Part shown: positions 1 to 62,599 of the stretch, one piece after another
Numbering within the stretch: the first letter of the stretch is position 1
How the letters are laid out: every line of letters begins with the position of its first letter
Origin: a virus
Lineage: Duplodnaviria; Heunggongvirae; Uroviricota; Caudoviricetes
Reading direction: 5' to 3' (one strand)
Length of the DNA stretch: 62,599 bases
Virus record (IMG/VR): IMGVR_UViG_3300045988_162118
Span: 1 to 62,599 of that record
Position numbers and translations under genes: made by a program
Notes under the pieces: model-generated
Databases searched by the model: none
Told to the model about the DNA's origin: nothing
What the model saw: only the letters and a program-made list of their open reading frames with translations

Positions 1-1183
1 ATGCTGCACCATTGCATTTCAGCCACCCCGTTGGCGGTGTGGCTGAGGGCCATGGAATAGGTACACCAACGGGCAGCGCCGAGCCTTCCCCTAAACCAAG
101 GTAATCAAGAACGCTCTGAATACTGGTCTTACCAAGAATGGCGCGTCCAACACTTGTCAATGCAGTTAACGCGGCACGATCAACACCTGTGAAATAAGGG
201 AGTTTATCTGCTGCTGTAGCTAGTGCCGCTAGAGCAGTGAGCGTAGCGTCTGCCGCTTGCTTTCCATTAGCCAAATCATATGCAGCCTTGACAGCTTTCG
301 GTGTGGCGGCCAGCACTTCAGACGTGCTGTTAGTGGCACTACTGAGCTGAGTGATGCCTTTCGCTGTCAATGAAGCTGTTGGCACACCAGTGATCTGATT
401 CCAGGGATGTGTATGACTGGATGGTGCCTTTCCGGCTGCTAGATCGTATGCAGCTTTAACCGCTTTTGGAGTTGCAGCTAATGTTTCAGAAGTGCTGTTG
501 GTGTCGCTACTGAGCTGAACTATCCCTTTTTGTGTCGTGGTTGCATCCTGCGCCGTATACTTGCTTTTCGCCAGATCGTAGGCTTTTTTAACTGCCAGCG
601 AACTCGCAGCAACATCACTTCTGGTACTGGTTACAGAGTCTGAAATATCAATGCCGATCGTGCGGTTGATACGCTCGGATGTATCAATCATCTCTTGAGT
701 AATGGTAGATACGCCAGCAGGGATATTCACCGTACAAACCAGCAGTTCCCCATCACCTAACTGATATGAATCGGTATAGGTTCTGGCAACAAATTCAGCT
801 GCATGAATATGTGACGCGGTATTAACCTGATAGGTATCTTCTCCAAGAAGGTATCTTCCCTTCAGCACAATTGCATATTTCTTGCCTGCGTTAAGTGCAA
901 GAGAGATATCCTTACGATGCTGAATAGTTACCTGGTAGAATTCACCAATATCCACTGACGCCGCGCCAGCGGTTTTATCTCCATCCACTGAGGTGATTAA
1001 CAGGTTCATCCCACCGCCAGGCTTAGGCAAGAAACCAGCATAAAATCCCGGGTCAACAATTCCCCTGAATTTTCGGTTTAGAGCGGCTGACAGATATGGT
1101 TCGTGGTATTGCACATCAGCCACCAGAGCCAACGACTCGGGTGATGGGTAAGTAACCGATGTAACAACTGTAACGTCATTCAT
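1..1183 (-). CDS. S: tail fibre protein S, N-terminal part (3' end lies beyond window start)
   Basis: Not in ORF track because it runs off the edge. ATG at 1181-1183 (minus) with AAGGA RBS; translation starts MNDVTVVTSVTYPSPESLALV; two tandem fibre repeats (TQKGIVQLSS.TNSTSE.LAATPKAVKAAYDLA) and IPWPSATPPTGWLKCNG tail-collar-like segment. Confidence 0.8.
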   Translation of the reverse strand, partial: MNDVTVVTSVTYPSPESLALVADVQYHEPYLSAALNRKFRGIVDPGFYAGFLPKPGGGMNLLITSVDGDKTAGAASVDIGEFYQVTIQHRKDISLALNAGKKYAIVLKGRYLLGEDTYQVNTASHIHAAEFVARTYTDSYQLGDGELLVCTVNIPAGVSTITQEMIDTSERINRTIGIDISDSVTSTRSDVAASSLAVKKAYDLAKSKYTAQDATTTQKGIVQLSSDTNSTSETLAATPKAVKAAYDLAAGKAPSSHTHPWNQITGVPTASLTAKGITQLSSATNSTSEVLAATPKAVKAAYDLANGKQAADATLTALAALATAADKLPYFTGVDRAALTALTSVGRAILGKTSIQSVLDYLGLGEGSALPVGVPIPWPSATPPTGWLKCNGAA

Positions 1184-1194
1184 CAAGCATATCC

Positions 1195-1629
1195 TTATGC
1201 TGTAGTCGAGTTTATGGCCATAACTGCGGTATATGTTTTGCCCACATACAGCGAGTCTTCCTGGACACAAATAATGGCGATTGGCTTATTCTCGTTATCC
1301 AGAACAACCAGAGTGTTGAATGGGTAGTTTTTCCCTTCCTGCAACTGACTTTGATCAAGGTCCATTCGGACAGTAATTATCCCGCCTGAGTAGGTTGGGA
1401 CGAGGTTGATGGTGCAAAATTGACTGGTCAGTTCTGCCAGATCGAAAGCCTTTGGCAGTTCTCCAATCTCATAAGTGCCATCTCCTTTCTTAGTAACCAG
1501 TGAACTGGTACCGAAAACGGCCTTGCTGATTAAAAATCGAGAGCCTTTGTTAATGGACGATTCAGCGCGCCGCTGATAGTAATAGTCCAACAACTGACTC
1601 TTATAGAGGTTTGTTGAGACGTCAGACAT
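1195..1629 (-). CDS. R: small protein immediately upstream of S in the tail fibre operon (P1 gene R position)
   Basis: 144-aa ORF, same strand, stop 12 bp before S start; assignment by synteny only. Confidence 0.45.
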   Translation of the reverse strand: MSDVSTNLYKSQLLDYYYQRRAESSINKGSRFLISKAVFGTSSLVTKKGDGTYEIGELPKAFDLAELTSQFCTINLVPTYSGGIITVRMDLDQSQLQEGKNYPFNTLVVLDNENKPIAIICVQEDSLYVGKTYTAVMAINSTTA

Positions 1630-1707
1630 GATTTTCCCTAATCAATGTTGTGAAGCCTCATTGTAAGATAAGTAACTTGTCACCCCGCCCTGCGGACGGG
1701 GTGATTG

Positions 1708-2547
1708 TCACGCATCGCTATCCAACAGCAAATCATCTGCGCGGGTGCGATCAAACGTAGGCGTTGCTTTCACAATAGTGCCGCCCGGCGTTGCAGTGAT
1801 CGGGGCGTTAATCGACGTAACTTCAGTAAGCGAAGTTGTATCCGAAGTTTCAAACCAGCAGAATGCTTTTTCGGTATCAGAAATCTCATTCAAAGTGATC
1901 ATGTCGGCCTGTTCATTTACAACAACCGACAAATAGAGCGTAAGCCCATCAAACACTATATGCAGTGGCAGTAGAGGCTTTACGAACTGATTAAACTTTC
2001 TGAGAATTTCTTCTGTAATTGCGGACTGATCTATCGTTCCAGTAATACCCATTGTCCGGGCCAGGTCGTTTATGGGAATACTGATCATTCCTCTGGAAGT
2101 CAGAAACATCTCGCCGAATGTGCCGCCGGTGGTTTCCAGTGTGCTTTCTGGAATCAGGACCGTGCCATAGGGATGACGTTCAAAGTCCACCGGAGCATAT
2201 ATGGGATCCCATAAAACCGATATACCGTTAAATTCGCGATAAATTGTCTGGTTTATAGGGCGTTCAGTACCCTTAAAATGGATCTCATCAAACCGCTGTT
2301 GTAACAACATCGGAACGGAAGATGAATTCGACGTTCTGATAGTAAAAAACTGGCCAAGTTCATTTGTCCTAGTCTCCAGATCCTCCTTGCTCATGGAGAA
2401 AATAGACTTCCGGTTGGTAATTCGCTCCAACCATGGGTCAACAAAGGTGTCCATCATTGACTGAACCAAATCAGCCAATGATTTATAAAGTAATGACTTT
2501 TGCTTAGCTGATGTAAGCCGGTTATTAAACCAGGAACGCTGCATCAC
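1708..2547 (-). CDS. virion/baseplate-associated protein (P1 gene 16 position)
   Basis: 279-aa ORF in tail operon between R and the Sit block; synteny only. Confidence 0.4.
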   Translation of the reverse strand: MMQRSWFNNRLTSAKQKSLLYKSLADLVQSMMDTFVDPWLERITNRKSIFSMSKEDLETRTNELGQFFTIRTSNSSSVPMLLQQRFDEIHFKGTERPINQTIYREFNGISVLWDPIYAPVDFERHPYGTVLIPESTLETTGGTFGEMFLTSRGMISIPINDLARTMGITGTIDQSAITEEILRKFNQFVKPLLPLHIVFDGLTLYLSVVVNEQADMITLNEISDTEKAFCWFETSDTTSLTEVTSINAPITATPGGTIVKATPTFDRTRADDLLLDSDA

Positions 2548-3977
2548 TCCTCCTCATACGAAATATTAAAGGTGGAGTTTTCTGTATCCAGATAAACGAA
2601 ATCGTAAAAGCCGTTGGACTCATTCCACTCGACAAATTCCAGATAAAAGTCGCGGAAATAACCCAGCGTTTCGATAAATGCCCAAACGTCTTTTTTCTTG
2701 ATTAGGATGTACTTGCCGACACGGTTCGGATCAAAGAAAGTTGAGTCACGCCCAAATTTTGTTTCCAGTGCCGACTTCAGCTCATCAGTCACGTTCTCAA
2801 TGGTCAGGCTTGCCGATATCCGCCCAGTGATGGTGATCTTAAAGGGGAGTTTTCTGACCTCTTTATACGAGAATTTCTTGTTCAACTCATTCGGCACCTT
2901 CTTAAAGGCAGCCAGGATCATTTCTTCAAGCTCTGACTGGCTTTTGTTTGGATGCCATCCTGAAATAAATATCTTATTGATATTCCGAACATTATAAGCA
3001 CCATCTAATTTCTCTTGCTGGCCTTCGCCCCATGCCTTTACCCAGGACAGTCCCGGGATGTTACGCACCAGAAAATACGTATAGTCCCCGCCCCATACGA
3101 CCTGATCATCATAGGCAAGGTAATATTGTGCACGGTTACGTGTGATCTCCGTTGTTTCGGCATCGGTACCTGCGGTTATAGGTGTCGTTGTCTTAACTGA
3201 AATCAAATTAGCTAAATTAGCCGCAGAATCGACAGGCGTCAGGTTTTGGCCAGCAACCAGGGTTATATCGCCGTTGGTGCACCATACCTTAAGCGTAATG
3301 GTCGAGCCTTCTGGCGGTATTTGCCCAATTAGCCCATCACCGAATCGAACCCCCAACTGCTCGGATGGTTTATAAAACTCAACGTAGACCTGGCTTTTAC
3401 TACCGGCTAACCGGAACATAGTGCTGGAAGACCACTGCGTGGTCTTACCATCGGTCGTCACGAATACTTCCAGCTTATAGCAGACAGCAGTGAGAGCCTT
3501 TGATAACACGACTTCCAGAAATTCTTTGGCTGCCGTAACGGTATATGTCACCTCCTGGATTTCCAACTGTGCCACTTCTACCGTACCGGTGCCGTCAACC
3601 AACCTGCATACATCCATAGTCATGTAAGGATACTGGTCGTCAGATATTAAAGGCATGTTTTTGGGGATTACCGCTGGGGCATCTTCACTTGTGGCGGGGA
3701 TCTCAATCATCCCCGATGACGGTGTTGGCTTGGTACCAACGTAACTATTCGTTTCTGCCGCTGCCAGGATAGAAGAACGCCGCGTCGCGGTCGATATAAA
3801 GCCTTCAGCCAGCGCCGCATCGGCATACTGAAAGCACCTGTAGACAATCTGGGTAATAAACAATGTCAGCATCGAGACAAATTGAGAGCCGACAAACTTC
3901 GACCAGAATGAATCTTTCTCGACAAGCTCTTCAAACTCTGCACGAATACTGTCTTTAGTAGGTGTTGTTTTACTCAT
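2544..3977 (-). CDS. baseplate-like structural protein (P1 bplA position)
   Basis: 477-aa ORF, start overlaps upstream stop, tail operon context. Confidence 0.4.
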   Translation of the reverse strand: MSKTTPTKDSIRAEFEELVEKDSFWSKFVGSQFVSMLTLFITQIVYRCFQYADAALAEGFISTATRRSSILAAAETNSYVGTKPTPSSGMIEIPATSEDAPAVIPKNMPLISDDQYPYMTMDVCRLVDGTGTVEVAQLEIQEVTYTVTAAKEFLEVVLSKALTAVCYKLEVFVTTDGKTTQWSSSTMFRLAGSKSQVYVEFYKPSEQLGVRFGDGLIGQIPPEGSTITLKVWCTNGDITLVAGQNLTPVDSAANLANLISVKTTTPITAGTDAETTEITRNRAQYYLAYDDQVVWGGDYTYFLVRNIPGLSWVKAWGEGQQEKLDGAYNVRNINKIFISGWHPNKSQSELEEMILAAFKKVPNELNKKFSYKEVRKLPFKITITGRISASLTIENVTDELKSALETKFGRDSTFFDPNRVGKYILIKKKDVWAFIETLGYFRDFYLEFVEWNESNGFYDFVYLDTENSTFNISYEEE

Positions 3978-4333
3978 AGCACCACGTCCTGTGTGATAGT
4001 TATATCCCTGATACGAATGGATATTTTCAACTTATCAAAAGCATCTCCCTCGGCTACTGACAAGCCAGAAATCGGTATGTCGGGTAAATCTACCGTCAGT
4101 TTTTGCAAAAGCATTGCCTCAACCGCAATTTGAACATGCGACAAGTTGGTCGGTTCGTGTTTAAACTGCGGTAAAACATTGCCCCATGACGGATCTCCGT
4201 ATACCTCACCCTGATAAGTGTTTAGCCACTCATATAAACGAGCGCCCCAGGCCTCCTCCTGGGACTCATACGTTTTTACGCCGGATAACTCCAGCGTCAG
4301 CAAAGGATCAATTTCGTTATTGTTGGCCATCAA
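3974..4333 (-). CDS. hypothetical morphogenesis protein
   Basis: 119-aa ORF translationally coupled between Sit and downstream structural ORF. Confidence 0.35.
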   Translation of the reverse strand: MMANNNEIDPLLTLELSGVKTYESQEEAWGARLYEWLNTYQGEVYGDPSWGNVLPQFKHEPTNLSHVQIAVEAMLLQKLTVDLPDIPISGLSVAEGDAFDKLKISIRIRDITITQDVVL

Positions 4334-7300
4334 TCAACTCTCGCGTAGTCATTCATCAACGGATCATCAATTGACAGTGGCACCGTGCGCATAACGCCCG
4401 GTTGAGGCGTGCTGACCTTTACGACAGTTCCCTGGCCTTTCGCCGAGTCTTTAGTGTGCTCTTCAATCCTGGCAAGCAATGAGGTCATCTGCGCAAACAG
4501 CCGCTTCGTTTCACCATCAAGTGAAACGGTATTATCAGCCAACTGCATTGTCGGCTTGGCACCGGAGCCGCCAAGGTCACTAATAACCTGTCCGTCTATC
4601 TGCATACGACCGGTTGGTTGCTGCAAATCGTTGGCGGCAGTCGTCACCTGGGACGTGGAGGCTGGTTCAGGCGCATTATTTTTCCGCATCCCCGGCGAGT
4701 TGCGGAGTTTATCAAATAGTCCATCAATCCCCATTTGTGCGCCGAGTTGGTCAAAGTAACTTGAGTTGCTGGCCACCGGACGCGCCTCTTCAACTGGCAT
4801 CGGAGTATCAACATACACATTGCCAGCTGCTGTTGCGGTCCCCTTCCCTCGTGCACGTTCTTCGAGCGTTCCCTGAACGACTTCCCGACGCATACCCCGG
4901 CCATTCATGAATTTGTTGACCAGATCGTTAACGCCAACAGCATTGCCAATTTTGTCTACCAGACCGCCTTTCTCAAACGGGCTATCACCAGGGGTAAACG
5001 CCAGGCCAGTAGACTGATCGATAACAGCGTTATCAGGCAGTGGTCCCCTCACTCCATATTGCGCCCCACCCTGTGCTCCTGCTCCAGGTGTATAGATTTC
5101 ACCACCTAAATAGCGAGCACGATGAGTATTGACCTTGATCGCGTACTCACGGTTTTCTTTCGATAAGTCACCTGTGCCTTTTTTCCACTTATTGATAGTG
5201 CCAAACCCAGCATTATATGCAGTGATGGCCTCGTTTAAGTCTCCATTGGCTTGCTTCAGATATTTGCTCATGAGAAGAGCCGCAGCTTCTGCCGATTTCA
5301 CAGGATCAAACGATTCACCTTCAGCTAAGCCAGTCTCTTCACGAGCAATCCCCGTGAACTGAAACATCCCCAGAGCACCGGTTTGGGATTTTGCATACGG
5401 ATTACCACCAGATTCAGTTGCAGCAATCGCGTAAAGAGTGCCTTCTGGAAGACCGTATTTATTCTCTAGTTCGGCAAAATACGGAGCCAACTTATCGAGA
5501 TTTGCCTTACCTTCAGCGCCAAGACTTCCGACTTTTACATCCAAGTTGCCATTGTTGTAGGTATCCGCAGCTTTCTGAATGTCATTCCTGGTGCCAGTGG
5601 TATTAAGCGACGATGATGACGAGCTATTTTGACCAATAGCTTTATCAATTTTCTGCAACGCGCTATTGCCCGTTTCTACGGCATTTGCATTGATAATCTG
5701 ATTAGCAGTTTCTTTAACTGTTTTATTGCTATCTTTCGCCGTGTCCAGTGCCGCATTTATCACGCGGGTAACAATATTAGTCTGTTTGGCATCGGATTCA
5801 GTTTTAGAATCAGATGTCTCCTGGTGGCTATTAACCGGAGCTTTTAACTCTGGAGTGATTTCTTTCGCATTAGCCTCGCCGATCGGATTGGGTATTTTTG
5901 ATACAATCATTGCCGCAGGGGTATTTTTAACGGCATCAACCGCTGCATCTAATGCTTTACCGGGGAAATTTTTAACCCCATCCCAAATATTACCAGCCGC
6001 CTCTTTAATATGTTTCCCTGGGTTCTTAATGAAATCAATTGCACTATCAATTGCATCACTGAAAACCTGTTTCAGGTTATCGACAGTAAAGAAGTCTTTG
6101 ATGGCATCCAGCTTTTCAAGCAGCTTATTAGATGTATCGCTAAACCATGCTGAAACAGCATCACCAATCTTTGCTGTGTAATCATCGAACTTGGTAGAAA
6201 TGGTGTCGCCAAGGTTAGAAATATATGTTTCTAAGTTGGTAATCCCACTATCAATGGCCTGGGCAATACTTTCCGTCGAAAATGATTGCAACATATTGCC
6301 GATATCCTCAAATCCAAGTGATTTGAGAACCTCACCAATGGCGCTGCTAATACCAGATACCAGTCCCCCCATATCAAGAACATTAGCTAACGTATAAGCG
6401 GCTTTTTGCTGGAATGATGGATCTTGTCCTGATTTAAGCCCAAACGCTCGACGTTGCGCTTCTGTATCATTCCAACCGGTTACCGCATCATAAATACCTC
6501 CAGCCACTGTGCCGACTAGGGGAATTGCGCGTAACGCCCCTTTACCAACTGCCTTTAATCCAAGTTTACCTGCTGCCCGGGCAGCCAAATCTCCGCCTTC
6601 ATGGGCGAGAGTCTTCTTGCCACCACCGCGTAGCATTCCTACAAGTTTCTTTGCCCCCAGAGCGCCAAAAGCGAGTGCTCCAGCTTTTTTCAGCATGCCA
6701 CGCCCCATTAACAACGACGCGACGCCACCGGCCCCCTTCCCTAACAGGCTAAATAGTTTGGACAGCAAGCCGCCCTTCTTTTTCCCGGTGTTTTTGGCTA
6801 TCTGATCAAGGGCGCGGAGAATCTTGTCATTGCCCTCTTTAATTTCGCTGGTCTGCTCCTGAAGTTCCTGAACCGTCCGTTTTTGGGTGTTAACCTGAAC
6901 GACATCGGCACTATTTTGCGATTTACGCCTAAAAAAACCTTTTCTACGGCTGTTATCGTCATTGCCACGAATCACATCGGCAATAGACTTTCTGGCACCA
7001 TTAAGCGATCCACCAACTTCTTTTGATATCCCGCCAAGCTCCTTCCCTGCTGCCCACAATGGACCAGCAACGGCATAACCTAACGCATCGACGGCACGAG
7101 TCTCTGAAGGGTTACCTATGCCTTCAGCTACTTTTGACAGTTTTTTTAATAAACCTGATTCAGCATTTAGACGCTCATCATCCTCTTTGCGCCTAGCCTT
7201 TTCAGCACGTTCAGCACGGGCATCTTCCGCTGCGGCCTTACTCCCTGACTTTCCAATAAAACGACCACGCGCATCGCGTTGGTTTTGGCTTTTTTGCGCA

Positions 7301-7722
7301 CCGCCTTTTTGACCGAACATTTCGCGAGCGTGTTCGGCTGCTTCGGTCCGTTGCGCCTTTACATCTTCTGTTATAGCCTTCTTGCGTCGTTTTTTACCCT
7401 TTCGCGTAGTTGATTTGGCCTGCGGTTCCTGTAGAGCAACATCCTCCTGAACTACACGAGAAACGTCCCCTAAATTAAGCCGTTTCATTGCCTCAACAAT
7501 AGGGTCCACTGATGGCGCATTGGCCACAAAGTCTGGCCGGGAATTTTCGATTGTGCGATTTAATGCCGACACACTGCGAGAGACAGGATCAACTGTAGCA
7601 ACTCGCCCCCCTTTCAAATCTTCAACGGCTTCCCGAATACCTGCAAGCTCTTCCAGCTCTTTTGCGCTGGCGGTTTCAACCGTCCTTATCACATCGTCAA
7701 TGTTGGCGTTTTTTCTTTCCAT
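4330..7722 (-). CDS. sit: tail injection transglycosylase / tape-measure-like protein with lytic transglycosylase domain
   Basis: 1130 aa; Gly/Ala/Lys-rich N-terminal half; SLT-like motif ATESGGNPYAKSQTGALGMFQF; size and position match P1 Sit. Confidence 0.75.
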   Translation of the reverse strand: MERKNANIDDVIRTVETASAKELEELAGIREAVEDLKGGRVATVDPVSRSVSALNRTIENSRPDFVANAPSVDPIVEAMKRLNLGDVSRVVQEDVALQEPQAKSTTRKGKKRRKKAITEDVKAQRTEAAEHAREMFGQKGGAQKSQNQRDARGRFIGKSGSKAAAEDARAERAEKARRKEDDERLNAESGLLKKLSKVAEGIGNPSETRAVDALGYAVAGPLWAAGKELGGISKEVGGSLNGARKSIADVIRGNDDNSRRKGFFRRKSQNSADVVQVNTQKRTVQELQEQTSEIKEGNDKILRALDQIAKNTGKKKGGLLSKLFSLLGKGAGGVASLLMGRGMLKKAGALAFGALGAKKLVGMLRGGGKKTLAHEGGDLAARAAGKLGLKAVGKGALRAIPLVGTVAGGIYDAVTGWNDTEAQRRAFGLKSGQDPSFQQKAAYTLANVLDMGGLVSGISSAIGEVLKSLGFEDIGNMLQSFSTESIAQAIDSGITNLETYISNLGDTISTKFDDYTAKIGDAVSAWFSDTSNKLLEKLDAIKDFFTVDNLKQVFSDAIDSAIDFIKNPGKHIKEAAGNIWDGVKNFPGKALDAAVDAVKNTPAAMIVSKIPNPIGEANAKEITPELKAPVNSHQETSDSKTESDAKQTNIVTRVINAALDTAKDSNKTVKETANQIINANAVETGNSALQKIDKAIGQNSSSSSSLNTTGTRNDIQKAADTYNNGNLDVKVGSLGAEGKANLDKLAPYFAELENKYGLPEGTLYAIAATESGGNPYAKSQTGALGMFQFTGIAREETGLAEGESFDPVKSAEAAALLMSKYLKQANGDLNEAITAYNAGFGTINKWKKGTGDLSKENREYAIKVNTHRARYLGGEIYTPGAGAQGGAQYGVRGPLPDNAVIDQSTGLAFTPGDSPFEKGGLVDKIGNAVGVNDLVNKFMNGRGMRREVVQGTLEERARGKGTATAAGNVYVDTPMPVEEARPVASNSSYFDQLGAQMGIDGLFDKLRNSPGMRKNNAPEPASTSQVTTAANDLQQPTGRMQIDGQVISDLGGSGAKPTMQLADNTVSLDGETKRLFAQMTSLLARIEEHTKDSAKGQGTVVKVSTPQPGVMRTVPLSIDDPLMNDYARVD

Positions 7723-7803
7723 GATCTTATCGCCTACCGCTTCGGTTTAAGTTTTTCTTCCAGTTTCTCCAACAGGAAAAACGCATAGGATTCAGTGAGC
7801 CTT

Positions 7804-8685
7804 TCAGCGTCCTGAATCGGTATACCCCCATACAAAACCAGGTTGGACACTAAGGTCTGATAGCTTTTCAATCCCCACCTGTGGAATGAAGTCGGTAGCC
7901 CGAAAGGGCACCCACAGACGGGTATACGCACCCTCTGTGGACTCCTTTGTATCCTGGTTTGGGCATTTGTGCGGCGGGAGACGAAGACGCATTTCGCCTT
8001 TATCGATGTAGCACGGTAAACCATGTTCGAGCTTTTCATGAGCCAGCCGGATGTGTGCCGCCAGCTTCATAAATTCAGTATCAATGGCCATCCGTTTGAT
8101 CGTTTCATAACGACGCTCAGCCTGCTCTTCACGAGTACCGCTAACATCGTTATAAAGTTCACACTGATAAGCGAATTCCCAAAAACGCAAATCAACGATC
8201 GCTTCTTTGAATTCCGCGTCGTCTTCAGGTGGCAATGCTGCACGGCGCATCTCCAGCATTTCCATTGCCCAACCATCAAGCGGCACGATACGCCATTGAT
8301 AAGGCACGCCCTCTACAGACACCTCAATATCGTCAATGAACGGTTCCACTTCCAGGACCTGGATATCTTCAGCCAGAGCATTCATATCGCAATCGTAATA
8401 ATGCTCTTTACCGCAATGTTTACAGGTGTAGGTGAATGTCTCGACCGGTGTTTCACGGGAGCCAGTAAATATCCACCATAACGCGGTAATCCGGTCCTGC
8501 GCCGTCCATGTCAGGGGATCATATTTCGCGGGTTCAGCCAGCAAGACTTTTAAATACGCCGTTGTCTGTTGTTCTTGTTCCTCCGGTGTTATCGAGTTGA
8601 AACGCATCGCATCAGCAATATTTGGCTGACGGAACTGGATCAATTCAGTTGGCCGCGATGGTAGCGGGAAAAGAGGTAAAAGCAT
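7804..8685 (-). CDS. hypothetical morphogenesis protein (pmgB position)
   Basis: 293-aa ORF upstream of sit on same strand. Confidence 0.35.
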   Translation of the reverse strand: MLLPLFPLPSRPTELIQFRQPNIADAMRFNSITPEEQEQQTTAYLKVLLAEPAKYDPLTWTAQDRITALWWIFTGSRETPVETFTYTCKHCGKEHYYDCDMNALAEDIQVLEVEPFIDDIEVSVEGVPYQWRIVPLDGWAMEMLEMRRAALPPEDDAEFKEAIVDLRFWEFAYQCELYNDVSGTREEQAERRYETIKRMAIDTEFMKLAAHIRLAHEKLEHGLPCYIDKGEMRLRLPPHKCPNQDTKESTEGAYTRLWVPFRATDFIPQVGIEKLSDLSVQPGFVWGYTDSGR

Positions 8686-8699
8686 CCTTGCTCCTTAAT

Positions 8700-9311
8700 T
8701 CAAAGAGAAAAACTAAAGCCCAGAAGGGAAGCTAAAGAACTTGAGGATTGGTTAAACGTGCTGTGCAATGCGAAGGTCATTGGGAATGACTTAAATTCCG
8801 TAACCTGATCCCGCGCATAGGTGACATCGCCGGTAGTGACCGGGAATACCGTCATCTCATTTTCCAGTTTGGTTAAACCGGAGGACAGCAACCGATAAAT
8901 ACGCACATTGAGCAAATATTTAGACGGTATATTCCCGGTACCGTCCGGATTGATCACCCGACCTTTTGCCGTCTTAAACCAGTCCAAAACGAGGCCATCA
9001 ACGGTATCCCTGACCATCATTGTTATCTGCCCAGGCGAACGCTCCGTTGGCTGAAGGATATTCCCTCCGCCGATTTTAATCGTTTCATATTCGATGCTGT
9101 AATCGTGGTAGGTAATATCTTTGGCAAAGAAGTCTGCTCCCTCCAGTCCATCAACTTCGACAGAGAACTGCCATCCTTGCGCGAACAGCATTTTGTTCAT
9201 GATGATTGACGTCAGCTTACCAACTTCCCGCTCACCAACGCCGGAGCCAAATAATGTCGTCGTTAATGCCGAAGATACATAAGACTTTACTGAAGCAAGA
9301 TTAAGCCCCAT
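8700..9311 (-). CDS. hypothetical structural protein (tub position)
   Basis: 203-aa ORF, same operon. Confidence 0.35.
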   Translation of the reverse strand: MGLNLASVKSYVSSALTTTLFGSGVGEREVGKLTSIIMNKMLFAQGWQFSVEVDGLEGADFFAKDITYHDYSIEYETIKIGGGNILQPTERSPGQITMMVRDTVDGLVLDWFKTAKGRVINPDGTGNIPSKYLLNVRIYRLLSSGLTKLENEMTVFPVTTGDVTYARDQVTEFKSFPMTFALHSTFNQSSSSLASLLGFSFSL

Positions 9312-9321
9312 ATCAGCCCCC

Positions 9322-9912
<591 letters not shown>

Positions 9913-9946
9913 TTAACCGATTCTACGAGTAGTCATTTGTGACAGG

Positions 9947-10423
9947 TCATTTTGCGCGCTTCAGGCAGCCATCTTCAGGTGCCGCGTTGAAAAGCTCTGC
10001 GGCCTTACGTAGCGTAAATGTTGCGATTTTTTTTCCGTCTACGTATGCATCGAATGTTTTAACTTCCATATCAGGGGTATCTGACCAAAAACCATACCAG
10101 TAACTATCACCCACAGAGGAACCGATAGAACTGATAGGATATTCATCATCACCAACTTTAAGCGTTATTTGTTCTTTTTTAGCATCAAATGACTCACCGC
10201 CAGGTTCTGTTTTCATGAGAGTGAGTAGTCGTGTTCCTACTTGATTGGGATCCGTATTATTAAATCCAACATCGCACTCAAATGTAAGCGTATAATTATC
10301 TTTGCTGGAAACAGCATAAGAACGAACACCATGAGTCTCGCCGGTTGACCATTTGCTTACATTTGCCATTGATGAAAACGGAGTAAGCAAAGCAAGAACT
10401 AGTAAAAATCGTTTGATGCGCAT
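9947..10423 (-). CDS. secreted protein with N-terminal signal peptide (superimmunity sim-region candidate)
   Basis: 158 aa; MRIKRFLLVLALLTPFSSMA signal-like N-terminus. Confidence 0.4.
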   Translation of the reverse strand: MRIKRFLLVLALLTPFSSMANVSKWSTGETHGVRSYAVSSKDNYTLTFECDVGFNNTDPNQVGTRLLTLMKTEPGGESFDAKKEQITLKVGDDEYPISSIGSSVGDSYWYGFWSDTPDMEVKTFDAYVDGKKIATFTLRKAAELFNAAPEDGCLKRAK

Positions 10424-10474
10424 TAATTTATCTCCTTTGGATATTAATATTTTAATTAGTTAACCACCATATAT

Positions 10475-11122
10475 TCACCATTCATAGGGTAAATTAAGCG
10501 CTTTTAAACCTTGCTGGAAAGTATTAAGAGATCCGTTTTTTTGTTGTTCCATTTTTTCGCGTGCAGCTTTCTCATACTGCTCCATCCGTTGGTTATACTC
10601 TTGCAATTCCTCCGGGGAGAGGTTTCCCATTGGGGAGTTTGTACCCGGCCCCCTGGCCCGTTCTTCAAGCGTACCCTGAACGTTTTGATGGCGCATTCCT
10701 GGGGCATTTCTGATTGAGTCAATGCCATTTCTTCCAACATCTTCTTTATTAACGGCATTGCTCGCCACCAGCACCCCCCAGCTAGGGATAGCAAAATCAG
10801 GAGCGGTTTCGCATGCCTTTACCATATAATCGAAAGAGCTTCGATTGATCTCGTTTGCGTCGGGATTTAATAGGCGAGAATATTGATATTTAGCATTTTC
10901 GTTGGTTGCGACTTTATACAGTTCCTGCTGCACCATCGCTTCAGAAAGTTTAAGGCGCTTCATATCTGACAGTAACTTCTTGCGCATGGATTCGTCTTCA
11001 CTGACAGCAAATCCGTAAACGTGCCCAAGGTATTTCGTATAATCGGTACAAATCTCCTTTACGCTTGATGCTGCATTAACAGTCCCAGGCATAAATAATA
11101 ACGGTAGTAATAGTTTTCTCAT
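10475..11122 (-). CDS. secreted SimC-like protein candidate carrying a Sit-like motif
   Basis: Start moved to internal Met (MRKLLLPLLFMPGTVNA signal peptide; track ORF starts at 11149); contains GMRHQNVQGTLEERARGPGT, near-identical to a Sit segment. Confidence 0.4.
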   Translation of the reverse strand: MRKLLLPLLFMPGTVNAASSVKEICTDYTKYLGHVYGFAVSEDESMRKKLLSDMKRLKLSEAMVQQELYKVATNENAKYQYSRLLNPDANEINRSSFDYMVKACETAPDFAIPSWGVLVASNAVNKEDVGRNGIDSIRNAPGMRHQNVQGTLEERARGPGTNSPMGNLSPEELQEYNQRMEQYEKAAREKMEQQKNGSLNTFQQGLKALNLPYEW

Positions 11123-11218
11123 TATAACCTCACCTGCCTTATAACTCATTTAGGGTACATATTTTCGCCTTTAAAAAAAAGAGGTTATTAGATCCAATTG
11201 TGCATTTATTAAACAAAC

Positions 11219-11235
11219 AATGCTCTAATAAATTT
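11219..11235 (+). promoter_or_regulatory. C1 operator-like box upstream of the icd/ant operon
   Basis: AATGCTCTAATAAATTT, one mismatch to ATTGCTCTAATAAATTT. Confidence 0.5.
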
Positions 11236-11399
11236 GTATTTTTAAGTCACGAATGCTATCTTTTCGCATCATATTGACCTTTTAATCGTTCAGGCTTATA
11301 GTTCCGCCGTCGTAGCAAATTCTGCGACCAGGTTTGACAGCCTGAATGATTGTGCGGACAACCGCAGATTTCCGATATTGCGGTATTTTTGTGTCCGTT

Positions 11400-11549
11400 A
11401 AACCGCGTTACGCCCAAATTATGGTGGGGCGTGATGGGGAGGCTTCGGCCTGCTGGTTTCACAATCGCCAGTCTGTCAACCCTGTCACGTCCTGCCACCT
11501 GTTTGACAGCGGGTAGCAGGTTGTTAAACCTGATTGTGAGGCCGTAACT
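11400..11549 (+). ncRNA. leader region expected to hold a c4-like antisense repressor RNA (not delimited)
   Basis: Position upstream of icd/ant as in P1 immI; repeated GTTTGACAG elements at 11326 and 11490; boundaries not determined. Confidence 0.25.
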
Positions 11550-11771
11550 ATGGTTAATGCCAATCCTTGCGCACGCCAAGAATTCATCTGGCGTTTCTAT
11601 TCCTGTAAAAAACACCACTATCACTTCGTTATCGCAGCAACAGAAGACGAAGCACGCTCTCAATTGCCTGACGGCCCCTGCATTTTTACTGCCCGTTTTT
11701 CAACTAACTCGCGCAATCCACTTAGTTACTGGAGCCTCCCCTTCTCTGCCGACGTTCAGGGGGGTTTATGA
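11550..11771 (+). CDS. icd: Icd-like cell division inhibitor
   Basis: 73-aa ORF directly upstream of and overlapping antirepressor start, as in P1 immI. Confidence 0.55.
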   Translation: MVNANPCARQEFIWRFYSCKKHHYHFVIAATEDEARSQLPDGPCIFTARFSTNSRNPLSYWSLPFSADVQGGL

Positions 11772-12811
11772 AAAAACCTCTCGTCACCCGTAATGACATA
11801 GCCGAAGCGATCGCCCTGCATACTGCCTGTATGCCGACACGGGAGATCCCCGGCGCAATTGCCAACTATTTCATGATAACCAGACGTTTTTATACCCGAA
11901 CAGATAAGGCTGTGATCAACAAGCTACTGATAGCCGAGATCAGGGATTATTTGATTGAACAAGGACGTCTACGTTACGCAACAGTGGCAGCAGAAATGAG
12001 AAAGGAGGCACATAGAATGACCGGTAATAATTTGAATGTTGAAAAAACAGCACCTGTTACGTCAGCTACGCCAGCACCAGCCGTGAATATCATCCCCAAC
12101 ACCGGAGACACAATCGACAGCCTGACACTGTTAAAGATGGTCAATGAAGCGCGTAAGTTATGTGGGGAACCAGAGGTTCGGAACAACAAATTCATCGAAA
12201 AAATACTCGACGAATTAGAAGGTGAGGACGGTTACACAAAAAGTGCAACCGTGCCGCCAGGTGGCGGTACGCCTATGGTTGTCATAACCATGACCTACAA
12301 ACAAGCCCTGCGAGTCGCCGCACGCGAATCAAAAGCCGTCCGCCGTTCGCTGATCGACAAACTGGAAGAATTGCAGCAGGCAAACTCCCCTACCCCATCG
12401 ATCCCCCAAACATTACCAGAAGCTCTACGCCTGGCTGCCGAGTTAGCAGAACAGAAAATGCAGCTGGAACAACAGCTGGTGGCCGCTGCCCCTAAAGTCG
12501 ATTTTGCCGACCGGGTATCAGTGGCTAATGGAATCCTGATCGGGAACTTTGCAAAGGTCGTTGGACTTAAGCAAAACGCCCTTTTCTCATGGTTGCGCCA
12601 GAATGGCATTCTCATGGCTTTTGGAGCGCGCAAAAACGTACCGCGCCAACAGTACATCAACGCCGGGTATTTCACGGTGAAAGAAGTGGTGCTGGATGAT
12701 GAAAATGGCTACCAGATACGGCTGACGCCCCAATTAACGGGTAAAGGCCAGCAGTGGTTAACTCGCAAGCTACTTGATGCTGGTTTGTTAAAACCAGTAG
12801 CAATAGGTTAA
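11768..12811 (+). CDS. ant: antirepressor (Ant) with KilA-C/ANT-type C-terminal domain
   Basis: 347 aa; C-terminal 130 aa closely paralogous to the C-terminus of the downstream KilA-like protein. Confidence 0.6.
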   Translation: MKKPLVTRNDIAEAIALHTACMPTREIPGAIANYFMITRRFYTRTDKAVINKLLIAEIRDYLIEQGRLRYATVAAEMRKEAHRMTGNNLNVEKTAPVTSATPAPAVNIIPNTGDTIDSLTLLKMVNEARKLCGEPEVRNNKFIEKILDELEGEDGYTKSATVPPGGGTPMVVITMTYKQALRVAARESKAVRRSLIDKLEELQQANSPTPSIPQTLPEALRLAAELAEQKMQLEQQLVAAAPKVDFADRVSVANGILIGNFAKVVGLKQNALFSWLRQNGILMAFGARKNVPRQQYINAGYFTVKEVVLDDENGYQIRLTPQLTGKGQQWLTRKLLDAGLLKPVAIG

Positions 12812-12822
12812 CAAAAGAAAAA

Positions 12823-12848
12823 AACCTGCCAGCAAACTGGCAGGTTTC
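12823..12848 (+). terminator. hairpin after ant
   Basis: AACCTGCCAG-CAAA-CTGGCAGGTT followed by TTCT; weak U tract. Confidence 0.4.
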
Positions 12849-12889
12849 TGAGCAGATCGTCCAACCCGATCTGGATCGAGTTAGAAAAA

Positions 12890-12906
12890 TTTGCTCTAAT
12901 AAATTT
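12890..12906 (+). promoter_or_regulatory. C1 operator-like box upstream of kilA-repL
   Basis: TTTGCTCTAATAAATTT. Confidence 0.5.
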
Positions 12907-12975
12907 CGTTTTCTAAGTGCAAAGAATCACCATTTCGAGCTGGTGATTGAAGGTTGATGCAAATTTGGAGAAAAA

Positions 12976-13776
12976 ATGCAACAAACATTCAATGCGGATA
13001 TGAATATATCAAACCTTCATCAAAATGTCGATCCTTCAACCACTCTGCCTGTTATTTGTGGTGTTGAAATTACGACCGACCGCGCTGGCCGTTACAACCT
13101 TAATGCTCTACACAGAGCGAGCGGACTCGGTGCCCATAAAGCGCCAGCTCAATGGCTAAGAACGCTGTCAGCCAAACAGCTCATCGAAGAGCTTGAAAAA
13201 GAAACTATGCAGAATTGCATAGTTTCGTTCGAAGGCCGTGGCGGCGGCACTTTTGCCCATGAATTGCTCGCAGTGGAGTACGCAGGCTGGATTTCTCCCG
13301 CGTTTCGGCTGAAGGTAAACCAGACATTTATCGACTATCGAGCCGGAAGATTACAACCTGCTATTCCGAAGAGCCTCCCAGAAGCTCTCCGTTTGGCTGC
13401 TGACCTGGCAGAGCAAAAGCAACGGCTGGAGCAAAAAATGCTGATGGATGCACCTAAAGTCGAATTCGCCGAACGCGTTGCTACCGCCAGCGGGGTTCTA
13501 ATCGGCAACTATGCCAAAGTGCTCGGCCTGGGCCAAAACTATCTCTTCACCTGGTTGCGTGATAACGGAATTCTGATCGCAACCGGTGAACGCAGGAACG
13601 TCCCCAAACAAGAATACATATCCCGTGGGTATTTCACCCTTAAAGAAACCGTGATCGATACAAGCAATGGAAGCAGGATTTCTTTCACGACTCGTATAAC
13701 CGGCAAAGGTCAGCAGTGGCTGATGAAGCGATTGCTTGATGCTGGTGTGCTGGTACCTGTCGCGGCAACGCGCTAA
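12976..13776 (+). CDS. kilA: KilA (KilA-N domain plus ANT-like C-terminal domain)
   Basis: 266 aa; KilA-N-like N-terminus (YNLNALHRASG...GGGTFAHELLAVEYAGWISP); size and position as P1 KilA. Confidence 0.6.
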   Translation: MQQTFNADMNISNLHQNVDPSTTLPVICGVEITTDRAGRYNLNALHRASGLGAHKAPAQWLRTLSAKQLIEELEKETMQNCIVSFEGRGGGTFAHELLAVEYAGWISPAFRLKVNQTFIDYRAGRLQPAIPKSLPEALRLAADLAEQKQRLEQKMLMDAPKVEFAERVATASGVLIGNYAKVLGLGQNYLFTWLRDNGILIATGERRNVPKQEYISRGYFTLKETVIDTSNGSRISFTTRITGKGQQWLMKRLLDAGVLVPVAATR

Positions 13777-13805
13777 CAGACGTAGTAAGAACCACCAGCA
13801 TTGTA

Positions 13806-14651
13806 ATGCTGGCTAAAGTCACTTTCCTGAGCTGTATAACGATGAGCGATTTTACTTTTTCTGGCTATGAATTGGCCTGCTTTGTAACACACTCCGGTCT
13901 ATCCCGTAGCGCCGGGCATATCCTGTCGCAATGTGCAAATCTCGCGGCAACAACCAGTGAATACTTCATTCACAAGCCTCACCGCCTGATCGCGGCAGAA
14001 ACTGGTTATAGCCAATCAACCGTCGTTCGTGCATTCCGTGAAGCTGTAAACAAAGGAATTCTGTCTGTAGAGATTGTTATCGGCGATCACCGTGAACGTC
14101 GCGCTAACCTGTACCGGTTTACACCATCCTTTTTGGCCTTCGCACAACAAGCCAAAAATGCGCTGATTGAAAGCAAATTAAAGATCTCTTCAGCGGCAAC
14201 CAAGGTTAAAGCTGTTCTCGCTAAGACATTGGCTTTATTTAATTTTTTATCCACACCCCCATGTCAAAATGATACCCCCTCCCCCTGTCAGGATGACGTG
14301 GCAATAAAGAATAAGAAGTCACAAGTTAAAAAAACAAAAAGATCAGTTTCCGGCGGTGCCGGAACGACCAGACTCAAAAAATTGACTTCATGGATCGCTG
14401 AGGCAAAAGCAAAGGCTGACAATCTGCGGTTATCCAAAAAACGCGCTCAAAAACATGAGTTCAAGCAGAAGGTAGAGGCGGCAGCGCGGAAATATGCTTA
14501 CCTGAAGAACAAGCGTTCTCCTGATATTGGCGGGGTATCAAACTTCGATAATCTGCCGCATTGCATGACGGTAAACGAAGCTCTTAATGCGGTTTTAGCC
14601 AAAAATAAAGATAACGAACAATGGGGTATACCGGCAGGATTCAGAGGGTGA
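13806..14651 (+). CDS. repL: RepL-like lytic replication protein
   Basis: 281 aa directly downstream of kilA; synteny and size. Confidence 0.5.
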   Translation: MLAKVTFLSCITMSDFTFSGYELACFVTHSGLSRSAGHILSQCANLAATTSEYFIHKPHRLIAAETGYSQSTVVRAFREAVNKGILSVEIVIGDHRERRANLYRFTPSFLAFAQQAKNALIESKLKISSAATKVKAVLAKTLALFNFLSTPPCQNDTPSPCQDDVAIKNKKSQVKKTKRSVSGGAGTTRLKKLTSWIAEAKAKADNLRLSKKRAQKHEFKQKVEAAARKYAYLKNKRSPDIGGVSNFDNLPHCMTVNEALNAVLAKNKDNEQWGIPAGFRG

Positions 14652-14700
14652 TAGATTGCTCTAATCTGGAGTCACCTGGCGTTTTCAGTTTGAGGTCGGA

Positions 14701-14947
14701 GATGCAATCTGATTTTTTACAGTTAGCGATCGCTTTTGCAGGATATGTTTGTATTGGCTTCTGTGTATACATGATCAGCCGAAAAATGCTTGTCGATATC
14801 GACCGCAAAGAACAAGCAGAGAAGATCTTAGTATGGATTTTCTTTGGCGCGGTCTGGCCATTAGGGATCATGTTTGCTGCAACATTTCTTCTGATGTGGA
14901 TATTCACCCTTCCAGGTGATTTCTATAGAAAAAAAGCCAGACATTGA
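14701..14947 (+). CDS. small membrane protein
   Basis: Internal Met start of track ORF 14621..14947; two hydrophobic segments. Confidence 0.3.
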
Positions 14948-15070
14948 TACAATCGTTGCGGGTGCTTGAGGCTATCTGCTTCAGGCATTACCCGAAAAGC
15001 AGATAGAAGAAAGCCCCAGATAACATTACGCGTCCTGCAAGACGCTTAACATTAATCTGAGGCCATATCT

Positions 15071-15277
15071 ATGCTTAGCATACGTAGATTAGCCTCTTAC
15101 CGACCAAAAGGTCAAGGAGAAGCAGGCTATGAAGCAGCAAAAAGCGATGTTAATCGCTCTGATCGTCATCTGTTTAACCGTCATTGTGACGGCACTGGTA
15201 ACGAGGAAAGACCTCTGCGAGGTACGAATCCGAACCAGCCAGACGGAGGTCACTGTCTTCACAGCCTACGAATCTGA
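15071..15277 (+). CDS. mok-like overlapping reading frame
   Basis: 68-codon ORF in a different frame covering the start of the hok-like gene. Confidence 0.3.
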   Translation: MLSIRRLASYRPKGQGEAGYEAAKSDVNRSDRHLFNRHCDGTGNEERPLRGTNPNQPDGGHCLHSLRI

Positions 15278-15284
15278 AAGGTAA
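15129..15284 (+). CDS. hok: Hok/Gef-family type I toxin
   Basis: Not in ORF track (51 aa). AAGGAG RBS; MKQQKAMLIALIVICLTVIVTALVTRKDLCEVRIRTSQTEVTVFTAYESER, close to the Hok pattern LTRKSLCEIR...EVAAFMAYES. Confidence 0.7.
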   Translation: MKQQKAMLIALIVICLTVIVTALVTRKDLCEVRIRTSQTEVTVFTAYESER

Positions 15285-15360
15285 GAGACCTGGCGGGGAG
15301 AGATCTCCGCCACTCTTCGTGTGTCAGGTATCCTCAATGCACCCTTTCCTCTCCAAATAA

Positions 15361-15383
15361 AAAAGCTCCCGAAGGAGCTTTAA
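15361..15383 (+). terminator. hairpin at 3' end of hok locus
   Basis: AAGCTCC-CGAA-GGAGCTT then T/A-rich run. Confidence 0.35.
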
Positions 15384-15400
15384 AATACAAGGGATGACTC

Positions 15401-15910
15401 TTAATCCCACTCAATCCAGTTGTAGACGATACGAAGTGACGGGCGCACAGCGGCAGTCACATCTTCGGTACTAAAGTCGATTGCATCACTGTAGATTTTG
15501 CAGTCCAACATTTCAATTGTTGTAGCAGCTTTTGTCACAGCGTTAACCCCGGAAGATTTGGATTCAGGGGTCGCAGCCATCGTGATATCAACATAGTCCT
15601 TCGCCGCAATGCGATCTTTAATGAACTGAAGAATATCGCCTTCGATAGTCTCCACGCACTGGACCTGGATTTCCCCAGAGTTTCGAATTGGACCGTGCTG
15701 GTTGAACTTCACACCATTCGGACCATAGTCCTCCACATCCTCGCGGGTCATTTCAGGAATTTGCGACGTGCGAACCAGTACGCTGATATCTTCATGGCCT
15801 GCAAAAGTGAGCTGGAATTCAGAAGATACCAGTCGTTCGCCTTTGGCCGCGTTGGCAGTATAGCGGCCCTTAATAAATTTACGGTTTCCCTTAGTGTTAT
15901 TGTGCCCCAT
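15401..15910 (-). CDS. tail tube-like structural protein
   Basis: 169 aa, first gene of a minus-strand structural block; size typical of myovirus tube proteins. Confidence 0.35.
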   Translation of the reverse strand: MGHNNTKGNRKFIKGRYTANAAKGERLVSSEFQLTFAGHEDISVLVRTSQIPEMTREDVEDYGPNGVKFNQHGPIRNSGEIQVQCVETIEGDILQFIKDRIAAKDYVDITMAATPESKSSGVNAVTKAATTIEMLDCKIYSDAIDFSTEDVTAAVRPSLRIVYNWIEWD

Positions 15911-15921
15911 ATAAAATCCTT

Positions 15922-16503
15922 TTACTGGAACGCCCGAACAATATCGGAGCTGTTATATATCGAAGAACCGGTCAACTGGAGGTTGACGGTGTTTTTCAGG
16001 AAATGCCCATTGCTGTCCCTGGGCGCATCGAGATCGAAACTTATGTCCTGGATAGCGACATCAATGATGTTGATCCGGCGACCAATGTTTAGCGTCACAC
16101 GCTCCGGGATTCGACCACCAATACTGGCATCTTTAAGTTCCGGGCTAATCATCGCTGACAATGCGGCGATAGCTCCTGAAACCTCCGTGAATGGGTCAAA
16201 CAAAGCGATGAAAGTTACTGGCAGCGTGAAAGTCGGCGGTGTTCCCCCTTCCCAAACCATTAAGCTGTTCCAACGGGCAACCGACGTTGTTTCAGTACCA
16301 ACCTGCGCAAAACCACTGAAGGCACCAGCAACAGATCCCATGGACATACCGGTAAACGGCGCTTCCCAATTCTGGGCCATGTTCATTGCCGCTCCCTGGC
16401 TGATATATCCGGTAACCTGGTACTGAGAGTTCGTTAAAGTAACTTTCAGATATGGCGATACACCGTCAGCCTGGCTGTAAACCCCATAAGGAATAGGTGC
16501 CAT
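15922..16503 (-). CDS. structural protein (tail tube or assembly)
   Basis: 193 aa, adjacent to sheath-like gene. Confidence 0.35.
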   Translation of the reverse strand: MAPIPYGVYSQADGVSPYLKVTLTNSQYQVTGYISQGAAMNMAQNWEAPFTGMSMGSVAGAFSGFAQVGTETTSVARWNSLMVWEGGTPPTFTLPVTFIALFDPFTEVSGAIAALSAMISPELKDASIGGRIPERVTLNIGRRINIIDVAIQDISFDLDAPRDSNGHFLKNTVNLQLTGSSIYNSSDIVRAFQ

Positions 16504-16538
16504 TCAAGTTAAAGGCCGGAGTTCTCCGGCCTCCTCCT

Positions 16539-17354
16539 TTAGCCAAGGCGCTTACGGCGCAGTTTCATTGACTTTTTGCGGGCAAGTTTTGCCGCGCCGG
16601 TCTGGGCTTTTCGACGCGCTTTTTTCAGCGCCGATTTTTGAGCCGCAGTCAGACGTTTTTTACGCAGGCGTTTACGGATGAGTTTGATCTCACCGTTACG
16701 AACAACCTTCTTAAATGCTTCAGTCAGCATTTCATCAGAAGTGCCAGCAACAACAAACGCCGCTTCCAGTTCGTCGCGGTCGTCGCTATCTAAACCAGCG
16801 ATAGAGGCACCAACATCAGCAGCTGCGTCGTCGTCTTCATCGTCAGCCAGTGCTTCGATCAGGTCATCATCTACACCGCATGCTGCGAGGAAGTCAGCAA
16901 CATTTGCCCATGCTTCGTTATAGGCATCGTCCTGTTCTTCTGTAACTTCGGAGTCGTCGTCATCAGAGATACCAGCGATAGCCTGAACGAAACCATCAAG
17001 GGAGTCGAAAGTCAGATCACCGCTATCAGCCCAGGCGAAAACGGCGTCGGCCGCATCACTCAACGCATTTTGCATAGCACTTCGATTTGCAGCTTCCAGA
17101 ATCATCTGGTGCGCCTGTTCGACGGTCCATTCTTTACCGTCTTTCCCTTCCAGGATTTGCTCAGGAGCCTGGGCAGATGGAACGTTATCGTTAGTCTGTG
17201 CCGCCGGTTCCGGATTATTATTAATAACCGGATCTGTTGGCGGTTCAGCGCTTGCTCGGGCAGACTCCATCAGCTGCACAGGATCAGAGTTCAAAGCGAA
17301 ACGAGACAGTCCATTCCCCAAAAATGCCCCGGATTGAAAAAAGTTTTTGCTCAT
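16539..17354 (-). CDS. highly acidic protein with basic C-terminal tail
   Basis: 271 aa; long Asp/Glu-rich stretch (DDDDSEVTEEQDD...DDEDDDAAAD) and a Lys/Arg-rich last 45 aa. Confidence 0.4.
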   Translation of the reverse strand: MSKNFFQSGAFLGNGLSRFALNSDPVQLMESARASAEPPTDPVINNNPEPAAQTNDNVPSAQAPEQILEGKDGKEWTVEQAHQMILEAANRSAMQNALSDAADAVFAWADSGDLTFDSLDGFVQAIAGISDDDDSEVTEEQDDAYNEAWANVADFLAACGVDDDLIEALADDEDDDAAADVGASIAGLDSDDRDELEAAFVVAGTSDEMLTEAFKKVVRNGEIKLIRKRLRKKRLTAAQKSALKKARRKAQTGAAKLARKKSMKLRRKRLG

Positions 17355-17363
17355 TGTATTCCC

Positions 17364-18953
17364 TTACTTAATAAGCAGCGGTACGCCCTGGATACGACGG
17401 GCTACGCCAGTCGGGCAGCAGGCCCAGACTACTTCCCATTTATCGAATTCCGCCTGCGTAACTTTCAGCACATACGGTTCTGTACCGTCAGCATCAGGAT
17501 CACGAGGAGCCACCAGAGCGCCGGAGGCGACAAAGCGATCTAAAAGTTTGGTCATCCCTTTAGTCAGGCCAGCCGCAGTAATACCGTCCGGGCTATGCTT
17601 CATCTGTCGGGCTAACTGGACAAAGAAACGGCTGATTGCATTCATCAGGGATGGGACGTGCTGGAAGTGCAGATAGTTATCCTGCGTGCAGCAAGTTAAA
17701 GCATCGTCGATGATCATCTGGCCAGAGGTGCCAACAGATACTTTATTGAGACGGCCCTTGACCATTGCTTCTTCGTCCGGGGTATCTTCCGGATACAGCG
17801 GTTGAATTGACGCACGAGCAATGACGGCACGTTCTTCACCAGCCGGTGAGTAATGCCAACCGCCGACATCAGAGTTTTTCTTGACGCCACGAGCTTTCGC
17901 CGCATACGCCACGCCAGACAGACCAAAGACCACACGGGATTGGGTCCATTTGTCTTTGCAGGAGAACGGGTAGTGATAGACAGCACAGCTTACATAATCG
18001 GTACCAAGTAAACCGGTATCTTCAACAGCAGAGATCGCTTCCGTGTACGTCAATGTCGGTTTGACATCAAAGAAGCCATCAATCAGGCGATCTGCACAGA
18101 TTTTACCTAATGCGGTGATAGCCGCATTGTCATAGCAGCCCAGGCCAAGAACAGCGGTGTACATGTACGGCGCATTATTCAGCACTTTAACCGCACGCAG
18201 GTACGCAGCGGTTGAGATTTTCGACTGATCGCCGTTGGTACCGCCAGTGAACGCCAACGATTTTTTGTTTGTTACTTTCGCTGTCGAAATCAGCTCTTCA
18301 TTAACAACCGCGCGCAGATATTTAGAACGGGCTTCCAGAGCCGTAGGCAGATAACACAAGCGGCCCATGTCATCTTTCGCTTCTTCCGCCAAAGACACAG
18401 TGTGTGTCTCCAGGGTCGTTACCACGCCGAGCGAAGTCGTCTGGGTCAGTTTTAAGAGGAAGCGTTCATTACCCGCGCTGTCCGCTGTTGCCGTTTCGAT
18501 GGTTAACTCACGGGTAGGTGAAATACACGGATCACCATCATCAACGTAGATAGCAAAGGCTTCGCCACTATCAAGTTCAATTTCAGAACCGTATGGCAAC
18601 GCACTGTAAGCCGGTTCGCCTGATTCATCGAACATAATAATCGGGAACTTCGCATCATCCGGAACAGCGCGAACAACATAACCAGACGTTTGCTGAATAG
18701 CTTCGTATACATGGCGAATTGGTTCGAACTGTGAGCCGGAAGACGGCTTCAGCGGTTCGCCGAGAACATCTTCGTAATTGGACTCAGTAACCGCAAGAAC
18801 AGTAAACGGCTTGCCACGCGCAAATACGCCAATACCAGCCCATAAGCTGCTATTTAATGCAACACCGGTAGATAACGTCGCATCGGCATTGATCGGGCTA
18901 ACCGCGACGCCGGATGCATTACCTAATGACTGTTGAATTGAATATTGAGACAT
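17364..18953 (-). CDS. tail sheath protein candidate (P1 gp22 position)
   Basis: 529 aa; size and position between tube-like genes and the large head-like gene. Confidence 0.45.
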   Translation of the reverse strand: MSQYSIQQSLGNASGVAVSPINADATLSTGVALNSSLWAGIGVFARGKPFTVLAVTESNYEDVLGEPLKPSSGSQFEPIRHVYEAIQQTSGYVVRAVPDDAKFPIIMFDESGEPAYSALPYGSEIELDSGEAFAIYVDDGDPCISPTRELTIETATADSAGNERFLLKLTQTTSLGVVTTLETHTVSLAEEAKDDMGRLCYLPTALEARSKYLRAVVNEELISTAKVTNKKSLAFTGGTNGDQSKISTAAYLRAVKVLNNAPYMYTAVLGLGCYDNAAITALGKICADRLIDGFFDVKPTLTYTEAISAVEDTGLLGTDYVSCAVYHYPFSCKDKWTQSRVVFGLSGVAYAAKARGVKKNSDVGGWHYSPAGEERAVIARASIQPLYPEDTPDEEAMVKGRLNKVSVGTSGQMIIDDALTCCTQDNYLHFQHVPSLMNAISRFFVQLARQMKHSPDGITAAGLTKGMTKLLDRFVASGALVAPRDPDADGTEPYVLKVTQAEFDKWEVVWACCPTGVARRIQGVPLLIK

Positions 18954-19013
18954 AACTTTCCCTGTTATGCGCCCCGCACGGGGGCGCTATGTTAAACGGA
19001 GAACTTCCCCTGA

Positions 19014-20720
19014 TTACTCAGAGTCACCGGCATCAATCGTGTCGCCGCTAATGAAGTTAAGCCCGCCTTTTTTGGCCATTGTCAGCGTTACACGAGTGAA
19101 GTAATCAGCGCCGTTGCGTGGGTGCATATCGTTGATAGCCGAACCCCACAGCGTGGTACGGTTGACCAGCGCCGGAGTGGTCGGATGCTGGAACGGGATG
19201 GCCGGGACAGCATCACCAGTCACGAAGCCTGCTTTACCCGGATTTTCATCACGGACGTAGCACAGCACATCCATCGAGCTGAACTGAATGTTCTCTGTCG
19301 TTAAGTTCTTACAAATACCAGCAGGTACTTCGTACACTTTCACGTTACCGAACAGGGTACCGATGTAGTGAACATACGGAGTCTGGATATAGTCTTCGGC
19401 TGGCTGGAAGAAATCCTTCGGCAACTGTTTGAAGAAAGATGCTGCATCAGCACCAGCAAACATCCCCATCGCACCAGAAGATTTAACGCGCTCAATAATG
19501 TCGCGATATACAGTCTGGAATTTGCCACGAATGATGGTTGCCCATACATCAAAGGACTGGTTAACCGGCAGAGCGATGTCAAAGGTGTCGGTCGCAAGAG
19601 TACGCCAGATCATGATGCGAAGACGCAGCATATCCTGTTCATGAGACAGGTATTCCTTCAGGGTGCGGAACTGTAGGGAACCCAGGTCCAGACCAAATTC
19701 ACGCTGTGCTTCATACGCCGCCTGTACCGTGTGCTCAGCCGCGATAACGAACTGGCTTGGGAACAGGGTGTATTTCTTCATTTCGTGGTTGATCAGCGGG
19801 ATCAGCTCAGGAGCGGCTTCAATATTGATTTCCGTCTCAATTGCGATCTCAGTGCCTTTATCCGGCGCTTTGGAGAACGACAGGGCAATCTGACCAATGT
19901 TGTAGTTCAGAGAGCAGGTAACAGTGATTTGCTCACCAGCAGCATTAGTAAACGAGTGAAGTAGGCTGCCGGAACCGTTATCAACAACAGACTTAATACG
20001 GTTAACGTAGATGTTAGTGCGACCTTTTCGGATTGGTACATTCTGGCCTTCGAAGTCTTCCATCTTGAAGGTTGCGGTTTTGCTGGTGCCATCGGAGCTT
20101 GCCACCAGCACATAGCGGCGACGTAACTGGCTGTACACACCGACGGATTGCATGTCCAGAACATCACCAGCAGCATAAGAACCAAAAGAGGAACCTGCCA
20201 CGTTAAAGACTTCATAGATGTCGGACTGGTCACGCGTAACCGGAATGAAGGTACACGCATCAGCGGTAGCTGCCCCCAACTGAACAGGCAGGATCATCGC
20301 GAGGAATAAAGGCAGACGCATAACACCGTCAGAAACGCTCATCATCTCTGCTGCGACGGATTCCAGCATCGCTTTATTAGTGGCATCCATGCTATTGCGG
20401 GTGGACTCAATCAGGCAGTTTTCCAGCGTCTGGTGGCAGGAGGCCAGAATTTCCGGACGCGGCATAGATTTATGTGCTGCGGCGTAGTCAGCCAGTGCAC
20501 TTGCCCACGCTGTAGCGATTTGAGCGGTGGCATTATCAGAGATACCCGCAAAAACCGGGTCTTTACGTGCAGCTTCAAGGATAGATGCGGCACGCGCGGC
20601 ATCATCTTTAATGAATTGGTTATCAGTACCGAACTGCGCAGTGCTTGCCCAGCCAAGCACAGCTTTAGAGCGTTTTGCGATATCTGCAATACGATTCTGG
20701 TATTCGCGTAAGTTACTCAA
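19014..20720 (-). CDS. major head protein candidate (P1 gp23 position)
   Basis: TTG start at 20718-20720 placed 6 nt after AGGAAG RBS (track uses upstream TTG at 20741); about 568 aa; adjacent to parS. Confidence 0.45.
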   Translation of the reverse strand: MSNLREYQNRIADIAKRSKAVLGWASTAQFGTDNQFIKDDAARAASILEAARKDPVFAGISDNATAQIATAWASALADYAAAHKSMPRPEILASCHQTLENCLIESTRNSMDATNKAMLESVAAEMMSVSDGVMRLPLFLAMILPVQLGAATADACTFIPVTRDQSDIYEVFNVAGSSFGSYAAGDVLDMQSVGVYSQLRRRYVLVASSDGTSKTATFKMEDFEGQNVPIRKGRTNIYVNRIKSVVDNGSGSLLHSFTNAAGEQITVTCSLNYNIGQIALSFSKAPDKGTEIAIETEINIEAAPELIPLINHEMKKYTLFPSQFVIAAEHTVQAAYEAQREFGLDLGSLQFRTLKEYLSHEQDMLRLRIMIWRTLATDTFDIALPVNQSFDVWATIIRGKFQTVYRDIIERVKSSGAMGMFAGADAASFFKQLPKDFFQPAEDYIQTPYVHYIGTLFGNVKVYEVPAGICKNLTTENIQFSSMDVLCYVRDENPGKAGFVTGDAVPAIPFQHPTTPALVNRTTLWGSAINDMHPRNGADYFTRVTLTMAKKGGLNFISGDTIDAGDSE

Positions 20721-20857
20721 TTTACTCTTCCTTAAACACAAGGCACTTGTGTGAATCCCTTTTCGGAAGAGATTTTATTGAAAGTCACTTGTTGACTTTC
20801 TCGTGACAAGCAATTTTTTTATTTTTTTCGGGAGTAGGGGAGGAAGGTAAAATCCAA

Positions 20858-20943
20858 GGTGAAATCGTGGCGATTTCACCTTGAAATTTTAGAGAGATTT
20901 ACTTTAAAAACAGTAGGTTAATAGTGAAATTTGAATGGCGAAA
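20858..20943. other. parS: parS partition site
   Basis: GTGAAATCGTGGCGATTTCAC palindrome (heptamer ATTTCAC, hexamer TCGCCA), AT-rich IHF-like spacer, second GTGAAAT...TGGCGA; just downstream of parB. Confidence 0.7.
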
Positions 20944-20945
20944 GT

Positions 20946-41157: not shown

Positions 41158-41403
41158 TTGGCAGAGCGTGTTGATGATGCAGAGCTGAGCATGAATCAGT
41201 TAGAAGCTCTCAAAGACATGGCCATCGATAACATCAGAAAGCAGGCACAGGTCGTGAGTCAGGTATTTACAGGGAAGTGTCGTTACTGCAATGAACCGAT
41301 TGAATCAGGCATCTATTGTGACGCTGAGTGTGCGCAATGGCACAGGGAAGAGCAGGCCGCAAAACAGCGTAAATATGGCATGCGACCGGCAGGATTTGAC
41401 TGA
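41158..41403 (+). CDS. TraR/DksA-like C4 zinc-finger protein
   Basis: 81 aa; CRYCNEPI...YCDAEC. Confidence 0.4.
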   Translation: MAERVDDAELSMNQLEALKDMAIDNIRKQAQVVSQVFTGKCRYCNEPIESGIYCDAECAQWHREEQAAKQRKYGMRPAGFD

Positions 41404-41405
41404 TT

Positions 41406-41984
41406 GTGTTGCGCTTTACTGAGGAAGAGTTTCAGGCTTTTAGTGAGCGTCGAAATAAGGGGCGGTCCAGGCCAAAAACCAAAAAGGATCCATTCTTATC
41501 GCTTGCGCCGGTAAAAGAAGTTTCTCCACATGCGAAGGCACTTGCAGCACTGGCAAAGAACCCAGACCTGCGCGACGGAAATTGCGAGCACTTCGAGCAG
41601 GTTTTCATTTTTGATTACTTCGAACGCAAGCACCCTGACATCTATGAGCTGTTGCATGCAACGCCTAACGGAGGGAAACGTTCAAAAGCAACCGCCGGGA
41701 AAATGAAGGCTGAAGGGCAGAAAAAAGGTTATCCGGACATGAGTCTCGATAAAGCATGCGGTATTTATCACGGCATGCGAATTGAGCTTAAAGAACCAAA
41801 TGGTAAAGCCCCGACGAAAGAGCAGATCGCCTGGATGCGCAGGCTTGGAGAGGAAGGTTACTACGTCGTTCTTGCGTATGGTGCAGAACAAGCGATAACC
41901 GCCATCCTGGAATACATAAGCCTTAAAAAGGGTGAGGCTATTGAGCATGTATTGAACGGCGACAAGTGGTTGTATGCTGCTTAA
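41406..41984 (+). CDS. VRR-NUC (PD-(D/E)xK) nuclease-like protein
   Basis: 192 aa; HATPNGGKRS...GYPD...ELK pattern. Confidence 0.5.
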   Translation: MLRFTEEEFQAFSERRNKGRSRPKTKKDPFLSLAPVKEVSPHAKALAALAKNPDLRDGNCEHFEQVFIFDYFERKHPDIYELLHATPNGGKRSKATAGKMKAEGQKKGYPDMSLDKACGIYHGMRIELKEPNGKAPTKEQIAWMRRLGEEGYYVVLAYGAEQAITAILEYISLKKGEAIEHVLNGDKWLYAA

Positions 41985-42147
41985 AATAATAAATTAATTA
42001 GTGCACATGTGCTCTTTGATATAGCGCACATTAACATCGGGAGAATAATAGTGTCATTCAAGGTTAATTATGAATCGCTGGCATCGATCATGCCGCGTAA
42101 TGAACAGGAAGCAGATGCTGAAGTGGACCCGGTAATCGCTGAAATGA

Positions 42148-42810
42148 ATGCTCGCCTGGAGGCTGAATTTGCAGCTGAGAATGAACATACCACCCAGGGC
42201 GACTAGGACTGTTTTTTGTGTCGGTAGCGGTCCGTCACTCACTCGTGAGGACTGTGCTGCTATAGAAAAAACTGGCTGTTCAATCATTGCGGTTAACAAT
42301 TCCTGGCTGATGTTCGATGACATTTATGCCTTATACGCCGGTGATTTGTCATGGTGGAAGCAATACGGTTCCACCATACCGGGAGGGAGGTTCCGCAAAG
42401 TGACAGCCAACCTGGCGGCGGCGAAATCATTTTCGTTGGAGTACAGGCGATATTGTGGACCGGCGGAAGGGGTAAATAGCGGCGCGCAGGCTATCAGTCT
42501 GGCTGCTGAATCAGGGGCTGAAGTAGTGGTATTAGTCGGCTATGACTGTTCTCTGCAAAACGGCCTTCATTGGCATGGTGCGCACCCTCAAGCCCTACGG
42601 AATCCAACGCAGGTGTCTATTTCAAAATGGCAACAGCAGTTCCTGGATACCCGCAAAAAACACGCAGATTTACATATTTTGAATGCAAGTAGGAGCAGTG
42701 CAATTCAATGTTTCCCAAGAATAAATTTAGAGGCAGTGATCGCGTTATTATCGTCGGCAGTGGCCCAAGCGCCGCAAACTTTGTTGCGCCGCGCGGAGTG
42801 CCGATTATAG
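42148..42810 (+). CDS. DUF115/MptE-like Rossmann protein
   Basis: VFCVGSGPSL...IIAVNN; true start uncertain; overlaps a small upstream ORF. Confidence 0.35.
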   Translation: MLAWRLNLQLRMNIPPRATRTVFCVGSGPSLTREDCAAIEKTGCSIIAVNNSWLMFDDIYALYAGDLSWWKQYGSTIPGGRFRKVTANLAAAKSFSLEYRRYCGPAEGVNSGAQAISLAAESGAEVVVLVGYDCSLQNGLHWHGAHPQALRNPTQVSISKWQQQFLDTRKKHADLHILNASRSSAIQCFPRINLEAVIALLSSAVAQAPQTLLRRAECRL

Positions 42811-43334
42811 CGGTCAATGGGGCCATCGACTGGCTGAACCGCGCTTCTTATTTTTTCACACTTGATCCATCGCCAGACAATATGCGGCGCGTTGGTCGTG
42901 GCCGCCGTCGCCGTGGTGTTTGTTATTGCATGGCACTACCCGATGTTAAAGAACGTGAAGTCAGAGACGGCATTCTGTGCTTCCGTCGTGTGGCTGAACG
43001 CGGCACAGAGCCAAAAAATACGAATTCTCCCGAGTGGTGGGCGTGGCGCTGGTCCGCACATTTCGGCCTTTGCGAAGATGAGAATGAAATTGCCAGCGGC
43101 AATAGTGCATATGGTGCTCTGAACCTGGCTTTCCATATCGGATTCAAACATGTAGCCCTGGTGGGCGTTGACGCTACGCAAGAACTACGCGTTCACTCCG
43201 GCGGCACGCCAAAAAATCTAAGTCACCTGCCTTTGTTATTCCAGTCTGCGCGTGAACAGATTGACGTTGTTTCATGCGGGAAAATGGGAGGTATTCCGCA
43301 GATGACTCTTAAAGAATGGCTGAAGAATACATGA
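42708..43334 (+). CDS. DUF115/MptE-like Rossmann protein, paralog
   Basis: [10 protein letters not shown]...IIAVNG; paralogous to the preceding ORF. Confidence 0.35.
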
Positions 43335-44008
43335 TGGCACCCACAATTTATCACCGTATCGACGGTACCAAATACAGGAATGTCTGGGTTGTTGGTGATC
43401 TGCATGGTTGCTACACCAGACTGATGTCCGAACTCCATCGTGTGGATTTTGACCCGGCGCAGGATTTACTGATATCGGTCGGCGACCTTATCGATCGCGG
43501 TACTGAAAATGTCGAATGTCTGGAACTATTGCAGATGCCCTGGTTCAGGGCAGTAGTGGGGAACCATGAGCTGTTGATGCTCGATGCGTTAAGTCCTGAT
43601 GGCAACGTGAATAACTGGCTAATGAATGGCGGTCAATGGTTCTTCATGCTGGACGCTGATCAGGAAATATTAGCCAGGGCGCTGGTGGAGTTGGTAAGAC
43701 GACTGCCCTATATCATTGAGTTGAACACCGGGCAAGAAACTATCGTTATAGCCCATGCCGACTATCCGGATAATGAATATCAATTCGGTAAGGAGGTGCC
43801 GCTTTTCAACGTTGTCTGGGCGCGCGAGCGTATCAGTGATTCGATGGATGATATTGGTGGCGAAATTTCGGGCGCAGATCGTTTTATCTTTGGTCACACT
43901 CCGGTGAAAAGCCCGAAGACATTCTGGAATCAGCATTATATCGACACAGGTGCCGTATTTTGCGGAAACCTGACATTGAAGAAAGTGAAAGGTGATGGTG
44001 CAGCATGA
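43331..44008 (+). CDS. ppp: Ser/Thr protein phosphatase (calcineurin-like metallophosphatase)
   Basis: GDLHGCY, GDLIDRG, GNHE motifs; start ATGA overlaps upstream stop. Confidence 0.7.
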
Positions 44009-44706
44009 AGATTGCTTTAGTTCTTCGCTCTGGTGGTGACTATAACGCTTCCGATGTGCAGTGGCTGGTTAATCAACTGCCAAAAGACTATGAAATTATT
44101 TGCCTGACAGACCTGAAGTGTTTACATGTACCTGGCGTCAAAGTTATCCCATTGATCAACCAGTGGCAAAAGTGCCGTGGCTGGTGGGCGAAAATCGAGT
44201 TGTTCCGACCGGATATAACCGATGATCTGTTCTATCTGGATTTGGACACGGTTATTGCCGGTGATATACACCCAATCCTAGAGAATCCACCAACCAACTT
44301 CACCATGCTTAGGGATTTTTACCATCCACAATATCGTGGCAGCGGTGCCCTGTGGATACCAAATAGTGTAAAAGCGCATATCTGGAGTGCATTCTGGCAA
44401 GATCCGGAAGGTTGGATTGCTCGTTGTGTTACTACTGAATGCTGGGGTGATCAGGGGTTTTTGCGGAAGGTTATGGGTGATGATACACCAGCATTTCAGG
44501 ATCTGTATCCGGGATGGTTTGTAAGTTACAAGGCCGATGTTGTGGAACCTGGTTCGAAATATGCGAGCGCGCGTTACTCCAGGGGGAATGGGGCATTACC
44601 AAAAGACTGCCGAATAATCTTTTTCCACGGCAAACCGCGACCTCGCGAAGTGTCAGAGGATTGGATTCCCCTTACCAGCTCGTTTTTTGAGCAAGTATCA
44701 GAATAA
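44005..44706 (+). CDS. glycosyltransferase-like protein with DxD motif
   Basis: 233 aa; YLDLD motif in a Rossmann-like context. Confidence 0.35.
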
Positions 44707-44707
44707 T

Positions 44708-44724
44708 ATTGCTCTAATAATTCC
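44708..44724 (+). promoter_or_regulatory. C1 operator-like box
   Basis: ATTGCTCTAATAATTCC. Confidence 0.4.
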
Positions 44725-44756
44725 ATATTTTTAAAACGTGATGTACACTCATCACG

Positions 44757-44773
44757 TTTTTTATTAGAGCAAT
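44757..44773 (-). promoter_or_regulatory. C1 operator-like box, inverted partner
   Basis: TTTTTTATTAGAGCAAT; with 44708 box flanks hairpin AAAACGTGATG-TACAC-TCATCACGTTTT. Confidence 0.4.
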
Positions 44774-44787
44774 TTACAAGGTGCACT

Positions 44788-45006
44788 ATGTGGCCATTCC
44801 GACGGAAATATCACTACTGGCTGATCGCCTTTGTTACGCCGACCGGCGGTATCAGGCATGTCATCACCAGGTATCGCAACAAGAGACTCACCTTAGCCAG
44901 AATTTTACAGGCTGCCATAGGTGAGGGACTGGATACAAATTGCGTAGTCCTTCCTCCTTCATACTTAGGAAAAATGACCGAAGCACAAGCTAATACGGAA
45001 CTTTGA
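44788..45006 (+). CDS. hypothetical small protein
   Basis: 72-aa ORF downstream of operator pair. Confidence 0.3.
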   Translation: MWPFRRKYHYWLIAFVTPTGGIRHVITRYRNKRLTLARILQAAIGEGLDTNCVVLPPSYLGKMTEAQANTEL

Positions 45007-45007
45007 A

Positions 45008-46270
45008 ATGAGCACTTCAGCACAAAAGCAATCAATCGAAAATGTATCTATCCCTGATGTCCTGAATGCCGGTATCCCGGCCATTATCCAGAACATCCGG
45101 GCCGCGCAACGCCGCGTTAGTTGTGATGACCTCACAGCACGTTTTTTTGATAATGCGGTTCAGTCAGCGGAGATGCTTCACGCACAGCTTATTGATGTTT
45201 ATAACGCAGAAGCTGATAGCCATAACTCTCTGGTAGATGCAGCTGAAAATATGCAGTTGGATCTCGGTCTGAAGGGTAAAGAAATTGAAGAGCTTCAGCT
45301 GGAAATTGAACATTTGAAACGCCAGCAACAGGACGCGATCGACGATGCGACGCATGATGCCAACCAGCGTGCTGATAATGCCGAACGTATAAGCATTGAG
45401 CTGGAAACAAAACTCAATGAAATGACCGCGATGGTTGAACTGCGGAACTCACAGATTTCAACGCTAAAATCTCAATATAAAGAGATCATGAAACTTGATC
45501 CTTTTAACCTTGAGAAACGCTATAACAAAGCTAAAAGCGAGCGACAGGAACTGCGTAAGCAGGTCGCCGACCTTAACCAACAGCTCAAAAAAACTATTAA
45601 AGATGCAAGCGAAGCGCGCGTGGCATTTGCTAATAAAAAAGCAGAGGTTACCGCGCTGGTTAATGAGAATGCCAAATTTGCGACGCTCAAGAAGGAAATG
45701 TATGGCATTACTGAGCGCCGTTTCCCTGCAAGCAAACTTCATCCGACGTTAGGGCAAATCTCCTTCTTCCCGCGCCTCCTGGCTTATGGGATCTCATCGC
45801 CTAAAGAGTTCAATAACGAGCGTCCTTATATCGTTTCTAAGCTGGACTTTGCTTATCAGTTCTGCTGCGACATGGGCTATGCCATTGATATCCGGATCAA
45901 CGAATGGCTGATGCCAAACTTCCAGCCGTTGGCCATTTTCCGCGAGTTCCAGCCGGAAGGTTGGGTAGAGTTCTTCCATGAATTGATCTGTAAAGAGATG
46001 GAAAGCCGCCGCCCGGAACTGGTCCGTCGAGTTGAGTGGGCGCAAGAGGTTATGTTGGCAGAGGCAGAGCTGCCGTTCGAACCGGAATTTATTGATAATC
46101 TGGCAGCTAAAGGGCTGCATACCCTGTTTGATGTGGTTACCCGCCGTCATGAGCAGTTGGTTGTCGAATTGGGTTTAGAGGAAACAGCGGCAAGAAGACT
46201 TCTCGATGTTTGCTATGCACGTAGCGATGCATGGGAAAAAGAGAACGGCGGCACTATTTACGTTCGCTGA
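45008..46270 (+). CDS. coiled-coil protein of unknown function
   Basis: 420 aa; long heptad-like charged helical region in N-terminal half. Confidence 0.4.
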   Translation: MSTSAQKQSIENVSIPDVLNAGIPAIIQNIRAAQRRVSCDDLTARFFDNAVQSAEMLHAQLIDVYNAEADSHNSLVDAAENMQLDLGLKGKEIEELQLEIEHLKRQQQDAIDDATHDANQRADNAERISIELETKLNEMTAMVELRNSQISTLKSQYKEIMKLDPFNLEKRYNKAKSERQELRKQVADLNQQLKKTIKDASEARVAFANKKAEVTALVNENAKFATLKKEMYGITERRFPASKLHPTLGQISFFPRLLAYGISSPKEFNNERPYIVSKLDFAYQFCCDMGYAIDIRINEWLMPNFQPLAIFREFQPEGWVEFFHELICKEMESRRPELVRRVEWAQEVMLAEAELPFEPEFIDNLAAKGLHTLFDVVTRRHEQLVVELGLEETAARRLLDVCYARSDAWEKENGGTIYVR

Positions 46271-46342
46271 CAGTTACAGTGTCACTTTTAATGCTGGTGG
46301 AGTGCGCCCACCAGCATTTTTTTCGTCCAATGAGGAGGGCAT

Positions 46343-46849
46343 TTGAGTATTTTCAATAAACACGCACACCAGGAACGTCCGTATATCGTCATAGTTGATA
46401 TTGATGGAACAATATCAGAGGCAACTGAAGACAGACTGCATTTGCTTCCGCCACCAGGTAAAGGTGCATTAACAAAGGACTGGAACGAGTTTAATCTCGC
46501 CTGTGACACTGATACTCCCATAACTCCAGTTATTGATATTGTGCGCCAGTTATTTAACGTTTACACGGTCTGGTTTGTAACCGGGCGCTGTGAGATCGCA
46601 AGGGATAAAACACGAGCCTGGCTGCGGAAGTACGTAACAAACGGGGCTGAGCCTTTGCTATCTATGCGTCCTGCCACCGATGACAGAAATGACGGCCCAG
46701 CAAAGATTGATCTCCTTAAGAAAATTGGTCTAAGTAAAATCGCGTTCGCGCTGGAAGATAAGATTGAAGTGGCGCGTGTTTTCAGGAGGCACGGCGTACT
46801 TACGTTAATGGTCAGGGAGTATGAAAACGCGCTTCTCCATCAACAATAA
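46343..46849 (+). CDS. pap: HAD-like phosphatase
   Basis: YIVIVDIDGTISEAT (DxDGT HAD motif I); 168 aa. Confidence 0.5.
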   Translation: MSIFNKHAHQERPYIVIVDIDGTISEATEDRLHLLPPPGKGALTKDWNEFNLACDTDTPITPVIDIVRQLFNVYTVWFVTGRCEIARDKTRAWLRKYVTNGAEPLLSMRPATDDRNDGPAKIDLLKKIGLSKIAFALEDKIEVARVFRRHGVLTLMVREYENALLHQQ

Positions 46850-46865
46850 TTGCTCTAATAAATAT
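46849..46865 (+). promoter_or_regulatory. C1 operator-like box
   Basis: ATTGCTCTAATAAATAT beginning at last base of pap stop. Confidence 0.5.
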
Positions 46866-46947
46866 TGATTTTTAAAACAGAGAAAGTGAAAATAAAAACA
46901 TGCCGCAAGGCGCGGCATGTATCCAGTCAATCACAGGAGCTGAAAAT

Positions 46948-47034
46948 ATGAACACGGCATTCAAAATCATTATGGCCGCGATCTATTTCTGGCTGTTCTC
47001 TATCACTTTTGGCGGCATCGTCGCGCATGGGTAA
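46948..47034 (+). CDS. 28-aa hydrophobic peptide
   Basis: Not in track; AGGAG RBS; MNTAFKIIMAAIYFWLFSITFGGIVAHG; hairpin CATGCCGC-AAG-GCGCGGCATG just upstream. Confidence 0.35.
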   Translation: MNTAFKIIMAAIYFWLFSITFGGIVAHG

Positions 47035-47113
47035 GGGGAGTATATTAGCCATTTGGAACCCCACGGTCTCTTGCGGGTTTAATTAAGAACCCGCAAGAAA
47101 AACACGAATTGGG

Positions 47114-50100
47114 CTATATTTTTCCGCCTACGCCTTTAAACTTCTCAATAAACGAGACGATTTTCTGGAAAACTGCCTGTTTTTTCGTTTTATATTGCGG
47201 ATTTAACGGACTAAGTTTTGGTAATGTTTCATTTAATTCTGTGCCATTTTCGGTGGCATATTCGCGTTTTAAAGACGTGCGAATATAGCGTTTTGCAGCA
47301 TCTTCATTGAGATTTTCTTCTTTTATCAATGCTTCTGCTTCACGTTGCTGTTCGCGTTGAGCAAACGTAAAGAATGCGTCAATGATGCTGGCTTTGTCCG
47401 GTAAATCATCCAGGTTCGTTTGCTGAATAAAATCGACCACCAGGCCCTCTTTAGCACGGTTCCCTAGGCTTGAACGAATTAAGCGTTTGACCTCTTCGAT
47501 CATTTCGCCCTTGCCTTTATTTTGTCTGTTGTGTTCGAAAATCAGTCCAAGGATATAATCCAGGTTTATTTCCTGAGACTTCAGCAAATCGACCTCAAAA
47601 ACTACGTCATCCCAGTCAGTGGTTGATTTCTCTTTTTTCTCAGCTTCTTTCTCACGGCGCTGCCAGTCGCGAATATCGTTATAGGCAGAACGATAATCCT
47701 GAATCTTGCGATCAGCAGGGAGACGAATTGTTTGCAATTCAGCGAACTTTTCATCATCCACATAATGTTCTGCTTTGAATTTTTCTACCGCAACAGGATC
47801 GCTAAGATCGATTTGTTGCAGGGCTTTTAGCGTGGCAAATTCATCATAGTTTTGCAGGATGTTCTCGGCACGCAGGTATTCGCCAAACAGTTTAACGAAG
47901 TCTTTCTTCTCTTTTTCACTTTCAATACTGGTAGGGTCAGGGAACCGTTGTTCCAGTTCTGAAACTACTGCCATAAAGCCGCGTTTGGCTTCACCGGTGG
48001 CAGCATCAGTAAAACCTTCCATATACTCTGCATAACTCTTTTCTAACACCACATTTTTGGTATTTTTATCACCAAACAGCGTTATGGCATCAATGGTTGA
48101 GCGTTCCAGATCCCGAAAAGTGACAATGTTACCGAAGGTTTTAGTGGCGTTATAAATGCGGTTGGTGCGGGAAAATGCCTGCATCAGGCCGTGAAAACGC
48201 AAGTTTTTATCGACGAATAGCGTGTTCAATGTTGGAGCGTCGAAGCCGGTTAAAAACATCCCAACGACAATTAACAGATCGATATCCTGATTTTTAACCC
48301 GTTGGGCTAAATCGCGATAGTAGTTCTGAAAACCGTTACCGTCGGTGCTGAAGTTAGTTTTAAAATAGCTGTTATACTCACGAATTGCAGCGTCAAGAAA
48401 CTCTTTAGCACTGCTGTCCATTGCGCTGGTATCAAAAGTTTCATCGGAAATTTCACCAATGGCATTTTGTTCTTCATTAGCGGCAAAGGAGAAGATTGTC
48501 GCAACACGCAGCGGTTTATAAGTTGCAGATTTATTAGCGGCTTCCTCTTGTAACCGTTTAAACGCCGCGTAATAGGCTTTTGCAGCATCCACGCTGCTCA
48601 CTGCCAACATAGCATTAAAACCTTTTGCGCCAGGGAAAGTACGGTGCGTCTTCTGGCGGAAGTTATTCAGAATATATTGCGTAATTTCCTGTATACGCAT
48701 GGGATGAAGAAACGCCTGCTGATTTTCAGCCGCACTTAGTTTTTTCTCGTCGGTTTCTGTCTCTAAAGACTTAAACTGTGGCCGCACATCGTTATAGTCC
48801 ACCTTGAATTTGAGCACTTTTTCATCACGAATCGCATCGGTAATAACATATGAATGCAATTCACGACCAAATACGCTGGCGGTCGTTTCTGAGCCTAAAG
48901 CGTTTTCCGGGAAAATAGGGGTACCGGTAAAACCAAACTGATAATAGCGTTTGAATTTCTTCTTCAGGTTTTTCTGCGCTTCTCCAAACTGGCTGCGGTG
49001 ACATTCATCAAATATAAACACCACTTGCTGATTATATACAGGCAGGTCGCTTTCTGCTTTCATCAGGTTATTGAGTTTCTGAATAGTAGTGACGATAATT
49101 TTGTTATCGTCCTTATCCAGATTTCGTTTAAGGCCTGCGGTATTTTCCGAGCCGTTGACGCTGTCTGGCGAAAAACGCTGATATTCCTTCATGGTCTGGT
49201 AATCGAGGTCTTTCCTGTCGACCACGAAGAAGACTTTATCAATAAAGTCCAGCTCTGTTGCCAGACGCGCGGCTTTAAAGCTGGTGAGGGTTTTACCAGA
49301 ACCGGTAGTGTGCCAGATATACCCACCGCTTTCCGGTTTTGACCAGTTCTTCGCTGTAAAGGAGCTCTTAATTTTCCACAGAATGCGCTCGGTGGCAGCA
49401 ATCTGGTACGGTCGCATCACCAGTAGCGTCTGACTGCTGTCAAAAACGCTGTAGTTCACCAGAACATTAAGCAGAGTATGTTTCTGGAAAAAGGTAGCGG
49501 TAAAATCTTTGAGGTCTTTAATCAGCGTGTTGTCTGATTTCGCCCAGTTCATGGTGAAGTCAAAACTGTTTTTATCGCGCTTTGTTGTGTTGGCAAAATA
49601 ACGGGTATCGGTGCCGTTAGAAATGACAAACAGTTGCAGATACTTAAACAGGGAATTTTCGCTGTTAAAACTCTCTTTACTGTAACGATGTATCTGGTTG
49701 AAAGCCTCACGAATCGCCACGCCGCGCTTTTTCAGTTCGATTTGTACCAGTGGTAAGCCATTAACCAGGATCGTGACGTCATAACGGTTAGCATGAGAAC
49801 CCGTCTGTTCAAACTGCTGGATAATCTGCACCTTATTGCGCATGAGATTCTTTTTATCTATCAAATAGATGTTCTCAAGTCGCTCGTCATCAAAAATAAA
49901 GTCGCAAATATAGTCGATATGGATTTTACGGGTCTTATCCAGAATGCCATCGCTCGGGTTGTCCAGATACTGCTCCGTGAAACGCCGCCACTCGCTGTCA
50001 TTAAACACCACACCATTGAGGCTCTGAAGCTGTTCCCGAACGTTGGCCAGCATCGCTGACTGTGATTTTACCGAAATAAATTCATAGCCCTGATTCCGCA

Positions 50101-50230
50101 GGTCTTGAATCAGTTCACGTTCCAGGTCCGATTCGCTCTGGTAGCTGTCGCCTGTTGGCTCAGCTTTGATGTACTTATCAAGAACGATAAAGTTATTGGA
50201 TTCAGCAATGGTATGTGTTTGATGAGTCAT
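47114..50230 (-). CDS. hsdR: Type I restriction enzyme R subunit
   Basis: Start at MTHQTHT with AAGGA RBS (track starts 50290); about 1038 aa; helicase motifs TGSGKT and FDECHRSQ. Confidence 0.85.
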
Positions 50231-50351
50231 AGCGCATCCTTTGTGCCGTCTGGCAAGGGCCGGAAGGGAGTTAAGAGTGACTTCCGGCACGTAAAAAATA
50301 GTCTATATACAGACCGGATGTTAAGGTGGCCCGGTCGGTAGCAACGGTCAA

Positions 50352-51569
50352 TTAATTACTGACAGTTTCAGGTTTTGGGAAACTGAACAGTAAATCACGA
50401 TAGTACTCGTATTGTTTCTGGCGCAACTCGATTTCACGCGGGAGACCTTCGGTGATGGAAGCTGCGATTGCATCAAACTTATCTAGAATATCCACAATAC
50501 GCCCCTGTTCGTCTAAAGATTTTTGAGGGTGAGATGGGTATGGAATAGGTACTCTGACTTGTTTCAGTGCATTAGCATTAAACTGTGGTTGCCCGCCACC
50601 AGATACTAATTTATTAGCCTGTTCCCAAAAAAAATCACTTTGTGCAAAGTGCCAGTAATATTTGGCATTAATAATCGTTTCATTTAGGTTCAACTTTATT
50701 AAAAAACCAGCGTATACTGCTGGATAATCTTCTTCAAAAATCATTGTTTTACCAAAGGTTGCACCAGTCCTTGCCATGAGTAAATCATTTTTGTCTAAGG
50801 TATATTTCTCATTTTCCTCATTTAATTCAACGTACATTGGGTTTTCTTTCGATAGCTTCCCGTCTTTATTTATGTCAGTAATTCTCACGAAACGGGCATC
50901 TCCTGAGTCCATGGCTTTGGCTGCATATCCATATGTAAAATTCCCAATTTCCCCCAAAGTCTTCCACTCAACCTCACCCTCTTTAAAACTCAACAACTGG
51001 TCGCGATAGTAGTTGTACTGTTTTTTACGCATGTTAAGCTCAGCGGTAAGCTCAGCGGTAAGTGCAGTAAATTTATCCAGAATCCGAACGATTTCAGACT
51101 GGATGGCAAGGGATTTTTCCGGATTATCCGGGCAGGGGATTGGTACAGGTATCTCAATTAATTGTCCTTTAGTTAATTTTGCCCTTCCTCCCCCGGTAAG
51201 GAAGGGAAGGAAATTAACGATGCATAAATAATGATATAGAAATCTAGAATGAACTCTTTCTTTTCCTCGTACGACATGAACATGGTTGTTTGCCCAGAAT
51301 TTACCAGTTGCATATTGAATTGAATAATTTTCTAAACTAGCCGAGCCATCTTCTGCAATTAAGACATATTCACCATCGTGGGTATATCCATCCACATAGT
51401 CTTGAATGTTGTTAGCACCATAATAGGGCGTCTCGCCTGCAATGCGCAAAGAGGCTTTTACTGGCTTTCTTCCATTATTCGCTATTTCGAAGAGTGAAGT
51501 ATCACCAAGATTTCTCCACTCAACTTCAACCCCATCCAGCAATTTTTCCAGATAACTTAACTCGCTCAT
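50352..51569 (-). CDS. hsdS: Type I specificity subunit, Type IC-like
   Basis: 405 aa; two TRDs; central conserved region [28 protein letters not shown] with two TAEL repeats; second conserved region [16 protein letters not shown]. Confidence 0.85.
51037..51060 (-). repeat. 12-bp tandem repeat (2 units) encoding TAEL-TAEL in hsdS
   Basis: AGCTCAGCGGTA x2 on plus strand = ACCGCTGAGCTT x2 on coding strand. Confidence 0.8.
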
Positions 51570-53128
51570 TTTTGCACCTCGCAGCCTTCAATTTCAGCCA
51601 CAATCGCATCAATATCTTTACGCAACTGGTCGATTTTGCTGACCGTGGTTTTCAGTTCTGCATTCAACTCAGCGATATCGATAATTTCGCGAGTATCTTT
51701 CGCTTCAACATAACTGCTCACCGACAGGTTATAGTCATTCGCGACAACAGTCTCAAACGCAACAGATTTCGCCAGATGGGCAACATCTTCCTTGCCGGCA
51801 AATACCTGCATAATCTGTTCGATATGGGCATCGGTCAGGATGTTGTTATTAGTCTCTTTTTTGAATAGCTCGCTGGCGTCAATAAACTGAACGTTGGTAT
51901 CGGTTTTATGTTTAGACAACACCAGAATATTGACGGCAATGGTGGTGCCAAAGAACAGATTCGGTGCCAGTGAAATCACGGTTTCGACATAGTTATTGTC
52001 GACCAGATACTGACGGATTTTCTGCTCCGCACCGCCACGGTAAAAAATACCCGGGAAGCAGACAATCGCAGCACGACCTTTGGCAGAAAGATAGTTCAGC
52101 GCATGTAATACAAACGCAAAGTCAGCTTTGGATTTGGGGGCCAGAACGCCAGCTGGGGCAAAACGTTCATCGTTAATCAGCGTCGGGTCATCGCTGCCAA
52201 TCCATTTCACCGAATACGGCGGGTTAGAAACGATGGCATCAAACGGTTTTTCATCTCTGAAGTGCGGTTCAGTCAGCGTATTGCCCAGCTTGATATCAAA
52301 CTTGTCGTAGTTGATGTTGTGCAAAAACATGTTCATACGCGCCAGGTTATAGGTCGTATGGTTGATTTCCTGACCGAAAAAGCCTTCTTCGATGATGTGG
52401 TTATCAAACTGTTTTTTCGCCTGCAACAACAGTGAGCCGGAACCCGCTGCCGGGTCGTAGATTTTGTTAACGTTGGTCTGCCCGTGCATAGCCAGTTGTG
52501 CAATCAGCTTGGAGACGTGCTGCGGTGTAAAGAACTCACCACCTGACTTACCGGCATTTGCCGCATAGTTAGAAATCAGGAACTCATAGGCATCACCGAA
52601 CAGGTCAATCTGATGTTCGTTGAAGTCACCAAGTTTTAACCCTTCAACCCCTTTCAGAACCGCAGCCAGGCGGGCATTTTTATCTTTAACGGTGTTACCC
52701 AGGCGGTTACTGGTGGTATCGAAATCAGCAAACAAACCTTTGATGTCTGCTTCTGAAGGGTAGCCGTAAGCAGAACTTTCGATAGCAACGAAGATGCTGT
52801 TTAAATCTGCATTCAGTCTGTCATTAGTATTTGCTTTCGCAGCTACGTTGCAGAAAAGCTGACTGGGGTAGATGAAGTAGCCTTTAGTTTTGATGGCATC
52901 GTCTTTAATGTCATCAGTAATTACGCTGTCATCCAGTTTCGCATAACAGATACTGTCATCACCGGCTTCAATATAACTGGAAAAATTTTCGCTGATAAAA
53001 CGGTAGAAAAGTGCGCCCAGAACGTATTGCTTAAAATCCCATCCATCGACCGAACCCCTGACATCGTTAGCAATTTGCCAGATTTGACGATGAAGCTCTG
53101 CACGTTGTTGAATACTTGTCATTTTCAT
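51566..53128 (-). CDS. hsdM: Type I DNA methyltransferase M subunit (N6-adenine)
   Basis: 520 aa; NPPY motif ([11 protein letters not shown]); SAM-binding region; 4-bp overlap with hsdS start. Confidence 0.85.
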
Positions 53129-53259
53129 CCACTTATTTCAGGCTTATGTAATTGGCGGTGATTCTACAGCAACTTGGATGCTTTAGCAGTTCGGACATTA
53201 GGCTACGAATGACCTGCCTAGAGGTTTGTTAAGCCGCAAAGGGCTGGTGCTTTATGCCT

Positions 53260-53296
53260 GTGAGGTTTATAATTGTGTACACATAACGAGTACACG
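53260..53296 (+). promoter_or_regulatory. phd-doc promoter/operator
   Basis: TATAAT at 53267-53272 followed by GTGTACAC and GAGTACAC half-palindromes. Confidence 0.55.
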
Positions 53297-53304
53297 AGGT
53301 GTTT

Positions 53305-53526
53305 ATGCAATCCATTAACTTCCGTACCGCGCGCGGCAACCTTTCTGAAGTGCTCAACAATGTTGAAGCCGGGGAAGAGGTTGAAATCACCCGCAGAGGC
53401 CGTGAGCCAGCAGTAATTGTCAGCAAGGCTACTTTCGAAGCCTACAAAAAAGCGGCGCTGGATGCTGAATTTGCATCCCTGTTTGACACCCTGGACTCCA
53501 CCAACAAGGAACTGGTTAACCGATAA
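53305..53526 (+). CDS. phd: Phd antitoxin
   Basis: 73 aa [73 protein letters not shown], recognised as P1 Phd. Confidence 0.9.
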
Positions 53527-53906
53527 TGAGGCATATATCACCGGAAGAACTTATTGCGCTTCATGATGCGAATATAAGCCGCTACGGCGGCCTGCCTGGC
53601 ATGTCAGATCCGGGCAGGGCAGAGGCCATTATCGGGAGAGTTCAGGCCAGAGTTGCCTACGAAGAGATCACCGACCTTTTCGAAGTCTCCGCCACCTACC
53701 TGGTGGCTACAGCGAGAGGGCATATATTCAATGATGCCAATAAGCGTACCGCGCTAAACAGTGCGCTGCTATTTCTACGCCGTAACGGGGTGCAGGTATT
53801 TGATTCACCAGAACTGGCAGACCTTACCGTAGGGGCTGCGACCGGAGAGATATCTGTATCTTCTGTCGCCGACACGTTACGTAGATTGTATGGTTCTGCG
53901 GAGTAG
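53526..53906 (+). CDS. doc: Doc toxin (Fic-fold kinase)
   Basis: 126 aa; start overlaps phd stop (TAATG); Fic-like core [15 protein letters not shown]. Confidence 0.9.
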
Positions 53907-53910
53907 ATTA

Positions 53911-54090
53911 ATGGCACGTAAATACAACAAGTTGTCCCGTGAAGCGTTAAAGATGCTTCTTGATGGCGTGAGTCGCCGCGAGGTAAAGCAATACCTGGTT
54001 GGTAAGCAAGTTGGTGTCAGGACTGCTATTGCTGTGTTATGCCGTCAGGAAATGGTTGTGCTTAAACAGAGAATGCCGGGCAGCAGATAA
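53911..54090 (+). CDS. small putative HTH protein
   Basis: 59 aa from ATG 53911 (track ORF 53890..54090); LSREALKMLLDGVSRREVKQYL...RTA helix-turn-helix-like. Confidence 0.35.
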   Translation: MARKYNKLSREALKMLLDGVSRREVKQYLVGKQVGVRTAIAVLCRQEMVVLKQRMPGSR

Positions 54091-54117
54091 AGCCCAATCA
54101 GTGATGAAAGGTGTGAT

Positions 54118-55161
54118 GTGAAAGCCGTAATTACTCCCTTTGTACAAAAAGAGCTTGGCGTCGCCACATTCAAAGTGGATCAGGAAGTCAGAAAGCTGGT
54201 GGAGGCTGGCCGTAAATTTATTATGGAGCCGGTGCCGCGTGAGTTAATCGAGCACATGGACGACGGCCTCGTTGTTTCCGAGCAAACTATGGCAACAAAT
54301 GAGGCGTTGCAGCCGTTTTTTAACAGCGATGAACTGTTTCGCCGTATTGGTGGAATTGACGCGCTGGTGGCGTGGTTGCGCAGGAAAGAGGGGCAATGCC
54401 AGGCCGCAGATCGTAGTTGGTGTGACAACCATATTGTCCACGCTGAACGAGACAATAGCGCGGTGTTGTTGTGCTGGCATCACGATAACCATTACCGGAT
54501 GCGTGGTTTTAATGAGCTGAAAGAAACGCTGCATAATAATCGCGTTAACTGGATACTGGATGTCGCCCGTCAGGAAATGGGGCTTTCAGATGGCCATGAT
54601 TTAAGTATTCAGGAACTGTGCTGGTGGGCTTTCATGCGCAACATGATGCACCTGATGCCGGAAGAAGTTTGCCGTATATCAATAAATAAGATGAAAGCCG
54701 CAACGCAGGATAGCGGACCTCTGAAAGAGGCGGATATTCGCCCGTATGACGATCGCGCTACAGCATATGTTCAGATGATGGAAGAACGCGCCGCGCCGAT
54801 GCGTGCAAAAGTATGCCCTGTGGATGTTGACTCCGACCCTGGCATGGCGCATTTCAAAATACCAAAACTGCAATCGCTAAAATTACCTGAGTACATGGAC
54901 TTTGTTGCTTCCCGTCCATGCTGTGGGTGTGGAGCGGCGGGAGCTGGCGCTCACATTACGCCTTATATCGTTCGTCATAGTCGATTATGCGCGCATGACA
55001 TTTACGCAATTCCTCTGTGCCAGTCATGCCAGCGTGATATTGAGCGTGACCGCGATAATTGGGAGAAGACGCACGGTAGGCTGGCGATGCATCAACGATT
55101 GTTCTTTGATTACGCGCTTGGAGTCGGCGCTATCACAAGTCACTCGTCGAGTGTTAGATAA
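54118..55161 (+). CDS. Cys-rich protein downstream of doc (pdcB position)
   Basis: 347 aa; C-terminal Cys/His cluster (CCGCG...CAHD...CQSCQ). Confidence 0.45.
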
Positions 55162-55162
55162 A

Positions 55163-55179
55163 ATTGCTCTAATGTATTG
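55163..55179 (+). promoter_or_regulatory. C1 operator-like box upstream of lpa
   Basis: ATTGCTCTAATGTATTG. Confidence 0.45.
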
Positions 55180-55249
55180 CTATTTCTTTAATCGAGGGTA
55201 TCATATTCCACGTTGATTAGTTGACATGGGCTAATCAGTAGGTGACAGG

Positions 55250-55702
55250 ATGTTACTTAACTGGCAGGGACGCCACTTCATGGAAATAAATCACTCACGA
55301 ATAACATCGTACGAGATTGCGGATTACATGATCCGCACTAAATCTCTTCTATCAGCGAAAGAACTCGCAGCAATTCTTGAAAAGGAATACCCGCATCTGG
55401 ATGTCGATAAGCGCGATGTTTATCTGCGCTTAAAGGCTATCGCTGTGTCTAAGTATTCGTCTGTTTTGATTGATGACAGTACACGCCCACGTAGATTTCA
55501 GATCCACTCTCTGAATCCTGAATTCTTTCGCCGTAGCCGCGCTCCGCGCCGGTTTGATGAAAAACTCCAGAACGAACTCTATATGACGCAGGACGAAAAG
55601 GAACGCCGGGAGCACCAGCCTTGGGTAATGGCGCGTCAACTTTTCAATAAGGTGGCCCGTCAGCACCGTCATTACGGTAATGCCACATCCGCACGTATCT
55701 GA
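55250..55702 (+). CDS. lpa: late promoter activator candidate
   Basis: 150-aa ORF between an operator and pacA, as P1 lpa; identity by synteny. Confidence 0.5.
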   Translation: MLLNWQGRHFMEINHSRITSYEIADYMIRTKSLLSAKELAAILEKEYPHLDVDKRDVYLRLKAIAVSKYSSVLIDDSTRPRRFQIHSLNPEFFRRSRAPRRFDEKLQNELYMTQDEKERREHQPWVMARQLFNKVARQHRHYGNATSARI

Positions 55703-55787
55703 TTGATTGCTTGCCCGTTCCGGGCCTTTTGACATGTGACTTTCGTTACCCTCGCGTCAAAAAGAGTTTTTACGAAAGGAAGCATAA

Positions 55788-56981
55788 GTGACCTGGGACG
55801 ATCACAAGAAGAATTTTGCTCGCCTGGCGCGAGATGGTGGTTACACCATCGCACAGTATGCCGCCGAGTTTAATCTTAACCCTAATACTGCACGTCGTTA
55901 TCTCCGTGCCTTCAAAGAAGACACCAGGACAGCGGACAGCCGCAAGCCAAATAAGCCAGTCAGGAAGCCACTAAAAAGCATGATCATTGATCACTCTAAT
56001 GATCAACATGCAGGTGATCACATTGCGGATGAAATAGCAGAAAAACAAAGAGTTAATGCTGTTGTCAGTGCCGCAGTCGAGAACGCGAAGCGCCAAAATA
56101 AGCGCATAAATGATCGTTCTGATGATCATGACGTGATCACCCGCGCCCACCGGACCTTACGTGATCGCCTGGAACGCGACACCCTGGATGATGATGGTGA
56201 ACGCTTTGAATTCGAAGCTGGCGATTACCTGATAGATAACGTTGAAGCGCGGAAGGCCGCGCGCGCTATGTTGCGTCGGTCCGGGGCCGATGTTCTGGAA
56301 ACCACTCTTCTGGAAAAGTCTCTTTCTCATCTCCTTATGCTGGAGAACGCCAGGGATACGTGTATTCGTCTGGTGCAGGAAATGCGCGATCAGCAAAAAG
56401 ACGATGATGAAGGGACTCCGCCTGAATATCGTATCGCGAGCATGCTAAACAGCTGTTCCGCGCAGATAAGCAGCCTGATCAACACCATTTACAGCATCCG
56501 GAATAACTATCGAAAAGAAAGCCGGGAGGCGGAAAAGCACGCTTTATCTATGGGGCAAGCTGGCATTGTTAAGCTGGCATACGAACGAAAGCGTGAAAAT
56601 AACTGGTCAGTGCTGGAAGCAGCTGAATTCATCGAGGCGCATGGCGGAAAAGTGCCGCCCCTGATGCTGGAGCAAATCAAAGCCGATCTGCGTGCTCCTA
56701 AGACCAATACCGATGATGAGGAAAGGCAAACAGCCGTCGGTGGCCCTTCTCTTGAAGATCTGGACAAAGTTGCGCGAGAACGGGCCGCCAACCGCCGCGC
56801 CGATGCCGCATTGTGGATTGAGCAGCGTAGGGAAGAAATCGCCGATATCGTTGATACAGGCGGTTATGGAGATGTTGATACTGAAGGTGTATCAAACGAC
56901 CCATGGCTGGAACAAGACCTGGACGAAGACGAGGAGGAAGACGAAGAAGTTACCCGCAAGCTATACGGGGATGATGATTAA
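55788..56981 (+). CDS. pacA: terminase small/pac-recognition subunit
   Basis: 397 aa; GTG start with GAAAGGAAG RBS; pac hexamer clusters inside 5' coding region; acidic C-terminus. Confidence 0.8.
55981..56140 (+). other. pac: pac packaging site
   Basis: Two clusters of TGATCA/TGATCG hexamers (4 at 55981-56030, 4 at 56110-56140), each with a Dam GATC. Confidence 0.6.
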
Positions 56982-58465
56982 TGGCCAGAAGTTGCGTAAC
57001 GGATCCACGTTGGCGCGAGCTGGTGGCGCTATATCGTTATGACTGGATTGCTGCCGCTGATGTTTTGTTCGGCAAAACACCTACCTGGCAGCAGGATCTG
57101 ATTATTGAGTCTGTGCAGGAACAGGGTAGCAAGACATCTGTTTCGTCTGGTCACGGTACCGGGAAATCAGACATGACTTCTATCATGATCATGTTGTTCA
57201 TAATCATGTATCCCGGTGCCCGCGCCATTATCGTTGCGAACAAAATTCAGCAGGTAATGACCGGTATATTCAAGTACATCAAGATAAACTGGGCTACTGC
57301 CACCAGCCGTTTTCCATGGCTTGCTGATTATTTTGTTCTGACAGAAACCGCTTTCTATGAGGTTACTGGTAAAGGTGTATGGACTGTAGTACCGAAGGGC
57401 TTTCGTCTGGGAAGTGAAGAAGCTCTCGCCGGTGAACACGCAGATCATCTTCTGTATATTATCGATGAAGCCTCCGGTGTCAGTGATAGAGCTTTCGGTA
57501 TCATCACCGGTGCTCTTACCGGACAGGATAACCGCATCTTATTACTGTCACAGCCTACACGCCCAAGCGGCTATTTCTACGATACTCACCATAAACTGGC
57601 CAAGCGTCCTGGTAACCCTGATGGCGTTTATACGGCGATCACGCTTAACAGTGAGGAATCACCGTTGGTAACGCCAGCATTTATCAAAATGAAGCTGGCG
57701 GAGTACGGCGGGCGTGATAACCCTATGTACATGATTAAGGTACGCGGCCTATTCCCTAAATCACAGGATGGCTTCCTTCTTGGACGTGATGAGGTTGAAC
57801 GTGCAACGCGGCGGAAAGTCAAGATTGCAAAAGGATGGGGCTGGCTTGCATGTGTGGACGTTGCTGGTGGTACGGGACGGGATAAGTCCGTTATCAATAT
57901 CATGATGGTGTCCGGCCAGCGAAATAAACGCCGTGTAATCAACTATCGAATGCTGGAATACACAGACGTTACAGAAACGCAGCTTGCCGCCAAAATTTTC
58001 TCAGAATGTAATCCTGAGCGATTCCCAAATATCACCATAGCGATAGACGGCGATGGCCTGGGTAAAGCAACGGCGGATCTGATGTACGAGTATTATGGTA
58101 TTACCGTACAGCGTATACGCTGGGGTAAAAAGATGCATAGCCGTGAAGATAAGAGCCTGTACTTTGATAAACGTGCTTATGCCAACGTTCAAGCCGCAGA
58201 GGCCGTAAAATCTGGTCGTATGAGACTGGATAAGGGTAATGAAACTATTGAGGAAGCGTCGAAAATCCCTGTAGGGATTAACTCCGCAGGTCAATGGAAG
58301 GTGATGAGTAAGGAGGATATGAAGAAAAAACTCAACCTGCACTCACCAGACCATTGGGATACATATTGTTTCGCTATGCTGGCGGATTATGTTCCCCAGG
58401 ATGAAGTGCTTAGCGTCGAAGACGAAGCGCAGGTTGATGAAGCTCTGGCATGGCTTAATGAATAA
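56981..58465 (+). CDS. pacB: terminase large subunit
   Basis: 494 aa; ATP-binding P-loop-like GHGTGKS; start overlaps pacA stop. Confidence 0.85.
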
Positions 58466-58489
58466 CTCATTGACCATGCCGGATGGAAA

Positions 58490-59341
58490 TTATTGCGCGC
58501 TTTCGGGGTTGTCGTTTACTGGCTGCCCTTTCTTAGTTTTACGGCTGCGCGTAACTGATGCGGCTGATTTGACCTTTTTCTCTTCGCGAGTGATGGCAAT
58601 TTGTTTTTTTACATTTTCAATATCTGCCAGGCGATATATTTTTGCCTGCGGCCAGCGGTCGCAGATGATCGGTTCTATAGAGTCATAAAGGCTAAATTTT
58701 GCTTTCTCGAATTCACCGTTGATGATAATTCCATCACGGAGAGTTTCATCGCAGATAAACACACCACATAGCGGCACATGGTAACTAACTGATTTACCAT
58801 CATTGTAGTTAGGGCTACTAGAAATGTAATGGACGCGCAGCATTGTTTCGCTAAAGCCGTGTACGCGCATACGGAATTTTTCATCCTCCGGGTACTGCTT
58901 CATTAGCTCTTTTGTTGCTTCCAGGTTCTCTATGTATTTCGCACTGTGCTCATTGATCCCTGCGCTTTTCTGGATGCGAATGTCCTTATCAATCAGATGA
59001 ATAATGCGGCCAGCGGTCATGTTGACGCTGTTCACAGCTTCTGTCTGATAAGTCGTAACCTTACGCACACCGCGAAGGATGTTAGGCACTGGATATAAAA
59101 TAGTCTTTGGGATATTGAGGTCTGGGTACTGTTCCAGTTCCCGCGCCATTAAAGTCCATTTATCAATTTCAGCCTGAATGCTGTCAGTTTCTTTGAACGG
59201 CAGAACGACAACCGGGCGTACAGGACGACCGTCGCTGGCGGCATCAACGTGTTGGGCGCGTGCAACAGCTTTTTTTAGAAAGAGATCCCTGAAGCTGACG
59301 AACTCCTGGTACAGTTGTTCGCCGTAGACATAATTTATCAT
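58490..59341 (-). CDS. c1: C1 repressor of lysogeny
   Basis: 283 aa; position downstream of coi, convergent with pacB; many C1 operator boxes across the window. Confidence 0.85.
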   Translation of the reverse strand: MINYVYGEQLYQEFVSFRDLFLKKAVARAQHVDAASDGRPVRPVVVLPFKETDSIQAEIDKWTLMARELEQYPDLNIPKTILYPVPNILRGVRKVTTYQTEAVNSVNMTAGRIIHLIDKDIRIQKSAGINEHSAKYIENLEATKELMKQYPEDEKFRMRVHGFSETMLRVHYISSSPNYNDGKSVSYHVPLCGVFICDETLRDGIIINGEFEKAKFSLYDSIEPIICDRWPQAKIYRLADIENVKKQIAITREEKKVKSAASVTRSRKTKKGQPVNDNPESAQ

Positions 59342-59363
59342 TGATCCTCCTCCAGAATTGACA

Positions 59364-59406
59364 TGGCCAACAACTCACAGCGGATTACACTGGGAGTTGT
59401 TGGCCA
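59364..59406. repeat. 13-bp perfect inverted repeat upstream of c1
   Basis: TGGCCAACAACTC ... GAGTTGTTGGCCA with 17-nt loop. Confidence 0.5.
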
Positions 59407-59435
59407 CCATTATAGAAGGATCCAACGAAAATAAT

Positions 59436-59452
59436 AGATTTATTAGTGCATT
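59436..59452 (-). promoter_or_regulatory. degenerate C1 operator-like box between coi and c1
   Basis: AGATTTATTAGTGCATT, 3 mismatches to reverse consensus. Confidence 0.35.
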
Positions 59453-59661
59453 TATTGTGAGTCTGGCTGGTTAGTGACCATGAGATATTCGATTGTGTCA
59501 GTGAGATCATCCAGGTCGTCTTGGGTGATGCGGTACTCCTGATTGGATATCTTTGAGTAGTGTTCAGCAATGGCGCGGGCAGCGTCGGTTTCGGCGGGGT
59601 CTACAGATAAAGCGTTAGAGCAATGTCTAACGTCGTCGATGGTTGGTGGAATGAAAGCCAT
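59452..59661 (-). CDS. coi: Coi, C1 inactivator
   Basis: 69 aa; GAGG RBS; immediately upstream of c1 on the same strand. Confidence 0.75.
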   Translation of the reverse strand: MAFIPPTIDDVRHCSNALSVDPAETDAARAIAEHYSKISNQEYRITQDDLDDLTDTIEYLMVTNQPDSQ

Positions 59662-59899
59662 AATTATGCCTCACTGTATTGACAACACAGAGCCTGAAGC
59701 TCTGACCTACTGTTTCACCCATGATCCATGCTGGGGTAATCTAACAACATTGCGCTGTGTGTAAGATGAGCAATGCATAGCTGTAATGCCGTTGTATAAG
59801 GTTTCCCTGTTTGCTCATTTCCTTCTGAGCCGCTCTACAACGCTGAAGACACATTAAATAGTGAATCCAAAGTCGTATTACGAAACGGCGGCAAAACTA

Positions 59900-59916
59900 T
59901 AATTTATTAGAGCAAT
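59900..59916 (-). promoter_or_regulatory. C1 operator box
   Basis: TAATTTATTAGAGCAAT, 1 mismatch to reverse consensus. Confidence 0.5.
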
Positions 59917-59982
59917 TGTCAAACAACTATGAAAAACAATCCAGTTTTTGGCTGGTGGAGTGGGATTTTTCTCTCAAAATTT

Positions 59983-59999
59983 ATTGCTCTAATAATTCT
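59983..59999 (+). promoter_or_regulatory. C1 operator-like box
   Basis: ATTGCTCTAATAATTCT, 44 bp from loxP. Confidence 0.45.
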
Positions 60000-60042
60000 T
60001 GATTTTTATGCGCAGCTGGACGTAAACTCCTCTTCAGACCTA

Positions 60043-60076
60043 ATAACTTCGTATAGCATACATTATACGAAGTTAT
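60043..60076. other. loxP: loxP site-specific recombination site
   Basis: Exact ATAACTTCGTATA-GCATACAT-TATACGAAGTTAT. Confidence 0.95.
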
Positions 60077-60265
60077 CTTAAGGGTTATTGAACATGATTA
60101 ATTTACCTGTAAATCCATACAGTTCAATACCTTATCAGGTCAAATAGTGATCACTTGATCATTTGATCAAGGTTGCGCTACGTAAAATCTGCGAAATGTT
60201 GGCAGTGTTAGTGCTCCAGATTTCGCGTAGCGCACTTAGCACCACCAATCAATCAGAGGTGAAAA

Positions 60266-60487
60266 ATGGGATATTCAGCTGCTAAAGTGTCCACTCATCT
60301 TGAGCTTGAGAAAAACCGTGGTTACTGGCGGGCAAAAGGGTTTGATCGTGATAGTTGTCAACTGTCATTATCGCGCGGTGAAGAGAAAATAGAACGCACG
60401 CGCGGTCGCTGGCGTTTCTATGACGAGAACCATAAACAGGTAAAGGCAGAGCCGATCCTGTACACTTTACTTAAAACCATTATCTGA
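60266..60487 (+). CDS. hypothetical 73-aa protein between loxP and cre
   Basis: GAGGTG RBS 6 nt before ATG; ends 8 bp before cre; three GATC sites just upstream (60146-60170). Confidence 0.35.
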   Translation: MGYSAAKVSTHLELEKNRGYWRAKGFDRDSCQLSLSRGEEKIERTRGRWRFYDENHKQVKAEPILYTLLKTII

Positions 60488-60494
60488 GTGTTAA

Positions 60495-61526
60495 ATGTCC
60501 AATTTACTGACCGTACACCAAAATTTGCCTGCATTACCGGTCGATGCAACGAGTGATGAGGTTCGCAAGAACCTGATGGACATGTTCAGGGATCGCCAGG
60601 CGTTTTCTGAGCATACCTGGAAAATGCTTCTGTCCGTTTGCCGGTCGTGGGCGGCATGGTGCAAGTTGAATAACCGGAAGTGGTTTCCCGCAGAACCTGA
60701 AGATGTTCGCGATTATCTTCTATATCTTCAGGCGCGTGGTCTGGCAGTGAAAACTATCCAGCAACATTTGGGCCAGCTAAATATGCTTCATCGTCGGTCC
60801 GGTCTGCCACGACCAAGTGACAGCAATGCTGTTTCACTGGTCATGCGACGGATCCGAAAAGAAAACGTTGATGCCGGTGAACGTGCAAAACAGGCACTGG
60901 CGTTCGAACGCACTGATTTCGACCAGGTTCGTTCACTCATGGAAAATAGCGATCGCTGCCAGGATATACGTAATCTGGCATTTCTGGGGATTGCTTATAA
61001 CACCCTGTTACGTATAGCCGAAATTTCCAGGATCAGGGTTAAAGATATCTCACGTACTGACGGTGGGAGAATGTTAATCCATATTGGCAGAACGAAAACG
61101 CTGGTTAGCACCGCTGGTGTAGAGAAGGCACTTAGCCTGGGGGTAACTAAACTGGTTGAGCGATGGATTTCTGTCTCTGGTGTAGCTGATGATCCGAATA
61201 ACTACCTGTTTTGCCGCGTCAGAAAAAATGGTGTTGCCGCGCCATCATCCACCAGCCAGCTATCAACTCGCGCCCTGGAAGGGATTTTTGAAGCAACTCA
61301 CCGATTGATTTACGGGGCAAAAGATGACTATGGTCAGCGATACCAGGCCTGGTCTGGACATAGTGCCCGTGTCGGTGCCGCGCGAGATATGGCCCGCGCC
61401 GGAGTTTCTATACCGGAGATCATGCAAGCTGGCGGCTGGACCAACGTAAATATTGTCATGAACTACATTCGTAACCTGGATAGTGAAACGGGGGCAATGG
61501 TGCGCCTGCTGGAAGATGGCGATTAG
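60495..61526 (+). CDS. cre: Cre tyrosine recombinase
   Basis: 343 aa starting MSNLLTVHQNLPALPVDATSDEVRKNLMDMFRDRQAFSEHTWKMLLSVCRSWAAWCKLNNRKWFPAEPEDVRDYLLYLQARGLAVKTIQQHLGQLNMLHRRSGLPRPSDSNAVSLVMRRIRKENVDAGERAKQALAFERTDFDQVRSLMENSDRCQDIRNLAFLGIAYNTLLRIAEI; recognised as Cre with a few substitutions. Confidence 0.95.
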   Translation: MSNLLTVHQNLPALPVDATSDEVRKNLMDMFRDRQAFSEHTWKMLLSVCRSWAAWCKLNNRKWFPAEPEDVRDYLLYLQARGLAVKTIQQHLGQLNMLHRRSGLPRPSDSNAVSLVMRRIRKENVDAGERAKQALAFERTDFDQVRSLMENSDRCQDIRNLAFLGIAYNTLLRIAEISRIRVKDISRTDGGRMLIHIGRTKTLVSTAGVEKALSLGVTKLVERWISVSGVADDPNNYLFCRVRKNGVAAPSSTSQLSTRALEGIFEATHRLIYGAKDDYGQRYQAWSGHSARVGAARDMARAGVSIPEIMQAGGWTNVNIVMNYIRNLDSETGAMVRLLEDGD

Positions 61527-61543
61527 CCGTTCATTTGCGCTTG

Positions 61544-61560
61544 ATTGCTCTAATTATTTG
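61544..61560 (+). promoter_or_regulatory. C1 operator-like box after cre
   Basis: ATTGCTCTAATTATTTG. Confidence 0.4.
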
Positions 61561-61576
61561 ATATTTATGGTGACAC

Positions 61577-61888
61577 ATGCGGAAGGATTTCAAAATAGAC
61601 GGAAAATATGTGGTGCTGTCTGTAAGCTCTCAAATTCAGTCACCATCTGTCATTGTCACCGTAAAGTTGAGCGATAGGATGCCTGATATCGACTCGATAT
61701 CTGTTGCGTTCCCCGTTAAAAGCATGCGGAGTGCTGAACATTTTGTGATGAATGCAACGGAGGAGGAAGCGCGGCGCGGGCTTACTAGAGTCATGGGGGA
61801 ATTTGGCGAACTCCTGTGTAAGGTAAACAATGCTCTTTCAATCAGTTCAGCAAGGTCCAAAGCGTTAACAGCTTCCATGATGAAATAA
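61577..61888 (+). CDS. hypothetical protein downstream of cre (cra position)
   Basis: 103-aa ORF; start may be an internal Met. Confidence 0.4.
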   Translation: MRKDFKIDGKYVVLSVSSQIQSPSVIVTVKLSDRMPDIDSISVAFPVKSMRSAEHFVMNATEEEARRGLTRVMGEFGELLCKVNNALSISSARSKALTASMMK

Positions 61889-62020
61889 AAAAAAGCCTGG
61901 CAAGGAGCCAGGCTGCACAAAAGAGCGGGTTTGTATTCCGCATCCAATCAATCAAGAAGGAGTATAGCACACAGGTACTGAAGTGAAAAAATGTGATTCG
62001 CGATAAACAAAATATCTACC

Positions 62021-62037
62021 ATTGCTCTAATTGATTG
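62021..62037 (+). promoter_or_regulatory. C1 operator-like box upstream of ref
   Basis: ATTGCTCTAATTGATTG. Confidence 0.45.
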
Positions 62038-62104
62038 TTATAATTTAGCCGCATTTTTTGTCAACTACGAAGACGTTGCCATTACTTCACTCCTTGACAT
62101 CATT

Positions 62105-62130
62105 GGCGGCCATTAGGCCGCCTTTTTTTT
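62105..62130 (+). terminator. intrinsic terminator/attenuator 5 nt upstream of ref start
   Basis: GGCGGCC-ATTA-GGCCGCC followed by TTTTTTTT. Confidence 0.6.
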
Positions 62131-62135
62131 GCCAT

Positions 62136-62570
62136 ATGAAAACAATCGAACAAAAACTTGAACAGCGCCGCGAGTGGCAGAAGGCAGCCAGAGAACGAGC
62201 GATCGCTCGGCAACGGGAAAAGTTGGCTGACCCCGCCTGGCGAGAATCGCAATATCAGAAAATGCGGGATTCTATCGACCGCCGTATCGCTAAACAGAAA
62301 GAGCGCCCACCAGCCAGCAAAACGCGGAAAAGTGCGGTAAAAATAAAATCTCGTGGCTTGAAGGGGCGAACACCGACGGAGGAGGAACAGACTATCGCCA
62401 ATGCTCTTGGCACTCTCCCCTGCATTGCCTGCTACATGCATGGAGTAATATCTGAAGAGGTGTCTCTGCACCATATCTCCGGTCGTACCGCGCCGGGTTG
62501 TCACAAAAAGCAATTGCCCCTTTGCAGATGGCACCACCAGCATGCAGCACCGGCTGAAGTAGGGGTCTGA
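62136..62570 (+). pseudogene. ref: ref (HNH-type recombination enhancement nuclease), 3'-truncated by transposon insertion
   Basis: MKTIEQKLEQRREWQKAARERAIARQREKLADPAW... through HHISGRTAPGCHKKQLPLCRWHHQHAAPAEV, then frame runs into Tn3-type repeat and stops after GV. Confidence 0.65.
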
Positions 62571-62599
62571 CGCTCAGTGGAACGATAAGTCACTCTAAG
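62562..62599 (+). mobile_element. Tn3-family 38-bp terminal inverted repeat (outer end 62562; element extends beyond window)
   Basis: GGGGTCTGACGCTCAGTGGAACGATAAGTCACTCTAAG versus recalled Tn3 IR GGGGTCTGACGCTCAGTGGAACGAAAACTCACGTTAAG. Confidence 0.7.

What the first reader, a model, noticed from the sequence alone, without database searches (positions are those of the whole stretch)
14950..15385. hok/mok-like type I toxin locus missed by the ORF track
A 51-codon gene with AAGGAG RBS encodes a peptide strongly resembling Hok/Gef toxins (single TM helix, then LTRKDLCEVRIR...EVTVFTAYES). A 68-codon overlapping frame plays the role of mok, and a hairpin closes the locus. An antisense Sok-like RNA would be expected opposite the mok start (about 15030-15110, minus strand) but cannot be delimited by eye. 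I do not recall a hok locus in reference P1, so this is probably accessory post-segregational-killing or abortive-infection cargo.
Basis: partly seen in the sequence, partly recalled or inferred. Interest (0 to 1): 0.5.

Follow-up and report, generated by a model that had tools for sequence, protein, structure and literature searches.

The report
Known hok/sok toxin–antitoxin in P1-like plasmid
This is an intact copy of the well-known hok/mok/sok killer-peptide and antisense-RNA module, sitting in a variable slot of a P1-like phage-plasmid; databases already annotate it as hokD in hundreds of plasmids, so it is real but ordinary.

Summary
A 51-codon gene (15129-15284, AAGGAG RBS) encodes a Hok/Gef peptide (Pfam PF01848, 73 bits against a cutoff of 22), and a 68-codon frame starts upstream at 15071. 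The leader matches Rfam RF01794 (115 bits against 59). I delimited the whole module: promoter 14926-14953, transcript from about 14960 to about 15344, and a Sok-like antisense RNA at about 15079 to 15009 with its own promoter (15115-15086). The 5' end (tac) pairs with the 3' end (fbi), and 32 of 36 homologs keep this pairing, some through compensatory changes. The module is 87% identical to hokW-sokW of phage 933W/Sp5, which has been shown experimentally to be a type I toxin-antitoxin. The peptide is 94% identical to K-12 HokD. Reference P1 does lack it: a 693-bp cassette (14666-15358) replaces Orlf-rlfA-rlfB-pmgF. This is nevertheless the commoner allele among sequenced P1-like plasmids (262 against 99) and is annotated hokD by PGAP. 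Verdict: already known, low interest.

The parts
14926..14953 (+). hok promoter: TAGAAA - 16 nt - TACAAT with an extended -10 TG. It predicts +1 at about 14960.
   Evidence: Consensus scan. The Rfam leader model begins at 14960. Homology to distant hok loci begins at 14957-14960.
14960..15344 (+). Full-length hok mRNA (about 385 nt). This is the conserved unit of the module.
   Evidence: Alignments to 111 related loci from 100% down to about 67% identity start at 14957-14960 and end at 15344-15345. MFE -154.6 kcal/mol, z=-7.05 against shuffles.
14960..14971 (+). tac box (GGGTGCTTGAGG) at the 5' end. It pairs with fbi.
   Evidence: The MFE fold pairs it with 15332-15344. The duplex is -20.6 kcal/mol here and forms in 32 of 36 homologs. 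Pair col8/417 is U-A in 24, C-G in 7 and U-G in 3 sequences.
14972..15006 (+). 5' leader hairpin (CTATCTGCTT / AAGCAGATAG).
   Evidence: Rfam structure. 91.9% of cells are paired across 36 homologs, and 2 pairs show changes on both sides.
15009..15079 (-). Sok-like antisense RNA (about 67-75 nt). It has a single-stranded 5' tail (15079-15065, complementary to the mok AUG), a long hairpin (15064-15013) and a UUUCUUCU tail.
   Evidence: Maps onto the annotated sokW of 933W. Fold -30.4 kcal/mol, z=-4.56. In all 36 homologs the antisense strand folds much better than the sense strand, here -30.4 against -18.3, and stem variants are compensated.
15086..15115 (-). sok promoter: -35 TTGACC (15115-15110), 18-nt spacer, -10 TAATCT (15091-15086). 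The -35 box overlaps the hok Shine-Dalgarno.
   Evidence: Read directly from the sequence. The -10 box corresponds to the box mutated in the published sokW promoter-less construct (primer YO-421, PMC8621323). The simple scan did not report it, because only 3 of 6 positions match in the -10.
15060..15063 (+). Candidate mok Shine-Dalgarno (GAGG), 7 nt before the mok ATG. It lies inside the Sok-complementary region.
   Evidence: Sequence. The block TGAGGC is invariant in the 36-sequence alignment.
15071..15277 (+). mok frame: 68 codons, +1 relative to hok, ending 7 nt before the hok stop.
   Evidence: The ATG is conserved in 35 of 36 homologs, but the frame varies: 0 in most, +1 here, +2 with 19 codons in some. 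It matches PHROG 37205, function unknown.
15114..15119 (+). hok Shine-Dalgarno AAGGAG.
   Evidence: Sequence. Conserved in the alignment.
15129..15284 (+). hok toxin gene, 51 aa.
   Evidence: Pfam PF01848 73.1 bits, cutoff 22. PHROG 251 107.8 bits. 94% identical to K-12 HokD and 40% to R1 Hok. 46/51 identical to HokW. The identical locus is annotated hokD, WP_023156625.1.
15292..15311 (+). GC-rich 3' hairpin of hok mRNA (GGCGGGGAGA..TCTCCGCC). In other P1-like copies an IS4-family element is inserted at positions equivalent to 15301-15305.
   Evidence: Fold, alignment, IS421-family transposase annotated at this point in L132.
15332..15344 (+). fbi box (CCTCAATGCACCC), the 3' partner of tac.
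   Evidence: Homology of the module ends here.

Best explanation
The locus is an intact hok/mok/sok type I toxin-antitoxin module of the hokD/hokW subfamily. It is carried, together with an 81-aa membrane-protein ORF, on a 693-bp cassette that replaces Orlf-rlfA-rlfB-pmgF of reference P1.

Mechanism (canonical R1 model; the parts verified here are marked):
- A weak promoter (14926-14953) makes a stable mRNA of about 385 nt. Its 5' end (tac) is locked onto its 3' end (fbi), which keeps it translationally silent [pairing shown by fold and covariation].
- A stronger antisense promoter (15115-15086), overlapping the hok SD, makes a short Sok RNA of about 70 nt. Its single-stranded 5' tail and hairpin are complementary to the mok SD and AUG [anatomy shown; expression and instability inferred from R1 and 933W].
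- Slow 3' trimming removes fbi and the 5' end refolds [the fold of the truncated RNA changes as expected].
- While Sok is present it pairs with the mRNA, blocks mok translation, and the duplex is cut by RNase III [inferred].
- When Sok synthesis stops, either through plasmid loss or transcription shut-off, ribosomes start at mok and run into the hok start. Hok is made and inserts in the inner membrane, and the cell loses membrane potential and dies [inferred; toxicity and inner-membrane location were shown for HokW, which is 90% identical].

Most likely role on this low-copy plasmid prophage: post-segregational killing, as a second addiction module beside phd/doc (about 0.5). Assisting lysis and phage release on induction, as shown for hokW-sokW, is the main alternative (about 0.25-0.3).
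For: - Family hits: Pfam HOK_GEF 73 bits, Rfam RF01794 114.9 bits at 14960-15134, PHROG 251.
- 87% nucleotide identity over 14948-15344 to the 933W hokW/mokW/sokW locus, where sokW is annotated.
- hokW-sokW has been shown experimentally to be a type I TA: HokW is toxic and located in the inner membrane, and sokW neutralises it from its own promoter (PMC8621323).
- Promoter and +1.
- tac-fbi closure in the MFE fold, z=-7. It is retained in 32 of 36 homologs, with a U-A to C-G switch in 7. 89.6% of cells are paired, against 39-53% for slid controls.
- Sok has the expected shape, z=-4.6, with an antisense-strand stability bias in all 36 homologs.
- The mok ATG is conserved in 35 of 36.
- Truncating the last ~40 nt abolishes end-pairing and the 5' end refolds locally.
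- The identical locus is present at >=99% identity in about 300 plasmids and is annotated hokD.
- phd/doc is also present, at 53305-53903.
Against: - No expression or toxicity data exist for this exact allele.
- The sok -10 box (TAATCT) is weak by consensus, and the automated scan did not call it.
- The NCBIfam Hok subfamily and HokA equivalog models score below their cutoffs (46.5 against 73; 36 against 89), so subfamily naming rests on BLAST-level identity.
- Many chromosomal hok loci are known to be inactive.
- Some P1-like copies are IS-disrupted, so the module is dispensable.
- The biological role (PSK, lysis aid or phage exclusion) cannot be decided from sequence.
Confidence: 0.88

Rival explanations
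1. The module is functional, but its selected role in the phage-plasmid is to help lysis and progeny release on prophage induction, as shown for hokW-sokW in Sp5. Sok disappears on induction, Hok is made early, and it weakens the inner membrane ahead of holin and endolysin.
For: The closest characterised relative (87% nt identity, 46/51 aa) does exactly this in a temperate phage: deleting hokW-sokW delays growth arrest by about 40 min and halves released phage (PMC8621323). The locus here sits just downstream of the C1-controlled kilA-repL lytic replicon, in the same orientation. The element already has phd/doc for addiction.
Against: P1 has its own holin, antiholin and endolysin system. Nothing in the sequence couples sok to induction. 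A terminator-like site at 14904-14919 (+) lies between repL and hok. Reference P1 does without the module.
Confidence: 0.27
2. The module acts mainly as an abortive-infection or phage-exclusion device. A superinfecting lytic phage shuts off host transcription, Sok decays, and Hok kills the cell before the invader matures.
For: R1 hok/sok on a high-copy plasmid was reported to reduce T4 plating efficiency and plaque size (cited in PMC8621323). Prophages and phage-plasmids often carry defence cargo in variable slots such as this one.
Against: The reported effect for R1 was modest and needed high copy number, whereas this is a low-copy replicon. No other defence genes flank the locus.
Confidence: 0.1
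3. The locus is an inert hitch-hiker: sequence-intact but not expressed at effective levels, like several chromosomal hok loci.
For: Hok-like modules are near-ubiquitous: 4738 of 5426 complete E. coli genomes have a match, with a median of 2 places. Many are truncated (K-12 hokD keeps only the 3' 58%) or IS-disrupted, including in P1-like plasmids.
Against: All regulatory elements are intact here. The allele is >=99% conserved across hundreds of plasmids in four or more genera. The 87%-identical hokW-sokW is active at single copy.
Confidence: 0.08

Closest known systems
hokW-mokW-sokW of Stx2 phages 933W / Sp5 (AF125520; Takada et al. 2021, PMC8621323)
   Same: 87% nucleotide identity across the whole module, from the -10 box to fbi (14948-15344). 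The peptide is 46/51 identical. tac, fbi, the Sok hairpin, the sok -10 position and the mok ATG are all shared. Both are carried by a temperate phage.
   Different: A 1-nt indel upstream of the hok SD puts mok in frame with hok in 933W (a 70-aa N-extended Hok) but in the +1 frame here (68 codons). The host element here is a plasmid prophage rather than an integrated lambdoid phage. The sok -10 is TAATCT here against TAACCT.
hok/sok (parB) of plasmid R1, the founding member
   Same: Same architecture and the same inferred mechanism: a weak hok promoter, a 5'-3' tac/fbi lock, out-of-frame mok overlapping hok, cis-antisense Sok over the mok start, and a plasmid location.
   Different: Only 40% peptide identity, and the DNA is not alignable by megablast. 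The Sok hairpin here is longer, with an extra ~20-nt insert shared with the hokD/hokW group.
hokD (relF) of E. coli K-12 Qin prophage
   Same: 94% peptide identity. This is the source of the PGAP name 'HokD' given to this plasmid gene.
   Different: The K-12 locus matches only from window 15115 onward. It therefore lacks the promoter, tac, the mok start and sok. The window's locus is complete.
hokC (gef)/mokC and other chromosomal hok loci
   Same: Same module boundaries and elements at about 74% nt identity (L017-L023). IS186-family insertions in the 3' hairpin occur both in chromosomal loci and in some P1-like copies.
   Different: They have a shorter Sok hairpin and an in-frame mok. The window's copy is not IS-disrupted.

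Membership tests
Hok/Gef toxin family (Pfam PF01848) | A peptide of about 50 aa matching the HOK_GEF profile above the gathering threshold, with an N-terminal TM helix and a conserved C-terminal part containing Cys. | tested here: met
   73.1 bits against a cutoff of 22, profile positions 1-42 of 42. PHROG 251, 107.8 bits.
hok/sok type I TA locus | A conserved hok mRNA leader / sok region (Rfam RF01794) at or above the gathering score. | tested here: met
   114.9 bits against 59, full model 1-157, at 14960-15134. The model matches the hok-sense strand; Sok itself is antisense to part of it.
hok/sok type I TA locus | A cis-encoded antisense RNA with its own promoter, a single-stranded 5' tail and a terminator hairpin, complementary to the mok translation-initiation region. 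| tested here: met
   Maps to the annotated sokW. Fold z=-4.6. Promoter TTGACC-18-TAATCT read from the sequence, with the -10 matching the box mutated in PMC8621323. Strand-biased stability in 36 of 36 homologs. Actual transcription was not tested.
hok/sok type I TA locus | An upstream reading frame (mok) that starts inside the Sok target and runs into or over the hok start. | tested here: met
   ATG at 15071, 68 codons. The ATG is conserved in 35 of 36 homologs and always reaches the hok start, but the frame is not conserved.
hok/sok type I TA locus | Long-range 5'-3' pairing (tac-fbi) that closes the full-length mRNA. | tested here: met
   MFE closure. Duplex -20.6 kcal/mol, and 32 of 36 homologs retain it. 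Compensatory U-A/C-G change: 0 of 500 shuffles reach the observed score, and slid controls pair 39-53% of cells against 89.6%.
hok/sok type I TA locus | The peptide is toxic, and the antisense RNA neutralises it. | not testable with these tools
   Shown only for the 90%-identical HokW/sokW (PMC8621323).
NCBIfam NF007279 (Hok subfamily) / NF007290 (HokA equivalog) | Score at or above the curated cutoff. | tested here: not met
   46.5 against 73, and 36 against 89. These models cover other Hok subgroups. This does not affect Hok/Gef family membership, but the protein should not be called HokA.
HokD (RelF) orthologue group | High identity to K-12 HokD. | tested here: met
   47/50 identical (94%) by tblastn. 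PGAP names the identical protein HokD. The K-12 locus context (relBEF, no sok) is not shared.

The most novel reading that the evidence does not exclude
In P1-like phage-plasmids the hok/sok module sits directly downstream of the C1-repressed kilA-repL lytic operon, in the same orientation. The cassette junction lies inside the C1 operator Orlf. On induction, read-through or replication from repL might override sok transcription and so tie Hok production to the lytic switch. This would give a mechanistic answer to the open question of how sokW-type RNAs disappear on prophage induction. The same module would also serve as plasmid addiction in the lysogen.
Probability: 0.1. Interest if true: 0.45.

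Novelty: already known. Interest (0 to 1): 0.1.

Why it matters
It matters little for discovery. The module belongs to one of the best-studied toxin-antitoxin families, its closest relative has been characterised experimentally, and this exact allele is already annotated in hundreds of public plasmids. The practical value is in annotation. The report gives full coordinates for the RNA elements (Sok, its promoter, tac/fbi) that gene callers omit. It shows that the 'sok' Rfam hit marks the hok-sense leader. It also documents that the hok cassette, not the reference-P1 rlfA-rlfB-pmgF arrangement, is the prevalent allele in natural P1-like phage-plasmids, which therefore usually carry two addiction-type modules (phd/doc plus hok/sok).

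Tried and rejected
- **Hairpin 15362-15381 as the hok terminator: rejected.** It lies in P1-backbone homology and is terminator-like only on the minus strand. The true 3' end of the hok transcript beyond 15344 remains undefined.
- **Rfam minus-strand 'sok' hit at 14869-15017 and the CRISPR-DR46, ceN48 and sbrA hits:** all far below their gathering scores, so treated as noise.
- **Literature searches for hok in P1-like elements** ('P1-like'/'hok'/'phage-plasmid'; 'rlfA'/'hok'): no paper discusses this locus specifically.
- **Pfam and NCBIfam on the mok frame, the 81/108-aa upstream ORF, RepL and BplB:** no hits.
- **Automated promoter scan:** it did not call the sok promoter. I assigned the promoter by eye and by homology to the published sokW -10.
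- **A conserved Mok protein: rejected.** The frame varies among close relatives.
- **Large protein-database searches and structure prediction:** not run, because the identity was already settled by annotated identical records.

Full report
**1. What is in the sequence**

- A 51-codon gene lies at 15129-15284 (+). It encodes MKQQKAMLIALIVICLTVIVTALVTRKDLCEVRIRTSQTEVTVFTAYESER and is preceded by AAGGAG (15114-15119).
- An overlapping 68-codon frame runs from an ATG at 15071 to 15277, in the +1 frame relative to hok.
- The peptide matches Pfam HOK_GEF over the whole profile (73.1 bits, cutoff 22) and PHROG 251 'MokW-like host killing' (107.8 bits).
- The leader matches Rfam RF01794 'sok' over the whole model (114.9 bits, gathering score 59) at 14960-15134. 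That hit is on the + strand, so the Rfam model represents the hok-sense leader. The real Sok RNA is antisense to part of it.
- This is the only hok/sok locus in the window.

**2. What replicon, and is the locus already known?**

The window is a P1-like (IncY) phage-plasmid.
- The flanking genes are icd, kilA and repL (13806-14651) on the left, and bplB (15401-15910, minus strand), pmgG, gene 21 and the sheath gene on the right.
- C4 RNA, tRNAs and phd/doc (53305-53903) are also present.
- The 451-bp query is 100% identical to several roughly 95-kb E. coli plasmids. It is >=99% identical in 304 PLSDB records from Escherichia, Salmonella, Klebsiella and other genera. PGAP annotates the gene there as 'type I toxin-antitoxin system toxin HokD' (WP_023156625.1).
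- A 'Punavirus P1' record labels it MokW.
- Related modules at 80-90% identity sit in Rac, Stx phages and many other phages. They are also found in 4738 of 5426 complete E. coli genomes.

**3. Relation to reference P1**

Homology to NC_005856 covers window 13800-14665 and 15359-16497. The 693 bp at 14666-15358 replace 1826 bp of P1 that hold the C1 operator Orlf, rlfA, rlfB and pmgF.
- The left junction falls inside Orlf. Its core, ATTGCTCTAAT (14655-14665), is retained.
- The cassette has two parts: an 81-aa two-TM ORF (14702-14947; phrog_3772, function unknown; found only in P1-like elements) and the hok module.
- Among PLSDB plasmids, however, 262 carry the hok arrangement and 99 the reference arrangement.
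- P7, RCS47 and SJ46 have other contents at this site, so it is a variable slot.

**4. Anatomy of the module**

*Boundaries.* Alignments to 111 related loci, from 100% down to about 67% identity (Escherichia, Shigella, Kluyvera, Citrobacter, Erwinia, Photorhabdus and viral contigs), begin at 14957-14960 and end at 15344-15345. The conserved unit is therefore the transcript.

*Promoter.* TAGAAA-16-TACAAT with an upstream TG lies at 14926-14953 and predicts +1 near 14960, which is where the Rfam model starts.

*End-pairing.* In the MFE fold of 14960-15350 (z=-7.05), the 5' GGGUGCUUGAGG (tac, 14960-14971) pairs with the 3' CCUCAAUGCACCC (fbi, 15332-15344).
- Across 36 non-redundant homologs the duplex forms in 32, at -16.7 to -25 kcal/mol.
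- The four exceptions are a degenerate 5' end (L009), two IS-truncated loci (L017, L061) and one mis-extracted tandem copy (L043).
- One pair switches from U-A (24 sequences) to C-G (7) or U-G (3).
- 89.6% of cells are paired, against 39-53% when the 3' partners are slid. No shuffle out of 500 reaches the observed covariation score.
- The shuffle control ignores phylogeny, so I treat this as supportive rather than as proof.

*3' processing.* Removing the last ~40 nt abolishes the closure, and the 5' end refolds into a local hairpin. The published R1 model (my knowledge of the Gerdes-lab work) expects this.

*Sok.* The annotated sokW of 933W (AF125520) maps through the pairwise alignment to window 15079->15009 on the minus strand.
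- The RNA folds as a 15-nt single-stranded tail, a long hairpin (15064-15013) and a UUUCUUCU tail. The tail contains CAU opposite the mok AUG, and the hairpin covers the mok SD GAGG. The fold is -30.4 kcal/mol, z=-4.56.
- In every one of the 36 homologs the antisense strand is much more stable than the sense strand, here -30.4 against -18.3 kcal/mol. G·U pairs on the antisense become C·A mismatches on the sense strand.
- Stem variants are compensated (CAGAU/AUCUG, CAAAU/AUUUG, CGGGU/ACUCG).
- Upstream on the minus strand I read TTGACC (15115-15110), 18 nt, then TAATCT (15091-15086). The -35 box overlaps the hok SD. The -10 box corresponds to the one altered in the published sokW promoter-less construct (primer YO-421).
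- The automated scan did not report this promoter.

*mok.* The ATG at 15071 is conserved in 35 of 36 homologs, but the frame relative to hok is not.
- It is 0 in most relatives, giving an N-extended Hok as in mokW and mokC.
- It is +1 here, in the other P1-like copy in the alignment (L061) and in one chromosomal E. coli locus (L009), giving 68 codons.
- It is +2 in some, giving 19 codons that end just past the hok start.
- What is conserved is initiation at that point and translation into the hok start. This fits translational coupling rather than a functional Mok protein.

*The 'closing' hairpin.* The hairpin at 15362-15381 is 100% identical to reference P1. It scores as a terminator only on the minus strand, after bplB. 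It is not part of the hok module, and where the hok transcript actually ends beyond 15344 is not determined.

**5. How it most likely works**

I commit to the canonical hok/sok mechanism.
- The hok mRNA is stable and locked by its paired ends.
- Sok is made constitutively and is short-lived. It masks the mok initiation region.
- 3' trimming unlocks the mRNA.
- If Sok is no longer supplied, mok is translated and then hok, and Hok depolarises the inner membrane.

The steps shown here are the peptide family, the promoters, the end-pairing with covariation, the Sok shape with its strand bias, and the conserved mok start. The steps inferred are transcript stabilities, RNase III cleavage and toxicity. 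Toxicity, antitoxin activity from the sok promoter, inner-membrane location and partial RNase III/Hfq dependence were demonstrated for hokW-sokW (PMC8621323). That locus is 87% identical in DNA and 46/51 identical in peptide.

**6. Biological role**

On a low-copy plasmid prophage the obvious role is post-segregational killing, in addition to phd/doc. I put this at about 0.5. The closest characterised relative instead promotes lysis and doubles phage release on induction, which I put at about 0.25-0.3. Phage exclusion and inert carriage are less likely. Sequence alone cannot decide between these roles.

**7. Comparison with known families, and novelty**

All testable defining features of a hok/sok locus are met. 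Only toxicity and antitoxicity could not be tested. The NCBIfam Hok-subfamily and HokA models fall below their cutoffs, so the peptide belongs to the HokD/HokW group. It is 94% identical to K-12 HokD. Unlike K-12 hokD, which keeps only the 3' part of the module, this locus is complete. The locus is already annotated in public records and belongs to a thoroughly studied family: already known, low interest.

**8. Side observations**

- In some P1-like plasmids and viral contigs an IS4-family (IS421/IS186-like) element is inserted at the position equivalent to 15301-15305, detaching fbi. I recall from the literature that K-12 hok loci are inactivated by IS insertions in the same way.
- Very short 'Acinetobacter idrijaensis' (L014) and 'Xanthomonas pisi' (L027) contigs carry hok sequence, about 99% and 87% identical to the window respectively. 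L014 runs on into the P1 backbone. Both look like assembly contamination.

Noticed in passing
window 14702-14947 (+): An 81-aa ORF with two predicted TM segments (PGAP WP_001369095.1; phrog_3772, function unknown). It forms the left half of the cassette that carries hok and is found only in P1-like elements. Its 3' end overlaps the hok promoter. The longer 108-aa reading from 14621 overlaps the end of repL and is probably not the real start.
   Followed up: partly
window 14655-14665: The left junction of the cassette lies inside P1's C1 operator Orlf/Op55. The core ATTGCTCTAAT is kept and the rest is replaced, so the 81-aa ORF may still be under C1 control. Fifteen other C1-operator-like sites are present in the window, against 0.3 expected by chance.
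   Followed up: partly
L132 2501-4142 (NZ_CP122864.1); L061; position equivalent to window 15301-15305: Other P1-like plasmids and viral contigs have an IS4-family IS421/IS186-like element inserted in the GC-rich 3' hairpin of hok mRNA, which separates fbi from the transcript. As I recall, K-12 chromosomal hok loci are disrupted in the same way. The window's copy is intact.
   Followed up: partly
window 15362-15381: The hairpin AAAGCTCC-CGAA-GGAGCTTT is P1 backbone (100% identical to NC_005856). It is terminator-like only on the minus strand, downstream of bplB, and it is not part of the hok module.
   Followed up: yes
window 14960-15134 (+): Rfam RF01794 is named 'sok antitoxin' but matches the hok-sense leader strand. 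An annotation taken at face value would put Sok on the wrong strand and make it about 100 nt too long.
   Followed up: yes
window 15071; alignment A2 column 120: The mok start codon is conserved in 35 of 36 homologs, but its frame relative to hok is 0, +1 or +2 depending on small indels near the hok SD. In most relatives 'Mok' is simply an N-terminally extended Hok.
   Followed up: yes
window 53305-53903 (+): P1's phd/doc addiction module is present (Phd 100%, Doc 99% identical to probes), so this element carries two addiction-type modules.
   Followed up: partly
window 31804-33567 (+); 11296-11502 (+): There are four tRNA hits (three strong and one at 41.9 bits), plus the C4 antisense RNA with its a1/b1 targets. 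I did not compare the tRNA count with reference P1.
   Followed up: no
L014 (Acinetobacter idrijaensis, 275 bp); L027 (Xanthomonas pisi, 431 bp): Tiny contigs in non-enterobacterial assemblies carry hok sequence, about 99% (L014) and 87% (L027) identical to the window. L014 continues into the P1 backbone. This is most likely contamination of those assemblies.
   Followed up: no
window 14560-15460 compared with L004 1060-3100: In PLSDB, 262 plasmids have the hok arrangement between repL and bplB and 99 have the reference-P1 rlfA-rlfB-pmgF arrangement. Reference P1 is therefore the minority allele at this site.
   Followed up: yes

Follow-up and report, generated by a model that had tools for sequence, protein, structure and literature searches.

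The cassette at 47039..53228 (6190 bp) of the window, the whole 62,599-nucleotide stretch of DNA that was analyzed, is, as read from its sequence, a complete Type IC hsdM-hsdS-hsdR operon of the EcoR124 family, and apparently a functional one. All three genes lie on the minus strand: hsdM (51566..53128), encoding an N6-adenine methyltransferase subunit of 520 aa; hsdS (50352..51569), encoding a specificity subunit of 405 aa; and hsdR (47114..50230), encoding a motor/nuclease subunit of 1038 aa counted from its ATG. The genes are intact, their HsdM and HsdR products are nearly identical to the EcoR124 proteins, the junctions with P1-like DNA are located, the arrangement is prevalent among sequenced plasmids, and the target recognition domains (TRDs) are mosaic. 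We consider it very probable that the cassette is a functional EcoR124-family Type IC restriction-modification (R-M) system, which a P1-like phage-plasmid carries as an accessory module open to exchange.

The slot in the P1-like genome

Homology to P1 stops at 47038 of the window (P1 NC_005856 84482) and restarts at 53229 (P1 87970). Between these positions the cassette stands in place of the P1 pmgT-humD segment, and none of the nine P1 proteins from this slot is encoded anywhere in the window, as judged by tblastn. A previous reading made from the sequence alone had named the P1 genes that occupy the slot and had reported no UmuD-like ORF. The replacement of the segment and the absence of humD from the window are both borne out, whereas its "upl" is wrong, as P1 has upfM-O. 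That reading had also asked for a comparison with P1 synteny and allowed that the reference P1 genome might carry the same genes; the reference P1 has no hsd at this position.

Outside the cassette, ~55 of the 62.6 kb of the window align collinearly with P1 at 94-99% identity, a span that takes in the tail genes, rep/par, head, pac, c1 and cre. On the left, nothing of the flank is missing: pap, Op88 and a small ORF are all present. The right flank retains Pphd, phd and doc on the plus strand (53229..53906; phd ATG at 53305, doc 53526-53906), and the phd and doc products match Pfam PhdYeFM and Fic/DOC. The P1 RefSeq record notes that its positions 84263-84482 resemble DNA downstream of the EcoDXXI hsd genes and that 87969-88647 resemble DNA upstream of them. 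The junctions in the window fall within 1 nt of the ends of the stretches annotated in P1 as EcoDXXI and R124/3 flanks. With collinearity on both sides and junctions at published breakpoints, the window belongs to a P1-like phage-plasmid (Punavirus), as had been proposed.

Only a minority of the sequenced P1-like plasmids have the pmgT-humD content of the reference P1. The full P1-type slot occurs in 4 PLSDB records, compared with 262 plasmids spanning the hsd-type left junction; the right junction is spanned by 715. In a CRISPRi screen (PMC10695390), the P1 genes that the cassette displaces came out as non-essential, and most of them are absent from one laboratory isolate of P1. Because a non-essential slot sits between conserved flanks, recombination in these flanks can swap the module; we propose that such exchange would proceed by homologous recombination on the pap/Op88 side and on the Pphd-phd-doc side.

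A broader proposal is that the pap-phd slot is a dedicated defense-cargo hotspot of P1-like phage-plasmids, in which hsd is one of many defense occupants. Part of this proposal stands. The slot is variable, with P1, P7, RCS47 and the hsd-type elements differing in content between the same flanks; pmgT-humD is one of eight published highly variable regions (PMC9603915); and phd/doc adjoins the slot. Defense systems have also been reported in P1-like phage-plasmids generally (bioRxiv 10.1101/2025.09.12.675607). However, none of 28 slot proteins from P1, P7 and RCS47, the three occupants sampled, matched any PADLOC model at E<=0.001 (PADLOC-DB from 2023; 6 proteins from P1, 9 from P7 and 10 from RCS47, plus other P1 slot proteins). 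By annotation, the alternative slot contents are hot, humD and early genes of the lambdoid type (Ead/Ea22-like, eaa, DUF551, ASCH). Moreover, of the genes once listed as nearby, phd/doc is indeed adjacent, but hok (15129-15284) lies ~32 kb off in another region, as does, at ~14 kb, the TerB-like gene (32786-33220), which is the core P1 gene tciA. In this small sample, different defense systems were not found to alternate at the locus, a provisional result. The hotspot inference is therefore weak, and we regard it as rather unlikely; an exchangeable accessory module is the reading that we prefer.

Integrity, family and predicted expression of the subunit genes

The sequence-only reading had described a complete operon at exactly these coordinates between pap and phd, with HsdR starting from an RBS-supported codon to give about 1038 aa, and this description holds. 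The hsdR ATG has AAGGA 7 nt upstream, and the open frame itself reaches a GTG at 50290. The hsdS ATG overlaps the hsdM TGA as ATGA, an overlap of 4 nt. None of the three ORFs contains an internal stop, all are uninterrupted, and the Pfam domains matched in them are full length, with E-values from 1e-44 to 1e-120, which excludes chance matches. Disabling frameshifts in HsdR and HsdM, raised earlier as a possible flaw, were sought and none was found. A prrC-like or other fourth gene was not found in the cassette, either in the ORF list or among the family matches. The GC content is 43.5% in the cassette vs 47.8% in the remaining window.

HsdM matches Pfam N6_Mtase (E=1.8e-120) and HsdM_N, and PADLOC assigns it to MTase_I. 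It is identical to EcoR124 HsdM (PDB 7bst_D) at 517 of 520 residues (99.4%, three substitutions), while the match to HsdM of the Type IA system EcoKI reaches 65 bits only. Its two motifs, DPAAGSG (residue 225) and NPPY (residue 302), are intact. HsdR shows the Pfam architecture HSDR_N, SWI2_SNF2/ResIII, T1R_D3 and EcoR124_C, and PADLOC assigns it to REase_I with 1615 bits. It aligns with EcoR124I HsdR (PDB 2w00) over residues 1-1038 with 2288 bits and ~98.8% identity; 12 substitutions lie within residues 1-969, and residues 890-1038 are identical. HsdR keeps D151, E165 and K167 of the PD-(D/E)xK nuclease, Q179 and Y183 of the QxxxY motif, GSGKT310 (Walker A) and DECH408. The HsdR catalytic and motor residues are needed according to mutagenesis (PMC2602864, PMC2475608).

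A Type I family is delimited by complementation, by cross-reacting antibodies and by amino-acid sequence (PMC3874165). The cassette has the three subunit genes uninterrupted, HsdM and HsdR sequences within the EcoR124 family, the conserved regions and TAEL repeats of HsdS, and the catalytic residues of HsdR and HsdM, including the AdoMet motif. The earlier assignment to Type IC, EcoR124-like, is thus confirmed. From these features we infer expression and activity.

It has to be considered whether the cassette is instead a silent or decaying remnant, in which the proteins are encoded but restriction has been lost. Decay does occur in relatives: hsdR and hsdM of phage 673R5 are annotated as fragments, and phi456 has an interrupted hsdS region. 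In the window, however, all ORFs are full length, every checked catalytic residue is present, HsdM and HsdR are ~99% identical to active EcoR124 subunits, and at least 23 contigs retain the identical HsdS. A remnant is therefore very improbable, and a functional operon remains the better description.

The cassette-specific region upstream of hsdM (53129..53228, minus strand), presumably the hsdM-hsdS promoter region, is divergent from Pphd; it is common to phage 673R5 and has no counterpart in P1 or P7. The hsdS-hsdR intergenic region (50231..50351, minus strand) contains the hsdR RBS and, ahead of hsdR, a promoter-like site, TTAACA-18-TATTTT at 50324-50295. This site is a consensus match only, and the cassette holds 10 sigma-70-like sites, no more than the 12.5 expected from shuffled sequence. 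In the EcoR124 literature, the hsdR gene of Type IC systems has its own promoter. On the 3' side of hsdR, folding gives a stable hairpin within the cassette at 47068..47098 (-22 kcal/mol; z = -4.4 on the plus strand and -3.5 on the minus strand), with no trailing U-tract in either direction. A canonical intrinsic terminator on the minus strand follows in the retained P1 flank at 46898..46920 (-20.7 kcal/mol, z = -5.3), consisting of a 10-bp stem and then TTTTATTTTC, and is likely the end of the hsdR transcript. Its loop carries a 1-nt insertion in phage 673R5 relative to the window.

The same flank retains the C1 operator Op88/OpmgT (46849..46865, plus strand), located by aligning it with the operator annotated in P1; the two agree at 16 of 17 bases, with one A/C difference, and over this stretch the window does not differ from P7 or 673R5. 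The PpmgT promoters just downstream of Op88 now face the hsdR 3' end, and a 28-codon ORF, with no canonical plus-strand terminator, lies between them. In hsd-type P1-like elements, the C1-repressed PpmgT would no longer drive pmgT-V. Upon prophage induction it might instead run antisense into the convergent hsdR and lower HsdR, coupling restriction to the lysis-lysogeny switch, although we consider such a role quite improbable.

The specificity subunit and the proposed mechanism

HsdS matches Pfam Methylase_S in two stretches. It has the same N-terminal, central and C-terminal conserved regions as EcoR124 HsdS, residue for residue, while both TRDs differ, with ~20-30% identity to the EcoR124 TRDs. 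TRD1, the N-terminal domain, is encoded at 51141..51512 (minus strand; HsdS ~aa 20-143) and TRD2, the C-terminal domain, at 50499..50942 (minus strand; ~aa 210-357). With neither TRD related to its EcoR124 counterparts, the target is not expected to be GAA N6 RTCG. The central conserved spacer carries two tandem TAEL repeats (51036..51059, minus strand; aa 171-178), starting at residues 171 and 175. EcoR124I, which has an N6 spacer, has two such repeats, whereas EcoR124II, EcoDXXI and EcoprrI, with N7, have three (PMC3874165). For the window we infer a bipartite target sequence with the spacing of EcoR124I, in which the two repeats would fix an N6-type spacer and place the methylated adenines 7 bp apart.

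Among the 120 best HsdS homologues, all of which carry generic names, TRD1 occurs at >=95% identity in 29, partnered with ~5 classes of C-terminal TRD, and it is also found in the C-terminal position of some homologues. For TRD2, 82 of the 120 reach >=95% identity, and its partners are ~25 classes of N-terminal TRD. This distribution suggests that the TRDs recombine as modules, probably being reshuffled by recombination in the conserved hsdS segments. The hsdS alleles at the slot may be viewed as a combinatorial library of specificities, exploitable once methylome data tie TRDs to half-sites. The window HsdS is 100% identical to a public protein, and the at least 23 public contigs (draft assemblies) that encode it have it in the P1 context, as here; GCA_023877955.1, GCA_900195745.1 and GCA_044153525.1 are examples of assemblies with the element. 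In PLSDB and 5,426 complete E. coli genomes, the exact TRD pair occurs on three chromosomes only, in a non-P1 island. With each TRD as query, a search of the complete set of PDB chains (E<=1) found no solved TRD resembling either one; the matches were only to the conserved linker of EcoR124 HsdS or at chance level.

By analogy with EcoR124I, we propose that one HsdS and two HsdM would assemble into a methyltransferase. Its target, asymmetric and bipartite, would be set by the two TRDs, and a single adenine per half would be N6-methylated. At an unmethylated target, two HsdR would join the methyltransferase; their SF2 motors would pull DNA in with ATP, and the PD-(D/E)xK nuclease would cut at a distance. 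In a lysogen, incoming unmodified phage or plasmid DNA would be restricted, while host and prophage would be marked.

Comparison with known systems

The closest comparison is with EcoR124I and EcoR124II, the Type IC prototypes of plasmid R124, which share the hsdM-hsdS-hsdR gene set and order with the window. EcoR124I has the same number of TAEL repeats, and P1-derived sequence adjoins hsdR in EcoR124 as it does here. In contrast to EcoR124, the C-terminal TRD of the window is followed by a longer linker resembling the central region, and the system sits on a nearly complete P1-like genome instead of a conjugative plasmid. An ordinary plasmid with P1-derived flanks around hsd, as in R124-type plasmids, would fit one PLSDB plasmid class that retains only 84 bp of P1 sequence by hsdR, in agreement with the 84 bp that the P1 annotation records for R124/3, but this reading of the window is contradicted by its ~55 of 62.6 kb of collinearity with P1 (94-99% identity) and by its complete left flank, and it is extremely improbable.

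At the EcoDXXI hsd locus, the P1 breakpoints match those of the window. The title of Tyndall et al. 1997 (Mol Microbiol 23:729) concerns the link between EcoDXXI hsd and P1. EcoDXXI differs in having three TAEL repeats and the target TCA N7 RTTC (PMC3874165), whereas the window has two repeats. EcoprrI is Type IC like the window (PMC3874165), but the gene for the PrrC anticodon nuclease lies within its operon; the window has no prrC, its hsdM and hsdS overlapping by 4 nt, and so is not of the EcoprrI type.

The phages phi456 (OR339795) and vB_EcoM-673R5 (ON470615), and plasmids such as NZ_AP018397, carry the cassette in the same slot. Outside the TRDs, hsd-bearing Punavirus and P1-like plasmids have 96-98% nucleotide identity to the window cassette. 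They carry other hsdS alleles, and in 673R5 and phi456 both TRDs differ from those of the window. The presence of hsd in the P1-like slot is thus already known, having been reported in 1997 and being found in hundreds of sequenced plasmids, and the window is an ordinary example of it. As a discovery it matters little, P1-like phage-plasmids having long been recognized as carriers of Type IC hsd genes. The practical value lies in the annotation: a P1-like phage-plasmid with an EcoR124-family Type I R-M system and an uncharacterized TRD pair.

Organization and borders of the cassette

By its sequence, the window is a phage-plasmid of the P1 type. Collinearity with P1, at 94–99% identity, covers about 55 of the 62.6 kb (tail-fibre region, rep/par, head genes, pac, c1 and cre), with gaps in the sim, rlf, par/rep and pap–phd regions. 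P1 homology ends at position 47038 (P1 NC_005856 position 84482) and restarts at 53229 (P1 87970). The cassette therefore spans 47039–53228 (6190 bp), and its GC content is 43.5%, compared with 47.8% elsewhere in the window. Reference P1 does not carry these hsd genes at this position. None of the nine proteins of the P1 slot, pmgT–humD, is encoded anywhere in the window; for humD this agrees with the sequence-only reading, which saw no UmuD-like ORF.

The same reading described a complete three-gene hsd operon, and consecutive minus-strand ORFs with all expected Pfam domains at full length indeed fill 47114–53128. These are hsdM (53128–51566, 520 aa; HsdM_N and N6_Mtase, E=1.8e-120), hsdS (51569–50352, 405 aa; two Methylase_S halves) and hsdR (ATG 50230 to stop 47114, 1038 aa; HSDR_N, SWI2_SNF2/ResIII, T1R_D3-like and EcoR124_C), labeled by PADLOC as Type I MTase, specificity subunit and REase, respectively. 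The hsdM TGA and hsdS ATG overlap as ATGA. An AAGGA motif 7 nt before the hsdR ATG agrees with the proposed HsdR length of about 1038 aa from an RBS-supported start; the open frame runs further upstream, as far as a GTG at 50290. No internal stop was found in hsdM, hsdS or hsdR, and HsdR and HsdM carry no hidden disabling frameshifts. HsdR keeps D151, E165, K167, Q179, Y183, GSGKT(310) and DECH(408), residues that are needed for cleavage according to mutagenesis (PMC2602864, PMC2475608), and HsdM keeps DPAAGSG(225) and NPPY(302). The cassette contains no prrC-like fourth gene.

The flanks are retained from P1. On the right these are Pphd, phd and doc; on the left, the end of pap, the C1 operator Op88/OpmgT (46849–46865) with the PpmgT promoters, a canonical intrinsic terminator on the minus strand (46920–46898) common to P1 and P7, and an unannotated hydrophobic 28-codon ORF (46948–47034, plus strand). 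This ORF, MNTAFKIIMAAIYFWLFSITFGGIVAHG, has a CAGGAG RBS, lies directly downstream of the C1-controlled PpmgT promoters, and is conserved in P1, P7 and 673R5 apart from one synonymous-site change and an A-to-T amino-acid replacement; that stretch carries no annotation of it in the P1 RefSeq table, and the ORF has no Pfam match. The terminator would end the hsdR transcript in hsd-type elements; reference P1 has no minus-strand gene immediately upstream of it. This is a possible hint that of the two arrangements the hsd one is older. The retained C1-controlled PpmgT promoters now point at the hsdR 3′ end, and the sole hairpin between them and hsdR (47068–47098) has no plus-strand U-tract, which makes induction-dependent antisense transcription across hsdR conceivable, if quite improbable.

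Slot variability and prevalence of the cassette

The pap–phd slot is variable. In P7 it holds about 8 kb of upf genes, an IS903 and humD; in RCS47, Ead/Ea22-like, DUF551, eaa, ASCH, hot and humD. In the laboratory P1 isolate OP279344.1 (del res, del mod; record positions 80748–81830), a shortened pmgT is followed directly by phd. This isolate lacks pmgU–humD, so the slot content is dispensable in the laboratory. Tolerance of replacement at the slot is also explained by its P1 genes, which were non-essential in a CRISPRi screen from which upfM was left out (PMC10695390). Among eight variable regions of P1-like phage-plasmids, pmgT–humD is number 8 (PMC9603915). Defence systems have been surveyed in P1-like elements, with PrrC (Type I RM) among those named (bioRxiv 10.1101/2025.09.12.675607, a 2025 preprint). 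As to the suggested defence-cargo hotspot, the slot is variable, but when the slot versions of P1, P7 and RCS47 (28 proteins) were scanned with PADLOC, no model matched, and a "defence island" is not supported. Nor are the supposed neighbors close: the TerB-like gene (32786–33220) is tciA, a gene of P1 itself, about 14 kb off, and the Hok/Gef-family toxin gene (15129–15284, plus strand; 51 aa, PF01848 E=1.3e-20) is in the rlf variable region, at a distance of about 32 kb.

The Hok/Gef ORF sits inside a 0.7-kb non-P1 segment (14666–15358) in place of P1 rlfA/rlfB. At 9941–10982, two minus-strand ORFs (158 and 224 aa) take the place of the sim (superimmunity) region of P1; their N-termini resemble signal peptides, and neither has a confident Pfam match. 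The partition/replication region 20891–25512 is not P1-type (parA has about 65% DNA identity to P1) and encodes an initiator of the Rep3 family (306 aa) and a T5orf172-domain protein (269 aa). PMC9603915 describes an alternative p0111-type replicon, which this region may represent.

The hsd cassette in the P1 slot is long known and very common. P1 RefSeq notes describe P1 84263–84482 as similar to DNA downstream of the EcoDXXI hsd locus and 87969–88647 as similar to DNA upstream of it, with a separate note on 84399–84482 (R124/3 hsd flank); these stretches end or begin at the window breakpoints, on the right side within 1 nt. The title of Tyndall et al. (1997) already concerns this link between P1 and hsd loci. 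The cassette also occupies this slot in phages phi456 and vB_EcoM-673R5. Among PLSDB plasmids, 552 match a 6.5-kb query over at least 80% of its length; the 300-bp left junction is spanned by 262 and the right hsdM–phd junction by 715. Another plasmid class has only 84 bp of P1 flank beside hsdR, the R124 situation. The full reference-P1 slot occurs in only 4 plasmids. Among 25 evenly spaced rows of the left-junction matches, the hsd junction (8/25) and P1-like sequence with other slot content (9/25) are about equally frequent. A related cassette, 82.8% identical across 76% of the query, lies at 4119–10052 of Klebsiella phage vB_KpnS_p4727 (PQ492289.1), an unannotated 111-kb record; EcoR124-like systems may thus also be carried by other phage-plasmid lineages.

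The hsdS allele and its recognition domains

The exact 405-aa HsdS matches a public protein, P0001, found on 28 contigs; the places read have the order pacA-lpa-pdcB-pdcA-doc-phd / hsdM-hsdS-hsdR / pap-pmgS. Coverage of the 6.5-kb query by PLSDB plasmids reaches 95% at most, so the hsdS part differs there. A search of 5,426 complete E. coli genomes yields the full allele in three chromosomes only, and in the one inspected it lies in a CP4-like island outside P1 DNA. The E. coli G5 chromosome (NZ_CM127462.1, 5763–11771) carries the allele at 98.1% DNA identity without P1 flanks, its island neighbors being an IS5-like element, a GTPase, an Ag43 pseudogene, an antirestriction gene and yeeU/cbtA.

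Identities were compared region by region across the 120 best HsdS homologues. The C-terminal target recognition domain (C-TRD, about aa 210–357) recurs at 95% identity or more in 82 of these with about 25 N-TRD classes, the N-TRD (about aa 20–143) in 29 with about 5 C-TRD classes, and both together in 7. On these identities the pattern is the classical modular one, and it matches the TRD exchange described for Type IC enzymes (PMC3874165). The N-TRD also occupies the C-terminal position in several proteins that carry it twice (homologues P0014, P0016–P0020, P0022 and P0025; N-terminal identity 88–100%, C-terminal 89–91%). Judged by domain content, these proteins correspond in nature to EcoR124I-NT, an engineered symmetric subunit, and a palindromic bipartite recognition site would be expected for them. 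No half-sites are predicted for the window HsdS, since its TRDs resemble those of no solved structure or named homologue.

Comparison with EcoR124

The identification as Type IC (EcoR124-like) is correct, given the near-identity of HsdM and HsdR to EcoR124 and the conserved HsdS regions. HsdR aligns with EcoR124I HsdR (PDB 2w00) over residues 1–1038 (2288 bits), with 12 substitutions counted in residues 1–969 and identity throughout 890–1038, and HsdM differs from EcoR124 HsdM (7bst_D) at 3 of 520 positions. HsdS has the N-terminal, central and C-terminal conserved regions in common with EcoR124 HsdS, whereas both TRDs differ. From the near-identity to EcoR124I, an M2S1 complex would methylate adenines in both halves of a bipartite target, and R2M2S1 would translocate and then cut unmodified DNA. 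The sequence-level steps of this mechanism are directly observed; we infer the expression, activity and specificity of the hsd system. Restriction in a new host would be held down via the R1 assembly intermediate, not ClpXP (PMC12707154).

The TAEL repeats noted in the sequence-only reading number two (residues 171 and 175), as in EcoR124I (GAA N6 RTCG, methyl interval 7), from which we infer N6-type target spacing. In contrast, three repeats go with an N7 spacer in EcoR124II, EcoDXXI and EcoprrI (PMC3874165).

Follow-up and report, generated by a model that had tools for sequence, protein, structure and literature searches.

The control of Type IC restriction specificity by the number of TAEL repeats has been known since 1989, the mechanism having been established in the course of the years 1987-1992. 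Altered repeat numbers were reportedly tested by Gubler and Bickle in 1991, and four or more units are said to give a looser, promiscuous spacing. In the prototype pair of enzymes, EcoR124I carries two 12-bp/TAEL repeats and recognizes GAA N6 RTCG, whereas EcoR124II carries three of them and recognizes GAA N7 RTCG (PMC3874165; table in PMC12707154). This had been correctly stated in the preliminary description of the DNA studied here, which attributed the difference in spacer length between the two enzymes to two versus three TAEL repeats. With the extra TAEL turn, the two TRDs come to lie 0.34 nm farther apart and are rotated by 36 degrees (PMC3874165, PMC12707154). EcoDXXI and EcoprrI, both with three units, have N7 spacers, and when the unit number was changed in EcoR124I-EcoDXXI hybrids, the spacer shifted as predicted (PMC3874165, PMC12707154). 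Unequal crossing-over is held to cause the change of repeat number between EcoR124I and EcoR124II, and the switch from R124 to R124/3 has been documented in the laboratory (PMC3874165). Moreover, the deletion of a single unit turns EcoR124II into EcoR124I (PMC10644984).

The hsd operon and the TAEL tract of hsdS

In the present study, we analysed a viral DNA of 62,599 bases (the whole stretch is hereafter called the window), which harbours the genes hsdM, hsdS and hsdR together with a short tandem repeat inside hsdS (Table 1). The 405-aa ORF was identified as HsdS by the Pfam family Methylase_S (E = 3e-44) and contains two TRD stretches. Its sole solved relative is the HsdS of EcoR124 (7bst_A), to which it aligns near-exactly at the N-terminus, in the central region of approximately residues 139-209 and at the C-terminus, but poorly in both TRDs. 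The resulting succession of N-terminal conserved region, TRD1, central conserved region, TRD2 and C-terminal conserved region is the layout of a Type IC specificity subunit, as is the presence of TAEL repeats in the central conserved region, found here as TAELTAEL at residues 171-178. Originally, the EcoR124 family was delimited by complementation between subunits or by cross-reacting antibodies. The partner subunits are matched over their full length, HsdR (residues 1-1038) aligning with the EcoR124 structures 2w00_A/7bst at 2288 bits and carrying the Pfam domain EcoR124_C (E = 1.5e-71), and HsdM (residues 1-520) aligning end to end with the EcoR124 chain 7bst_D at 1159 bits. The Type IC assignment made in the preliminary description is thus borne out by the full-length matches of HsdR and HsdM and by the EcoR124 conserved regions in HsdS. 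The three genes hsdM-hsdS-hsdR apparently form a Type IC operon that is intact and whose TRD pair is unlike that of EcoR124I. As to gene boundaries, the mechanical ORF of hsdR reaches a GTG at 50290.

Table 1. Positions of the hsd genes, of the regions of HsdS and of the repeat tract in the window
Feature	Coordinates	Strand	Basis or remark
hsdS, Type IC specificity subunit, 405 aa	50352..51569	-	ORF, Pfam, alignment; exact protein P0001
hsdM, 520 aa (518 aa by other gene calls)	51566..53128	-	4-nt overlap with hsdS start
hsdR, 1038 aa from ATG at 50230	47114..50230	-	domains EcoR124_C, SWI2_SNF2, HSDR_N
HsdS central conserved region, approximately residues 139-209	50943..51155	-	near residue-for-residue match to EcoR124 HsdS
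TRD1, approximately residues 17-138	51156..51521	-	low similarity to EcoR124I TRD1
TRD2, approximately residues 210-350	50520..50942	-	differs from EcoR124I TRD2
Perfect period-12 tract, 2.33 units of ACCGCTGAGCTT, 28 nt	51035..51062	-	repeat scans
TAEL-TAEL codons, variable part of central coiled-coil helix (D1)	51036..51059	-	codon register

The likeness to EcoR124 extends to the gene order hsdM-hsdS-hsdR and to the DNA of the repeat, the unit ACCGCTGAGCTT and its flanks being identical in both, and the primers published for the one-unit deletion of EcoR124II (PMC10644984) match the window DNA exactly. With its two-unit state the window resembles EcoR124I, from which, however, it differs in both TRDs, and therefore the half-sites of the window enzyme are expected to be other than GAA and RTCG. 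The carriers differ as well, EcoR124 residing on the conjugative plasmid R124 and the window operon on a P1-like phage-plasmid. EcoDXXI and EcoprrI belong to the same Type IC family and use the same TAEL ruler, but they have three units, like the E. coli PT62 and plasmid pB2-L alleles described below and about 40% of the relatives, versus two in the window; EcoprrI, furthermore, carries the anticodon nuclease prrC, which is absent from the window operon.

A weak direct repeat was also observed inside hsdS (50950-50979 versus 51502-51531, 73% identity, 552 nt apart). It spans the conserved 'VEW..LG' segments preceding each TRD, in which the internal two-fold duplication of HsdS can still be recognized.

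On the plus strand, positions 51037-51060 read AGCTCAGCGGTA AGCTCAGCGGTA. Correspondingly, the coding-strand unit ACCGCTGAGCTT stands twice in tandem inside a perfect period-12 tract, for which Tandem Repeats Finder returned 2.3 copies with 100% matches and zero indels. In the register of the minus strand, the codons ACC GCT GAG CTT occur twice and encode TAEL-TAEL. The perfect 12-bp tandem repeat encoding TAEL-TAEL, placed by the preliminary description at 51037-51060, was therefore recovered both by direct reading and by Tandem Repeats Finder, these positions denoting the identical repeat with a shift of one base against the codons. When all 62,599 bases were scanned for perfect tandem duplications with periods of 10-30, this tract alone was returned; for one given period, the naive chance expectation is about 0.004 (62,599 x 4^-12). 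The repeat is therefore not a product of chance. The 12-mer AGCTCAGCGGTA has one further exact match, at 31812-31823 inside a tRNA-Asn gene, which is a coincidence unconnected with hsdS.

One feature of the EcoR124I/II-type repeat-number switch is that the 12-bp units repeated in the HsdS central helix are perfect and in frame, as is the case in the window. Very probably, the tract acts as the Type IC helical 'ruler' that sets the spacer of the target, rare in-frame gain or loss of a unit giving a heritable new specificity. In this scenario, HsdS keeps its two TRDs apart on an antiparallel coiled coil, the central helix of which is lengthened by four residues (TAEL), or roughly one turn, with each 12-bp unit. 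A two-unit enzyme would recognize a bipartite site with a short spacer (N6-type), its methylated adenines lying 7 nt apart; in the site of a three-unit enzyme, the same half-sites would be separated by one more base (N7-type), placing the methylated adenines 8 nt apart. The tract would at the same time be a substrate for slippage and unequal crossing-over, and the identity of the unit DNA would from time to time allow replication slippage or unequal crossing-over to add or remove one unit in frame, whereby restriction and modification would together acquire a heritable new specificity. By analogy with EcoR124I/II, EcoDXXI and the hybrid enzymes, the enzyme of the window should use the short (N6-type) spacer, and the gain of one unit should add 1 bp to it. 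The basis for this explanation consists of the repeat itself, the identity of the gene and its family, the intact operon, the alleles that share TRDs, and the homogenisation of the units, the last two of which are treated in the following section.

Unit number in the family and among alleles sharing TRDs

In order of increasing unit number (n), a survey of 140 Type IC loci, the sources of which were viral contigs of IMG/VR, many species represented by one genome each, and E. coli, comprised 2 loci with n = 1, 84 with n = 2, 50 with n = 3, 2 with n = 4 and 2 with n = 5, counts in which the loci are phylogenetically non-independent and four E. coli loci (n = 3, 4, 4, 5) had been chosen for their unusual length. 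Among the longest tracts, the E. coli plasmid pDAM_1 (L161) has an intact four-unit HsdS of 388 aa; the other four-unit gene and the E. coli five-unit gene (L160, L162) are disrupted by IS elements, and the five units of Endozoicomonas (L115) are of the form TTEL. All of the C-terminal helix segments listed have one constant length, equal to the three-unit length of the central helix, which fits the published remark on three as the 'optimum' unit number (PMC3874165).

At the DNA level, the 140 loci contain 35 different unit sequences, which differ mostly at synonymous sites; 10 of them were found at more than one copy number, and the tract was perfect within the gene in 125 of the 138 multi-copy loci. 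Units that are alike within a gene and different between lineages speak for recurrent gain and loss, and this pattern indicates a concerted evolution in which repeated gain and loss would keep the units identical.

In E. coli, the 213-nt segment of the window that covers the central conserved region matches 1370 records. A systematic sample of 60 of these, again phylogenetically non-independent, gave about 29 cases of n = 2, 25 of n = 3, 2 of n = 4 and 1 of n = 5, the unit numbers being read from length differences and the unusual cases being checked by sequence; the '+6' cases proved to be three-unit genes carrying a 2-aa deletion. In a protein search with an n = 2 query, the top 120 neighbours listed were all n = 2, but since such queries rank n = 2 neighbours highest, this list cannot be used as a distribution.

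The TRD pair of the window itself occurs with different unit numbers, namely with n = 2 in the window and in E. coli G5, and with n = 3, the units being identical, in E. coli PT62/LP5-1. The hsdS of G5 shares 98% nucleotide identity with that of the window, with 7 amino-acid differences. Compared pairwise over approximately 6 kb, the operons of the window, G5 and PT62 are 96-97% identical, and apart from the 12-nt unit they show no substantial indel, the window and G5 being separated by one 1-nt gap. About 3% of sites differ between the PT62 and G5 operons, and the change of copy number between these two is therefore not recent. In plasmid pB2-L, which has the same P1-like backbone, TRD2 and the C-terminus are identical to the window sequence and are joined by n = 3 to a different TRD1.

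When 240 HsdS sequences were grouped at 90% identity or more in each of the two TRDs, three more natural pairs emerged in which both TRDs are shared and the unit number is different. The closest of them (L063/L068), two IMG/VR contigs of about 100 kb, share 99.58% identity over 7.3 kb and differ by 19 substitutions and one 12-nt gap, with no other indel, from which it follows that a unit change is possible within 0.3% sequence divergence. In the second pair (L026/L027, 96.2% identity) the 12-nt gap is likewise the sole indel, and the third (L082/L083) is a more diverged pair from two marine genera. Alleles that have the same TRDs and differ by whole units are a further feature of the EcoR124I/II-type switch. 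As a separate observation, TRD1 and TRD2 within each of the L063 and L068 genes are about 80% identical to one another at the DNA level, which suggests a near-palindromic target for these two enzymes.

The rate of unit change

The preliminary description had further proposed that the element could flip between two specificities. The two states do exist on the same TRD pair, with n = 2 in the window and G5 and n = 3 in PT62, but no sign of rapid flipping was encountered. In an exact look-up in a collection of 15 billion proteins, the window HsdS with 1, 3 or 4 TAEL units was absent, and so were the reciprocal unit-number versions of the PT62 and G5 proteins; this absence is weak evidence, because the genuine PT62 protein is missing from the collection too. 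Likewise, neither IMG/VR nor the JGI metagenomes yielded another copy of the TRD pair in a pattern scan anchored in TRD1 and TRD2, the gap of which was variable so as to admit n = 1-3. The exact HsdS of the window (P0001), carried by roughly 58 assemblies, is present on at least 23 contigs, all of them with n = 2 and all in a P1-like context, and no switching within the window lineage was seen among them. These results suggest that the rate of unit change in the window element is low. The most reasonable reading is that the 'switch' is a rare, heritable event which recurs over evolutionary time, like the one from R124 to R124/3.

Could the duplication, then, be a frozen structural spacer, which merely codes for a part of the coiled coil and represents a fixed allele with no meaningful rate of change in this element? 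The uniform n = 2 of the exact protein on its contigs, with no exact n-variant on record, would agree with such a view, as would the mere 2.3 units of the tract and the approximately 3% by which the two-unit and three-unit alleles of the window TRD pair have diverged. We nevertheless consider it unlikely, given that this very TRD pair also occurs with three identical units, that the near-isogenic L063/L068 differ by 19 SNPs and one unit, that homogenisation of the units inside genes extends over 35 unit sequences, and that R124 has switched to R124/3 in the laboratory (PMC3874165).

The opposite extreme is high-frequency phase variation, in which frequent slippage, e.g., during lytic P1-type replication, would maintain mixed specificities in the manner of phasevarion-type repeats. 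Phase-variable simple-sequence-repeat loci possess a long tract of many units, which results in frequent slippage; the tract of the window, with 2.3 units, is not of this kind and is short beside the classical phase-variable repeats. The perfect identity of the units and the almost equal commonness of n = 2 and n = 3 in the E. coli Type IC genes could be brought forward in its support, together with the high copy number of a P1-type phage-plasmid during lytic growth. We nonetheless judge it extremely unlikely, for variants of the window allele are absent from large collections, the assemblies of the element are uniformly n = 2, just 2.3 units of a 12-nt repeat are present and no published rate favours rapid switching. 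It should be added on its behalf that repeat tracts near the TAEL coiled coil have been discussed as possible modulators of specificity (PMC7383803). An elaboration of the same thought, which we hold to be very unlikely, is that slippage at high copy number in lytic growth would generate mixed N6/N7-type lysates and lysogens as a form of bet-hedging, the roughly 50:50 split in E. coli reflecting frequency-dependent selection; if true, the N6/N7 mixture would alter which related lysogens restrict, or are infected by, the phage. Finally, a chance similarity or an assembly artefact, in favour of which nothing speaks beyond the shortness of the repeat and the unrelated 12-mer copy in the tRNA-Asn gene at 31812, is practically negligible and stands refuted by the whole-window scan, with its lack of any other perfect tandem duplication of period 10-30, and by hundreds of independent records with the same structure, the repeat moreover lying in frame within a conserved region and being, at 24 nt, too short to mislead assemblers.

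A rare gain or loss of whole units would have in common with the phase-variable hsdS loci (the survey of PMC7383803; pneumococcal SpnIII/SpnIV) that a local rearrangement of hsdS alters Type I specificity. Unlike the simple-sequence-repeat and shufflon loci, however, the window has no long tract, no second hsdS, no flanking inverted repeats and no recombinase, and the type of change would be in frame and affect spacer length rather than TRD identity or expression. An inverting hsdS shufflon was considered and rejected in view of the single hsdS, the lack of a recombinase and the lack of significant inverted repeats, the search of 46800-53600 having returned weak ones alone (up to 29 nt, 72-93% complementary).

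The tract of the window represents a textbook Type IC mechanism and no new one. Its repeat DNA is the same as in the prototype, and so, nearly residue for residue, is the central region; at most, the TRD pair adds a new allele to the known family. The additions made here are modest and comparative only, namely several natural allele pairs like EcoR124I/II, a range of 1-5 units, and the homogenisation of units across phyla.

The P1-like carrier of the cassette

The hsd operon is flanked by pmgS and a HAD/PNKP-like gene on one side and by phd-doc-pdcB-lpa-pacA-pacB on the other, and its carrier is a P1-like phage-plasmid. P1 matches these flanks (44000-58000) but is devoid of the hsd cassette (47114-53128). 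The Type IC cassette is consequently an insertion relative to P1, situated between pmgS with the HAD/PNKP-like gene and phd-doc. In PLSDB, 167 plasmids share 80% or more of the 14-kb region around it (44000-58000), and their differences lie mainly in TRD1 of hsdS, a swapped segment. With TRD1 as the main variable segment among these relatives, hsdS in P1-like plasmids looks like a hot spot of TRD exchange.

For such a phage-plasmid, the ruler predicts a Type I system that targets a bipartite site with a short (N6-type) spacer, and elements that differ by nothing but a single 12-bp gain would be predicted to be separated by a new restriction barrier. This may be of some practical use in reading methylomes and in anticipating barriers to transfer between the numerous P1-like plasmids with the cassette (167 PLSDB records).

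Several other features of the carrier were observed. A C4 antisense RNA with a1/b1 target elements is located at 11296-11502 (Rfam RF01695, RF03163); these elements belong to the P1 immI immunity region and confirm the P1-like replicon. The sok antitoxin RNA is matched at full length at 14960-15134 (Rfam RF01794, 115 bits), which implies an addiction module of the hok/sok type besides phd-doc. Additionally, a tRNA-Tyr (GTA) at 31884-31970 is placed between tRNA-Asn and tRNA-Thr in the tRNA cluster, and the corresponding insert of approximately 93 nt is absent from P1, P7, D6, RCS47 and SJ46 and present in a few P1-like phages (vB_EcoM-Ro157c2YLVW, CMS-2020a).

Follow-up and report, generated by a model that had tools for sequence, protein, structure and literature searches.

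Ref (recombination enhancement function) of phage P1 and its relatives is a RecA-dependent HNH nuclease. Its N-terminal DNA-binding region is unstructured and comprises 76 residues (PMC4330346), while His153 is a zinc ligand of the active site, and mutating this residue abolishes double-strand cleavage (PMC3973344). The ref gene is also a known site of transposon insertion. Phage P7 (AF503408; locus L008 in our set), the classical ampicillin-resistance relative of P1, carries Tn2 in ref, flanked by a 5-bp duplication. The P7 record annotates this element as "Tn3" at 2619-7568, with an altered ref C-terminus; historically it was called Tn902, and it has been named Tn2, with blaTEM-1b (Venturini et al. 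2019, PMC6906374).

A second ref::Tn2 allele is represented in public records (NZ_CP169228, CP069704, NZ_CP122848 and ERZ28628814 scaffold_78). RefSeq already annotates it as two incomplete ref pseudogenes flanking a Tn3-family region, and our search of the literature returned no paper describing this codon-142 allele. Here we compare these systems with a contig of 62,599 nucleotides (hereafter the window, meaning the whole stretch of DNA that was analyzed). The public records share with the window the insertion site at codon 142, the orientation of the transposon, the AAGTA target and the 144-residue fusion protein, and their backbones are up to 99.99% identical to it. They differ from it in two respects: their terminal inverted repeat (IR) is canonical, whereas that of the window deviates at four bases between IR positions 25 and 34, and they make visible a varied downstream region. 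The insertion is therefore real but ordinary, being already known both in kind and in instance.

Our preferred reading, to which we assign a probability of about 90%, is that the window is part of a P1-like phage-plasmid whose ref gene is interrupted by a Tn2/Tn3-type transposon, and that the contig broke at the IR of this element. The initial annotation had proposed a Tn3-family insertion in ref and a break at a repeated element, and our analysis supports that interpretation. The features on which the argument depends are the following.

60495-61526, plus strand: cre recombinase gene (343-aa ORF, PF00589), at the same position as cre in P1 and P7; a backbone marker.
61577-61888: c8, between cre and ref.
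62021-62037, plus strand: Oref, the C1-controlled operator upstream of ref (coordinates transferred from the P1 annotation, where Oref is 1962-1978).
62136-62570, plus strand: truncated ref, codons 1-142 of 186, followed by Gly-Val and a TGA stop supplied by the IR.
62557-62561, plus strand: AAGTA, the 5-bp target; relatives carry a second copy at the far end of the transposon.
62562-62599, plus strand: Tn2/Tn3-type (Tn3-family) terminal IR of 38 bp, running from outer to inner end; it corresponds to the bla-proximal IR (IRR) of relatives with the same junction.
62586-62599, plus strand: 3'-terminal 14 bases of the contig, corresponding to IR positions 25-38; each of the four differences from the canonical IR (A25T, C28G, G33T, T34C) falls here.

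The backbone genes of the window stand in P1 order, as expected of a P1-like phage-plasmid (Punavirus); the order tested comprised cra-cre-c8-ref, the c1 repressor, pacA/pacB, phd-doc, the C4 antisense RNA and the tRNA cluster. The cre, c8 and ref genes, with cra in the same block, lie at a constant offset of 60059 to the annotated P1 genome, four tRNAs were detected along with the C4 antisense RNA and its targets, and the gene order agrees with that of annotated relatives. The last 700 bases of the window match 705 plasmid records and phages P1, P7, SJ46 and RCS47 at 95-99% identity.

Several other features of this backbone were recorded. ARAGORN predicted the four tRNA genes at window positions 31804-32050 and 33495-33570 (Asn, Tyr, Thr and a CAT-anticodon Met/Ile). 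Three tRNAs (Asn, Thr and Ile) are described for P1 itself, and the 87-nt tRNA-Tyr (41.9 bits in Rfam) may be an extra tRNA of this lineage. Window 14960-15134 matches the sok antitoxin RNA over its full length (Rfam RF01794; 114.9 bits), which points to a hok/sok-type toxin-antitoxin locus on this phage-plasmid, besides phd/doc. Three large ORFs (1058, 405 and 520 aa) adjoin phd/doc on the minus strand at 47114-53128; relatives carry a type I restriction-modification system (HsdR, HsdS and HsdM) at this position, and the HsdM part was confirmed by Pfam matches (PF12161 and PF02384) on the near-identical gene of L012, the relative closest to the window.

We then located the interruption of ref. 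The gene starts with ATG at 62136, and base 62561 is the third base of codon 142 (...A-E-V), directly followed by the IR from 62562. Hence the insertion lies after the AEV codons, as had been proposed, and the product would have 144 residues, 142 of Ref and a terminal Gly-Val. Around 700 plasmid records with an intact ref align to the window up to base 62561 and stop there, and phages P1, P7, SJ46 and RCS47 likewise align as far as this base and no further. The breakpoint is thus fixed to the base. One copy of AAGTA is visible in the window at the junction (62557-62561); intact ref also has a single AAGTA.

The truncated protein still matches the Pfam profile for RecA-dependent nucleases (PF16786) with 97.7 bits against a cut-off of 26.9, the match covering only profile positions 1-63 of 103. 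The Ref of an intact relative aligns end to end (residues 1-186) with the P1 Ref structure (PDB 3PLW), while in the window protein homology ends at residue 142, so that the complete nuclease domain with His153 is absent. The truncation takes off the last 44 residues, the active-site His153 among them, and for this reason the RecA-dependent nuclease should be inactive, although the N-terminal DNA-binding region would be kept. With its nuclease domain incomplete, ref is therefore classified as a truncated pseudogene. Because Oref lies untouched upstream, the truncated gene should still be under repressor control.

The sequence that interrupts ref is a Tn3-family terminal IR. The 3' end of the window reads ...CAGCACCGGCTGAAGTA/GGGGTCTGACGCTCAGTGGAACGATAAGTCACTCTAAG, where the slash marks the ref/IR junction and the second part is window 62562-62599. 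Compared with the canonical Tn1/Tn2/Tn3 IR (GGGGTCTGACGCTCAGTGGAACGAAAACTCACGTTAAG), 34 of 38 positions are identical; the figure of 31 of 38 in the initial annotation was too low, while its coordinates and its orientation of the repeat, from the outer GGGG to the inner TAAG, were right. Length, GGGG and TAAG ends and group match all agree with the IRs of Tn1, Tn2 and Tn3, and positions 1-24 are exact. The window departs from these IRs by four substitutions in the inner third, at IR positions 25, 28, 33 and 34, so that canonical identity is lost across the inner, transposase-binding part. A search for the exact 24-mer gave one occurrence in the window and none in 100 shuffled sequences, and the match is thus not due to chance; with up to 3 mismatches to the 24-mer or the whole 38-mer allowed, the window contains no second copy of the IR. 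The presence, position and orientation of the IR and the truncation of ref can be read directly from the sequence as given, which confirms that a Tn3-family IR interrupts ref at the window end.

The ref/IR junction is identical to the base in complete P1-like plasmids and in metagenome and genome contigs. The complete plasmids are pECY44-3 (CP069704; chicken, China), pEF45-2 (E. fergusonii, China), those of ETEC1720 and ETEC1722 (NZ_CP122848, our L002; pig, Belgium), E. coli EC052 unnamed4 (NZ_CP169228; poultry, China) and pECD97-2 (dog, China). A metagenome scan returned a single contig with this junction, ERZ507097 NODE_18 (L004), and the junction pattern had no match in GTDB representative genomes or IMG/VR. 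Further identical junctions, including L012-L016, were found in ENA, NCBI and Logan contigs via the exact 144-residue fusion protein, which is encoded on 119 public contigs (NCBI, JGI, ENA and Logan).

These relatives reveal what lies beyond the junction, and several of them hold the full transposon. In L001-L004, L006, L007 and L012-L015, the identical junction is followed by a canonical IR and blaTEM-1. More generally, all relatives whose sequence continues past the junction have blaTEM downstream of the IR, mostly right behind it, in agreement with the resistance cargo that the initial annotation had considered. In L012 and L015 the sequence continues beyond the IR and bla with tnpR, tnpA, the partner IR, AAGTA and the remaining part of ref; the beta-lactamase has 286 aa, the resolvase 185 aa (PF00239) and the transposase 1001 aa (PF13700 and PF01526). 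L002, L004 and L006 likewise show the partner IR, with AAGTA and the 3' end of ref behind it. The relatives thus read ...GCTGAAGTA/IRR...IRL/AAGTAAGAG..., with AAGTA at both ends of the transposon (L002, L004, L006 and L012), and on these sequences the repeat is the 5-bp target duplication typical of Tn3-family transposition. The partner IR, the duplication and the rest of ref, all of which the initial annotation had named as things to look for, are accordingly present in the relatives.

The closest relative, L012, aligns with the window over 10,458 bases with 3 mismatches, of which two fall inside the IR and one in the 10.4 kb of backbone. With a total of 92 kb it represents essentially the same plasmid, and it has a canonical IR and an intact transposon of 4,950 bp flanked by AAGTA. 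Other relatives show different downstream structures, either Tn2 with a floR insertion or Tn2 cut by IS26. In pECY44-3, pEF45-2, EC052, pECD97-2 and L014, IS26 cuts Tn2 soon after tnpR and joins it to resistance modules, such as aac(3)-IId, lnu(F), aadA and similar genes. The idea that a Tn3-family element continues beyond the window is thus borne out by bla, tnpR, tnpA and a partner IR in relatives with the same junction; for this isolate, whose contig stops at IR position 38 before any transposon gene, the downstream part is inferred from them. We strongly expect a region that derives from Tn2 and bears blaTEM after the window end, with bla, tnpR and tnpA or a rearranged derivative of them.

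Two variants among these relatives deserve a separate description. In the Belgian pig ETEC plasmids, the Tn2 in ref has floR-containing DNA (ETEC1722, 12664-15642) inserted 5 bases within its IR, and ETEC1722 has a second canonical copy of the IR at 15605, just ahead of blaTEM-1; this arrangement is suggestive of a nested insertion in which the IR end was duplicated. Moreover, Tn2 in ref measures 4,997 bp, and not 4,950 bp, in L004 (3672-8668) and in L013 (ERZ984387 k127_7901; 10427-15423). The additional 47 bp of L004 come from a tandem duplication within tnpA. The gene is split into two ORFs in both, of 540 and 428 aa in L004 and of 487 and 493 aa in L013, which looks like a sub-lineage with an inactivated transposase.

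Comparison with P7 shows one transposon at two sites. Over its 4,950 bp, the P7 Tn2 shares 100% identity with that of L012 (10427-15376). However, P7 carries it in ref codon 180, 116 bp further 3' than the codon-142 site of the window lineage, with the duplication TGAAA and not AAGTA. The orientation is opposite as well: in P7 the tnpA end adjoins the 5' part of ref, whereas in the window lineage it is the bla end. Unlike the window lineage, P7 keeps His153, its insertion changing only the C-terminus of Ref. As judged by site, target and orientation, the two insertions are independent events.

Both ends of the window fit short-read assembly breaks at repeats. A Logan contig of a sister plasmid (SRR7537043_179; k=31), 62,534 bp long compared with 62,599 for the window, ends at IR position 30, that is, k-1 bases into the IR. 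At the other end, the window starts inside a minus-strand tail-fibre gene (window 1-1200), in a segment that has internal repeats and is present in 3-17 copies per related genome, so the window probably begins at a repeat-induced assembly break as well. Within the window, no further copy of either contig end occurs. The break at a repeated element that had been suggested for the 3' end is therefore supported by where the sister contig stops and by the repeated tail-fibre start; it leaves the four non-canonical bases unexplained.

We next considered the origin of these four bases, all within the last 14 of the contig. Megablast did not find the variant IR in PLSDB (72,556 plasmids) or in 5,426 complete E. 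coli genomes, and a 25-mer over the variant bases was absent from IMG/VR and from the GTDB representatives (185,579 species-representative genomes). A sensitive blastn search of the 38-mer against plasmids gave 35 of 38 as its best match, to Tn3-like elements of Erwinia, Pantoea and Klebsiella oxytoca. These nearest IRs in PLSDB share only T34C with the window, and another known Tn3-family element was thus rejected as the source. A mis-join to another part of the window, to Tn2 or to a related locus was also rejected: the 14-mer, compared with the rest of the window, Tn2 and 16 fetched loci, has no other copy at up to 2 mismatches in 339 kb. So was a chimera with the IR of Tn21, Tn1000 or Tn1721, which agree with the window at 21, 27 and 17 of 38 positions. 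TIMEs (Tn3-derived miniature elements) found no support, as the first 24 bases of the IR are absent from the main text of the TIME paper.

We think it probable that the four bases are an artefact of the contig end, introduced by assembly or sequencing. The competing view is that they are real, namely four clustered substitutions in the inner transposase-binding part that perhaps fix Tn2, or a remnant of it, in place, in which case the end of the contig would have another, unrelated cause, for example a gap in coverage or a differing downstream sequence. In its favor, the bases are present in the sequence as given, the 14-mer was not copied from the window, Tn2 or the fetched loci, and the opposite contig end has no comparable cluster, being 99.8% identical to relatives from base 1. 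Yet the adjoining 10.4 kb contains one difference from L012, with its canonical IR, and four changes in 14 bases are therefore not ordinary divergence; the changes also fall on the final bases of a contig. Of the loci with this junction, the 12 that extend to IR position 38 all have the canonical IR, L016 is canonical to its end at position 30, and the variant is missing from every collection named above. Position 33 (the G of ACGYTAAG) is moreover G in each of the three other family IRs compared, those of Tn21, Tn1000 and Tn1721. Furthermore, if the variant bases were real, a break at position 38 would be unexpected, since the k-mers covering them would be unique. A real mutated IR thus seems unlikely to us, though it deserves some weight.

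How much of the transposon is left beyond the window is a related matter. The IR could stand alone or belong to a short remnant of Tn2, the rest having been deleted or replaced, for instance by IS26, so that no functional Tn3-family element would follow. The IS26-cut copies in pECY44-3, pEF45-2, EC052, pECD97-2 and L014 and the foreign floR DNA just 5 bases past the IR in ETEC1722 lend this some credit, but all relatives that pass the junction keep at least blaTEM, a bare IR is seen in none, and the closest backbone relative, L012, has an intact Tn2. We regard such a remnant as improbable. A further view would be that the 38 bases resemble an IR by chance or through vector sequence, or were joined on as a chimera by the assembler, ref being intact in the real molecule. 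Contig ends can be chimeric, and the Tn3 IR is part of common cloning vectors. Against this, the exact 24-base match is not a chance match, and the same junction, to the base, recurs in metagenomes and in complete plasmids that were obtained independently, with long reads, from China and Belgium. Beyond the transposon, those records show the target duplication and the 3' end of ref; we give this view almost no credence.

Consequently, we return to the insertion of a Tn2/Tn3-type transposon, for which we propose the following model. The contig covers some two thirds of a P1-like phage-plasmid whose full size is near 92 kb. A replicative transposon of the Tn2/Tn3 type, the usual carrier of blaTEM-1, would have transposed once into ref, at P1 coordinate 2502/2503, duplicating the target AAGTA, placing its bla end beside the 5' part of ref and leaving a 144-residue Ref fragment that lacks the last 44 residues. 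Short-read assembly would then have broken at the repeated sequence, so that the window ends at the inner edge of the 38-bp IR.

This model involves no new biology: the allele is present in complete, annotated public plasmids, and Tn2 in ref is a classical feature of P7. In P1 lysogens, Ref increases sensitivity to ciprofloxacin (Ronayne et al. 2016, PMC4713147). One may speculate, although we find it doubtful, that the loss of Ref is itself selected, combining ampicillin resistance with relief from Ref-mediated fluoroquinolone and SOS killing. There is room for such an advantage because Tn2 has hit ref at least twice independently, once in P7 and once in a lineage found on 119 or more contigs. 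If true, a benefit of Ref loss would help to explain the spread of the allele in livestock and human E. coli. That the odd IR bases are real and mark an immobilized Tn2 is a separate and lesser possibility. For annotation, ref should be treated as a pseudogene, and about 30 kb of the replicon, the resistance region included, as missing from the contig. The junction marks this contig as part of a resistance-carrying P1-like phage-plasmid, and such phage-plasmids can move blaTEM and multiresistance modules via lysogeny and plasmid inheritance.
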